From: Folioceros fuciformis
Lineage: Eukaryota
Length of the DNA: 64,000 nucleotides
Direction: 5' to 3'
Assembly: GCA_049999805.1 (NCBI GenBank)
Contig: JBNGIO010006037.1
Location: 62,001-126,000 of the forward strand
Both the position numbers and the translations under genes were made by a program. This document shows positions 1 to 64,000 of this stretch, piece by piece. A model generated the notes under the pieces. That model saw only the letters and a list, made by a program, of their open reading frames with translations. It made no database searches and was not told the origin of the DNA. How positions within the stretch are numbered: position 1 is the first letter of the stretch; each line of letters starts with the position of its first letter.

Positions 1-3000
1 GCATATATCCCTGCCACCGGATGAGAACGTTGACAGTAGTCAGCAAAAACAATTTGCTCCCAGTCGCACAGCACGTCTGCTGATTTCTCACTTGGAGAAC
101 ATGGACGAAAATAATGTTTCGAGTTAGTAACGCAAAACAGCGCACTTTGTTTTAGAGCTAGTCGTGTGACATTGTGAAAAATCAATGGAAATGAGTCAGT
201 TCAAGTTTTCACGAACCTTGGCAACTGTGTAAGCCCCAATATCCGTAAGTCCTTTTGCCGCCTCAAGATAGATGTGTGCTCTTTCAGCATCAAGTTGGGT
301 GGCAAGGAAGAGTCCTGACTGACGCGGAGCAATGTCAGGGACACGTTTATTGAGCATACCCTGAATTTTATTGAAAAATAAGAGACGCCTTTTGACAACG
401 TCATCCCATGCTTCAACTCCCCCCATCTGAGCTGAAGGCCATCGGTTTTTCCATTTCATGAGCAGTCTGCCTCAAAAACACGAGATTGTCAGTAAGGTAA
501 CACAGATGAGGCAGAAGAAGAACAACAAACGCTGAGAAGGCTCGTACTGATGCNNNNNNNNNNNNNNNNNNNNNNNNNNNNNNNNNNNNNNNNNNNNNNN
601 NNNNNNNNNNNNNNNNNNNNNNNNNNNNNNNNNNNNNNNNNNNNNNNNNNNNNTACTGATGCAGCTCATCTTGATTCTCCCTTGTCAGATACTCGATAAA
701 CTCCTCATGTTCAACAATCTTTTGTAGCTGCTGCACCTGAAGATGCCGGCTCCCAACTGCCAAAGGATGCAGCCGAGTCCAATTCCTTGTGAAAATTTTG
801 TAACATTCTGTCAAGTAGAGACGAGCACGATCAAATTGATCACTAGCAGTTGCTAGATGCAGAAGCTCGATGCTAAAGTTTTCAAGCAGAAAAGCCTCCC
901 TTGCTGGATTTTCCAGTGACTTCTGAACAAATTTCATCAGCTGTGAGTGAAAGCTTGTAAGTTTTGCAGCTCCTCTTACAAACAATCCTAAGTGTGGCTC
1001 CTTAAGCTTCGAGTCCCACAACTTTTCAACTGTCTGATCATCAATTTCCTCTCCTATCTCGTAAATTGATTCCTGCGTCAAAGTTTGCCAGTTGTTCAAC
1101 TCCATCAAGCATGTGCGACGTTGTCGATCCCATATATCAATCTCAGATGTGGAGATTCGACCACCACCCAATGCTGTCGTAGAATCTGGATGGCAGCTTT
1201 AGTGAGATCGTCAGCAAAAAACGAACTCAAGTGAGACAACATCCCTCAGTACTCCCGAGAGCGTAACGACTTGTCTCACAGGACAACAGATTCCAACAGC
1301 AGCTGGGGGCCTTACCAGTATGGCTCTCCAGCTGATCAACTTGGTCGAGATACGTATCGTAAAGAGCTAAAGCCCTGCTGTAATCACCTTCAAGCTGTGC
1401 TTCTAACGCATGCTTGGTTCTGTTCAGCTTGGCAATATGTTTTTGGTACAGTGCCAGGACTATGTCTGCCTCCCCAACAGACTCATACAGATGAGCAAGC
1501 TCCAACCATGCCTCATCCACAGAGGGTTGAGAATGCGATACTTGTCCTACTATCCCCTTGTGTCGTTTGCTGTTTTGTACAGGGGCAGGTCCTCCGTCAT
1601 AGCAGACCTGACTTTCGAGAAGCATTATGCCAGAGTGAAAGTTGCGGGATTTAGAGCTTGCACATCCTACAAGCTCTGGTCTTATCCAGATGCTCGGATC
1701 CTCCAGGCAAAGAGAGTGTAAGCAAGCAACAAATGAGATTCCATGATGCGTTTGTGCTAAAGCAGCTTCAATTCCAAGTTTCAACTGAGCCTTCAGTCCC
1801 TGTCCTGTATCTTGGATTTGATTTGCAGGAAGAGACAGAACTGCTCTACTTAATATCTTAAAGGTGAGCCTTGCAAATGTTGTGTCTCTCCCTGCCAAAG
1901 CTGCTAGCAATTTTATAACGTCCTCATTCTTTATTTGAATGTCCGGTAACTCCCCTGCCATAACCACATGGTCATACGCATTACGTGATAAAATAAGGAA
2001 GCATGACTCTACCAGACAAGGGAGAATATCTGATACTATGTGGAGGAAAGCATCCAGAGCAATGGTCTCTTCGTGCCAATGTTTCAGTCACATATGTGGT
2101 CAAAGACAGAGCAGGGTTGCCAATTTATCCACGTTCAATAGAATCAGCAATTTTGGCTTATTTTATACTCACCACTACGATACTGACGCATCATATGCAC
2201 CTTGTTGGATCGCTCTAATGTTTGTTGATGGTGACGAGCTTCCCTCCGTCTATCTGCATTCTGCTTACCCCGAATAGCACTTGCACGCACAACACTCGAA
2301 TGCTGAACCCTCTTTAAGTTTGCTGCTGAGTTCACTATTGCAATCGAATCCTCTCCTTGCCCAGTTGGAGTTTGGGACAGTGCAAATAGGGAGCTCCCAG
2401 CAGTTTCGAATGAGTCTGGAGATGGAGACTCTATCTGAGACAATGACAATGAAAATGATGGTGCTATTGTAGCTCGAATCATCCCTGGCTTCCCAACTAC
2501 TTGCATGCCGCCTCTTTCAGAAGACTGAGGGAGGCCATCTCTCTCTATTGAGCTCAGAGACAATTGTGTAGCAGAGAAGAGAGGTGTCATTGGGAGGCTT
2601 CCACCTTGCCAAGAGGTATTAATAGATTGCTCATGAAACTCACAATCAGAAAGAGGTGCATCAAATATTGGTCGAGTATAATCCACTGATTCCTTGCAAA
2701 GCTACAATAGCACAATCATTATTGGGTGAGTGCACAATACTACAGACATTTTGGTCCTACTCAACCAAAAATATTCCAAGTCAGCTTCAGTCACATTCGC
2801 TGAAGGACGGTCACTAATTTCTCACCTGCAAGAGAAGAGCATCCGTGTACTGGGCCCACTGTTCCTCAAGTACAGGGTCATACATTTTGCTCAGCAACTC
2901 CGTGAAACGCTGTGTCAGATCTGATGACAGTTTGGAATGCCAGAAACTTTGCACAAAGTACCTGATCGAATCTGCCCCGTCACAAAGGCCCCAAAGCAAG

Positions 3001-6000
3001 TAATGGACAACAGTTTGTTCATTCTTCATTCTCTTACAGTCATAGAGGAATACGAGCACATCATAGAACTTCTTTCGACAATCTGCATTCTCATGCTTGC
3101 TAAATGTTGCACAGAGGACGGGAAGAACCTTCTCCAGAATGAGTTCTATCCGCATATCCTGTAGCATCTGTGATAACAGATCCAGTCCTTTAAGCTGAGC
3201 GGTTTCATCTCTGTGAACAAGAAGATGGGAGAAAATTGGTGCTATTGTGCTAGAAAGACTGCGGAGACACTGAGGATGTCTCAGAAGAATGTCAAGAGCA
3301 ATTGTCTGATACGCCCCATGCAAACGGGGCAACAGATCAATAACCATACTCACATACTGCTCGAGAAAGAAAGGGAAACGCAAGGTAGCTTTGTTCAGAA
3401 TATTTAGAAACCGTTCAAAGTCAGATGACTTAAAATGAGAATGAAGTAATCTCTTTAAAGAAGATTCTAACACATCGCCGTCCCTATTAGAATTCGTTTC
3501 ATTTCGTTGCTTCATGGCCATTCCCAGGAGTTCTGCTGACGCCTCATAAATGTCCTTTGACCTACTGCTGAGGTTGACAATCAAGGCCTGGTACATGTCC
3601 TCCTCTGTGCATGCTGCTTGGGGATCAAAGGGGGGGAGCCCACACGCCACAATGGTACCCAAAAGCTGTAGGCCAGCAGATTTTCGTATCAAGTTAGGCT
3701 TGTCATTGGTATTTGTGCTCCTCCCTCCAGCAACAATGTGGTCATAGACGATTGCAAAATCAATGTGGATGTAGTCCTTCCAGGTTCCCATGAATAGCCG
3801 AATAATAGATATATTTCCTCTAAGAACAGGTCTAGATTCATGCACTGCGACGCGCATCAAATGATTTACCAAGTTCGACCCAACTACAGCATCGGGGGGA
3901 CTTGGAAGTTCCCACTGTAGCAGGCAGACACACATTTCTCGCAGGATGTAGTGAAACCTCGTCCCACCAGTTTTTGAGGGGTCACGGATGATGGCCATTA
4001 CAAACGGACGGAACCATTCTGCAGCATATGGAGCAAAGACGGCACTGAACTTCGTCACCAGCTTCACAAGAAACAGACGAACATTGCTATGTGTGGCCAA
4101 ACTGTTCAACGATGAGTGTAATGCCCGCATCCACTCTGGCATCTGCTCACGGTTAGATCGATGGCTATCAAACTTTGTATGCAGGTGGTCTATTAACCTC
4201 GAAACAACTCCCATACTTGAATGCCTGTCAAAGTCATCATTCAAGCTATCCGTCCCTATCACCACCTGATTGCTGGGGGCACCTGGCTCTCCTTCACTAC
4301 GGATCGCTGCAGCCGTGCTTGGCTCCGGACCATCCTCTCTCCTGTTTTCCGTCAAAAACGTTCCTATGACTGCTGGTTCCTGGCTCAAGGCACTGCCAAT
4401 AATGTACTGTGAGGACAGTGTTCCAGATATGCTCTCTAGCCCGTTTGTTCCATGTTTTCTTCCACTCTGCAGACCTCTCACAGCCTCGAATGACGCTTCC
4501 AGGGAACTGGTTTCGACAGGAAGATTATCATACACCTTGCTGCAGTCCACTAAATGCTGCCATAATGAACCTAAGGTGCCACCCTCTTTGAACAAAAACA
4601 CTGAGAAGAACTTCTCGTTTTCTTGAGTCCGAGATATAATTGCAGCCAAACAGTTATAAGCAGCAACATGAAGATCCCGCCAAAGAGGCACGTTCTTTTC
4701 CAAAGGATCATTTTTGGCTCGTGCATCCTCATTAGCAAGTTTCATCAGTCTATTATTCGGAACCACAGGAGTAATTGTATCTCTTATTAGCGGTTCCTCA
4801 GCATGGATGAACAAGAGTTCCAAGATGTTATAATAACAGATTCTGACAATCAGGTACTCTTCCTCCTTTTCAGCATCCACACTGTTTATGCTGCCGATCT
4901 GCTTGCCAAGCTCATGTACAAAGGCCTGGATGTGTTCTGCATACCATCTTACAACCTGAGGAGGGGAGCAGGTACGCACAAGAGGAGGAAATACAACTGT
5001 TGCAATGGCTCTTCTCAAAGAAGTTGGTTGCCTTGAATCTGTCATTACACCATGGCACGAACTAAGAGCATCAACCTGTTTCCCATCTATGCCTGTTCCA
5101 AAGGAATGGAGTGCTTCGGACACTTTGTTTGCAGAAACTTTAGTGGGATACTGCAAAATTGGAAAGAGAACTTCCAGAAGCTCAAGCTTCTTGCTTGCAG
5201 AGATCCCACGCAGGATCCTGTCCAAAATATTTTCATACCTAGTTCTCTGATGGGACTGAGGAGGTATGTCTTTCTCACCAACCAGCAGATAGTCTGCAAC
5301 AATTCCGGTCAAGGACCTCGCTACTTGAAGACCGAAGTCTTGGCCAATACTGTAAGAGAGAAAGAGAGGGACAAGCACAAGACAGTCGCATTTCAGGGTG
5401 AGTATGGAATCTCTCTCCGGTGAGCTCGATTCACTCTCTTTTAGGTGCGATGCATTCAAAAAGGAGAAAAAAGCATCCACAATAAACTGGGAAGACGGTG
5501 GGCCCAGCACTACATTATGCTGACAGTCAAGGATCATGAGCTTTCGTATTATCTCGAGAAAAAACTGCTTCTCAGACAGTCCTGAAGACTGAAAACAGCA
5601 GGGTTCAAGATAACCAACTTGATTCACAAACTCCACCAAGAAGCTGTGCTTGGTAATATCCTCGGACGATTTCAAAACCTCATCTAGGAGTGCATCCAGA
5701 AGCATTCTCGATGTCACATTGGCAACAGCTGATTGGAGTATTTTAGGCAAAGAAACCTTGTAGGCAAATTTCACCTGCTGAATAATGATCTTTCTGAAAT
5801 TGACGTAGAAGATATTTCCTGCTGTCAATTTCCTATCTGATTGGGTTTGAACTATCCTGTCATCAAAGACCAGTTCCAACAGTCGTTGCACTCTGATTCC
5901 CAGAATGCGCGATACTGTAAGCATATCCAATGCAACAGGCTCCAGGGCAGGGGGGCAGTCTCTTTCCATCTCGAAAACTGATAGCATAAGCTGCTCTCCA

Positions 6001-9000
6001 ATTTTTTGTCTCTCAGCTTCGTCAAGAGATGAGGACAAAATCCGCGCTCGATGCATCAGCTGTAGTCCTTTCAGCAGATTCTTAAGGTCTGCCAAGCTTT
6101 CCTCTGTCTGCGCAGCAGCGTCAAGTGATAAGTGCCATGTTTCTCTCTTCATGTATTGCCTTAGGTGATCTATTACGCCTGACTTCATAGTAGGGGGTCC
6201 ATAACCCATTAGTTGAACAGCAGTGCTAGCCACCTCATCTTCGCTCTGAACGCTCAAAGATATGACACCCAGCTGCCTTGGTTTCACAAAAAGTAAAGCC
6301 AGGAAATGGTGGAAGTTGGGGTCACCTGTTGGAATTATTGGTTCTCCATTTGACAACATATCAGATTCAGATGAGAGCACTGACTTCTTCACTTCTAGTT
6401 CAAGCTTACAAACTTCCAGACAAAACTGTAAAAAGTACTTCACAGTGGAATATTTCAATCTCAAGTGAGTATCTCTTTCTGCTGGGGTAAGAGCCATGAT
6501 GACATGGTCATTTTGTCCACTCAGCATGCACTCAAGATATTTGGGTATCTCGGCAAGAGTTCCCATGCCCTGCAACCTTTCTCCGCCCACCAATTTCCCT
6601 TGTAGGGCCCACGTAAGCCAATGCCAAGACCTTGAGAGATCTCCGAGCCATGCTTTCACTTGAGAAAGTGAGGACATTGCCAGAAAAGATTCTGGAAGCC
6701 TTTCAACTACGTCAAATGAATCAAGCTTGACACGAGATTCGTCTTGTAGAACAAACCAACTTGCTGCTGAGCCACCTGCACAGCACAGAAGTTTGAAACT
6801 AAACGATCCACGAATTTCTGAACCAGAACCAGATAAAGGAGCGAGGGACAAGGACCAAGGCAGGGGCCTCGAATACTGTGGCACTATATTCTAGCTGATA
6901 CCTGGAAGAGACAGGCAGATCGAAGAAAATAGGTGCATACACCTCAAACGACACTTCTCTTGCGGTCTCCCTGTCTCTAGAAATAGCCATCCCAGGAAAT
7001 CATCGACGGTTTGAAAAAGGAGCCGGTGCTTGTTCTTTTCTTGCAGAGACGCGAGCGATAGCTTGATCAACTTTTCCAGGTAACCAAGTGCCCTGTTAAG
7101 CTGCTTCACCGTTCCTGTTCAAGTAAAGTCATGGTCAGACGGGCATGCAGCGAGCTTAACTATGACCATCAGATACATTGTCCCAGACTGCAAACTCACC
7201 TATCTGCTCACTGTCACTTTCAGCAAGGCGCAGGCTTTTAACAGCATAAAAAGTAAACTCAAGGATATGCCGCCCAACAATGCTATTGTTTTGCCTAAGC
7301 ACTGGATACATGCACTGTGCAGCCATAGCAGCACCCAGACGGTGGTAGGCATTTGGGTGGTCAAGGCGGTTGTATATGCGGCGCAGCATGGATGTAACAT
7401 TCACAAAGTTGTCAACCTCTACAGGAGAATGTCGAACAGACCACCGCAGGAACTCCCCAAAGCAGTTGGCACAAAATTCTCTGCACACCCAACGATCCGA
7501 TTGACCTTGGATGTTGCAACTGGTAGCTCAATAGGATGCAACATGAGGGATCCATGATGACAGACCTCAGGGAGCCATTCTCAGCTTGAACTAATCCATC
7601 TAGAATGCTGTCCAGAAGAGCCATTGCATCGGGGTTCTCTTTGTTGACATTGCTAGTCAGCCAGTGAATAAGCTGCTTACAGAACTCCTGAAAAATTTGC
7701 CGCGTAACCTAAACATTCAAAACCTTTAAGCGTCAGTATAACCAAAACAATCAGGACGTTCAAGAGCCCGTGTGTTCCACACATACTGCGAACTTATACT
7801 CTTGTCCGCAAGCTAAGTCCGTCCGGTCAAACTTGGCAATATCTTGAAAGGAACGGGCAGAGATGCATTACTGCTGTATGGAGTAGACATCTACCAGATC
7901 CACATCTGTGGCCAGCTGTAGAATGCTAGGGAACACCCTTCTATAAATCTTATCAAATGGCACCTGCAACAACCAAGCACACTTCAATCCATCGAGTAGT
8001 GTATTCAGAGAAATGTCTTCAACTGGATCGTACTAGCAAAAGACGTAGCTGGGTCGTACTCTCTCTGAGTTTGCAGCTCTCGTTTGCAAGGGGCCCTTTG
8101 CTGCACTCCCTAGCATCACGAGGCAAAGGGCATGAAGGAGTTCACAAGCAGTGATCTTTGTTCTTCTGTCACTAGAGAAAAGTCCAAGTTCCATCACTCT
8201 TGGTAGTAACGTATCTGCAGGACACGCACTCTGTGAGCAAACGTTCGATACTACAAATTGCATGCACTCGATCTCCTCTAAGCATGCACCAAGCACCCGT
8301 CACCATAACACGAATCTCTCCAGATCAGGGATTTTTCGCCCACCACCATTGATTCCTACCAGATTCTGAATGGAGGTGGCTTACCAAGCCAAATATCAGG
8401 TTTTACATCCTTGAATGGAAGGACATACTTCACACGATCACCAGAGTCCCAAGAAAGTCCACCAGGTCCGGCAATTTGCAGATGATTGGAACCTGTTACC
8501 AGGTAATGCGCAAATCTGCCAATGCGGCCAAGAAATTGCTGAACCCTGACTTGGATTTTCTGAAAAGGCTCCGGCTGCCAATCAATGACAAATGCTTGTA
8601 AGTACCAGCATGTAAGGTGCAACAAAATCTCTGCCCTCTTTCACTGAGAACGTTCTACCTCTATCCTCTGCTTCGCTGATTGCGCTGTTATGCTTTTGGT
8701 GCTCTTCAAAGAAGAACCTTGTTGTTTAGCTACATCAGGATCATCTGACGAGGATTCCACCTCAATTAAGTAGTCACCTAACCAGGGGACAATCCTGTGC
8801 AGGTAAAACTCGAACTCTCTTGGTCGCAACAACTGCAGCCTTTCCAGTGCATCAATAGCAACCATAGCCAGGGGGTTATATGTGTTGCGATGTAAAGGAA
8901 GAGTACCAATCTATCAGGCTGCATACTGCCCGCGAAAGAGACTACAATGCACTAGACCCTGTCTTGCTGATTCAGTCACCTTGACCACAAGCCTCACAGA

Positions 9001-12000
9001 TCTGCTTAGATACAACACCCAAAAGTAACCACAACACATACAACACATACAACACCCAAAAGTAACCACAAAAGGCAAAATAAAAGGATATCTTAGGCCA
9101 ATTCTCAAAGCATTGCGAAGTGGGACAACCATGGACGAGATCCCAATCAATTCAGGTGGTGAAGTTAGGCACAGACGCAGGCATGCAGCTAACAATTCGA
9201 GTTTGTATCGTCTGCTGGCTACTATGACTTCCTGCAAATACCGCTGAAATAATTCCTTGCAAAGCTGCCGGTCACTTGGTGGAGCAGGATACTTCAAAGC
9301 AGAACTTGAACTGAAAAAGCCCTCCTTGTCAGCAACACTTATAGTTACAGCTAGAAGCTTGTAGAAGCCGCTGATTAGAGGGTAATGACTAGAAAGTTCA
9401 ATCAAGCACTGGCTGAAGGTGTAAGTCCATTTCAAAAATAGAGGAGCGTTGCACCTGTCATCACAAGCCACACTGTTAAGCCAGAGAAAACAGTGTGGTC
9501 AGACTAACTGAGTGACTCGCCTATACCTAGAGAGAAGATCTTCAGTAAACTCCACCTACAGGCAGACAGCCAGAATTGTTAATACTACTTGACTTGATTG
9601 TACCTAGTTAAGCAAGACTTGTCAGACTCCACTTAGTTGTCCCCATAAACACTATACAGTTAGACATGTACCAGTTTCAGATACTTATGCATCTGGATAG
9701 CATCCTGTGGTTCTACCAGATCCATCTCTGCTTCTGGCTCCACATAACCACCTCCAGCTGCCTCTGCCGAGACACAATCAGAAACGTCAGAATCAGGATA
9801 CAATGAGCAAGAGCAACCCCACAAGTCTGCCGCTCCTCCATATTTAGGTTCAAAATGAAATGAGGGACAGCATAACCGATCCTCAGTTCTGTACCAAGAC
9901 CTAAAGTTCACGCAGCATCCAAGTGTACAGAGACGCCTCTTGGGCACCTTTACTTCTTTGACAGGAATTGTGGTTAACAGCAGACATGCCAAAGCCAAAA
10001 AACCAGACCTGATTCGCCCGCTTGAGATTCTATGCTTGTTGGCCTGACTCTGTACTTGATATTTAGCTCCATCATTAATTTGATAACACTTCGCATCATT
10101 GTGTCAAAGACTAATTCAATCACATAATTCCTGTTTCGACCAGGGTCTCTGATGCTTGAGAGGACAGGTTCCTCCACATCCTCTTCTGCATCTTCTTCTT
10201 TGTATTGTTCCGTTCTGTAGGTCAGTGGCAGTCCAACAGAGTCGAAGTCCATTACATGAGCCCAGAGGTCCACATAATGACGCCACAACTGATCCCCAAA
10301 CTCTACAGCTAGAGCTTCCCTAGGATCTGTGGCTCTTTCAAGCGAAGACCACACTGCACACAAAGTACCAACCATTACAAAAGAATGAAGACAAAGAGAG
10401 CTGCAATGGGGGAGCTTCCACAGCGGCTGGTATGCAGAGTTACTGACCAATATTGCTGAGGAATATTGTGAATATCGCCCCTTTGGAATAAAGAGCACCA
10501 AGCAGTCTTCGCAGGCTCAAATACACTGGTTTCTTCTGCTTCGGAAACAGACTAGGAAACTGGTAGAAGATGCTCCCGGTAATCTGCAAGCAACAAAGTT
10601 GGAGGAAAAGGTGTCAAGAAAGCAAGGTATTTTTTGTTTCCACATTGTTGTAGGAAAAATGGGGATACTGTGTCACAAATGATCACCAACCTCTGCAATA
10701 AAGGAAACCATGGAGTCTTCTATATCATCAAGTTCAACTATGATGTCAGCAAAAGATCCAATCAATGTGATAGAATATCCTAGAGAGCCATCCTGACCAT
10801 CCTTAGCCCTGCAGACTCGGATACATCATGTCACCATGGTCAGAACCGAAATGAAAGGGAACTAAGGATCCAGAACATATTCCGTGAAAGATGAAAGAAT
10901 TCTTTCTCCCAGCCAAGTAGACAGCAGTCAGCTGAAAAATCCGAACATGACAGAGTTGGAAGGGGTTGGCACCTGCGTGCAAAAGGTACAAGTCTGTGGA
11001 ATGCTTGTTTCAGGCTCTCCCTTCCGGAGTACTTCACAATTGCAGGTGACAACTTCCCCAGTGCACGAATTGCAACTGAAACAAGCTTGTGATGACTATC
11101 CTGAGACTGTAAGATCTCCAAAGTATCTTTCATGAAGCTCTGTCACAAATAACCAAGCAAGGATGCAGGAAGCACCATGAATTTTACGATGAGCACTAGG
11201 ATGTTTCCGAAATGAACTTCTCGACGATCAGACTTGGCATGGTGTAATCGGTCCATGGGAGGCTCTGGGGCATTACCTTATATATCTGAAGCGGATTGTG
11301 AATCCGCCCATCACCGGACGCTAAAGCGCTTCCAACCTGCAATTACACATTCAGTGAGTTGACCCAGCAACTCACAGTTTGTACTGCCATTGCTGCAAAA
11401 TGACAGACAGCATAGCCCATACATGGAATGGACTGGACACATACGGAAGTATGATTCTCTGAGCCACATTCCAAACAGGATACCAAGGGAGGCCCTCTAC
11501 CTCTGTAATAAATCCGTCAAATGCCAGGAGGGCTGCATCTCTCAGTCCTGCATTGTCATGCGTGCTGCAGAGGCAAACAGCAAGTGATATAGGAACAGTA
11601 TGTTAATTGTTAGCTACAAAACAATGCAGCAACTGACATAAGGAACCAATTTGGTATGGCAAGGGAACTAAATGGACTGATCACAAACCAGAGGAGGAAC
11701 ATGATTCCATACCAATAAGCCTGTAACCACGCCAAAATCGTGGTGCCATGTTCCAAAAGGCGCAGGCGAAAGAGAGCCGCATGCCGTGACAAAAGGTGAA
11801 GCGCAGCTGCGATCACAACGAAAGGGACCAGTTAGTGCACCCAGCCACCATCGGTGAGCAAATACCTGCTGACATCAAACTGGTGACATTTACCTTTCAC
11901 AACTTCATAGCGCTTCAAATCGTCTCGCACCAGCAGTAACTGCTGTAGGAAGCCGAAGATGAGCTTGGAATTCTCCACGGAGCCTGATTTCATTTCAAAG

Positions 12001-13117
12001 TTGATCAATTTGGAAGGACTCGCAGGCTGACCAGAAAGACTGAGGACCAAATCGAGAAAATGTTACATGGGAAAGATGCCCAGGGCAATCAATGTTAAGT
12101 GGGCAACGCAGTGGTCATGCCATTCAACAGCATCCAGAACCTCTTGTATTAGAGTCCTGTGGGTTATACTGCGATATTTACTCACCTCCTGCAGGTAAGT
12201 CATCATCAAACCATGTGAGAAGTGAGTCCAAACACTTGGTTGCCCCTGTGAGCAGGACGTAGGCAGGATCCTTCGTTTTTATACTCTCAGCAATATCCAG
12301 GCACAACTTCAAAACCTCTGCGGCATTCCCCTGTGTGAAGGCCTGCGGGAAGAACTCCACCAGGTAACCGAGAAGAACCAATATGTTGCTCTTCACTGTC
12401 CAAAACCGATACAAACAAGTGGCTTCCTCTGATATAAGCTCATGGATTATACCGAGACATGTCATGCACATGCACTGTCAAGCCAATTGAGCCACACAGT
12501 GAAAGGAGAAAATGAACCCGTGGCATCCTACATGTATTAGAAGCTTTGGCTCTCCTGAACTCTCTCAAAAGGAGCTGTACAAGTTGATAATCGACAGTAA
12601 AGTCGACAGTCTCGGGCTTCAGTAACCCCAGTTCGAACAACGCAATCAGCAAAGTCAAGCACGCTGATTGCACGGACTTCGACTCGTCCCTAGCAAAAAT
12701 GCTGAGACTCCTTTCCTACATCACCATGACATCCAATCCACGCCTCAGACTGCGTTCATCGCACGAGGCCAGCTGTGCAGCCATGGGACTACACATCACC
12801 TTAATTACACGAGCATAAGGCATCGATTTCTCCCCAATCTCTCTGACAAAATCCGCCAGAAACTCCAACATATACTCCCGCCCCTTCTGAGCCTCTCTAT
12901 CCTTGAGATGCATGAGACACTCAACCAGGCTGAGAAGCCCATCCTCCTCCTCGAAAATCACAGCGCACGCAAGCGCCACGTCCTTGGAAGACCCCAGGCC
13001 CTTGCTCACGTCCCGCAGGTCCTCCACCAGAGGCTTGAAGTCCACGACAAAGCCAGTCCTGGACGTCTCAGCCTCGCGCCTCAAGGAGGCGATGCACTTG
13101 GCCAATTCCTTGTCCAT
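1..13117 (-). CDS. PRKDC: DNA-dependent protein kinase catalytic subunit, multi-exon; 3' part (kinase/FATC) lies beyond the left edge
   Basis: Exon 1 'REYMLEFLADFVREIGEKSMPYARVIK', 'DRRTKITACELLHAL', 'HPNAYHRLGAAMA', 'HSNVRLFLVKLV' and 'DYTRPIFDAPLSDCEF...MTPLFSATQ' match recognisable DNA-PKcs N-HEAT, M-HEAT and ABCDE segments. One ~3.95 kb exon at ~2826-6775; other exons are separated by short GT-AG introns. Confidence 0.93.
554..653. other. Assembly gap (100 N), probably an unmerged overlap
   Basis: The 9-mer tactgatgc lies on both sides of the gap. Confidence 0.85.
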
Positions 13118-13265
13118 CGCTGCGCATGCTTCGCCCCACAGACTAGCTTGTCTCGCGAGCGCTACGCTACTATGTAATTCAGTGTCACATTCCGTCCCGC
13201 GAGACTATGTTTGTTTACCCGCGCTCGCTCAACCAGGAACGCTTGGATTTTCTAGTTTGAGTTCA

Positions 13266-15200
13266 TTAATCGGGATCCGTCATGAGCTGCATCTTGGGGC
13301 CCATGCTGAGCAGTTCCTGATAAAAAAAGTTTGCCGGCGTAAGGAATTTCCAGCTCCACGACGCTCTTGGGCAAGCGGCAGCGTCGACACATGGGCTTTT
13401 TACCGATAGTCTTAAACATAATCCCTAGTGACCGTGAGACATGAGATGGCAGGTCTTGGAGTACAAAAAACCGTAAAAATCGGAGAGCACAAAGGTCTTC
13501 TCCCAGACCATCCGCGCGCCACCGTGGGTTATGAGGCACTCACGCTCCATGGTCTCGAACCGGACACATCCACATTCGACCCCGTTACGGACGGAGGCCA
13601 AACTCAATGTGAGCAGGCCTTGACACGGGTGGGCGGTTGAGGGGATTCCGTCGCCCTTCTGCTCTGCATTTGACGGTATCGGCCAATATGTGGTTCAGGC
13701 GTTGGTAGACGGAGGGGCTAACGGTGAGGAGGGCTTCTCGCATCTTGCCATCCTGGATGACCTCCAGCTCATGAAACCTCTGAATCCCTGTTTGCGGCAT
13801 CGCAACTCCCACATCTCGTAGACCAGGCTGTCAGGATGGTGGTGGCATCCTACCCAGCTCCTGTTCAGGAAGACCTTCCAAGATCTCCTAATTGTCTCGA
13901 TAGTTGCCAAGTTCAACGGTTCCACACCTAAATCGTCAAGGAAGCCATGGACCATGTCCTCCACAAAATGAGCAGACAAATCGCTGGCCAGAGCAAGCGT
14001 CTTCACCAACCCGTAGTTTTTACCCTCAGGATTCTCTGGAGGACAAACTCTAGACCAACGTGAGTAATTCAGATCACGGGCAATCGGACCAGCATTGTAT
14101 CTTCCGTCAGCCCTCATGTCACGAAGCTGGGAATGCACGCTCAACGGATTGATCCGTGACAGATCCCTTACTACTCCAGTCAACTTGGCACTCCTGACAC
14201 CGATAACCCTCCATTCCACTGACGAAAAATGCTCGTTGGAAACCTAACGTAATCAGCTTGGTATCTGTCAGTTTGGTAATCTTGTTTAAGATTAACCCCT
14301 TCTTCGAGCTCAAAGCCTTTTTGCATCCGCCTCCTCAGTTCAACCCTTATAACGGCTCATTTCATTCCAGAACTCCCGACTGATCAGATCCCCAGGCTGG
14401 TGCACACGCTTGTTTCTTAGGTCATCTTGTCATCGACTTCGCCCCGGCCAAGATAACAGCAACACAGCCTGTACACCACGTACGCGAGTACAAAAGACTT
14501 TGACTTATTGCAAACGTCCTCCTGATCAAAGAGCTTGCTCAGAGCATTCTGCGCCCTGGCAACTTCATCAGGTCCCATCTCATCCTTCACCTTGGAGCCG
14601 ATAAACTTGAACGAATCCGGCTCCAGTGCGCGGACGTTCACACTCTTGTTTTATCCTTCAAGAAGCGTGACATTTCTCGGTCTCCATGGCGTATGAACCC
14701 AAGAACCAGCTGCACCATCTCCGCATCAATATGTGCGGTACAAGGTATGAAAGCCTGGAGACATCCTTATCAGACGCAACATCAAGTGCTCGCATCGCGA
14801 CAACCACTGGAACCTGGTCAGGCACATCTCTCTCACGAACAGCGCACAATAGAGATTTACATGCATCCGAACCATCTGCAGCGCCTTCAGAAAAACAACG
14901 TCCTTGTACATGGCATTAGAGCCCGGGCACTCGCCGAGCGAGTAGGCAGTAAAGCCAGGCTTCCTGCGCATGCTCGCAACAGTGATGCGTTCCCTGAGAG
15001 AATGTTCCTCTGGAAACAACACTTTCTCTGCCCCCTTGATGATAAAATGGCCTCCCTCATCGAAAGCACAGTCCTCCTTAAGCTTGCCTACCCTGGAGCT
15101 CTCCTCTTTTAGAGCCACAAGATTACACCACGCAGACTTCACCAGAACAGGAATCTTGCCGAGAAGCACCGACGCAATTGTATTACTTCAGCAGCCCGCG
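13266..15200 (-). pseudogene. Degenerate NRP(D/E)2 (Pol IV/V second-largest subunit) paralog with frameshifts and a large internal deletion
   Basis: Colinear fragments in shifting frames: 'LGKIPVLVKSAWCNL', 'GGHFIIKGAEKV', 'YRLCCCYLGRGEVDD', 'ITLGFQRAF', 'LNYSRWSRVCPPENPEGKNYGLVKTLAL', 'VYQRLNHILADTVK', 'FETMERECLITHG', 'VVELEIPYAGKL', 'QELLSMG'. All align with the intact gene at 16369-21248. Confidence 0.88.
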
Positions 15201-15546
15201 AAACATACTTCTTCCTCAAACCAGCTTCATGCACTTCATTTTGTTTAAGCAAGTTTCCCGCGCGTCTGCCACAAAGCTCTGCTGTGCACTTGGTTTTGCT
15301 TAACCGAGAAAGACATGGATCCGTTTATTTGCCAGCCTCGTGAAACAACGCTGTCCTACGTAAGTGGTGGTTTCAGCAGTCCAGATGAGTGGCCTGTCAC
15401 AAGGCTCACAAGTCAGTAGCCATCTCTCACTGTCCTCCCCTTCCATGTAGGAGCCTTCTCGACGGCCATTCTGCAGCGCTGCCAATTACATGTCCTCGCG
15501 GCTATCCAAGTCCATCACTGCAGGAATTTGGAGAGCAATCTCACGC

Positions 15547-15655
15547 TCCTCCCCTTCCATGTAGGAGCTTTCTTCTTCCCCTTCCATGCAGGAGCTTTCT
15601 TCCTCCCCTTCCATGTAAGAGCTTTCTTCCTCCCCTTCCATGTAGGAGCTTTTCT
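15547..15655. repeat. 27-bp tandem repeat, ~4 copies, plus a detached partial copy near 15434-15457
   Basis: Unit cctccccttccatgtaggagctttctt seen directly. Confidence 0.9.
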
Positions 15656-16368
15656 CGATGTTGTGGCCTCAACCCTACTATGACTACCAGCGAGAATGAT
15701 TGTCAAGGTAGGGGGACGAGCACGGATGAGTGGCAAGCCTGTTCACGACTCGTAATTAGGGCATTATAACAAGTTTACCATAAAGACAAGATGTAAATAC
15801 CTCACTAGGAACCGTGATGCCTGGAAGGGGATGTCAGAAAATGGAGTTTGACCGGTCAAGTATACAACCACATCTCTATAAAATCCTAGTCACCATGTGT
15901 CGGAGTCATAACCGGCAGGTGAGCAGTGCCTCGTGGCACTGACAGCCCGGTCATAGTGCAAACCCGGCCTAAGGTTTCTGTTGCCATGAGTGATGAGTTG
16001 CTGTCACGCTCCGAGTGCCGGCTCGGGCAGTGGAAGCTATACGCTATACGGCGGCTTATTAACGGCTGTCCGCCGCTTCCCGCGCTTCCTAAGCTTGCTC
16101 TCGAGCAGTCGAGAGTCGCCTGCCTGCGAGCAGCGTCGGGGAACCTCAGTCACGAAATTGACTATGCGCATGCCTGCTTTGGAGCGGAGGGAGTCGCCAA
16201 TTTCGCAAACAAGAGGTGTGGGTGGAGCTCTTCGTTTTTCTCTTCAATGTGCGGGCTCGTGCACTGCATGTGAGCTCAGGTGTTTGCTCCACTGTGGCAG
16301 GCATTGGGCGTAGCAGTGGAAGGTAGGTAATTGGAGCTCCCGCATCGACTTGCCTCAAGATTGGCGGC

Positions 16369-19300
16369 ATGGAGGTTGATAGAGAGGATTATTTAGAGCA
16401 GAGCTATGTGTTGAACGAGGACGTGGAGATGAAAGATGCCGGGATAGGAGGCGGCCGTGAAGCTGGCTTGTTGTCAGGTTGGTGAGAGTTTCCGCTGCTG
16501 CGCTGGGGACGCTGGTGTAGAAAGATTGAGCTGAGCTCGTGAAGGTTGCGTGATGGCGGAAGCGTGTCGTTGTAACAATTGTTGGCTTGTCATGCAGAGG
16601 GGGAAGGGGGGGCGGGTGCGGACAAAGACGCGTTCCCCGGACCTTCGAACACGAGGGTGGATGCTGGAGAGGGGCCAAGGGGACTGAACGATGTTTCTGA
16701 CGAGGTGCAGAGGATGCTGTGGACGATAGTGAAGGCGTTCTTCCAGGAAAAGACTCTGGTTGCGCACCAGGTTTCGGCGTTCAATGATTTTATGAACTTC
16801 GGGTTGCAGAGACTGATCGACGAAGCTCCTGTTCATGAGATACTTCCGGATCACGATCCCGGTGCAGTGCGTCATGGAAACCTTCCGAGGCAGGCCCGGG
16901 TTAGGTTTGGGAAGGTGCATGTTGTGAAGCCAAACACTTCGATGAAGCCTCCCAAGCCGGTTGTCAATTTTGGAGTGCATGATGCAGACAAGAAGGCTGC
17001 AGATGGCGACAAGGAGACNNNNNNNNNNNNNNNNNNNNNNNNNNNNNNNNNNNNNNNNNNNNNNNNNNNNNNNNNNNNNNNNNNNNNNNNNNNNNNNNNN
17101 NNNNNNNNNNNNNNNNNNGGGCGGCCTGGAGCAACAGAGATGCAGCAGTTGATAATGGTTGGGGTGAACCCGCCCGTGAGGAAAATGGTTGGGGGGTTCC
17201 AGCTGGTGACACAGCCATGCCACATAGCTGGGCTTCCCCCGTGAAGGGAAAGTCTAAGTCACCTGCTGGAGATGAAGCTGGAGCTTTATTGGGTGAAGCA
17301 GGAGATAATCAGTCCAATGCTGGAGGAACCGATCAGAAAGGTGGATGGGAGGAGACGAAGTGGGGTGACCTCAATGAGAAAGGATCTAACAAGGAGAAAC
17401 GTAAAGGGGCGTTTGATTTTGAAGGAGACGAGGTAAATTACGGTCTGAAAGCAGGGAAAGCTCATGGAGATGAAGTAGTAGACTATGGCAAAGCTTGGTG
17501 TGGCAATGAGGAAGTAGACTACGGCAGCAGGGCTTCCAAAGGGAGTAAACTGCCTGCTGAAGACGATGAAGTTGCCTTTGGCATCAGGAGCTCTAAGGGC
17601 AAACTGCGAGCTGGAAAGGACAGTGATGGAGACAACGAAGAGGATCCCCAAGATCGAGGCCAGTTGATCGCCAACGCTAAAGGGAATGGCAAGCTTGATG
17701 CAGAAGAGCAGACAGCGAAAGCAAAGGGAAGAACTAAAGGGGCCGCTGCAGACAGAAAGAAAAAGGGGAAAGCTCCTGAAGGTGACCAATTGGATGGAGT
17801 GCAGGAAGCAACAGAGAAAAGAGCGAATGGTGGTAAGAAGCGTAAGTCTCGGAAGGAGACTGACGCCGAGGAAGAGGAAGAAGATGTTCGCACCGTTCTT
17901 TACCCCAGGGAGGCTCGACTGCGGAACTTAACGTATGCTGCTGATATCTATGTTGACATGACCGTTGAAGTTTATGTTGCTCCTTTGGCTGGAACGACCT
18001 CTAAAGCCGGCAAGTCAGGGTCCAGAGACAAGCCATCCAGCTCCAACGACGTCTCTGATGCGCGACCTGCAGAAGAGGAGGAGAAAATTTTGGAAGTAAA
18101 GCGTCTCCCTCGTGAGCATCTGGGGAAGATACCTGTGATGGTCAAATCACAATTTTGCAATCTTCATGGCCTGGATAGCAAGGTGCTAGCAAAGGAGGAC
18201 GATGCTTATGACATTGGAGGGTACTTCATTATTAAAGGTGCCGAAAAGGTGGTTTTTGCACAGGAGCAGCCTTTTATACGCCGGCTTACGCTCTCTAGGA
18301 ACAAAGACGGCTTAACTGCAACTTCTGGTGGAGTTTGCAAGGGAACTAACTTGGTGTTTAGAAACAGAGTCTATCTGAGGAGAAAAGAATTAAAAAAAGG
18401 ATCTACAGAGGCAAGTGGACCCCTTGTATGCCAGGTTCGTTTGAGAAAGGTTGTACAACCCATCCCTTTGGTGATTGTGTTGCGAGCACTTGGGGTCGCT
18501 ACAGACAGAGATGTGCTTCAAATTGTATGTGTTGATCTTGAGGATAGCCAAATGGTGGAATTGGCACTCCCATTTATTCAACATGCAGATAAGGAAATGA
18601 CTGACTTCCTTGAAAGTGAAGGGAAGAATCCTAGTAAGGCACGTGAGAAAAAGAATGCCTTGAACTACCTCTTCTCGAAGCTAAAAAACAAGCCAAAGGA
18701 CTATAATCAGGGTGTTACAGAAGTTCTGGGCTTACTTTTCCAGGAACAGGTCATCAACTCGGAGGTCATGCAAGAACAGAGATCTGCACCGGAACCAGAG
18801 CCCCTAAATGACGTCGCAAAGGCCCTGCTGTTGGGGTACATGGCGCACAAACTTTGTTGCTGCTACTTGGGACGTTTGGAAGTGGATGACAGAGATAACT
18901 TCAGGAACAAACGTCTGGATTCAGCAGGCCATCTGCTAAGTCTGGAGTTCCGGAACCTTATGGTGAGGTTCAAGAACGAGATGAAGAGGAGGATTCAAAA
19001 GTCTTTGGCCAAAGCAACCGTCAACTTCAGGCTAGATACATCCATTTTCACCTTAGGTTTCCAGAGGGCATTCTCTACGGGAAATTGGAGCGCTCCAGGT
19101 GACATGAACAGCAAGTGCACAGGAGTAATAGCAGATCTGCCACGGACAAATCCCATGGGTGCATATTGCCAATTGAGAAAGACAAGGACGCAGGTAAATT
19201 ACGTTGCCAAAGCAACAAATGCCAGGTACTTGAACTACTCACATTGGGGCCGAGTGTGTAGCTTAGAGACCCCTGACGGTGAGAACTGCGGCTTGGTGAA

Positions 19301-21248
19301 GAGTCTTGCACTGACGAGCTTTGTCAGTGTTGAGTCGTCGGAAAAAATTGTTCACGACTTTCTCGCGGAAGTGGGGATGACAAAGGCCAACTCGGTCGGA
19401 ACTGATCATGAGTTGATGCTGATGTCAGATAAGGTTTTCCTTAATGGCAAGTGGGTTGGTTGTCATGCTGACCCGGACGATCTTGTCAGGGAAATGCGCA
19501 GCCTGCGCCGGCAGCAGTTCCTGAACAGCGAGGTGGAAATTGTTCAAGACAAGAAAATGAGGGAGGTTCGTATATATACAGATGCAGGCAGACCACTACG
19601 ACCGTTGCTGATTGTAGAGGACCAAAGGCTTAGGTTGAACGTCAAGGACATTGAGCACCTGAAATCTGGCCCTGCTGGTGGGCTGACCTATCTCTTGGAG
19701 CGAGGGGTGCTGGAGTTCCTTGGGGTGGAGGAGGAAGAAGGGGCGCACATCGCAGCTGATACTGCACAGTTGGAGAGTGCCCAGGGAAGTCTTGATGCCC
19801 TCCCTTACACACATTGTGAGATCCATGCCCATCTAACGTATGGCCTAGGTGCTTCCGGAATCCCGTTCGCAAACTACAATCAGTCTTCGCGGGATATGCA
19901 GCAGGCGCAGAAACACGGCAAGCAAGCCGTCGGGAATTATGCCACCAATATGAGAGCAAGATCAGACACTACTGCTCATGAGCTATTTTATCCTCAAACT
20001 CAGTTAGTGAAAACGGGAGCTATGAGCTGCCTGCAGATGCCTGAGCTGGCGAATGGTCAAACAGCGATTGTGGCAATTGCCTGCTACAGTGGATACAATC
20101 AGGAGGACTCTCTTATTATGAACCAGTCTTCCATAGATCGAGGACTATTCCGTTCACTTCACTACAAGACCCACCGGAGCATACTCCGGAGAGGTACAGG
20201 TGAACAGTTTGGCAAGCCCGACCCCGAGAACAGTATAGGTACGAAGAATACCCAGGCGTACGAAAAGCTGGATACGGATGGTTTTCCGCATGTAGGTGCA
20301 AACTTGGCAGTTGGTGACATTGTGGTTGGGAAGTTGAGGGCAGACAGGACGGGCATAGGGATGCTCACAGATGCCAGTGAGAAGGCCAAAGTCTCCAATA
20401 GAGGTCGGGTGGATCAAGTTATCCTGACTACTGAGGAGGATGGAACGTACATTGCCAAGGTGCGGGTGAGGCTAGCTCGGGCACCTCAGATAGGGGACAA
20501 GTTCAGCAGCATGCATGGGCAGAAGGGTGTGATCGGCATGATTTTGCCCCAGGAGGACATGCCTTTCACCAGAGAAGGCATCGTCCCCGACATCATCGTC
20601 AACCCGCACGCCTTCCCTACCAGGCAGACTCTTGGGCAGTTGATGGAGAATTTGCTAGGTAAAGTCGTGGCATGTCCTGTTAAGGAGGGCAAGCGGAAGC
20701 TCATGAGGAGCGATGCCACTCCCTTCACAAGTCTTACAGCAGATGCCATCGCAGAGGAACTCCACCAGTCAGGATATGGACGCTGGGCCAAGGAATGCAT
20801 GTATAATGGCTTCACTGGAGAGAAGATGGCGGCGCTGATCAACATTGGGCCAACATTCTACCAGAGACTGACGCACATGGTGAGCGATAAGGTTAAGTAT
20901 CGAGGCAGAGGGTTCGTGCACCCTCTCACTCGTCAGCCCGTGAAGGAGCGCGACAGACACGGTGGGGTCAAGTTTGGAGAAATGGAGCGGGACTGTATGA
21001 TCGCCCACGGCGCAGCCATGACTCTGCGAGAGAGAACCTTCGTCCTCTCCGATTTCTACAGGATATACTACTGCAAGGGCTGCGAGGTTCTGGCAAGTAT
21101 GGACAACATCACCAAAATCCCCAGCTGCCGCATCTGCCGTCAAGTAAAGCACGTAGTTCAGCTGGAAATCCCTTACGCCTGCAAGCTCCTCCATCAGGAA
21201 CTCCTGAGCATGGGTATCTGTATAAGACTCATAACAGAGCCCTGTTAA
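16369..21248 (+). CDS. NRPD2: RNA polymerase IV/V second-largest subunit (NRP(D/E)2-like) with a large N-terminal insertion; predicted exons 16369-16477 and 16598-21248
   Basis: RPB2-family motifs: 'LYPREARLRNLTY', 'GGYFIIKGAEKV', metal-B 'GYNQEDS', Zn ribbon and 'IPYACKLLHQELLSM'. Pol IV/V-type variants: 'GDKFSSMHGQKG', 'NPHAFPTRQT', 'GGVKFGEMERDC', 'QKH', 'ETPDGENCGLVK'. Phase-1 intron 16478-16597 inferred. A gap at 17019-17118 interrupts the ORF. Confidence 0.92.
17019..17118. other. Assembly gap (100 N placeholder) inside the NRP(D/E)2 insertion
   Basis: N run; the flanking reading frames join only if the true gap length is 2 mod 3. Confidence 0.95.
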
Positions 21249-21357
21249 CCTCCAACTGCCTACCCTCTCCAGCCTCCCAATGGCGAGAATGGTTGGTTTT
21301 CAACACTGAAATCGGCACAAACAGTAGGACAACAAAAGTGAAATCTAGTGTGAAGAA

Positions 21358-21717
21358 TTAGGAACTTTGGGGCGGCCCCTCGGATCCTCCTCCGCCCTGC
21401 CCTTGCAGGCGCTGGTCGGCGATGGCATTGCTGTCCGTCTCCAAGTTGTCCACGGATTTGGCGACTGCCTGCAGATGGCTTTTGAAAACGTGCACCCTCT
21501 TGGTCAGAGCGTCTATCTCCTCGCTGCACCTGTCCACAGTCCCTCGCACCAAGGCCACCCTTCCCAGAAGATTCTCCACCCTCTGGCCCACGAAAGTCTC
21601 AAGCTGCGTCACTCTGGCCTCCAGGTCCTGCAGGGGAGACACCGCCCTGGCGGAAGATAGGTCTTGCCCAGCAGGTGGAGTTGTCGGAGGAGAGTCGCCC
21701 GGCACCGCAGAATCCAT
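21358..21717 (-). CDS. Hypothetical ~119-aa coiled-coil protein
   Basis: ATG at 21717; heptad-like 'LQDLEARVTQLETFVGQRVENLLGRVALVRGTVDRCSEEIDALTKRV'; GC-rich coding-like composition; no family recognised. Confidence 0.4.
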   Translation of the reverse strand: MDSAVPGDSPPTTPPAGQDLSSARAVSPLQDLEARVTQLETFVGQRVENLLGRVALVRGTVDRCSEEIDALTKRVHVFKSHLQAVAKSVDNLETDSNAIADQRLQGQGGGGSEGPPQSS

Positions 21718-22062
21718 GCCACCAATAAGCAGAAGAAAGGGAAACGCAAGAGGACGCGAAGCCCAGGGCATCCAAAGCCCCTTCTGCCATGGCTCTGCCT
21801 TTTCATAATAACACAACACTCCAGTCTACAGTGACACCCATGTGGGTGGGGCTGTGACTCGTGAGATGGGAGTCTGTGATATGGTTGCGAAGAAAAAATA
21901 AAAATGAGGAAAATGGGGGTTTAAACTGAACCGGGCCTGCTGCTGCTGTTCCGACAGCAGGGCCAGCTGTTAGGGCCGCTGTTCCTTTCACTGATTGCTT
22001 GCTCGATTGCTCAAGCAGGAGTCAGGTGCCGGCTGGACCGTAACGGGAAGCCGTTCCGGGGG

Positions 22063-22461
22063 NNNNNNNNNNNNNNNNNNNNNNNNNNNNNNNNNNNNNN
22101 NNNNNNNNNNNNNNNNNNNNNNNNNNNNNNNNNNNNNNNNNNNNNNNNNNNNNNNNNNNNNNNNNNNNNNNNNNNNNNNNNNNNNNNNNNNNNNNNNNNN
22201 NNNNNNNNNNNNNNNNNNNNNNNNNNNNNNNNNNNNNNNNNNNNNNNNNNNNNNNNNNNNNNNNNNNNNNNNNNNNNNNNNNNNNNNNNNNNNNNNNNNN
22301 NNNNNNNNNNNNNNNNNNNNNNNNNNNNNNNNNNNNNNNNNNNNNNNNNNNNNNNNNNNNNNNNNNNNNNNNNNNNNNNNNNNNNNNNNNNNNNNNNNNN
22401 NNNNNNNNNNNNNNNNNNNNNNNNNNNNNNNNNNNNNNNNNNNNNNNNNNNNNNNNNNNNN
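22063..22461. other. Assembly gap (399 N)
   Basis: N run. Confidence 0.98.
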
Positions 22462-22540
22462 NGCTGGGGTACCGTGGCGGAATTCGGAGTGGTGGGATGG
22501 GGAGCTGTGATGGGGGCTAGGTAGCTGGGTCGTGAGCGGG

Positions 22541-24404
22541 ATGGCATCCGTGGAGAAGATGACGGAAGGGGCCTCCATTGCGGTCAGTGTGGAGAAAGTG
22601 AGCGCCTTCACCCCGGCGAGCGTGCCGACAGGTCCGACCCCGGGTCCGGGTCTGGGGCCGGGGCCGGGTCCGGCCGGCATTCTGGTGCACCAGGATGGCC
22701 CGCTGTCTCTCACGGACGTGGAGCTAGCGCTCCAGGAGACCAAGGAGCAGAGGGAGCACCGCATCCGCCAGCTCTTCGCCATCTTCGACACCAGCAAGTC
22801 GGGGTACCTGGACCACCGCCACATTGAGGATGTGTTCCGCACGCTCTCCATCCCCGCGCACAACAAGTACGCCAAGGAGCTGCTCAGCGTGTGCGATTCC
22901 GACCAGGACGGCAAGGTGGACTACGACGAGTTCCGCAAGTACATGGACAACAAGGAGCTGGAGCTGTACCAAATCTTCCAAGAGATCGACGTGAAGCATA
23001 ACGGCACAATTGAGCCGGATGAGCTGCGGCAGGCGCTTTTGAGAGCAGGTACATTCGTGCATGCCTGCCTTTTGGCTCTCGTGTGGCGTGGGTTGAGGCC
23101 AGGGGGTGCGCTTAGTTTAAGATCTCAGGCTGTGTGCAGGGATTCCCATCCAGGACGACCAGCTTGCCATGTTTGTGGACCATGTTGACAAGGATAACAA
23201 CGGGATCATCACCTTCGAGGAGTGGAGGGACTTTTTGCTTTTGCTGCCCAATGTGAAAACTCTTTCCAACATATATCATTACTGGGAGAAGATTTGTTTG
23301 GTTGATATTGGGGAGCAAGCCGTTATTCCAGAGGGGATAAGTCGCCAACTGGATGCGTACAAGTATTTCTTTGCCGGTGGAGTTGCTGGTGCTGTTTCAC
23401 GAACTGCAACAGCACCCTTGGACAGGCTTAAGGTGCTGCTGCAAGTGCAAACCCATGACCAAGGCCGTGGTGTGATGTCTGGGCTAGCAAAGATTTACAA
23501 GGATAGTGGCTTTGCGGGATTTTTCCGGGGGAATGGGCTCAATGTATTTAAAGTAGCCCCTGAGTCCGCCATCAAGTTCTATGCCTATGAACTGCTCAAG
23601 GAGTATGTGGTCAAGGTGGACGGTAGTGGAACCAAGGAAGAAATTGGAACTTGGGGACGTTTTGTCGCTGGAGGAGCCGCTGGAGCGATTGCTCAAACTG
23701 TAATTTATCCACTGGATGTAGTCAAGACCAGGCTTCAAACCTTTCGTGCCTCCGATGGCACAGCCCCGCCTCTGATGCGCTTGTCTCGTGATATTTGGGT
23801 CCATGAAGGTCCCAGAGCCATGTACAGGGGTCTTGTCCCATCTCTACTTGGCATGATACCGTATGCCGGCATCGACTTGGCTGCGTACGAGACATTTAAA
23901 GATTTGTCACGCCGATTTTTGCCGAAGGACACAGGTGATCCTCCCTCCTACTGCTCTGTGCCCCGACATCGCCAACCATGTACACCCCTCTAACTGTTTC
24001 TAGTGGACCAATTGCAGAGCCAGGCCCTCTGGTGCAGCTCGCTTGCGGGACTGTTTCAGGAGCCCTCGGAGCAACGTGCGTGTACCCTCTGCAGCTCGTC
24101 AGGACAAGGTGACATTTCTGATAGTTTTGTTTTCCATGTGATGATATCAACCTTGGGCAGGCAGAGACAGCTTTGTCTGACTGACTGTGCCTGCAGGCTG
24201 CAAGCCGAACCTATGAACTCTCCAAATCGGTACAAGGGTATGGGTGACTGCTTCCGACGCACATTCAAGAAAGAGGGTGTACGGGGCTTCTACAACGGGC
24301 TTGCCCCAAATCTGCTGAAGGTCGCGCCTGCTGCAAGCATCACTTATCTTGTGTACGAGGCTATGAAGAAACAGTTCTCACTGAATCCCAATTGTTCTAA
24401 CTGA
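22541..24404 (+). CDS. APC: Ca2+-binding mitochondrial ATP-Mg/Pi carrier (APC/SCaMC type), 4 exons
   Basis: EF-hands ([48 protein letters not shown]) followed by carrier signatures '[10 protein letters not shown]', '[10 protein letters not shown]', '[10 protein letters not shown]'. Exons approx. 22541-23048, 23140-23934, 24018-24108, 24197-24404. Confidence 0.95.
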
Positions 24405-24644
24405 TGGGTTGAGTATCTAATAAAGTGAAGTTCGGGCTTCCAAAACTTCTCTGGAGCACTCACGGGGCTCATGTACGTGGACACCCCCCTCGGATTCTGG
24501 TACGACATCTTGCAACACTCCCCCCTCCGATTCTGGAAAGCCTTCTTGCTGTTCACTCTCAACGAAATTCCATACATAAATAACCCATCCACCTGAAAGA
24601 CGTAAGACATACGGCTAGATAACCCTTCCACCCCGAAAGAGGTA

Positions 24645-24860
24645 AGACAAACGGCCAAAGGTGACTGGGCCAACGGGCCCCTCAACGAAATGGCCAAAGT
24701 CGACGGGCCACGGGCTAGCCCCCCAACGAAATGGCCCAAGGTGACCGGTTGAGTAGCTAGCCCCTCAACGAAATGGCCAAAGGTGACGGCGGCCAAGGGG
24801 GTTAGTCCGTCAGCCAAAGGTGATTGAAATGGCCAAAGGTGACCGGGCCACCGGGGACTA
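24645..24860. repeat. Degenerate ~41-bp tandem repeat
   Basis: Core cccctcaacgaaatggccaaaggtgac recurs at ~24684, 24725 and 24767, with partial copies on either side. Confidence 0.75.
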
Positions 24861-26049
24861 GGGCCTGAACGAGATGAACGGTGTATGTGCGAATGCGAGA
24901 AAAAGGTGTCGTCGTCACGTCTCCTAGTTAGGGCATCTCCTGTACCGAGGGATGATACATTTGGCAACTAGCACCTTTCAGCGGTCAATGCTCGCTCTGG
25001 TTGACAGATGAAAACCAAAAAGGGATTGTTTGGACTCCACTCTGCCCTGCGCTTTTCAATGCCGTTTCCTTATGTTCCCCTCCATCCACAGCACCAGTCA
25101 CCGTCGAGGTCGAAAACAGCACGAGTCTCCGTCGAGCTCAAACACATGACGTGTCTCCGCCGAGCTCAGAAACAGCACGTTCTACAAACCGATCACCCCG
25201 ACTGGTCGGACTTCGTGGAGAAACAACCGAGATAGAAAAATCCAGCTACTGCGAAAGAAGGGGAAGTGCTACGCCGAGGATCCTCCTCGGCGTATCACGA
25301 ATGGTGTGGGGCAAGTAGTTGGCATCATTACACAGTGTAGTCAGTGGTACAAACCTCGAAACCTAGCGCGTGATAGTGTAGGTCCTCATACAACAACAGT
25401 AAACGGGGAGCCTCATCTGCCAGTGCTTGCTGATCTACTTCGAGTGTAGCATTCAATCGAATTCCGAGATTCTCCACATCAGCTAACCTACGCGGCACAC
25501 GGAGGGACAAGACGAGACGAAGAATGAGAGCTACCGTCCCTGCGAAATGGCGCTGCAGCCCGCAATTGATGTGGCCAACGGCGGTGCCTTACGCCCTGCT
25601 GCTAGACGCCCATACCTACCATGGATGTCACAATTTCCTCTCCCATGTGTACTAGCCACACCGGGTATGAACTCCTACCGTCACAGAAATGAAAGGAGGC
25701 CGCTCCTCGAGGGCCAGCGAAATCGAGCACGATCAATGGGGTCTCCACAACGGTGTGAGGGTACGAGACTATACTCCGCTAAACGTAAACAGGACACTGG
25801 TCTTATCCTGATCTTACTGAAGGTCGCGCTCAACACTATCTTGCATTCGGAACAACGGATAAACATTTCTCACTCAATCAATGCCGCTCAGCCAGCTGAT
25901 GGGTTGGTTAGGTGCCCAATAATGTAAAATTCACAACAAATTCTGCACGGATGCGCGGGCATAATGCAGAAAATGTCCTCTCCTAGCTCCCATACCTACG
26001 TACTGCAAGGTGTGGACCCTACAACGTGCCAGTGGAATTGAAGTTGGGT

Positions 26050-28945
26050 CTACAGAACGTGCACAGACGCCCGCAGTACCGCCAGCAACTCTTCTCCACA
26101 TGGCTGGTATGTGCCATTTAGCAACAAGCACCCTTTCAGGGGTCTTGCTTGCTGGTCCAAAGAAGAGAAGGGGCCTTCTTCTACTCTCTGAGCTGCCGTT
26201 GCCTCGAGACGTGGCCGGTTATCCCCGCTCGTTTTTTGAGCCCCGTCATCCACAGCAGACGGCTTAAATGGGCTCAACAAAACCGCACGTTCCACCATCT
26301 CATCAGCCGGACTGCTTGTAGCTCTAGGAGGATCCTCGTCACCTGGAGTGGAAGGTGGAGCCACATCCCTGTCCACATTTTGAGGCAAACTTGAAACCAA
26401 TCGATCTCCTACCCTGTTAGCTAGTGAGCCTCCCTCTAAGTTTCGTTCGCAATCGCTGTCAAAATTGCTTTCTTCTATGCGCCTGCCTCGAAGAATTGTA
26501 CCTATAGGGCAAGGCCTCCAACGCTGCACCTTGGTCCACCTTCCTGATGACCCAGTCGGAACAGCACCAGACTCAGCAGCCCCTGACCCTTTTCGAATTG
26601 CTGCAGCCTTCAGGTTCAGGACCTTGCGAATAAGAGACTCCTGCTGCTCCCTAGCCTCAGCTAACGTGACCTCACCATCGGGTTGTGGGGCTGGTGCCTT
26701 GAACTCTCTAGTTTCTATCAACCTCTCTGAACCCTGCGCAGGCTCACAACCTGCGACCGACCTCATCAATAACACTGCTTGACCTCTTGTTCTCTGTGTC
26801 GGAATCTTGCTCATTACCTGGTCCGAGTCCTTGATATCTGTACCAGGCAGCTCACCATTTTTGTCCTGCCCCGTGAAATTCCTTTCAGGATCAGTAATCA
26901 GACCGATTGCACCAAGTTTGGCAAGAACTACAGCTCGTTGAAGCAATCTCCTGTCTCCAACCTGTATCGCCAGAAGGGGGACAAGTCTTTCCAACTGTTT
27001 GTTTGTGCCAATCTTCCGTAGACACTTGAAGAGTAACTCCTTCAGTGCTCCATCAAATAGTCCACCTACAAGGGGAGGACCTTCCGACGGACTCCGACCA
27101 TTATCACCTTTACGTGCTTTAAGTGGAGGAAGCTCTGAGTTCCTGGGTGACACCTTCTCACCAAGAAGCCAGGCCCCCCAGTCTAGTAATCCAGAAACCA
27201 CAGACGAAGACGAGCTGAGAAATTTACTCTCTGCAGCTGAGGGCTCTAAAGTGTGAAGCTGTATCTCGAAAGCTGTAGTTTGCTTTTCAAGAGCAGATTC
27301 ACCGCCATGTGCCCTGTCCTCGCACAATCTGTCAATGATGCGTGTCAGTAACATGAGCGGCAACTCAGGTATGTGAGAGGACAGCTTCCTGATCGCATAC
27401 TTCCACACTGCAGCTGCAGGCTCAGCCAATTGATCATGTTGTGGAATGCTTATAGTATCCCGTTGGTGAGGACCACTATCATTAGTGGACAACAAGGGAC
27501 CATGAGATTGATTTTTCTCTTCCGCTACCCGCAATTGACCTGTGAGCCCATCATCTACTATAATGGATACCAGATCTGATCTAGCAGAGGAACAAAGCTC
27601 CATCACCTGGTCAAGCTGAAGATTCTGCTGCCGCTTCAAAGCTGTCAAAAACGAAATCACTGTCAACATTTGTTGTTCCACAACAGTCAGTGCACCCGCA
27701 TTCAAAATCACAGCTCTTCTATCCAGAGCAGACCTTTCTTAGTCTTCTTCAGCTCTTTCCGATCAAGGTGATCCTGCTCCTCCCGCTCATCAGGCGTTGG
27801 CGGACAACTCTTGGCGCTTACTGAGGTTAGCTGTAAAGCTTGAACGTAGTCCATAAGTTTAAGCTTCAACTGCGTTCGCACGTCCTGTAACTTTTGTTCC
27901 TGAAACGACCAGTAGTGCGACTCCAACCAAGCTAACATCTGCAAAATTGCATGGACAAAAGTTGCTATGAAACACTCCCAAGCCAGTTAGGGCTGCATAG
28001 CAGATTGAAGGTATTGCCAAATCACCTCTTTACTCCCATCCCTAAGGAGTGAAATGGCAGGAAGCTCCATGTGTGCAGATTCTGCGACACGAAAGCTGGT
28101 GGTAAGTCCTCAACAACATCCGGCAGTGAAAAAAAACCCAGATATCACGACTGAAAGTTGCGTCGTACGTGGAGTAGGAGAATACCATGCCGTATGTCAA
28201 CCAGCACACGAGGTAGCCCAACTTTCTCCGCTCGAGTAGCCACGGATGCCGAGTTACGCCTGTGAGCTTGGTCCACAATCCCGTTCACTAGCCTGCGGCG
28301 GCAGCGTTCATTCGTCTGTAAGGGTTCATTCGGGCACACGATCCCGCGGCCCCCGCCAAGAGACAACGACCTGACATTTGCCTACCTCATGGTAGTCATT
28401 GCGTACATCATCTGCAACATCTCTTCCGGAAGAGCCAGGTGCGCTGGCAGCCCTGCTCTGCAACGTCAGCCATCCACCCAGACTCATCTCAGACTTCCAG
28501 CTGGCAGACAATTCTGTCTGTCATTATTGCAAAACTGAGACCAAAGGCCTGTACCATTCTTGCAAAACGGAGAGCACAGGCCAGCGACCGCACCTGAATT
28601 CCGCATCTCGTTGATGCACAGCTATAATTTTCCCGGTGACCTCCACGGCCACAGGCACGTCGCCCCTGCTCTGCCATACAGCAATCTGCGACCCGCCACG
28701 AGCATGAGGACAGGGCTCTCTCTTCCAGGATGCACCGCACCCGTCGGCGCCACTTTCTCACTCACTCGCTACTCAACTCACTCGCTCACCCGATTTAGTG
28801 CTGCGGAAACCCGAGCCGGATGGTCGGAGAAAAGCGCCGAGCGCAGAGCCCTCCATTCCCTCCAGCTCTGCCACGGCACACGCCTGAGCTCCGGCTGAGC
28901 CCGCGCCCGCTTCCTACTGCCTCCACCCTCCACTTCAGACGCCAT
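26050..28945 (-). CDS. LAS1: LAS1-like pre-rRNA processing endoribonuclease (HEPN), multi-exon
   Basis: 'RRVPWQSWREW', 'IAVWQSRGDVPVAVEVT', 'RLVNGIVD', 'GLPRVLVDIRH', 'WLESHYW' and C-terminal 'WTKVQRWRPCPIG'. Confidence 0.88.
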
Positions 28946-29150
28946 AGATCCGTTTAGCGGACCAAGCCCGTCCTTTCGCCACTTTCCGTTAGGGCTCCTG
29001 CCGTGCTAACTGCTCCGCCCCGCCTCGTCACGCGTCCCAAGCCCCCATAGCCGCATCGCACGCTGGCGGGCGAGATGGTGGTGAGCGCTTCCTCCCCTAC
29101 CGCCGCGTCCTCCTCCTGACAATGCGAGATCTTGCGGCCCCTCCTACGGC

Positions 29151-29510
29151 ATGGGCGCCCCTATGAGCCCCGCCCTGGGATTCCTGAGCAAGCTGAACAA
29201 GAAGGTGGAGGACCTGGGCCCGGCAATGGCTCTCATGAGTATGGGCACATCCGCCGGCTACTTCCTCTCATCCAGAGAACATTCGTTGCAGCTGGAGATC
29301 GCCAAACTGGAGGCCGAACTCCGCTACGAGAAGGAGCGCGCGCAAAAGGATCTGGCCCTCCTGACGAAGGACTTGGAGCGTGAAAAGGAGGCGCGAGAGG
29401 CTGCCGTTCAGAAGGCCCGCGCAGACGCCTCCAACTTCTTCCTTCGTTCCGGCGAGTACGAGAACATGATGAAACGAATTCACGGCGAAGGGAAATCCAA
29501 CCCAAGCTAG
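29151..29510 (+). CDS. Hypothetical 119-aa protein with a short hydrophobic segment and a coiled coil
   Basis: Single-exon ORF with strong GC3 bias, 'LQLEIAKLEAELRYEKERAQKDLALLTKDLEREKEAREAAV', and an AT-rich downstream region resembling a 3' UTR. Confidence 0.55.
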   Translation: MGAPMSPALGFLSKLNKKVEDLGPAMALMSMGTSAGYFLSSREHSLQLEIAKLEAELRYEKERAQKDLALLTKDLEREKEAREAAVQKARADASNFFLRSGEYENMMKRIHGEGKSNPS

Positions 29511-30067
29511 GCTAGGTTTGCAACACCAATGGACACGGACTGAACAACTTTTGTTTTATATGCCAATTACTGTACCTACGGCCTACACCATTCCTACTTA
29601 TACAAACGTCCTTAGTGCGCTTGTTTAGAATCCTTCTGCCTTCTATTTATATACCTACCCATTTATCGTGCTATGTTTATATGTTGATGAAACATCACCA
29701 GGACTAGGTAGCTAAGTTTTTATCATCAAACTATTTTGTGATGAACGTTTTCAAGATCACATCACACTTGCATAATAAGGTTGGCGCCTGGTCTACGTTG
29801 ATGGATGTGTTGCTCTACCTTAATGCGTGTGTTGGCCTCCTCAGATGTGGTGAAGATGGGCCTCTTCTACATTGCTGGTGCTTAGGGCCATGCAAGCATG
29901 GTCCCCTCCCTGGCTTTGAGAAGGGGAGAGACACTTCATGCTCTCATGATAGGGGGAACAGAATTCAAGCTCAAGCTCAAGCTCAAGCGGACGTGCTTGC
30001 AGTTAACAGTTCGGTGCCCATGTGTGCAAAGTGTGGCAACTTGGAAGATACCCAGAGTGCCTTCAGC

Positions 30068-30225
30068 GGATTGGGTCACAAAGATATCTAGATGTGGGAA
30101 CAGAAGTGGGTTTGGGAAAGTGGAATGGGTCACCAAGATATCTAGATGTGGAAACAGAAGTGGGTTTGGGATAGTGGACTGGGCCACAAAGAGATCTGGA
30201 TGTGGAAACAAAAGTGGGTTTGGGA
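30068..30225. repeat. 54-bp tandem repeat, ~3 copies
   Basis: Unit ggattgggtcacaaagatatctagatgtgggaacagaagtgggtttgggaaagt starts at 30068, 30122 and 30176. Confidence 0.92.
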
Positions 30226-30699
30226 CAGGAGGTTTCTCTTGTGCGCTCTCTTGTGCGCAGCGGTGTTATTCGAGAAGATGTCCACACCTGGCAGTAAGTG
30301 ATGTTGCGCAACTGCCTGGTGGACATGCACGCAGAATGTTTCGAGCAGAGAGATGGAGTGGAGGATTTCGAAGAAGGCCTGGCCATGAAGAAGGGGGACG
30401 CTGCTTGCCGGGTGTCCCAGGAAGGGCTTCGACTTACACGACGCAAATCATCCAGAACCAACATACAGTACATGTGCAGAGGAGTTAAAAAGCAGAAATG
30501 GGAAAAGAAGGAACGTGTTGAAATGCGAGTACCGTATGTTCTCTCTAAAGCGGAAAGAGAACGATCTCGGGCCCGAATAAGAGGAAGCCAGTGGGAGGAA
30601 ACCAGGTGGCATTTTGGCAGCCCGTGGCTTGCTCACTTGTTCGCTGCTGCAGCTGTGGCTGAAGGGCAGGGCGCGGTGGGAAGAGCGAGCGCTACAGGC

Positions 30700-31803
30700 A
30701 TGGCGATGAGGCGGGTGGCCATGGCCTTAGGGCGGGGAGCGGCGGCGAGGGTGAGGGAATGCCGAGGTTTTGCTGCTGTCTCGGCGAGCGGGGAGATGAC
30801 GGTCAGGGATGCTCTCAACTCGGCGCTTGAGGAGGAGATGGCGGCAGATCCCTCCATCTTCATTATGGGAGAGGAGGTGGGAGAGTACCAGGGGGCGTAC
30901 AAGGTCACCAAGGGCCTGCTGCAGAAGTTCGGGCCCCAGCGGGTGCTGGATACTCCCATCACGGAGGCGGGGTTCACAGGAATCGGGGTGGGAGCGGCAT
31001 TCTACGGCCTGCGCCCTGTGGTAGAGTTCATGACCTTCAACTTCTCCATGCAGGCCATCGACCACATCATCAATTCCGCGGCCAAGACGTACTACATGTC
31101 GGGAGGACAGATTACGGTGCCGATCGTGTTCCGAGGGCCCAACGGGGCTGCGGCAGGAGTGGGTGCGCAGCACTCGCAGTGCTACGCTGCCTGGTACGGA
31201 GCATGCCCGGGCCTGAAGGTGCTTATGCCCTGGTCGTCGGAGGACGCCAGGGGCCTGCTCAAGGCTGCCATTAGGGATCCTGACCCTGTGGTGTTTCTGG
31301 AGAACGAGATTCTGTACGGAGAGAGCTTCCCGGTGTCGCAGCAGGCTCTGGATCCTAGCTTCACGATTCCCATCGGTAAGGCCAAGGTGGAGCGGGAGGG
31401 CACGGATGTCACCATTGTGGCCTTCTCCAAGATGGTTGGCTTTTCGCTCAAGGCCGCGGAGGAGCTTGCTAAGGACGGCATCAGCGCCGAGGTGTTGAAT
31501 TTGCGAAGCATCCGACCCCTGGATCGTAAGGCCATCAACGCCTCCGTCCGCAAGACTTCGCGCTTGGTGACTGTGGAGGAGGGATGGCCGCAGCACGGCG
31601 TTGGTGGGGAGGTCTGTGCCACCGTCATGGAGGACAGCTTCGATTACCTGGACGCTCGCGTGGAGCGGATTTCCGGGGCTGACGTCCCTATGCCCTACGC
31701 TGCCAACCTGGAGCGCATGGCTGTTCCGCAGGTTGATGATATCGTTCGGGCTGCCAAGAGAGCATGCTACCGATCCGCAGGCTCCCAGAGAGCTGTCGGA
31801 TGA
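30700..31803 (+). CDS. PDHB: Mitochondrial pyruvate dehydrogenase E1 beta subunit, intronless
   Basis: Arg/Ala-rich presequence, then '[11 protein letters not shown]', '[17 protein letters not shown]', 'DTPITEAGF', '[21 protein letters not shown]', 'GVGAQHSQ', '[10 protein letters not shown]'. Confidence 0.97.
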
Positions 31804-32419
31804 TCGATGGACAGCTCTTCGATTCTTGTTCTTGTCTCTAGGTGAGATGAAACTTCAGTGGCTGCTGCTGCCATTTGATAGAGATGTGGAGAACAAGGAG
31901 CGGTTCGTTGATTCACGGGGTGAAAGGAGCCTTTGTTCCCTCGTTTTTTCTCTTTTTTCAGACGCGTTTGATGTTGTTCTCGTGCTGTCCCAATTCCTTC
32001 TAGCTGATCTTGGACAAACAATTGTAAGTTTTGTAGTCATGGTGGACCGGCACCTCCTCTTGGCAAGTCAGTCTCTTTTCCCTTTTTTGCGGTGTGAGTA
32101 AATCGCTTCCAATCCAAGTTTGGCACGGCGTCATTCCGCCTTTTAAATCGTTGACGTGGAAACAGACGTCGTTTTCTGTCCAGCTTCGTTATTTGGTACT
32201 TAGGTAGATCATTCATCCCTCCATCTTAGTTCAGTAGCGGTGAAGCTTAAGGATGGAAATATGCATGTCTGTTGCTCTGGTCTCCGATTTACATCAGCAA
32301 GCTCACCTGTAGGAAGGAAGGTGGACCATTGGACAAGTTTTGATCCAATCAAAAAAGAAACCACCTGCGTGGTGCAGCACGCTGAATCAATGCAGAAGGG
32401 AGGAAATGTACGCTAACAA

Positions 32420-33911
32420 TCAGGCTACACTCTCGCAGATGAAGTACGAATCTGCGTTTTCATCGCTACAGTAGAGGCAGGGCTTCTGCGTGTGTCCTTG
32501 AATGTTGATGTACAGGCGGACGGTTTTGACAAGCTCTCTGTTGGTGATGGAGCCGTCCGTGCACTCGAGAGTCTGCAAGATGGCGTTGGTGAGCACCCCG
32601 TAGGCGTCCTTGCCGTTGCCAGTGGGGTTGGCATCCGCCGACGTCTGGAAGGACTCGCACCCACTAACAAGAATGCCGTTGTCATCTCTCACCCGATGCT
32701 CGGGAGGACCCTTGGCGTCTGCTACGGCGACGTAGTCTTCCCCTTCATCGTCCAGCTTCTGCCTGAGAAACTGCTGGGCCAAACTATCCTCTGCGGCTCC
32801 CCCTGACTGGATCCGCTGCACCTGGTTGCTCACGAAGCCCTTCACGTTCCTGCTCGCCGCCTGGCCGAAGGTGTCATAGAGCGTGGTACGGATGTTCCCC
32901 ACGCTCACATTGCGTCCCGTCTTCTGGCTAAGCAGAGCCGCCAGCTCTTCCGTGGACAGGGCCTTGGATTTCACACCGGGCACGCTCTTCGTCTGTTGGA
33001 AATTCACCTTGGCCGGCTTCACCGGCGGCTTGGCTTTTACAGGAGGAGGCGGCTTGGACTTCACAGGCTTTGCTCTCACGGGCTTCTCTTCTTCTTCCTC
33101 TTGTTCTTCTTCTTCCTCCCCTTCCTCTTCCTCCTCCTCTTCTTCCTCCTCTTCTTCCTCTTCCTCCTCTTCCTCCCCTTCTTCGTCTTCCTCCTCCTCC
33201 TCCTCCTCCTCCTCTTCTTCTTCTTCCGCTGCTGCTGCTGCCGCCGCCGCTGCTTCTTGTTCTGCTTTGGCTTTCGCCGCCGCCGCAGCAGCAGCCGCAG
33301 CCGCCATCTCGTTGGTATTGGACGAGTTGCCGATCTGCTCTAGAGCGTGATCTATGAGGCCGCCGCTGTGGCAAGAGTCGGAGACGATGGTGATGGTAGC
33401 ACCCGGGGGCACCTTGTTCACGATCGCCCGGAAGTCATCATCTGCCAAACAAGCATTCCGAATGAGTGAAGCGGCTGCAGCAGCTGCCATTGCCAACGCC
33501 AAGGGCCAAACGAAGGCCACTGCCACCGCATTACCACAGTATGGCATTGGCAGCTGTGCACAAACCTGACAAGAGATTGAAGTCACAGGGCACGATGCAC
33601 TCGTCATAGCCCGTATCATCGTGCTCTCCGGCCTCAGGCGTGACCCGCGTTCCGTGTCCACTGAAGTGAACGAACAAGGAATCCCCGGGCTGCACCCCGT
33701 CCACCAGCTGGTTCAGGGCCGCTCGGATGTTGGCCCCCGTGGGAAGGGGATAGTCTGGGTCATTGTCGACCAGCAAGGCGATGTTCTCGGGCGGGAACCC
33801 GAACCTCTTAATCAGCACCTGAGCAAATCGCCACACGTCATTGGCGCAGCCTCGCAGTTCCGACTGCGTGCCGGGATAGGTGCAGCCGACGAGAACCGCC
33901 TTCTTCACCAT
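32420..33911 (-). CDS. Type II metacaspase with poly-Ala/poly-Glu linker; 2 exons (intron 33442-33565)
   Basis: No prodomain; '[12 protein letters not shown]', 'LRGCANDV', catalytic 'HFSGHG' and 'SDSCHSGG'; p10 '[16 protein letters not shown]', 'QKPCLYCSD'. Confidence 0.95.
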
Positions 33912-36900
33912 TTTCGCGCAGCTTCAAACCTGTGCTCAACGATAATCTGTGAGCGCGTCCCAGGGGCCGGGCCTCCAGACTCCAGTGTAGTGATGCATTC
34001 CGAGCGCCCCTGCTCCCTCATATGTACGCCACTGGCGTATCCTCTATCCGGAAGTGTGCGAGCTGCCCCACACTACACGCTCCGCGCCTCTCTCTCCCTG
34101 CTGGATGCCCCTCCTATCTTTCCCGATTTGGGCACTGGCCGACGTGCAACTTGATGACGCAAAATGCCTTGCCTCGACTGCACTGCACAGATCGCGCAAG
34201 TGGGCATCCCGCATCCCCCTACACTGCCTGCCACAGCTCACCGAATGAACATCCAAGTACAGAGATGCGAAGCTCCGCGACCCGGCGCCCTCCAACATTA
34301 ATATGCGCACGGTCCCAGAGCTGTTATCCAACACCTATACTGTAATGTGCATATATCCATACACAGTTACTCCGCCCGTTCCGGCGAGCAAGAGCTCCCC
34401 CAGTTCCGAGTTCCAGAGCATCGTGCTGAGCACACGAGGTTCGAGAAATATCTTCTTCCCTGACCCCGTGAAAGCTCGAGTAGCACTGTATGTACATTGC
34501 ATAAGTGCATTCCCAGTCTACATGTACTTCGTCTACCCCAGCCGTCACCGGTCGGGAACAACGCTAAGGGCTGGCCGTGCAACCGCAACATGGAAGACTT
34601 GGGCCGTCCAGCACCTACCCACGCAGGTGCGAAACGAGAGCGGAGACGGCGGAGCTGGAGGATTGGAAGGGAATGTGCTATCACATGTTGTCGATGGTGA
34701 TGTACGCCCGCCATTGCATCTGTACCCAGCTATGGAGTGTACACACGTGTCCCCATAAAGGTCCCCCAGCGTACATAAGTTCGACACTGTGTGCATTTCA
34801 ATGTGATTTGCAGGCGGTAAACATGAGAATCCTCAGCGCAAGACTTCTGGACTCTGTCAAACTACCATGTGCCTACAAGATTTCTTCGGGGACTTGAATG
34901 GCTACAAGAAATAAGGCAACCAAATGGGTTGCTCAGTTCGTCACGACAGAGTCACAGCAACGTGCCTGCGGTCGCTCTTATGTGCCTGTTCAAGTCAAGG
35001 GTCACACGACATCCCGATGCAAGCAAAGGAGCACGAGGAGTGCAAAACCTTCAAAGCACGCATGCAATGCCCCGCTACCTCCGAGCTAAGACCCTTTATA
35101 TGGATGTTTGAAAAAAGTTCGGCGAGGCGAGAGGGATCAGGTCTTGCCCCTTCCGTACATGAAACAAGCACAATACCAAGAATAGTCTTGGAACAAAAGC
35201 AAGCAACGTGTTCAGCGAGACCCAAGATTAAACGTGGATCAAATGTCAGCTCGAACTTTCGCTCGAGCCACTGCATCATCTCACACCTCCGAATCAATTC
35301 CATCTCAACTTTCTGACCAACAAGCCGAAGACGAAATCAGGCTATCATGATGGTCTTGGCAGTGTCCGAACAACAGCTTGGGAATGCGAGAAACCCGAAC
35401 AAGATTGGATACCCTCATGTCATTTGCTGTGGCGGTATCGAGGGCCGGCAGTAACTTCCTTTTCCTCACCATGGGATCACCTTCCTGGTCATCCCAACAA
35501 GTAGATAACGACTTCGAATTCATCTGACAATCATGCTGGTGCAGCTCTGCTGTACCTTTTCAGACCAAGGTGTTTGAACCAAACAAAGCTGCTGGACTCC
35601 ATCAATCTCGTCTCTTGTTCGGTACGTGATACAAGGAAGTTCAACTAACAAGGAGCATCCATGACACCTGTACGCGTCCATTCTCGGCACCTGTGATCCC
35701 CAAGCTTGTCAAGAAGGCCAAAAAACATCCAATGAAAAACTTTGCACAAGATTTGCAGGTCCTCACTGGCTCATGGCCCAGTTGTTTTCGCGTATTTCAG
35801 TGCCTCCTTCACAGCCAGGACATCCACCTGAGGATCATAACCACAGGCCCGGGGCTTGGTCAATGATTCTGCAACCCAACCCTGCGGATGTTGGCATGAT
35901 TCTGCAACCTTGGCAGTGAATTTTCCAACCAGCTTTGTATGCAGTCTTCCCAAGGGTGCTTGCTTGTGTGCCACCTCTGCATTCAATGTTGACACATGAG
36001 AGTAGGTGGGTGTCCCTCATGGTTGCAACTGCTCAGATATTACAAATGCGTGAGCGTAGTTGTAGGCAGAAGGTGGCAAGGGTTCTATTCCTCCATCGCA
36101 GACGTAGGTGCACAAGCACAAGAAACGATATGTGCGCACCCATCAGACTAGCACCTACTGGTAGGTAGGCAGCGGCGGAAGCTTTCCTGCAAGCCCTGTA
36201 GGTGGAGGCACTTGATGCCATGTGTGCCTAAGGCTTAAACACACACCACAACTACAATTGTGCATGTTGGTTCTGTAGAACACCATACAAAGCCTATCTA
36301 TTTCACCAAATCCCTGCGGAGGTCGGTGTGGTTGCAAAGCCTTTTTACTGAACTGTGTGTGAGGACGAGGACATGCGACCATGTCCCCCTCAGGCCACAG
36401 TTACGTTTAAAAGCTTCAATGAATGAAGAAATCACAGCAGCCCTTTGACCGATGTGCTATTCCATCAAAGAGATCACTTTACTTAATTTTATGAAATTGA
36501 AAAAACAAAGATAAGATGGACAATGAGAGTTTTTATCGTTGTGGGCTATTATTTCTTAAAAAATCCTTAAAATCGTCCTTCGTTCTGGGGATAAGGCCTA
36601 GACCCGGGTTCGGCGCGCCCGACGCCGTGTCGTCTTATTTTCAATTTCCTTTTTGATGTGTCATCTGTCCCTTTTTGATGTGTCATGTCTCCCCGGACCT
36701 GGACAGGATGAGCACGTGCGGGCGTGCTCAATCTCCGAAGCAGTAAACGCTGAGGACATGGCATGCCCATCTCTGTGTCCACTCTCCCTCGTTAAACCGT
36801 GCGCGAGAGGTGGACGGATACATACCTGTATGCACAAGATTTAGCTTCTGCCGAACAGCGCTATCAAAATATAAAGTGTAGAAGAAGGGCCAACTCAAAG

Positions 36901-37238
36901 ACCTTCCATGGAACATTGAAACCTTTAGGCTACATAACAAAACTACAAACGTAACCCCACCTAGCTAATTAGAATGTTGTCAAGTCCCATCAAAACATCA
37001 ACACCAAACTTCCACGGCGTCCCCATGGCATTCCTCCGTCTGCAAACTAAGACGACGATAATAGTTGGAGGGAGCCGAAGTCAGACAGGAATTGACCAAA
37101 TCAGAGAATCCGTTTGGTGGTATACATGCGCAAACAAGTCTGAGGTGCTACCGGCGTTGGTATACAGAAAGACGCGCTTCATTTAATCTTCGGCAAAACT
37201 TGGGTGTGACACAACCAAGTACGTTGTCAGAGATTGGT

Positions 37239-38786
37239 TCACTGCACGCGGCGATGATCCTGGCAGGCACAGTTGTTTGCACCCACCTCCTCAGCAACGC
37301 ATGACCCAATGACGTGGCCGTCGGGGGAACACCTGGCTCTGCTCTCGATCAGCTCAGCCAGGAACTTATCCAGCTTCTCCACATTCACGTTGGGCATGAC
37401 TACGGCGTGAGCAATTTTCCCTTGACAAGCTAGCTGCCATTTCCTCACAAAGGCCTCATCCTGCGGCCTCTCAAATACAACCGTGCTGCTCAACTCGTTG
37501 AGCATAGCTCCAACGCCAGCAGCCCGGAGACGGTCCTTGAGATAGTGGGCATTTCTAAGGCACCGTTGCACCTCCTTCTGAAATCCCCTGTAACCCTTCC
37601 GGTTCAACGTATACCAGAGGAAGATAGGAGCATGGCCGTTCCTGCTTCCCATGATTGTGGCATCCCGCGAGGCCAGATACTCCACATTCCTGGACAGAGC
37701 GTTGATGTGCTTCACCCTGGTAATCTGCACGCCACAAGGCATAGGACATCCCACAAACTTGTGTCCCGACACACTCACGCTCCCGATCGGCTTCTTGAAC
37801 GTCACCTTCGGAGCTTTCCTCACGAAAGGCATCATGAGGCCAAACAGAGCTCCGTCGCAGTGAATGTAAAATCGGTCTTCCGTGAACCCGGCGTCCTTGA
37901 GCGTCTGAATTACCAGATCCAAGTCGTCCACGGCTCCCTTCACGGTGGTCCCAATGTTGACGTTGATGATGGCGGGCCGGTCCTTCCGCGTCTCCAATTG
38001 ACAGGCAAAGTCCGCACAATCAATCTCCCCCGACACCAGCGTCCTCACCTTCACGCTCTCCATCCTATACATCCTGGCGGCCTTGAACACAGAATAGTGC
38101 GAATCACTGGACGAGTACAGGATCCCATCCGGAAAAACCTCCCTCCCGACAAGGATGCCGTGCAGGTTCCCCTCCGTTCCGCAGTTGGTAATGTACCCCC
38201 AGTACTCGTCCTTCTCCAGCTCCCACAGCCGCGCAAACCAGTCCAAAACCCCAACCTCAAACTGTCGGGAGTGCACACCGTAGTTGCTCTCAATGAACGG
38301 GTCCCCTAGGTTATTGATGGAGAAATGCTGCAGCTGCGAGAGCGCGCCGTAGTCGAAATCCAGGTTGTAGGGATATCCAAGATGGTACTTGGTCCTGTCC
38401 ACCAATGTCCGCCTATACCGCGCCAGAACCCCCGCCATGTACGCTTCCTTCTCCCCGGTGATCTCATCGTCCGCCTCCGGCTCCGTGATGCTGAAGTAGT
38501 CGTCATGCAGGTTCCTCCCGAGCACCATTGCAGGCTCAGCCGCGGCCGCACCAACCGCAGCCTGCACCGCGGGCGCCACCTTCCCGTCCTCCTCGTCCGA
38601 CGTGCTGTCAGAGCTAGTTCCCCCCTCGTCCACAGCAGGCGCAACCACCGCCCGACGAAGCTGGTACAGCGGGATTTCCTCCGGCAAGCTCTCCGCCACC
38701 AGCGTCCCGCCGATCGCGACTGCGGGATCCCCCGCAGAGCCCTTCCCGGTTCCCACCACCACCGGCTCCCCCACCGCGCTCACCAT
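37239..38786 (-). CDS. SDC: Serine decarboxylase (group II PLP decarboxylase), intronless
   Basis: '[15 protein letters not shown]', '[18 protein letters not shown]', '[11 protein letters not shown]', 'IHCDGALFG', PLP-lysine motif '[15 protein letters not shown]'. Confidence 0.96.
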
Positions 38787-39839
38787 GTCGCCAACAGCGA
38801 GACACCAAGGTTGCAACCGAGAACTGCGAGCCTCCAAGAAAATGGCGCTCCTCCCTGACCCCCTCCGGCCCTTGCCTGCCTCCTTATGCCTGACGCCCTG
38901 ACCCCGTGAGGTGGCACGCCAAGGAAGAGCTCCCGCCGCGAATCTGCCCCCTCCACGCAAGCACCCTAAACGCGCAGATTCACCGACACGCACACACTAG
39001 AATCTGAATCCTCTGTCCCCGTAAATTAACCAACCAGAGCCTAATGTGCTGGCATTTTATTGCCAGCAGCCATTGATACAAAGCAGCCCATTTATTTCTC
39101 CTGCCTCTTCACGACTCCGTTAGCTAAGTCAATGAACGGTAACGGGAACCGGAACCGGAAGCGTTTAACACGAAATGCGACAGACGGGGTTTTCTCTCTA
39201 TAATATTTTAATATTATTTTAGATGTACGATCGAGTCATTTATTTTATATTTTATACTCTAATATTCTCAAGTGTTCTTTCCTTCCAAAATACGTGTCAA
39301 GCCATGTTGATTCATTAGGGTATCTAATTAATCAAATAGATATAATTAGGTTAATCAATTGTATGTAATTACTATATAATTAGGTAGATGAGGGATAGCC
39401 AGGTACGGAACGCGTGACCCATTTAGGGTTCAGAACCATCATTTTGCGAAATGGTGGAGAGGTTTCGAGCGTGGGCGGCATGGCGACGATGGAGAAGAGG
39501 AGGACTGGGGGTAACGGCCAGAAGCAGCGTGACAAATAAGTGCCGACCTTCTAGGCTCAGTCCCGCAATTATTAGAAGTTCTCTCGTTGAGCCTAAGCCT
39601 GCGGTCAAGGTAGCTAGCCAAAGGAACTGCCTGTGAATCCACTGCTCAAAAATCAGAGTGAAAGCATTGATGGGTTGCATTGCGGTGTGAGCATATGTGA
39701 CTAGCAATCTGAGCGTGCCACGCCGGGGCTAGGTGGAGAACTTACTACGACTCGCAAACCCAGCCATTGTCCCTGTAGGATCGAGATCTGGCTGACAAAC
39801 CCCGGAGCTCAGGAAGGCAAGTTCACAAGTGTCATGGTG

Positions 39840-40030
39840 CTCCGTCGCGGGCATCAGCACGACGTCGGTGAACGACAGCGCTGGACGGTGAGCTAAGGCA
39901 CTCAGCTCAAGTGTCAGGGGAATTCCAGCAAGCTGTAGTGTCCCGTCGCGGGCATCAGGGTAGCGCTAGTGCCGGACAGTGAGCTGAGGCACTCAGCTCA
40001 AGCGACAAAGGAATCCCAGCAAGCTGTGTG
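39840..40030. repeat. Imperfect direct repeat, two copies of ~90-100 bp
   Basis: ccgtcgcgggcatcag, gtgagct(a/g)aggcactcagctcaag and ggaat(t/c)ccagcaagctgt each occur twice in the same order; ctggatcgtgcagctgagcct also recurs at ~40140 and ~40510. Confidence 0.8.
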
Positions 40031-41579
40031 ACCCATTGCAAGCGCCTGGGCAGCGTCGGTGCATGGAGGTGCTGAGCAGCGGGCTGGTGGACAACGGCGG
40101 ATGGACGTGTGCGTGAGTGCCTGGACCTCAATGGTGCGACTGGATCGTGCAGCTGAGCCTAGAAAGACTCAATGAGCGCAAGCTGAGGCTGCCCATGGAC
40201 TCGAATTGACTGTGGGGAAGGCCCGCTCACGGAGCTGAGGAGGTGACTGTACAGTTTGTGATCTATAAGGGGAGGACACCCAGGTGAGCCTGAACCTGTC
40301 CAGTCGTGAGCTGGAGCCAGGGATCGGCAAATCGTCTATGTGCACGCAAGGCCATCGTTGCTGCTTTCGGGACTGAGGAGCCGGGATCATGACACCGTGC
40401 TTGGATTTCGACGAGGTGCTTGGATTGTGACACTGTGCCTAGCTCATGGCGTGGTGCCTGATCGCAAAGTTGTACTTGGACTATGACACTGTGCCTGAAC
40501 CTCAACGCACTGGATCGTGCAGCTGAGCCTGGATCGTAGCGCTGGCCTGGCCTGGGCAGGCTGTAAGCAGGGGAGGGGACTTGAGCCACTAACAAAGCTG
40601 TGAGGCGGGGACAAGCACTGCCAACGTTGATTATGGAGGACACCACCGGGATCCGAATCAACACTTGCGAGGCTTTCGTGGGGACACCGACATAGGTAGT
40701 AATGTGTGTTGGACGATTGAGGGTTAGTCAGTTGATACAGACAATTGCTCTGGCTGGACATCACTGGAACATGTCGTGAGGTTGTGTGATGACGTTTTTG
40801 TATGAGATGCTGATTAGGACTGGTAAGGACAACTATTTTGTTTTTGATGGACATCCCATTTGCCTTACGGTCACGTTTATGACCACTAGACTAGCTAGAA
40901 AGTGAGTGCTCAGAATTTGCCTTATTCACACAATCTTGTTGATTGTTAGTCAACTGATCAGGTTGACGCTGTTTAGCACGGCATACGGTCATCTATGTAT
41001 TCTTCTCATAAAGACATTAGGAATGTGTAATGGAATCCCTAATAGAATATTTTCTATTATTGAAAAAAATGAAAAGTCTCATCTACTCCAAAGATTAGAA
41101 AAATCTATGGAATACCGGTACGGTCACCTTATCTTTGACTCAAAACTTTTGCTTGGTCGTATACAATTCAAATTTTTGGACATCACAAATCTGCCTCCTT
41201 CGGTCGTAGGGCGCTATCTAGGCGTACTTATGGGGACAATCCAAGGTGTGTCATAACGTTTTCTCCCTCACACGTCTTAGTCTCACTCACAGTCATTCCC
41301 TTTCCTTTTTGTTAGGGTTTGCAGTTCAGCATCCATCCTCAAGATGTGAGGTCCATAGCGAACCTAGCAACAGTTATGAACCTCGTAGCATTTAGCCTTG
41401 CGTGCACATGTTTCCTCGCCTCGAGATACAAGGTTCATAACGAACCTCCGCAGCAACTATGAACCTCATAACATTCAGCATTATGTGCACATGTCGCTCT
41501 CACCTACATGCACACCCCTAATTGGCCTCAGGTTCATTTCTAGGTATTCGCCACTCCACTCTACAACCTACTGAAGGGG

Positions 41580-42090
41580 ATAGCAGACGTCCTTTCTGCC
41601 TTATAGTAGACGTCCCTTCCGTTACTTTCAACAGACGTCCCTTCCCCCTTGTAGTAGACATCTCTTTCGCCCCTTTCGTGCCTTTTAGCAGACATCCCTT
41701 CCGTGCCTTCCTCGCTATGCAATTAGGGTTTATAGAGATCCCTTCCATGCCTTTCAGTAGACATTCCTTCAGTGCCTTTTAGCAGACATCCCTTCCACGC
41801 CGTCCTCGCTATGCAATTACGTTCAGCAAACATCCCTTCTATGCCTTTTAGGAGACGTCCCTTCCATGCCCTCCTCACTGTGCAATTAGGTTCAGCAAAC
41901 ATCCCTTCCGCACCGTCCTCGCTATGCAATTAGGTTCAGCAAATGTCCCTTCCTCATCGTCCTCGCTATGCAATTAGGTTCAACAGACATCCCTTCTACG
42001 CCGTCCTCGCTATGCAATTAGGTTCAGCAGACATTCCTTCCGTCCCTTTCAATAGACATCTCTTCTGGGCCTTCCTTGCTATGCCATTAG
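41580..42090. repeat. Composite minisatellite of ~25-bp and 44-bp units
   Basis: ctcgctatgcaattaggttcagca-like core at 41874, 41918, 41962 and 42006 (44-bp period), interleaved with agcagacatcccttccgtgcctttt-like 25-mers. Confidence 0.9.
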
Positions 42091-43363
42091 GTGGAGGTGA
42101 AGAGAAGGACAAGGGTATATAAGTACGAAAGCAGGTTTGCACAACCTTAGTGGGGAATGAAATGTTCACCTTTATTTCACAGCCCATGAGAGTAAGGCAA
42201 AGTTATGAAGGGTCTCACCCCACAGCACGCACACCCCAAAGGCACTAGACAGATCCCCCATTACTGCACAGAGCAAAGGAGGCAAATGCCTGACCATGCC
42301 CATGGAGGGTCTCTGCAGGCTAGAGGGAAGGAGGCGGAGGGTGGCAGGTCCATCATGTGTGCAGGGTAAACCCTCCTCCTCCTTCATGATGTCCCTCCTC
42401 ATAGTTGATCACCCTGCGATGTATATAAACCTGATGTCCCCATGATGCATGTAAACCTAATGTCCCCGCAATGCATGTAAACCCTTGGCGATGCAAAGAC
42501 AACAGTGTTTTTTTCCAATGTGTCGAAGTCATGCTTATAAACATGCCAATGTCGTGCAAGAGCCTTGAAAAAAACTTGTGTCCTCATCGGCCCACAAGCT
42601 ATATACATAGGAAAAAATATGGTGTACTATACTGAGGTGGGTCCCGTGATGTAGGCATGTACATTAACGAGCATCTGGACTAGATTTTGAGATATATTCC
42701 TGTATGAAGTATGTATTTGGGAAGGAAAAAAAAGGGGTCTACCACTGTTCTAACCATTGTTCGGCCTATAAGAACCTCATAGTTAAGCGCTCTACAATGC
42801 AATCAAGACTCGGATGGGGTACCTAGAGAGGAATGCCTCTGGTGCTAGTAGCCTAAGTTTAGGACATGGAGCAAGTTACCTGGAGTACCCAGTCCCATGG
42901 CGGCATGTCCGTTGCTAGTGGAATTAATAAATTATTATTGTTATAACAATATTCCATATAAATCTAGTCCAAAGATTGAAAAAACAACCCAAACAGATCC
43001 AAAGCGGAAAAGAGTACTAAGCCAAAGCGAAAAAGAGTATTAACCCACTTACCTCCTTGGAACATCTCCTTCGAACATCATTGTCAAAAACTAGCTATGC
43101 TTCGTCGAATCCCTAATAGCTCCTTACTTGGTCTTGGTCCAGACATTTAAATTTTCGGAAGAAACAGGCGAATTAAGAAAGTGCATTTTCTTAGCGCGTT
43201 TTACGAATCGCTACACGGGTGACGGAAATGCGGCCGTGACGGGAACCGTTTCCCGGGGAACTGTCCAGGACCGCGCGACGGGCATGACACGCTCGTGGAA
43301 GCTCGCAGCTCGGTAGGAATATATTCCAGCTGCACATTGTCTCCTGGACGCGTCCTTGGCATT

Positions 43364-45406
43364 ATGGCAGCAGCACTTGCATGTCGGGCCTCGGGGCGCC
43401 TATTGTTGCCGAGCTGCAGTTTAGGTTTGGGTGGGGCGACGAACCAGGCGGACTACAGCAATCTTGCCTTCAATGTACGTTTCTCGGGGGCTGCTGTGCC
43501 CTTGAAGGTTGTTTTTCGTGTCGTTGCGGGGAGAGAGCCCATGTGGAAACGCGGAGTTGTTGTCTCTCAACTGGGGGTGAAGGAAAGGAATGATCAGACG
43601 GCTTCTGTGGAGGTGGGCCAGGTAAGTGGCTACAAGATTGGGCAGAGTTCTGGATGGAGGAACTTCTTCATTTCACACTATGTTGTGGATTTCAGCTCAT
43701 TCGCACTGGTGGCTCATACGTGCAATTGTGTTGATGCTGCTGCAGCGAACTCTCTCCTTCGTCAAGTACCAGGGTCTTGGTAACGACTTTTTATTGGTGA
43801 GCCACCGGTGCTACTGATGGTAGGTGGCTTTGTAACCGATGGTATGGATGGTCAACTGGAGGGCATTTTGTTACAGGTGGACAATCGTGATAGCTTGGAG
43901 CCGAAGATCTCAGAAGCACAAGCCGTTAAGCTGTGTGATCGTAACTTCGGAGTCGGTGGAGATGGGGTCATTTTTGTAATGCCTGGGGTGAATGGAAGTG
44001 ATTACTCCATGCGAATCTTCAATTCTGATGGCAGTGAGCCTGAGGTTGTATTCCTGATTTGACTCACTGTTTTTCCTTCAAGCGATTGTTATTCGTTGCC
44101 AGTCATTGTGAAAGGGCTAACATGGGCTGGATTGTTTAGATGTGTGGCAATGGGATTCGGTGTTTGGCTCGATTTGTCGCCGAGCTGGAGAACACAACTG
44201 AATCTCGAAGGTGCAGCTTTGGGCTCTTAAATCAAGGGCATCTACTTTGGATGCTCAGTGGCATCGAAGTCACCTTCACCCGTGAGCAATGCAACTGATT
44301 GAGTGCTGTTGCGGTTATGGATGCAGCTATACTATACATACTCTAGGTGGCCCGATGATTCCTCAGTTAAGAGAAGGTGGTCAGGTATTTTGATACTGCA
44401 AAGTTTTGGATGAACTTGTTTGGATTGCTAGGGTTTAGGCGTTTCAGTGCAATCCTATGAGGGCGGACCACTTATCACTTCAAGATGTCTGTCCAATAGG
44501 TCTCTGTGGATATGGGGCCACCTATTCTCAATCCAGCTGACATCCCTACCAAACTCTCTGCAAACAAAGATGGCGCAGTTGTTCAAGCGCCTTTGGTGGT
44601 GGCAGGCAAGACATGGAGTGTGACTTGTGTCAGCATGGGAAATCCCCACTGTGTGACTTACGGCGAGCAAGGTGTAGAGGTATTTCCAGTTTACCTGGAA
44701 AGCCTATCGGAGGTTATTTGGTGAACAGGATCGTAGTATGTGGTTTTGTCTGACTTGTGTTGCTGGTGCTGCGCAGGGTCTTGATATTGATGCTTTGCCG
44801 CTGGCAGAAATTGGTCCACTCTTTGAAAAACACGAGGCTTTTCCAGCAAGAACTAATACCCGTGTGGACACTCACCAGACACTCACGTCTATACTTTGTG
44901 CCGTTTTCCTTTGCGTAAGCGGCTAAGAGCTTATGCAATCTTCTTTTGTTAGCAGACTTTGTACAAGTTCGTTCACGGTCACATGTGCGAATGCGGGTGT
45001 GGGAGAGAGGAGCAGGTTAGGCATTCACTTTCATCTGACATGAGCTTTAGAAGGAGGTCGATACTATCTTGGCCCTGAGGCCCTTGCCTTGTCACAATGG
45101 TTGTACAGGGCCTACTTTAGCATGTGGTACGGGTGCCTGTGCGCTTGTGGTCGCAGGAGTGCTGGAAGGCCGCATTGACAGGGTAAGGCAGTCGCAGTCG
45201 GATAGACTGCATGTGGGTGCCTGAAGCTGATGCATGTGGCACTGGACTGTTTGATGCCGTATCTGATTTCCTTCCATTCTTTTCGGCAGAAATGCACCGT
45301 CGATTTGCCTGGAGGGCCCTTGGAAATTGATTGGAGGAAGGAGGACAATCATGTGTACATGACAGGACCTGCAACAGCTGTGTTCGCCGGCAAAGCTTTT
45401 CTATAA
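43364..45406 (+). CDS. DAPF: Plastid diaminopimelate epimerase, multi-exon
   Basis: Transit-peptide-like N-terminus; '[11 protein letters not shown]', '[12 protein letters not shown]', '[14 protein letters not shown]', '[10 protein letters not shown]', 'RVWERGAG', '[10 protein letters not shown]', 'VYMTGPA'. Confidence 0.96.
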
Positions 45407-46029
45407 TTGCCTTTGTCGACAGTCCTATCCGCTTGATGCTGAATTGTTGATGGGAAGCTTACACTTCTCAATTTTTTCTCACATCTGTGGTGATCTTTTC
45501 ACAAAACCGTTTAAGGAATGTTTAGGACTGTCATTTGTGTTCAATGGGAAGGCTGAAGTTTCAGTCAGTCCGTAGTCGGGGAGTAGTGGAGGGTTTAGCC
45601 GTCCGACCTTGGAAAACCTGTCCATGTGACCTGGTTGGCTTTTTGCTCCACATTGCGTATCTCTGAGGAACTGCGGGCAAGGATGTTTGTTGAGCAGGAC
45701 AGTCACCGGCTGTATCACCTGTTATATAGTGAGTGGATTGATTTTATATAGCCAAGGGGAAGCAATTAGACGTTGAGTTGTAAGTGGCACGTACTGTTGA
45801 AATGTGTGGTGTTTGCCCAACTCTTGGACAGCTCCGCTTCATTTCTGTAGAATCTGTTGCGCCACAAGCATTCTTCTCTACTGAGTAACCAGCTAGGAAG
45901 ATGTGTTTTATACAATGCAGTAGGCTGTCCGCTGACCTGTTGGACTCGAGAATTCTTCATGTGGTGGAACAGCTCTGGAGAAACCTGGGCAGTCGGCAGT
46001 GCAGCATGCACCGTATGAATGCGTTGGTT

Positions 46030-48213
46030 TTACACAATGAAGTCGTAGCCTTCGTCCTTCATGCTGGCTTTTGCAGCTTGGAGAAAGTTCTGTAATGCAT
46101 GGAGCCTCGAGTCAACGTCCAGCCCTGCTGTACCCCGGGTTACATGGTTGCTTGGTGTTTTCTGCTCCGGCACCTCTGTTCCCATCTGTTCCTCCTCAGG
46201 AATTGGCAGTGCAGGGAGGGTGGCGTGGAGCATGTCATCGAAGTTGCTAACACCCTCCTTCTCCTTCTTGGCAAAGGTTGCAAGCCTTTCTTCCACTTCC
46301 TGCAAGACTTTGAGAGGGGAGTTGGGGTCATTGGAGGGAGCTGGAGCAGTTTGCTTGATGTCAGGACTGCGCTGCCTGGGACGCGGACTCAAGACTGCTG
46401 CTTTGGCGTCTACGCTATGGGTTTCCGCACTGTGTCTCGTCTTCACATATTCTGCCAACTTCCTTGGGCTCATTGACGTGAGGTTCCTTGGTTCTGTAAG
46501 TGTTGTTCTCTGTCCCTGCTCCGCATCAGGATCCGATTCGTCCTTATTATCAGGTCGAGGCGGAATTCTGATTGGAACTCGGCCACCTTGTGATCCTTGC
46601 GGCGGTCGCTCACTGGGGGTTCTCGCTCTTGGCGACAGGGAATCCCTGGAAAACGGCCTTGTACTAGCTGCCGCAGACGTCATAGCATTCGCTGCCAGAT
46701 ACGCATCATAAGGTGACGCGCCTCTGGAGACGTTCCGTGTGCTAGATACACCTCGAGGAGAGTTCTCCCTGGTGGAGAAAGCAGATGTTTGTCGGCTGCT
46801 CCCAGCACTCTGTTGAAGGTATCGCTGCACAAGATGAGGAGGCGAAGTGTATCTGAATGCGTTGTCCCTGTCTCTTGGTGAAATTCCACTCCTTGGGGAA
46901 ATGGTCCTGGCCTCAGAACCCATGTTCCTCCCCCGGGGCGTTTGAGACCTGGTGGATGATGCCGACTTGGCTCTCTCGGGCATCATCTTGCCTGCCCTGG
47001 GCGTTGTGTTTCGTGAAGGAAATGTGGACCTGGATCTCTCATAACTTCTCTTGGGGTTGAAGGAACGCCCGGGCTGCCGGCTGTGGCTCTGCAGCCTGGA
47101 TGCGTAGGGGGAAGGTCTCCGGCTGTTCCTTGCACTGGAGGCCGCAGAAGAACCCCAGTCCCCGGGCTGTGGAGAGGTGCTTCTGGTGGAGTGGTGAGGA
47201 GAGCGTGGCCGGCTGCCTCCATACAACGATGACACCCAGTCCGGTCGTCTGGAAACAGAGGAGGCAGGCGAGTCGGGGTCTGCTCTCAGCTGCTTCCTCA
47301 GGATGTCCACCGCATGCTCCATGTCTCGGATCTGTCCTCGCAACCTCCTCTCTGAAATTCTGGCAATCTTCACCTCATCCTGCAATGCCATCTTCTCTTT
47401 TGTAATGAGCAGAACAGAGTGCTTTTGATGCAATCTCTCCGCCTTAAACTCTTGCTGCAATTCCTCCATCCTCTTCCGCATGACCTGCATGTCCCGAGCA
47501 TGCAGCTTCTTCTCCTGGAGCTCTGATATCAGCAGCTGACATTTTTTCTTGTAAACGGCAAGGTCTCTGGCAAGCTTCTGCTTATCTTCGTTCAATCCGT
47601 CTGCATGTTTGCCGTGAGGTTGCACCCCGTCAGCGCAATTGCGACACCCTGTATGGCCGTGCGGGGTCGCAAAGTTCACCCTGCTCCTCAACTGTGCTTT
47701 CAGGTGCGCAATTTCCGCCCGCTGTCTCTTGACCGTCCTCTTCAAGGATTCGGCATCAGGATGCTCCTCAAACAGGAGGGGCAGGGGGTAATGCACCCTG
47801 TCGAACTCTCCATCGTAGGTGAGAATCAAATAGCGCTTGTTGTTTGCTATCAGCGGTATCTGCCCAGGCTCAGGAGATCTCCTATGCTTCAGCATCTCCA
47901 GATCCTGGTACGACAGAAGCTCCACAAAAACAGACTCCGATTCCTGCAGTATCGCAGACCGCAGCATGCTTACAAACACAGTGAACTTCTTGAAACTGCC
48001 CGTCTTCTGCGTGATGCCTTCTATGTAACGGGCCGTGAAGTCCCCCTTCCACAACAACCCGCTGTTCTTCTGCTCCACCTCCAGACACAGATGGTCTGCC
48101 ACCGTCACCGTCATGGTGAAGAAGTAGTGCTCGTTGTGGAACACCAGCTCCATCTCCAACTCGAAGTTACCTCCTTTGTCCATTTCCCTGGCACCTGTCA
48201 TGGTGGCCTTCAC
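46030..48213 (-). CDS. CCDC61: CCDC61/VFL3 centriole/basal-body protein, intronless
   Basis: Head domain 'WKGDFTARYIEGITQKTGSFKKFTVFVSML', 'ELLSYQDLEML', 'KRYLILTYDGEFDRVHYPLPL'; coiled coil; R/S/P-rich tail; C-terminal 'DVDSRLHALQNFL'. Confidence 0.92.
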   Translation of the reverse strand: MKATMTGAREMDKGGNFELEMELVFHNEHYFFTMTVTVADHLCLEVEQKNSGLLWKGDFTARYIEGITQKTGSFKKFTVFVSMLRSAILQESESVFVELLSYQDLEMLKHRRSPEPGQIPLIANNKRYLILTYDGEFDRVHYPLPLLFEEHPDAESLKRTVKRQRAEIAHLKAQLRSRVNFATPHGHTGCRNCADGVQPHGKHADGLNEDKQKLARDLAVYKKKCQLLISELQEKKLHARDMQVMRKRMEELQQEFKAERLHQKHSVLLITKEKMALQDEVKIARISERRLRGQIRDMEHAVDILRKQLRADPDSPASSVSRRPDWVSSLYGGSRPRSPHHSTRSTSPQPGDWGSSAASSARNSRRPSPYASRLQSHSRQPGRSFNPKRSYERSRSTFPSRNTTPRAGKMMPERAKSASSTRSQTPRGRNMGSEARTISPRSGISPRDRDNAFRYTSPPHLVQRYLQQSAGSSRQTSAFSTRENSPRGVSSTRNVSRGASPYDAYLAANAMTSAAASTRPFSRDSLSPRARTPSERPPQGSQGGRVPIRIPPRPDNKDESDPDAEQGQRTTLTEPRNLTSMSPRKLAEYVKTRHSAETHSVDAKAAVLSPRPRQRSPDIKQTAPAPSNDPNSPLKVLQEVEERLATFAKKEKEGVSNFDDMLHATLPALPIPEEEQMGTEVPEQKTPSNHVTRGTAGLDVDSRLHALQNFLQAAKASMKDEGYDFIV

Positions 48214-48744
48214 CTCACTTCATACAAATCCTTATGGATCTCTCGTGCCCATCACACATGGTATCGGGCACATGCAATCACAAGCAAGGTGCGATCGCGT
48301 TAAGCCAGATTCAGAACACGACGAGGAGGGAAGCTCAGGGAAACGGGTTGCCCTGCTTTGGTTCTCCTCAACGGCTACTGCGAGCAGGCCTGGCCTTCTG
48401 TCAGTTGTTCTGTTCAATGTCGCGTGGCACCCAAATGTGCGCGACTCTTTAACTGCCCCCTAACCGAACCCTTCTGCTTTCGTTGCCGGACGATACAGAT
48501 GGTTGTCTTGTGAATTTCGTGAAATGTGCAGTGTCCACTGCAGCCAAGCTCACGCAACACACAGGGAGACAACAAACCACACGAGGCAAAACGCTTACAA
48601 GCAAAGGTTTTGTACACAAGTTTACGGGCTGCATAGCTTCCAGCAGGATGAGACGTACAACAAATGCATGATGCTCCTAGATGCATACACTCGCCCCATT
48701 TAGACTGCCTTCACATCAATCTTACGAAACGAGCCACTGATACT

Positions 48745-49457
48745 TCAGCCATAGCATCGGATGGGGTCGTTGCACCCCTTAGCGGCTGATTGTTTGCTTC
48801 CACCCCGTCCACCCTTCTCCAGGTACTGTTGGTGGTAGTCTTCCGCAAGATAGAACTCTTTGGCCGGCAACACCTCGGTGGCAATCTTCTTCCCAATCCG
48901 CTTCTCCTCTTCCTTCAAGGACTCGTGCGCAAGCCGCTCCTGCTCAGGCGTGTGGAAGTAGATTCCCGACCTGTACTGCGATCCGACATCATTCCCCTGG
49001 AACAATGCACAACAGTGAGCACCTCGGGATGGTTTTCGCAAGCCATTGCAACAGAACGAGCAGGAGCAGAAACAAAGGGGACACCTGTCGATCGCGCTGC
49101 GTGGGATCATGCTTCTTCCAGAACACATCCAAGAGCTTCTCGTACGACACGTGCGCAGGATCGTAGGTGAGATGCACTGCTTCCACATGCCCAGTCAATC
49201 CTCCGCAGACGTCGTGGTAGCTCGGGTTCTTGGTGTGCCCCTGCGTGTACCCGACCGCCGTCTGCACAGGGACGACACCTCATCAGCGTGACAAGCAAGA
49301 GAAGAACTTGTGAGAACTCGCCACCTTCAATCTGCTGGGCCAAGATCCATCATCAATTCACCTTGGTCACGCCCGGAACCCGCTGGAAAGCAAGCTCCAC
49401 GCTCCAGAAGCAGCCGGCAGCGAAGGTAGCCTCGTGAGTCTGTCCGACAGGAGCCAT
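48745..49457 (-). CDS. MSRA: Peptide methionine sulfoxide reductase A, 3 exons (49457-49362, 49261-49085, 48996-48745)
   Basis: '[10 protein letters not shown]', 'TGHVEAV', '[22 protein letters not shown]', '[14 protein letters not shown]', plant-type '[10 protein letters not shown]'. Confidence 0.96.
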
Positions 49458-49891
49458 GATGCTCGAAATATGAGCTGAGGAAAGGGCGATTGCCAAGAGC
49501 AGACTTGAGAACAGAAACAAGCAGGAGGGCAAAGGAGAGCAAAGGAATGCACAATTGGCTTGGGTTGTCACCATCTTTATACAAGGATGCCTGACATGTG
49601 TCCTTCTCACTTCCTTCCGCGCCTGGTTCGCTGAATCTGCTAGGCTTCGCTTCTAGTAATGTGAGCCTCTAACTGTCATTTACCACGAGAGCGTCGAGGA
49701 AGGTGCACTTGGGGTCCACGATAACAACGCTACTGAAACGAAGAGGCACCTGAGTTGCAGACCCCCAATATTTGGTTGGAGTCGTTGACTACGTCGCATG
49801 ATGGACATTTGAGATCAAAATTTCCTATCTATGGAACAGTGCTATCGAGAGGGGAGCCTGAATAAGGCCGCATAAATGAACCTCACAACAG

Positions 49892-54735
<4,844 letters not shown>

Positions 54736-55966
54736 GGCACTAGCATCTTCCAACAGGCAACAACATCACTACACTGTCACCAACAACCAAAACCTGTGCA
54801 CACCTTCCTTAGCACATGCAGCAGTCCGGGTTTGAGGGAAGCACATGAGCAATTCAACAAATGGGCTGCTCTATCCCACTTTCTAAGCAGGAGCACAAGT
54901 CCAGCAGTCCCTAGATCACTTCCTACACTAGCAGCTGAATCAACACATAAAAACACGTACAGGGCCACATGCCCATGACCGAGCCAGCCTCCAGAGAGTT
55001 TGAAAACTGGAACGGAACAGATCACCCAAATCAACCCTGCAACCCCAACCCCAGCTACGAAACGCTCATTGAAGCTAAGTAAGTGCAGGTCTTCGGCAAG
55101 AGCAAGAGCAGATGCAGACGGCAACAGAGCTACAGGGCAGCAACGGGGCGGCTGCCAACGATGTGCTGAGGCACACAATCAAGGTTCACCCAAGCAGCAT
55201 GTTATGGGACACCGGCAAACTGGGCCAATCGGCAACCCTAATGCTCAATCCAGCAGCGATGAGGTGCAATCCATGAAGCTCCCAAGGCAGCACGCCATAG
55301 CCCACCCACCGTAAAATATTATCCGCGCATCTGTAATTACGCCAGCTTACATTTATGCTCTCGCAGACTACCCAACTGTATAGGTGGCCAGTTTTGTGTC
55401 CAGCACCACTACATTAGGTACCCATTTCCTACTTCCTATTTACCGTTTAATTAATTCTCGGCCCATTTTAACTCACCATTATTAGGTCACACTGCGGCAC
55501 ACTGGACTCCTATTGACCCTTTCTTCCGCAGGTCCACCTTGATTCAAGTCCGCACCTGGGAGGGACCTGGACTCTGCCCCGTCCCAAGGCGAAGAAGCCG
55601 CTTCCGGGCAGGCCGAGGGGCAACGTCCAAGGGAATTCCCAAAGCAAACTCACGGTAGGTATGTAGGTAGGTCAACCGTTCTTCTTTAGGGCACCGTTTC
55701 TTTTAACCTTCTCCTTCCTTGTCACGAAAGTGCTGCCTGCGCTTGCAACCAAGGGTGCGGCTGAGGCGGACTTGCGAACGAATACGAAAACAGCCATTCG
55801 CCTGCTTGCATTGTCTTGCTTGCGTAGTTCAGAGGAGGCAGGACTTGAGTTGGAGCGCTAACGGAGCAATGATTGGGACATGTGGATATGAACGGGGGAT
55901 CGGGGATTGTGTTTCTTATTGTGATCCACGCACCGAAACACCGGAATCGGTATCGGCATCGGAAGT

Positions 55967-58900
55967 TTACAAGGCATCCAAGAACATGTCTTCGGCGCCG
56001 TTTTCCTCTGCAGCTTTCATGAGACCAGACGAACCGGCATCACACTCCTGACTGTCCTTCCAAATGCCGTCAGCGCTCGCCATGGTGCAGTCCACCACCG
56101 TTCTTGTCTGGAGGAGAGACAGTACTCAAAACTAGGGGCCAAAGTGTTGGAAAGAGAGCGGGGTTTGACACCTTACCTCTCCTCCCATCAACAGTTGGAT
56201 GGCTCCGCGAGCCGCGTGAACTCGCCCTAGCAATCGCCAGAGGAAGTTATAGTCCTGCTTAAAACCTTCTGCTAATTCCAGCTCTTCCTTGGCCTGCAGC
56301 GGGCGCTGTTGAGTCAGGAATCGGAGCTGCGGTAGATTGCACCCAAAATAGGATCCCCCTGGAGACCATACCTTCTCGAGGAGGTCGTAGTTGGTGGCCT
56401 CCGCTGGTTTCTTAGCTGCTCTTTCAGTGAACTGCATTATTAAGAGCAAGGCGCGCTCGTAGGCAGCCATTGGAATGACGAAGAGCTCGTTTTGGACAAA
56501 GCAAGTCTCATCCCTACCGTCCAAAGTGGCAGGTGAACCAGGTCAATTTGCTTGTCAGACACGTTGCATCTGACGAGGCGAGAATCGGTCACGAACCTGA
56601 CCCTCTCCAAACAATCGTGAGCTTCTTCCAGTCTGCCAAGTTCTCGCAACGCTGTGCCTTTTACTAAGTTGCATACGGCAGCGTCATCTTCCGGTTCGTC
56701 ACACTCCTGTGTAGCGAGCGACGCACCAAGTTGTTACGTGCCAGGCTGATTACGGTAGGACGACCATCGAATTACACAGGCTTCCAGGGATTACCTCATC
56801 TTCGAACTCAGCGGCGTCGGACTCATCGGTACCATTGGGAGTACCAATGGTCTCACCGTCAGCTTGAGATTCCTTACAGACCACGGCCTCTGATTCCTCT
56901 ATGATCCCGATAACGCCCTCCAGTTCTTCTTTAGGCATCTTCAACAGTTGCGGCACGGAAAGAAAGGATCAGACTTCGGTCCCGCAGACTTCTACACGTC
57001 ACACCCATTTACATCAGGAAGTATGTGCCCGATGCGTGTATACCTGGGGGAAGGAGTTCCACAGGTAGAGGAAGGTCACTCCAGATATACGTCCCTGCAG
57101 ACTTTTGACTCCCTCTGGACTATCCAGGCCATGGTCCTTCACCTGCGCCAACATCATGCCGGACATTGATCACTCGACCCAGCCGTCCCAACTGCAAGCC
57201 TATAGGAACAGGAGAGCTTGTACCAACCATCCTGGACGCATATTGTTCCTCTGCCAATACACGGCCAGACAACGTTCCCCTCATCAATCCTTGAACCTGC
57301 CAAAGCCAAAAATCAATACGTCGTCCTCTGCAGAACTAGAGATCAACACAACCATCCCTCAAATTCACCCGGACTCCCACGGCAGGAAGCCTAATTGATG
57401 GCAAGCACTGCCTACAAAAACAAAAACGAAAAAAAACTGAACCAGGGGTTGACCTTACCCTCGCAAACTTGGCTGCAGCATATTCTGCCTCGCCTCTCAT
57501 AGACAGACACACGCCCTGTAACGTGGAGTGAAGAGTTAACAACATTACGAGCTTAGCAGGACTCACTACAAAGGTATGGAAGATAAAAATCTTGACTCAC
57601 ATGTACGTACGAGAAGAAGGCACGAGACCACACGCTTTCTTGCTCAAGCTCAGCCCAGTAGACCTCTGCATCTCCCCACTTTACCCAAAACAAAATGAGA
57701 ACCACCATTGCACAAGCAAACGGAACCTCCAAAGGCCAGAGCTGTCCTACTTACTCAAACCACAAATACAGCAAATTGGCCATACATACCTTAAGCTGTA
57801 ACATATGACCCAATCCAAGTTCATACACCCATGCGTGGCGTAGCTTGAAGAACTTCGAGTCAGGTGGAAGTTTCAGGCCCTGTTTCACACACGGGAACGA
57901 AGCTCAAGAAAAATGCCTGCCGAACCACCATGGAACCACCATGTATGTCGGAACAAAGTGGCGTTCTAACCTCATCAAGGTCCGAAAAATATCGCAGGGA
58001 GCCCTTCAGATCTTTCTTCAGTCTTTGAAGTCGACCCTTATAAAAGCTGCCAATACCCAGGGCCGGGCGGGTCAGGTCATGCAAAAGCTGTCATGTTTGG
58101 CAGCCTGATCAACCTAACAGCCTACAAGTATAGACGCAGTCACCTGAGGAAGAAACTTGCAGGGTACTTCCTATCTAGTAAATCTAGTATGCGCTCAGCT
58201 TCAGAGACATGCAGCTCCCGTTCCTTTCAAAAGGATACCAATGTTAGAATATGGATGACAATAAACTACTGCGGCCTTGCGATCCACTCCTCACAAGAGG
58301 TCTCAGATAATGGTATGCAGTAGAAAATGTCACCTGAGGAATAGAGAAGAATGAGGGCAATATTACATGATATGATAAAAGCAGCCTGCAAGCAGCAGCA
58401 TTCATTTCAACAGCGTCCACCACCCAGAGAAACTGAAGAAGAGTAAGACGGTAAAGGTGGGTCCCATGGCAAGGCAACCTACATTCCAGATACAGAAGAC
58501 CGCAAGCCTCCTCCTCGAAGACTCTGTTCTATAGCACTCAATCCAGCAGCTCGGTCGCAGGGGAAACCAAGCACTGAGAGCAAACGCAACAGCTTTGGAG
58601 GTAACAAAGATATGGCCAAGCTAAAGCCACCAGAACCGAGCCTTACTGCTCCAACGTCGTGCTCGCTCCTCCTTGCTCGGTGCTTTTCACAGCACAAAAA
58701 GCAGGGTAATTCACCATACGAAACAGTCCTCTTCAGGCCATATCACCCCGACGGATCTAGAGGCCATACCTGTCGCTGAATTATACCGTGACAAAGCTTG
58801 TAGCCACGAATCGCTTTCCGGATCAACAGCGCTGCCTGAACATCGCACATCACCAGTAGAGCAAAAACAACATATCAAAAGCTGACGGCTATCCTCATCA

Positions 58901-59628
58901 TCTATGTGAATACTCACCCTGAAGAAAGCAGCAATCGATTCCTCGAAAAAACAAAGAACTGCAGACAAGTACGTCGCTTCTGCCTCAATGATGCGGCTGC
59001 AACGCAGAAGATGACATGGTTACCACCTGCTCCCTGCAGCCAACCACAGACACAAAGCGCGAGGAAAGAATTGCAGACAAAGGTACCAAGTGAGCTCTTC
59101 TTCCGGAATCTCCTCGAGTTTGGGAGAAGGCGACGAGAAGTACCCCATGCCCCAAGAAGCAATGCTCTGCACCCAGCCCTGCTTTGGGATGTGCTCTGAA
59201 GCCAGAGTCGCAGCCTCTTGCAATCTTTCCATAGCTTGTTTTCTGCGATGCGACCGCACCACGCCATGCCTACAGTGTACACAAGGAGGCCGTGCAATTG
59301 CGCCAGAAGAAAAACTCCTCACCTGTCTTCTTCTGCGCCGGTGATGCCAGCCTTAGCAAAAAGTACGACAGCATGGCAGTGTGTGAAGATGGGAACAGAG
59401 CCGGCCACACAATCCTTAGTCTCCGCCCTCTCCTCCACAAACTTCTCAGCTTCATCGAACTTCCCCTGCAGAAAAAGCCTGAAGAGCACGTCCCGGAATC
59501 CAGTAAGCCACGACCCGGGCACAGCATAGCGACGCACAAGAAAAGGCCTTTCATGCTCCGCAGTGCACATACTTCAGCGCATTCTCCGCTTCATCGCACG
59601 CCCGGACAACTGCACTAGACACCTCCAT
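55967..59628 (-). CDS. TTC39/IML2-family TPR protein, multi-exon; N-terminus may extend further upstream
   Basis: 'ENALKLFLQGKFDEAEK', 'GSGGFSLAISLLPPKLLRLLSVLGFPCDRAAGL', 'FVIPMAAYERALL', 'YNFLWRLLGRVHAA' resemble TTC39 conserved blocks. Confidence 0.78.
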
Positions 59629-60608
59629 GGCAGCTACTTCTTTGCTCAAGTATGTCACAACTGGCCTGCTACATATTGGCCATCCAGGAGCTCAGAATTG
59701 ATTGGCATTTCTGAGCATGTCTTCCCGCCTTGCCTGCCTGGAGCCCGAATTGTAAGCCGCCTATCTTGGAGCCAATCTCCGATGGCTCATTACGGCCAAG
59801 CGACCCTGCCTGATTCAGCATCCAGAGAAAGCTCGAGGCCGGAACGGGGCTGGAACTGCAGATCGGGAGTCGAGAAGCGAGCTGGCCGAGTGTAGGTGGG
59901 CGAGCATCCGAGGGTCCTGCGGCATAATGAATAGTAATATCCGACCACGATAAGGGCCGAGACGAGGCGAGCCGGTCGTCCCGCTGGTGACCGGCTGGAT
60001 CGGACAGCGTTGCTTTCTGGCAGTTGAGGCATGGGTTCGGCGCGCTTATCACTGTTTGGAGAGCTTGCCGCTTTTTAGGCGGCTGCTGCCTGCGGGGGAT
60101 CGGCCACGATCTCTCAACGGGATGTGTTTTGTCCAGGATGATCCACGATTGAACAACCGGTGATGAAGATGGAGAATTGGTCAGACGATCTGTTGGATGT
60201 GAGGAGGAAGGGGATGGCCCAACAGGGATCTTTCCGAGTGTCCACAAAACAGGGTCACTTAGCATGGCTACTGAGTTTGGTTCGCAAGATGGCGTTGTTA
60301 GTCTCCGAGCGGCGCATCATGGATGGAGGAAACGCTTCTTCCTAAGACGCTGCATCACCACTGGAATCTACTGTATGAACTGTAAAATCTACTATCTTTG
60401 ACGTCTACCCCATGGAACAGTACACATAAACAGTCGTTCTTGGCTCATCTGAGGCGAGATCCCGGAAGACGCACAACCCGAACCGTGTAAGGCCTTCCGT
60501 GAGTACATCATTCCCTACCGTGCGTATGTACATGGTCAATGATATGGTACAGTACAAACAGCAGGTGCTGCTGGAGATTGACTTCACTCGGGGCTTGGTA
60601 CCCGGCTT

Positions 60609-63600
60609 CTAAACCAACGCAGGGGCTGGAAGCACGGCAGGCGCCGTGCCGTCATCTTTGGGAGGTACTTCCGGCTCCGGTAAGGCATCGGCATCCTTGC
60701 CAGAATCATCATCCACCTCCGTGAACCCCTGCTTGAATTTGTCGTAGTTACTCAACTCTGCAGGTTTGAAGGGCCGCTCCCCCAGAATCTGGATAAGGTC
60801 ATTCTGATGTAGCACTTCTTTCTCGAGAAGCTTTTGAGCTAGGGCCTCTACGCCCTCTCGGTGCTTCGTCACGATGTCCACAGTTCGCTGGTATGCTATA
60901 TCCACCCACTCCCGAACTTCGTTGTCAATCATCGCTGCTGTGTCATCACTGTAGGGCTTTGTCATCTCCATACCATCCTCTCTTTGTGGGAACGATAAAA
61001 GGCCTATTTTTTTGCTGAACCCGTAAACGCCTATCTGGGCATACGTCATCTTTGTCACCTTCTCCAAATCGTTCTGAGCGCCTGTGGAAATTTTGCCAAT
61101 CAAAACCTGCAGGAATTGAAGATACAAGGAAAGTCAGACACAAGTAAACGCAAACGGGTAACGGAAAACACATAACACTTGGGAATGCCTGCAGGCACAC
61201 CTCTTCTGCTGCCCGTCCACCAAGGATCATGCAGGTCATGTCCAGCAATTGTTCCTTTGTCATGAGGAGATTCTCATTCGGTAAGTACTGCGCAAAGCCC
61301 AATGCCGCAGAGCCTCGAGGAACAATGGATACTTTCAACAATGGCTCTGCATGCTCTAGAAACCATCCGGTGACTGCATGACCTGCTTCATGATACGCAA
61401 CGGTTCTCCTTTCCTCCTTGCTGATAACCTACTTGGACACCAAGGCATGACAGGCAAGTCACATCAGCATCAATCGGAGCCAAGTCACCATCAGATATAT
61501 AACCGACAAGGCAGAATCAAACGTTGCTCTTACCTTCAGTTTCTTCTCTAGGCCCCCAATTATTCTGTCAATGGCTGCCTCAAAATGTTCCATCGATATT
61601 TCTTCTTTGTCATTTCTGGCAGCAATAAGGGCGGCCTCATTACAGACATTCGCAATGTCTGCACCGGCAAAGCCTGGGGTCAGTGCAGCCATGCGCTCAG
61701 AATAGTACTGAATCTTCTGGTCCAGCTTCAACTTTTTCAGATATATCCGGAATATTTGCTCGCGACCCTTGATGTCAGGCCTGTCAATGGTGATCTGTCT
61801 GTCAAAGCGCCCGGGCCGTAGCAATGCTTTGTCAAGGATGTCAGGCCTATTTGTACCTGCAAGTACAACAACACCGGATGTGCTACCAAAGCCATCCATC
61901 TCCACTAGGAGCTGATTTAGAGTGCTTTCTCTCTCATCATTAGCACCTGCAAAGCCTCCTCTGCCTCGTGCCCGACCAATGGCATCAATCTCATCAATGA
62001 AGATAATGCTTGGACTCGATTGCCGAGCTTGAGCAAACAAATCCCTCACGCGTGATGGACCAACTCCTACAAACATTTCCATAAAATCCGACCCACTTAT
62101 CGCAAGAAAAGGGACACCTGCCTCTCCTGCTGTTGCTTTGGCCAAAAGAGTTTTCCCTGTGCCAGGTGGGCCCACTAGAAGAGCTCCCTTGGGAATTTTG
62201 GCACCAATCTCCTGGTACTTTTTGGGATTTTTCAAAAAGTGAACAAACTCCATAACTTCCTCCTTTGCCTCATCGCAGCCAGCGACATCCTTGAAACTGA
62301 CCTGAGTGCCAGACACAAGTATCAGTGATTCGACCACAAACGACTACACACCAAATAGTCAGCCTTGGAATGTACATGCATTGATAATCTTCCCCCCATT
62401 CCAGGAAGCATAAAAGGAAGGCATAATGCATCACTGAAACAATGTACCCACAGAATCATTGGCATTCATGTCTTTCCCACCTTATCCTTAGCCTTCTTTG
62501 AGAGCTTTGTGACCTGCGCCTTTCCAACACTGAATATGCCTCTACCCCCCATGCCACCACCACCACCGCCAATGCCAAATCCACCCTGCATCCTCCTCGT
62601 GAAGTAGATGTAGCCAGCGATTAAAAGTAGCGTAGGCGCAAGCCGCAGTAGCTCCTGCTGCCAACTAAGTTCTGACACATATGTCACTGAAACCTGATCA
62701 TGTGGATCGACGCCCAAGGCATCCTGTGCATCTTCCAGCTTCCTCTCGAACGACTCAATGCTGCCAATGTTGAAAAAATACTTGTACTTGGCATCATTTG
62801 TTGCAGGATGGTGGGAGTCAGTTTGCAAATCACCAAGATCACCTTGTGAGCCCGTCCGAGATGCCTTTACATATACTTTAGCAACACTTTTGTTTGATAC
62901 CTCAATGTGGTCCACAAGCCCTGGCTCAAGCAACTTATTCTTGAACTCCTGGAAGCTGATCTGTACAAAAGCGAAAGGCTGCGTTACAAGTACTGACAAG
63001 CTGGCAGATTCAGCTCGGACATACGGAAAAAGGAGACATAAGACAACCAGATTCAATGATCCATGCAATATCAGTCATGCTGTACGTTTACCTGCTCTGC
63101 ATCAACACGACCCATACCCAATGTGGCCAGGGCTGCGATTGTCAGCAAACCAGTGGTGACCAAAGCCTGAAACGAGGCCCATGGCACTTCTATCGATGGA
63201 TTTGGATCTTCAGATTTCTGCTCCTCTGTAAGTAATTTGAAGTTCATGTTAGCCGCCAATAAAGATGGGATGATTTCGACTACATGAGCTGCATCAGCCT
63301 TACCGTTTTTGGGATCTTTCTCGTTTTGACCTTTCGGTATTCCCTTCTTATTCTTGGGATAGAAATTCTCATAACCTGTTCCACCCAGAAAAGCGAACGA
63401 GATGAGAATATTTATCCAGCACGGCAGAAAAGTGGCAACGCGTTATACAAACCGACCCTTACTCTTTTTCCTTGGAGTCTCGCTGCAGAGCAGCCTTCGC
63501 CAGCCAGGACTCTCCAGCAAATTCCTTGCTACATTCGGTCTCACAAGGCCCCCCCTTGCCGGACCTAGCGTCTGAAACATCCATGCTGGTGTATGTGTTG

Positions 63601-63987
63601 ATAGCAACCTCCATGTTACAAGGCTGGACCTACTAGGCAAGTGCCACAAGCCACCACCCGCACGGGGCAAGAAACTCAACGGCTGGACTAGACCCCGCAC
63701 ATCAGATGCCGTTGTATATGATCTAGAGACATGTTGTCGAAGAGCTCCAACCGAAGTGCCATCCCTCACAATTTCCTTCTGCAATAACCGCAATCCAAAC
63801 CCATGGCAACAGAATGTCAGAGACAAGAAAGGACTCTGCTGCTACCGGGCAAGCAGGAGGAAAATCAACGAGAGAAAGAGGTGCCAGCTACACGAAAAGC
63901 TCAATCAGAGGACATCGAGCCAGAAAGAAGACTCACGATGAGCCGGCGAAGAGAACATGCCGCTCTGCTGTACCGCCGTGTTGACAT
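60609..63987 (-). CDS. FTSH3: Mitochondrial m-AAA protease, FtsH3/FtsH10 (AFG3L2) type, multi-exon
   Basis: Presequence-like '[17 protein letters not shown]'; 'YYF/YFFNIGS'-type block '[16 protein letters not shown]'; Walker A 'GPPGTGKT'; Walker B 'IIFIDEID'; '[10 protein letters not shown]'; Zn site 'AYHEAGHAV'; '[12 protein letters not shown]'. Confidence 0.96.
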
Positions 63988-64000
63988 GAGGTCCACAACC

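What the first reader, a model, noticed from the sequence alone, without database searches (positions are those of the whole stretch)
16934..17897. Pol IV/V second subunit carrying a large insertion with WG/GW Argonaute-hook-like motifs
Seen: between 'RFGKVHVVKP' and 'LYPREARLRN' there are at least ~290 extra low-complexity G/D/E/K-rich codons. Reading the main frame back from the listed ATG (17217) to the gap gives AAWSNRDAAVDNGWGEPAREENGWGVPAGDTAMPHSWAS...QKGGWEETKWGD...KAWCG. That is two NGWG repeats, one GW, one WG and three further spaced Trp, while the gap hides the start of the array. Established: these two motifs are only about 10-15 residues apart in ordinary RPB2/NRPD2 proteins, and WG/GW motifs in disordered context bind Argonaute; in RdDM they sit on the NRPE1 CTD and SPT5L. 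Inference: this may be a specialised second subunit with its own AGO-recruiting platform, i.e. an alternative Pol V (or new polymerase) architecture. I know of no description of this, but cannot search the literature.
Basis: partly seen in the sequence, partly recalled or inferred. Interest (0 to 1): 0.9.

Follow-up and report, generated by a model that had tools for sequence, protein, structure and literature searches.

The report
Trp-rich disordered insert in NRPD2/E2
A plant gene for the second subunit of the silencing polymerases Pol IV/V carries a long, transcribed, floppy insertion whose first part is a conserved tryptophan-rich cluster that could dock Argonaute proteins, though binding remains untested.

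Summary
Window 16369-21248 (+) encodes an almost intronless second-largest RNA polymerase subunit that falls inside the plant NRPD2/E2 (Pol IV/V) clade. Between RFGKVHVVKP (16903-16932) and LYPREARLRN (17898-17927) lie 28 + 259 readable codons plus a 100-N gap; 104 of 115 relatives have 14-23 residues there. The frame is open (0 of 20000 shuffles are stop-free). A 4789-nt contig of a run that also holds a spliced form of this locus runs from the insert into the polymerase core. The seven Trp are as described, and one more GW lies in the gap. Trp is enriched, but its adjacency to Gly is not beyond chance. The only close relative (63% identical) has a homologous insert with 4 of its 5 Trp aligned. 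Seven liverwort NRPD2/E2-like proteins carry a 159-285-residue insert at the same loop, without detectable sequence homology; Trp is enriched only marginally in one of them. So the insert is real and not unique to this genome, while the Trp cluster is lineage-specific. Argonaute docking is plausible (about 0.35-0.4) but untested. Five literature searches found no description. A decayed inverted copy of the gene lies just upstream.

The parts
16216..16300 (+). 5'UTR intron (GT..AG, 85 nt)
   Evidence: A contig of run X1 joins 16213 to 16299 (skips 85; GT..AG with the cut 2 places further right). DNA-run contigs X2 record 4 and X3 record 10 run straight through. Splice letters read.
16369..16477 (+). 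First coding exon (ATG 16369), inferred
   Evidence: Read from the sequence: 109 nt, then GT at 16478. Not bridged by any contig.
16478..16597 (+). Inferred CDS intron (GT..AG); joins exon 1 to the frame that opens at 16600
   Evidence: Sequence and frame only. Unconfirmed.
16598..21248 (+). Main exon: NRPD2/E2-type second subunit up to the stop codon, interrupted only by the assembly gap
   Evidence: Open frames 16576..17244 and 16983..21248. Seven Rpb2 Pfam domains. NRPD2/E2 clade. X1 contig of 4789 nt covers 17119-21500 with 0 differences.
16903..16932 (+). Anchor A, RFGKVHVVKP (last conserved strand before the loop)
16933..17018 (+). Insert, part before the gap (28 codons, NTSMKPPKPVV...DGDKE)
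   Evidence: X1 record 2 covers 16606-17010. N[TI]S[MV]KP is shared with P0003.
17019..17118 (.). Assembly gap, 100 N, true length unknown (must be 2 mod 3 to keep the frame)
   Evidence: No contig of X1, X2 or X3 bridges it. X2 record 7 has 26 further letters before 17119 that read in frame without a stop and hold one more GW (hand translation).
17119..17897 (+). Insert, part after the gap (259 codons), low complexity: G 15%, A 13%, K 12%, E 11%, D 10%
   Evidence: No Pfam family. No hit among 1.84 billion representatives.
17127..17498 (+). Trp cluster: 7 W, including two GWG, one GW and one WG. The first 90 residues are 62% W/G/N/S/A/D and 4% L/I/M/Y/C
   Evidence: 4 of the 5 W of P0003 align here.
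17151..17210 (+). Two tandem 30-nt units, DNGWGEPARE and ENGWGVPAGD
   Evidence: the repeat finder family D3, 76% identity. Coordinates.
17427..17582 (+). Reiterated acidic-aromatic motif (D/E)(D/E)V-x-(Y/F)-G: DEVNYG, EEVDYG, DEVAFG; also DEVVDYG
   Evidence: (family D1). P0003 has DEVDFG at the aligned place.
17829..17855 (+). Basic patch GGKKRKSRK (looks like a nuclear localisation signal), followed by an acidic run
   Evidence: GGKKRKSR is identical in P0003; it is the only block BLASTP finds. Coordinates. The NLS reading is inference.
17898..17927 (+). Anchor B, LYPREARLRN (conserved protrusion strand)
   Evidence: The alignment to solved NRPD2/E2 chains starts here (8hil_B about residue 103, 7eu0_B about 109).
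17976..18104 (+). Second, smaller loop expansion (43 residues, S/K/E-rich, no Trp)
20091..20111 (+). GYNQEDS motif, intact
   Evidence: [quoted passage not shown]
20493..20528 (+). GDKFSSMHGQKG motif, intact
   Evidence: Nearly invariant in alignment A1.

Best explanation
Anatomy (confidence about 0.9). This is the NRPD2/E2-type second-largest subunit of the plant silencing polymerases. It carries a real, in-frame, intrinsically disordered insertion of at least 296 residues in a surface loop of the protrusion domain, at the place where ordinary second subunits have about 15 residues. Mechanism (confidence about 0.35-0.4, inferred). The insert acts as a flexible arm with three parts. (1) The N-terminal third is a Trp cluster of at least eight Trp, five of them in GW/WG context, partly made by a local 30-nt duplication. 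It most likely serves as a low-valency Argonaute hook: Trp side chains in a small-residue, hydrophobic-poor context would enter the Trp pockets of an AGO4-type PIWI domain. That would hold one or two siRNA-loaded Argonautes on the polymerase body, next to the upstream-DNA channel that the protrusion lines. (2) The middle holds reiterated acidic-aromatic (D/E)EV-x-(Y/F)-G motifs of unknown partner. (3) A K/E/D-rich spacer ends in a conserved basic patch, GGKKRKSRK, which probably acts as a nuclear localisation signal. Shown: the anatomy, the contig continuity, homology with one relative, Trp enrichment and Trp conservation. Inferred: disorder (from composition only), Argonaute binding, NLS function and the spatial argument.
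For: Identity: seven Rpb2 domains; best solved relatives are NRPD2/E2 chains at 794 and 789 bits against 751 bits or less for Pol II; NRPD2/E2 clade with SH-aLRT 100. Coding and retained: no stop in 259 codons, against 0 of 20000 stop-free shuffles. Run X1 holds a GT..AG-spliced contig of this locus that the DNA runs lack, and its 4789-nt contig runs from 17119 through the insert into the core without a joint. P0003 has the same architecture on a single 5126-nt contig. Insert homology with P0003: z 6.6, 0 of 500 shuffles; 78 of 189 aligned residues identical; 4 of 5 Trp aligned, which 35 of 1000 shuffles reach. Trp enrichment: 4.9e-5 against the protein's own core, 0.019 against other ORFs of the window, and at most 2 Trp in 417 low-hydrophobicity windows elsewhere; P0003 also enriched, 0.011. 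Context fits the published preference (W, G, N, S, A, D favoured; L, I, M, Y, C disfavoured; PMC2910046, passages): 62% and 4% here, 53% and 6% in P0003. The motif count meets the numerical rule of at least 3 used in PMC10991848 (passages), which also states that two or three Trp suffice for one AGO and that hooks have moved among Pol V-complex proteins, with SPT5L arising only in the angiosperm ancestor. The protrusion restrains upstream dsDNA in the Pol V elongation complex (PMC10229537, passages).
Against: Gly adjacency of Trp is not above chance (4 of 7, p=0.10), and G-rich low-complexity segments are a known source of false AGO-hook calls (PMC2910046). Five GW/WG motifs are few beside the tens found in NRPE1, SPT5L and SPT6L. 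The Trp lie in fixed, conserved short motifs (GG-x-W-x-x-T-x-W-G-[DE]) rather than in fluid repeats, which would equally suit another partner. Liverwort inserts at the same loop show no Trp enrichment in 6 of 7 proteins (P 0.18-0.91), a marginal one in the seventh (P=0.042), and a single GW/WG in all seven, so a long insert here does not need a hook. In angiosperms NRPD2/E2 serves both Pol IV and Pol V, so a hook on it would also sit on Pol IV, where none is expected. No Wsearch score, no structure prediction and no Argonaute of this organism was available. Only one close relative exists for the conservation test.
Confidence: 0.4

Rival explanations
1. The insert is a functional disordered arm but not an Argonaute hook. 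Its selected features would be the basic NLS-like patch, the acidic-aromatic repeats and the conserved Trp motifs, which bind some other partner (an import, assembly or chromatin factor) or drive condensate formation. On this reading the GW look is a by-product of Gly richness.
For: GGKKRKSR is the best conserved block between the window and P0003. Liverwort inserts at the same loop have an RRSKRPKL-type basic patch near their end but almost no GW/WG. G adjacency is not significant. The Trp lie in fixed motifs. PMC10991848 (passages) itself notes that hook-like regions may attract other proteins or form condensates. IWR1-type RDM4/DMS4 is needed for Pol V function in Arabidopsis (PMC4412961, passages), so import or assembly is a live issue for these enzymes.
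Against: Trp is rare in such segments elsewhere in the window (at most 2 per 125 aa), yet here it is enriched and 4 of 5 are conserved. The flanking composition matches the AGO-hook preference. The protein belongs to the one pathway where chromatin-bound AGO hooks are the rule.
Confidence: 0.4
2. Neutral low-complexity expansion. A solvent-exposed loop of the protrusion tolerates insertions, and replication slippage and local duplication have inflated it with no function beyond not disturbing the enzyme.
For: The loop also varies elsewhere: 43 residues in a lycophyte protein and 42-45 in two angiosperm entries. Liverworts have independent-looking inserts with no detectable homology to this one (z 1.6 or less). 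Degenerate internal repeats are present. There is no homologue in 1.84 billion representatives.
Against: The frame has stayed open over 259 codons here and about 245 in P0003. The insert is recognisably homologous at 63% whole-protein identity (z 6.6). Specific motifs (GWG...GW, GGxWxxTxWG, DEVxYG, GGKKRKSR) are kept while the rest drifts.
Confidence: 0.15
3. The segment is not part of the mature protein: an unspliced intron or exitron, or an assembly artefact around the gap.
For: A 100-N gap sits inside it, and no contig of any run bridges the gap. The frame across the gap is unverified.
Against: A 4789-nt contig of the run that holds spliced sequence of this locus is colinear from 17119 into the core, and another covers 16606-17010. 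Two DNA runs agree with the window on both sides. P0003 shows the same architecture without a gap. The open frame is far beyond chance.
Confidence: 0.03

Closest known systems
AGO-hook (GW/WG) platform of the NRPE1 C-terminal domain (Pol V largest subunit)
   Same: Trp motifs in a disordered, small/polar-residue context on a Pol V-type polymerase subunit, partly generated by local repeat duplication.
   Different: It sits on the second subunit, inside a protrusion loop rather than in a C-terminal tail. It has about 5 GW/WG motifs rather than tens. The motifs are positionally conserved with the one relative. Binding is untested.
SPT5L/KTF1 and SPT6L C-terminal AGO hooks
   Same: Further examples showing that hooks are spread over several Pol V-complex proteins and have shifted during plant evolution (PMC10991848 and PMC10229537, passages).
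   Different: Those are elongation factors with long C-terminal arrays (42 GW/WG in KTF1). Here the carrier is a core catalytic subunit. SPT5L is reported to have arisen in the angiosperm ancestor, so it would be absent from this lineage (not checked here).
Liverwort NRPD2/E2-like proteins with a long insert at the same loop (Marchantia paleacea, Riccia sorocarpa, R. fluitans and Calypogeia fissa database entries)
   Same: Same clade of subunit, same insertion point, similar length (159-285 residues) and charged low-complexity make-up, with a basic patch near the end.
   Different: No detectable sequence homology to the window's insert (z 1.6 or less). No Trp enrichment in 6 of 7 and one GW/WG in total. 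A single origin is neither shown nor rejected (p-AU 0.48).
GW182/TNRC6 Argonaute-binding domain
   Same: A few conserved Trp in a disordered region can suffice to bind one Argonaute (as cited in PMC10991848, passages).
   Different: Cytoplasmic animal miRNA effector, unrelated protein. The comparison is by mechanism only.

Membership tests
NRPD2/NRPE2 (second-largest subunit of plant Pol IV/V) | Full Rpb2 domain set | tested here: met
   PF00562, PF04563, PF04560, PF04566, PF04561, PF04565 and PF04567 all above their cut-offs.
NRPD2/NRPE2 (second-largest subunit of plant Pol IV/V) | Groups with NRPD2/E2 rather than NRPB2 in a phylogeny | tested here: met
   38-row tree: 23-row NRPD2/E2 clade with SH-aLRT 100 and stem 1.16; WIN+P0003 at 100. 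The 20-row tree gives the same. Quick searches only. The position inside the clade is unresolved.
NRPD2/NRPE2 (second-largest subunit of plant Pol IV/V) | Closest solved structures are NRPD2/E2 chains | tested here: met
   8hil_B 794 bits and 7eu0_B 789 bits, against 751 bits for the best Pol II chain. The margin is modest.
NRPD2/NRPE2 (second-largest subunit of plant Pol IV/V) | Catalytic-centre motifs intact | tested here: met
   GYNQEDS and GDKFSSMHGQKG are present. The roles of these motifs are partly recalled.
NRPD2/NRPE2 (second-largest subunit of plant Pol IV/V) | Assembles with NRPD1 and/or NRPE1 | not testable with these tools
   No genome is held for the window.
AGO-hook (GW/WG) Argonaute-binding platform | At least 3 Trp motifs in GW/WG context | tested here: met
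   Two GWG, one GW and one WG after the gap, plus GGWQG in the 26 letters reaching into the gap (hand translation).
AGO-hook (GW/WG) Argonaute-binding platform | Each motif scores 6 or more in Wsearch (plant matrix), the criterion used in PMC10991848 | not testable with these tools
   Wsearch and its matrix are not available here.
AGO-hook (GW/WG) Argonaute-binding platform | Disordered context rich in G/N/S/A/D and poor in L/I/M/Y/C | tested here: met
   62% and 4% in residues 1-90, against 30% and 23% in the core.
AGO-hook (GW/WG) Argonaute-binding platform | Trp and GW content above what composition gives | tested here: inconclusive
   Trp is enriched (4.9e-5, 0.019 or 3.4e-4, depending on the background). 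Gly adjacency is not (p=0.10).
AGO-hook (GW/WG) Argonaute-binding platform | Trp kept in relatives while the rest drifts | tested here: inconclusive
   4 of 5 Trp of P0003 align, against 41% identity overall; 35 of 1000 shuffles reach this. Only one close relative was found. The liverwort inserts are not homologous.
AGO-hook (GW/WG) Argonaute-binding platform | Trp-dependent binding of an Argonaute | not testable with these tools
   No Argonaute of this organism was in hand; no complex prediction was attempted.
Liverwort-type protrusion-loop insert of NRPD2/E2 | Same insertion point | tested here: met
   MAFFT alignment and anchor spacing.
Liverwort-type protrusion-loop insert of NRPD2/E2 | Sequence homology of the insert | tested here: not met
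   Window or P0003 against Marchantia, Riccia and Calypogeia: z from -0.8 to 1.6. Liverworts among themselves: z 4.5-25.
Liverwort-type protrusion-loop insert of NRPD2/E2 | Insert bearers form one clade | tested here: inconclusive
   Not recovered in the free tree and not rejected: p-AU 0.48, lnL difference 0.71.

The most novel reading that the evidence does not exclude
In this non-seed-plant lineage the core catalytic subunit shared by Pol IV and Pol V carries its own Argonaute hook in the protrusion, beside the upstream DNA. Argonaute-docking platforms would then have migrated between the largest subunit, elongation factors and the second subunit during land-plant evolution. If a single NRPD2/E2 serves both enzymes, Argonaute would also be tethered to the siRNA-producing polymerase, an arrangement not known in angiosperms.
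Probability: 0.3. Interest if true: 0.75.

Novelty: new variant of a known kind. Interest (0 to 1): 0.5.

Why it matters
How siRNA-loaded Argonautes are held at Pol V is central to RNA-directed DNA methylation. The known hooks sit on NRPE1, SPT5L and SPT6L, and one of them (SPT5L) is reported to be an angiosperm innovation. A hook-like Trp cluster built into the second subunit would show that early-diverging land plants solved the tethering problem differently. It would place Argonaute at a defined spot on the enzyme (protrusion, upstream DNA side) and give a compact target, about 130 residues, for W-to-A tests. Even if it is not a hook, long disordered inserts in the same protrusion loop of NRPD2/E2 in liverworts and in this lineage were not mentioned in the passages I read of six papers on Pol IV/V or AGO hooks. 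They deserve attention in alignments and gene models, where they could be mistaken for introns.

Tried and rejected
Whole genome: not held, so NRPE1, SPT6L, AGO and paralogue checks were impossible.
- Sequencing runs: no RNA holder is listed on record; X1 is only guessed to be RNA.
- In X1 nothing covers 16455-16605, and no contig of X1, X2 or X3 bridges 17019-17118. These blanks are not used as evidence, and the CDS intron 16478-16597 stays inferred.
- Word-index search with residues 1-330: none of 7989 candidates reached E 0.001.
- phmmer of the post-gap insert against 1,835,955,588 representatives: 0 hits.
- Search with P0003 residues 1-420: no further close relative among 1123 hits.
- Pfam on the insert and on the antisense ORF 17289-17927: nothing credible.
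- Tandem Repeats Finder on 16300-18200: 0 arrays; only degenerate repeats were found.
Disorder therefore rests on composition, and the place of the loop on the enzyme rests on alignment to solved chains, Pfam's domain 1 and recall.
- AU test on the 38-row set did not finish; it was rerun on 20 rows with LG+G4.
- Rejected readings: an intron (open frame, colinear contig); a separate antisense gene (no family); homology with the liverwort inserts, which corrected my earlier impression, from the MAFFT alignment, of shared Trp and basic motifs.
- Literature: five searches found no description of an insert or AGO hook in NRPD2/E2. I read passages of PMC11194755, PMC4476159, PMC10533338, PMC10991848, PMC10229537 and 10.64898/2026.03.25.714125. 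Supplements are closed; supplementary fig. S2 of PMC4476159 (NRPD2/E2 tree) and fig. S4 of PMC10991848 (hook surveys) could bear on novelty. Wang and Ma 2015 was not in reach.
Full report
**What is there.** The window around the finding holds one long plus-strand gene. An ATG at 16369 opens a 109-nt exon. A GT at 16478 and an AG ending at 16597 would join it to a frame that is open from 16600 to the 100-N gap at 17019-17118. A second frame runs from 17121 to the stop at 21248. The 1375-residue post-gap translation matches all seven Rpb2 Pfam domains, with domain 6 at 9.1e-116. Among solved structures its best matches are the Pol IV/V second subunits: 8hil_B at 794 bits and 7eu0_B at 789 bits, against 751 bits for the best Pol II chain. 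In a 38-row likelihood tree it sits with a database protein, P0003, at SH-aLRT 100. Both sit inside a 23-row NRPD2/E2 clade with support 100 and a stem of 1.16 substitutions per site, well apart from plant NRPB2. A 20-row tree agrees. Its place among the lycophyte, moss, liverwort and fern-plus-seed-plant NRPD2/E2 branches is unresolved. The catalytic-centre motifs GYNQEDS and GDKFSSMHGQKG are intact.

**The observation.** RFGKVHVVKP is at 16903-16932 and LYPREARLRN at 17898-17927. Between them lie 28 codons, the gap and 259 codons. I examined 121 relatives, and 115 had both anchors. Of these, 104 have 14-23 residues between the anchors (76 have exactly 15), 3 have 42-45 and 8 have 159-285. 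It has seven Trp: two GWG, one GW, one WG, and AAW, SWA and AWC. A DNA contig of run X2 reaches 26 letters into the gap from its 3' side. By my hand translation these read in frame as GNGEGGWQG, which gives one more GW.

**Is it coding and kept in the message?** The 777-nt frame has no stop, whereas none of 20000 shuffles of the same bases is stop-free (mean 13.8 stops); the other two plus-strand frames have 7 and 31 stops. Run X1 is on record only as a guessed RNA run. It holds a contig of this locus that skips 85 bases with GT..AG ends in the 5' leader, and two DNA runs read straight through that place, so X1 contains spliced sequence. X1's 4789-nt contig is colinear with the window from 17119 to beyond 21500 with no difference and no joint. 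Another X1 contig covers 16606-17010. P0003 (1401 aa, 63% identical) comes from a single 5126-nt contig of another source and has the same architecture without a gap. I take the insert as exonic and translated. The frame across the gap (true length 2 mod 3) and the small CDS intron remain unverified.

**Is the Trp pattern more than chance?**
- Trp makes up 2.7% of the insert.
- The protein's own core has 0.36% (P=4.9e-5).
- Ten other long ORFs of the window have 1.03% (P=0.019 for the whole insert; 3.4e-4 for the 125-residue cluster, a window chosen after the fact).
- The 417 low-hydrophobicity 125-residue windows in three other ORFs hold at most 2 Trp; the insert holds 7.
- Gly next to Trp (4 of 7) is what 15% Gly would give (shuffle p=0.10).
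- The first 90 residues are 62% W/G/N/S/A/D and 4% L/I/M/Y/C, against 30% and 23% in the core.

That composition is the preference reported for Argonaute-binding WG/GW domains. The same paper warns that Gly-rich low-complexity segments give false positives (PMC2910046, passages).

**Relatives.** The insert finds nothing by phmmer among 1.84 billion representative proteins and has no Pfam family. Two word-index searches found only one close relative, P0003. The two inserts are homologous:
- local score z=6.6, reached by 0 of 500 shuffles;
- 78 of 189 aligned positions identical;
- 4 of P0003's 5 Trp aligned with Trp here, which 35 of 1000 shuffles reach.

The kept blocks are DNGWGEPAREENGWG against RSGWGDDDVPRPEVRGWA, GGWEETKWGD against GLWNKTAWGE, DEVNYGL against DEVDFGL, and an identical GGKKRKSR. 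P0003's insert is also Trp-enriched (P=0.011).

Seven liverwort NRPD2/E2-like proteins (Marchantia paleacea, two Riccia species, Calypogeia fissa) carry 159-285 extra residues at exactly the same loop. A lycophyte protein has a short insert there. A moss protein, a fern protein and the gymnosperm proteins examined do not have one; the gymnosperm proteins have N-terminal acidic extensions instead. The liverwort inserts are homologous to each other (z 4.5-25) but not detectably to the window's or P0003's (z -0.8 to 1.6). They hold one GW/WG in total, and Trp is not enriched in six of the seven (P 0.18-0.91; Marchantia 0.042). Holding all insert bearers together as one clade costs 0.71 log-likelihood units (p-AU 0.48). 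One origin is therefore neither shown nor excluded.

**Internal anatomy.**
- A Trp cluster (17127-17498) includes two tandem 30-nt units coding DNGWGEPARE and ENGWGVPAGD.
- An acidic-aromatic motif, (D/E)(D/E)V-x-(Y/F)-G, is reiterated across 17427-17582.
- A K/E/D-rich stretch (44% charged residues) ends in GGKKRKSRK at 17829-17855, followed by an acidic run.

The alignment to solved NRPD2/E2 chains begins right after the insert, near residue 103 of 8hil_B and 109 of 7eu0_B. The flanks belong to Pfam's Rpb2 domain 1, which I recall as the protrusion. [quoted passage not shown]

**How it most likely works.** I commit to a flexible arm on the protrusion whose Trp cluster is a small Argonaute hook, and I put this at about 0.35-0.4. 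Points in favour:
- the pathway;
- the enrichment and conservation of Trp in a suitable context;
- a motif count above the three used as a threshold;
- the published statement that two or three Trp suffice for one Argonaute;
- the published picture that hooks are spread over, and have moved between, Pol V-complex proteins, with SPT5L arising only in the angiosperm ancestor (PMC10991848, passages).

Points against:
- the non-significant Gly adjacency;
- the small number of motifs;
- their fixed, motif-like conservation, which would equally suit another partner;
- the hook-free liverwort inserts;
- the fact that NRPD2/E2 is shared with Pol IV in angiosperms.

An about equally likely rival (0.4) is a functional arm with other partners: an NLS-like patch for import or assembly, or condensate formation. 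A neutral expansion gets 0.15, and an intron or artefact 0.03.

**Novelty.** Five full-text searches and passages from six papers found no mention of an insert or hook in NRPD2/E2. The six papers include the two evolutionary surveys of Pol IV/V subunits and the survey of AGO-hook proteins. The hook proteins listed for the Pol V complex are NRPE1, SPT5L, SPT6L, NERD and SDE3. Supplements could not be opened. I rate the finding a new variant of a known kind, with moderate interest.

**In passing.** A decayed, inverted copy of the same gene lies head to head upstream (about 15181 to 13272, minus strand). It has stops and frameshifts and lacks residues about 816-1255. A DNA-PKcs homologue fills the first 10 kb.

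Noticed in passing
window 13272-15181 (-): A decayed inverted copy of the NRPD2/E2-like gene lies head to head with the intact one. Pfam finds Rpb2 domain 3 (8.7e-11). tblastn matches residues 334-639, 591-796, 804-815 and 1281-1374 of the intact protein at 30-40% identity, with in-frame stops. Residues about 816-1255 are missing, and no trace of the N-terminus or the insert was found. It is about as far from the window's gene as from P0003, so it is probably an old pseudogene.
   Followed up: partly
window 15547-15652: A 27-nt tandem repeat, 3.9 copies at 92% match, lies in the spacer between the pseudogene and the gene. On the minus strand its frames read TWKGRKKAP, SSYMEGEEE and KLLHGRGGR repeats.
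   Followed up: partly
window 1230-9498 (-), runs off the window start: A DNA-PKcs homologue: DNAPKcs_CC3 2.6e-50 and CC5 2e-60 in one 1358-codon open frame (2817-6890), with DNA-PKcs_N 1e-26 at 8917-9498. DNA-PKcs in non-flowering green plants is already described (PMC10419180, seen in the search listing only).
   Followed up: partly
window 16598-21248 (+) and 2817-6890 (-): Exons are unusually long: the polymerase gene has a single exon of about 4.65 kb after one small inferred intron, and DNA-PKcs has a 4-kb exon.
   Followed up: no
window 17976-18104 (+): A second, smaller expansion (43 residues, S/K/E-rich, no Trp) sits in the next protrusion loop of the same protein. P0003 and the liverwort proteins also have extra residues there.
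   Followed up: no
proteins P0006, P0008, P0014 (gymnosperm NRPD2/E2-like), P0123 (moss): Gymnosperm NRPD2/E2-like proteins carry N-terminal acidic repeat extensions of 170-200 residues, and the moss protein one of about 99 residues, instead of the loop insert. None is Trp-enriched. Disordered add-ons to this subunit therefore recur in several lineages.
   Followed up: partly
window 554-653 and 22063-22462: Two more assembly gaps (100 and 400 N). The second lies between the polymerase gene's 3' end and an EF-hand plus mitochondrial-carrier gene (22511-23990, +).
   Followed up: no
window 30298-31800 (+), 37242-38996 (-), 50859-53946 (-), 61462-62343 (-): Neighbouring genes by Pfam: a transketolase-type pyrimidine-binding plus C-terminal domain protein, a pyridoxal-dependent decarboxylase, a JmjN plus zf-C5HC2 protein, and an AAA ATPase. 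There is no Rfam family and no tRNA in the window.
   Followed up: no
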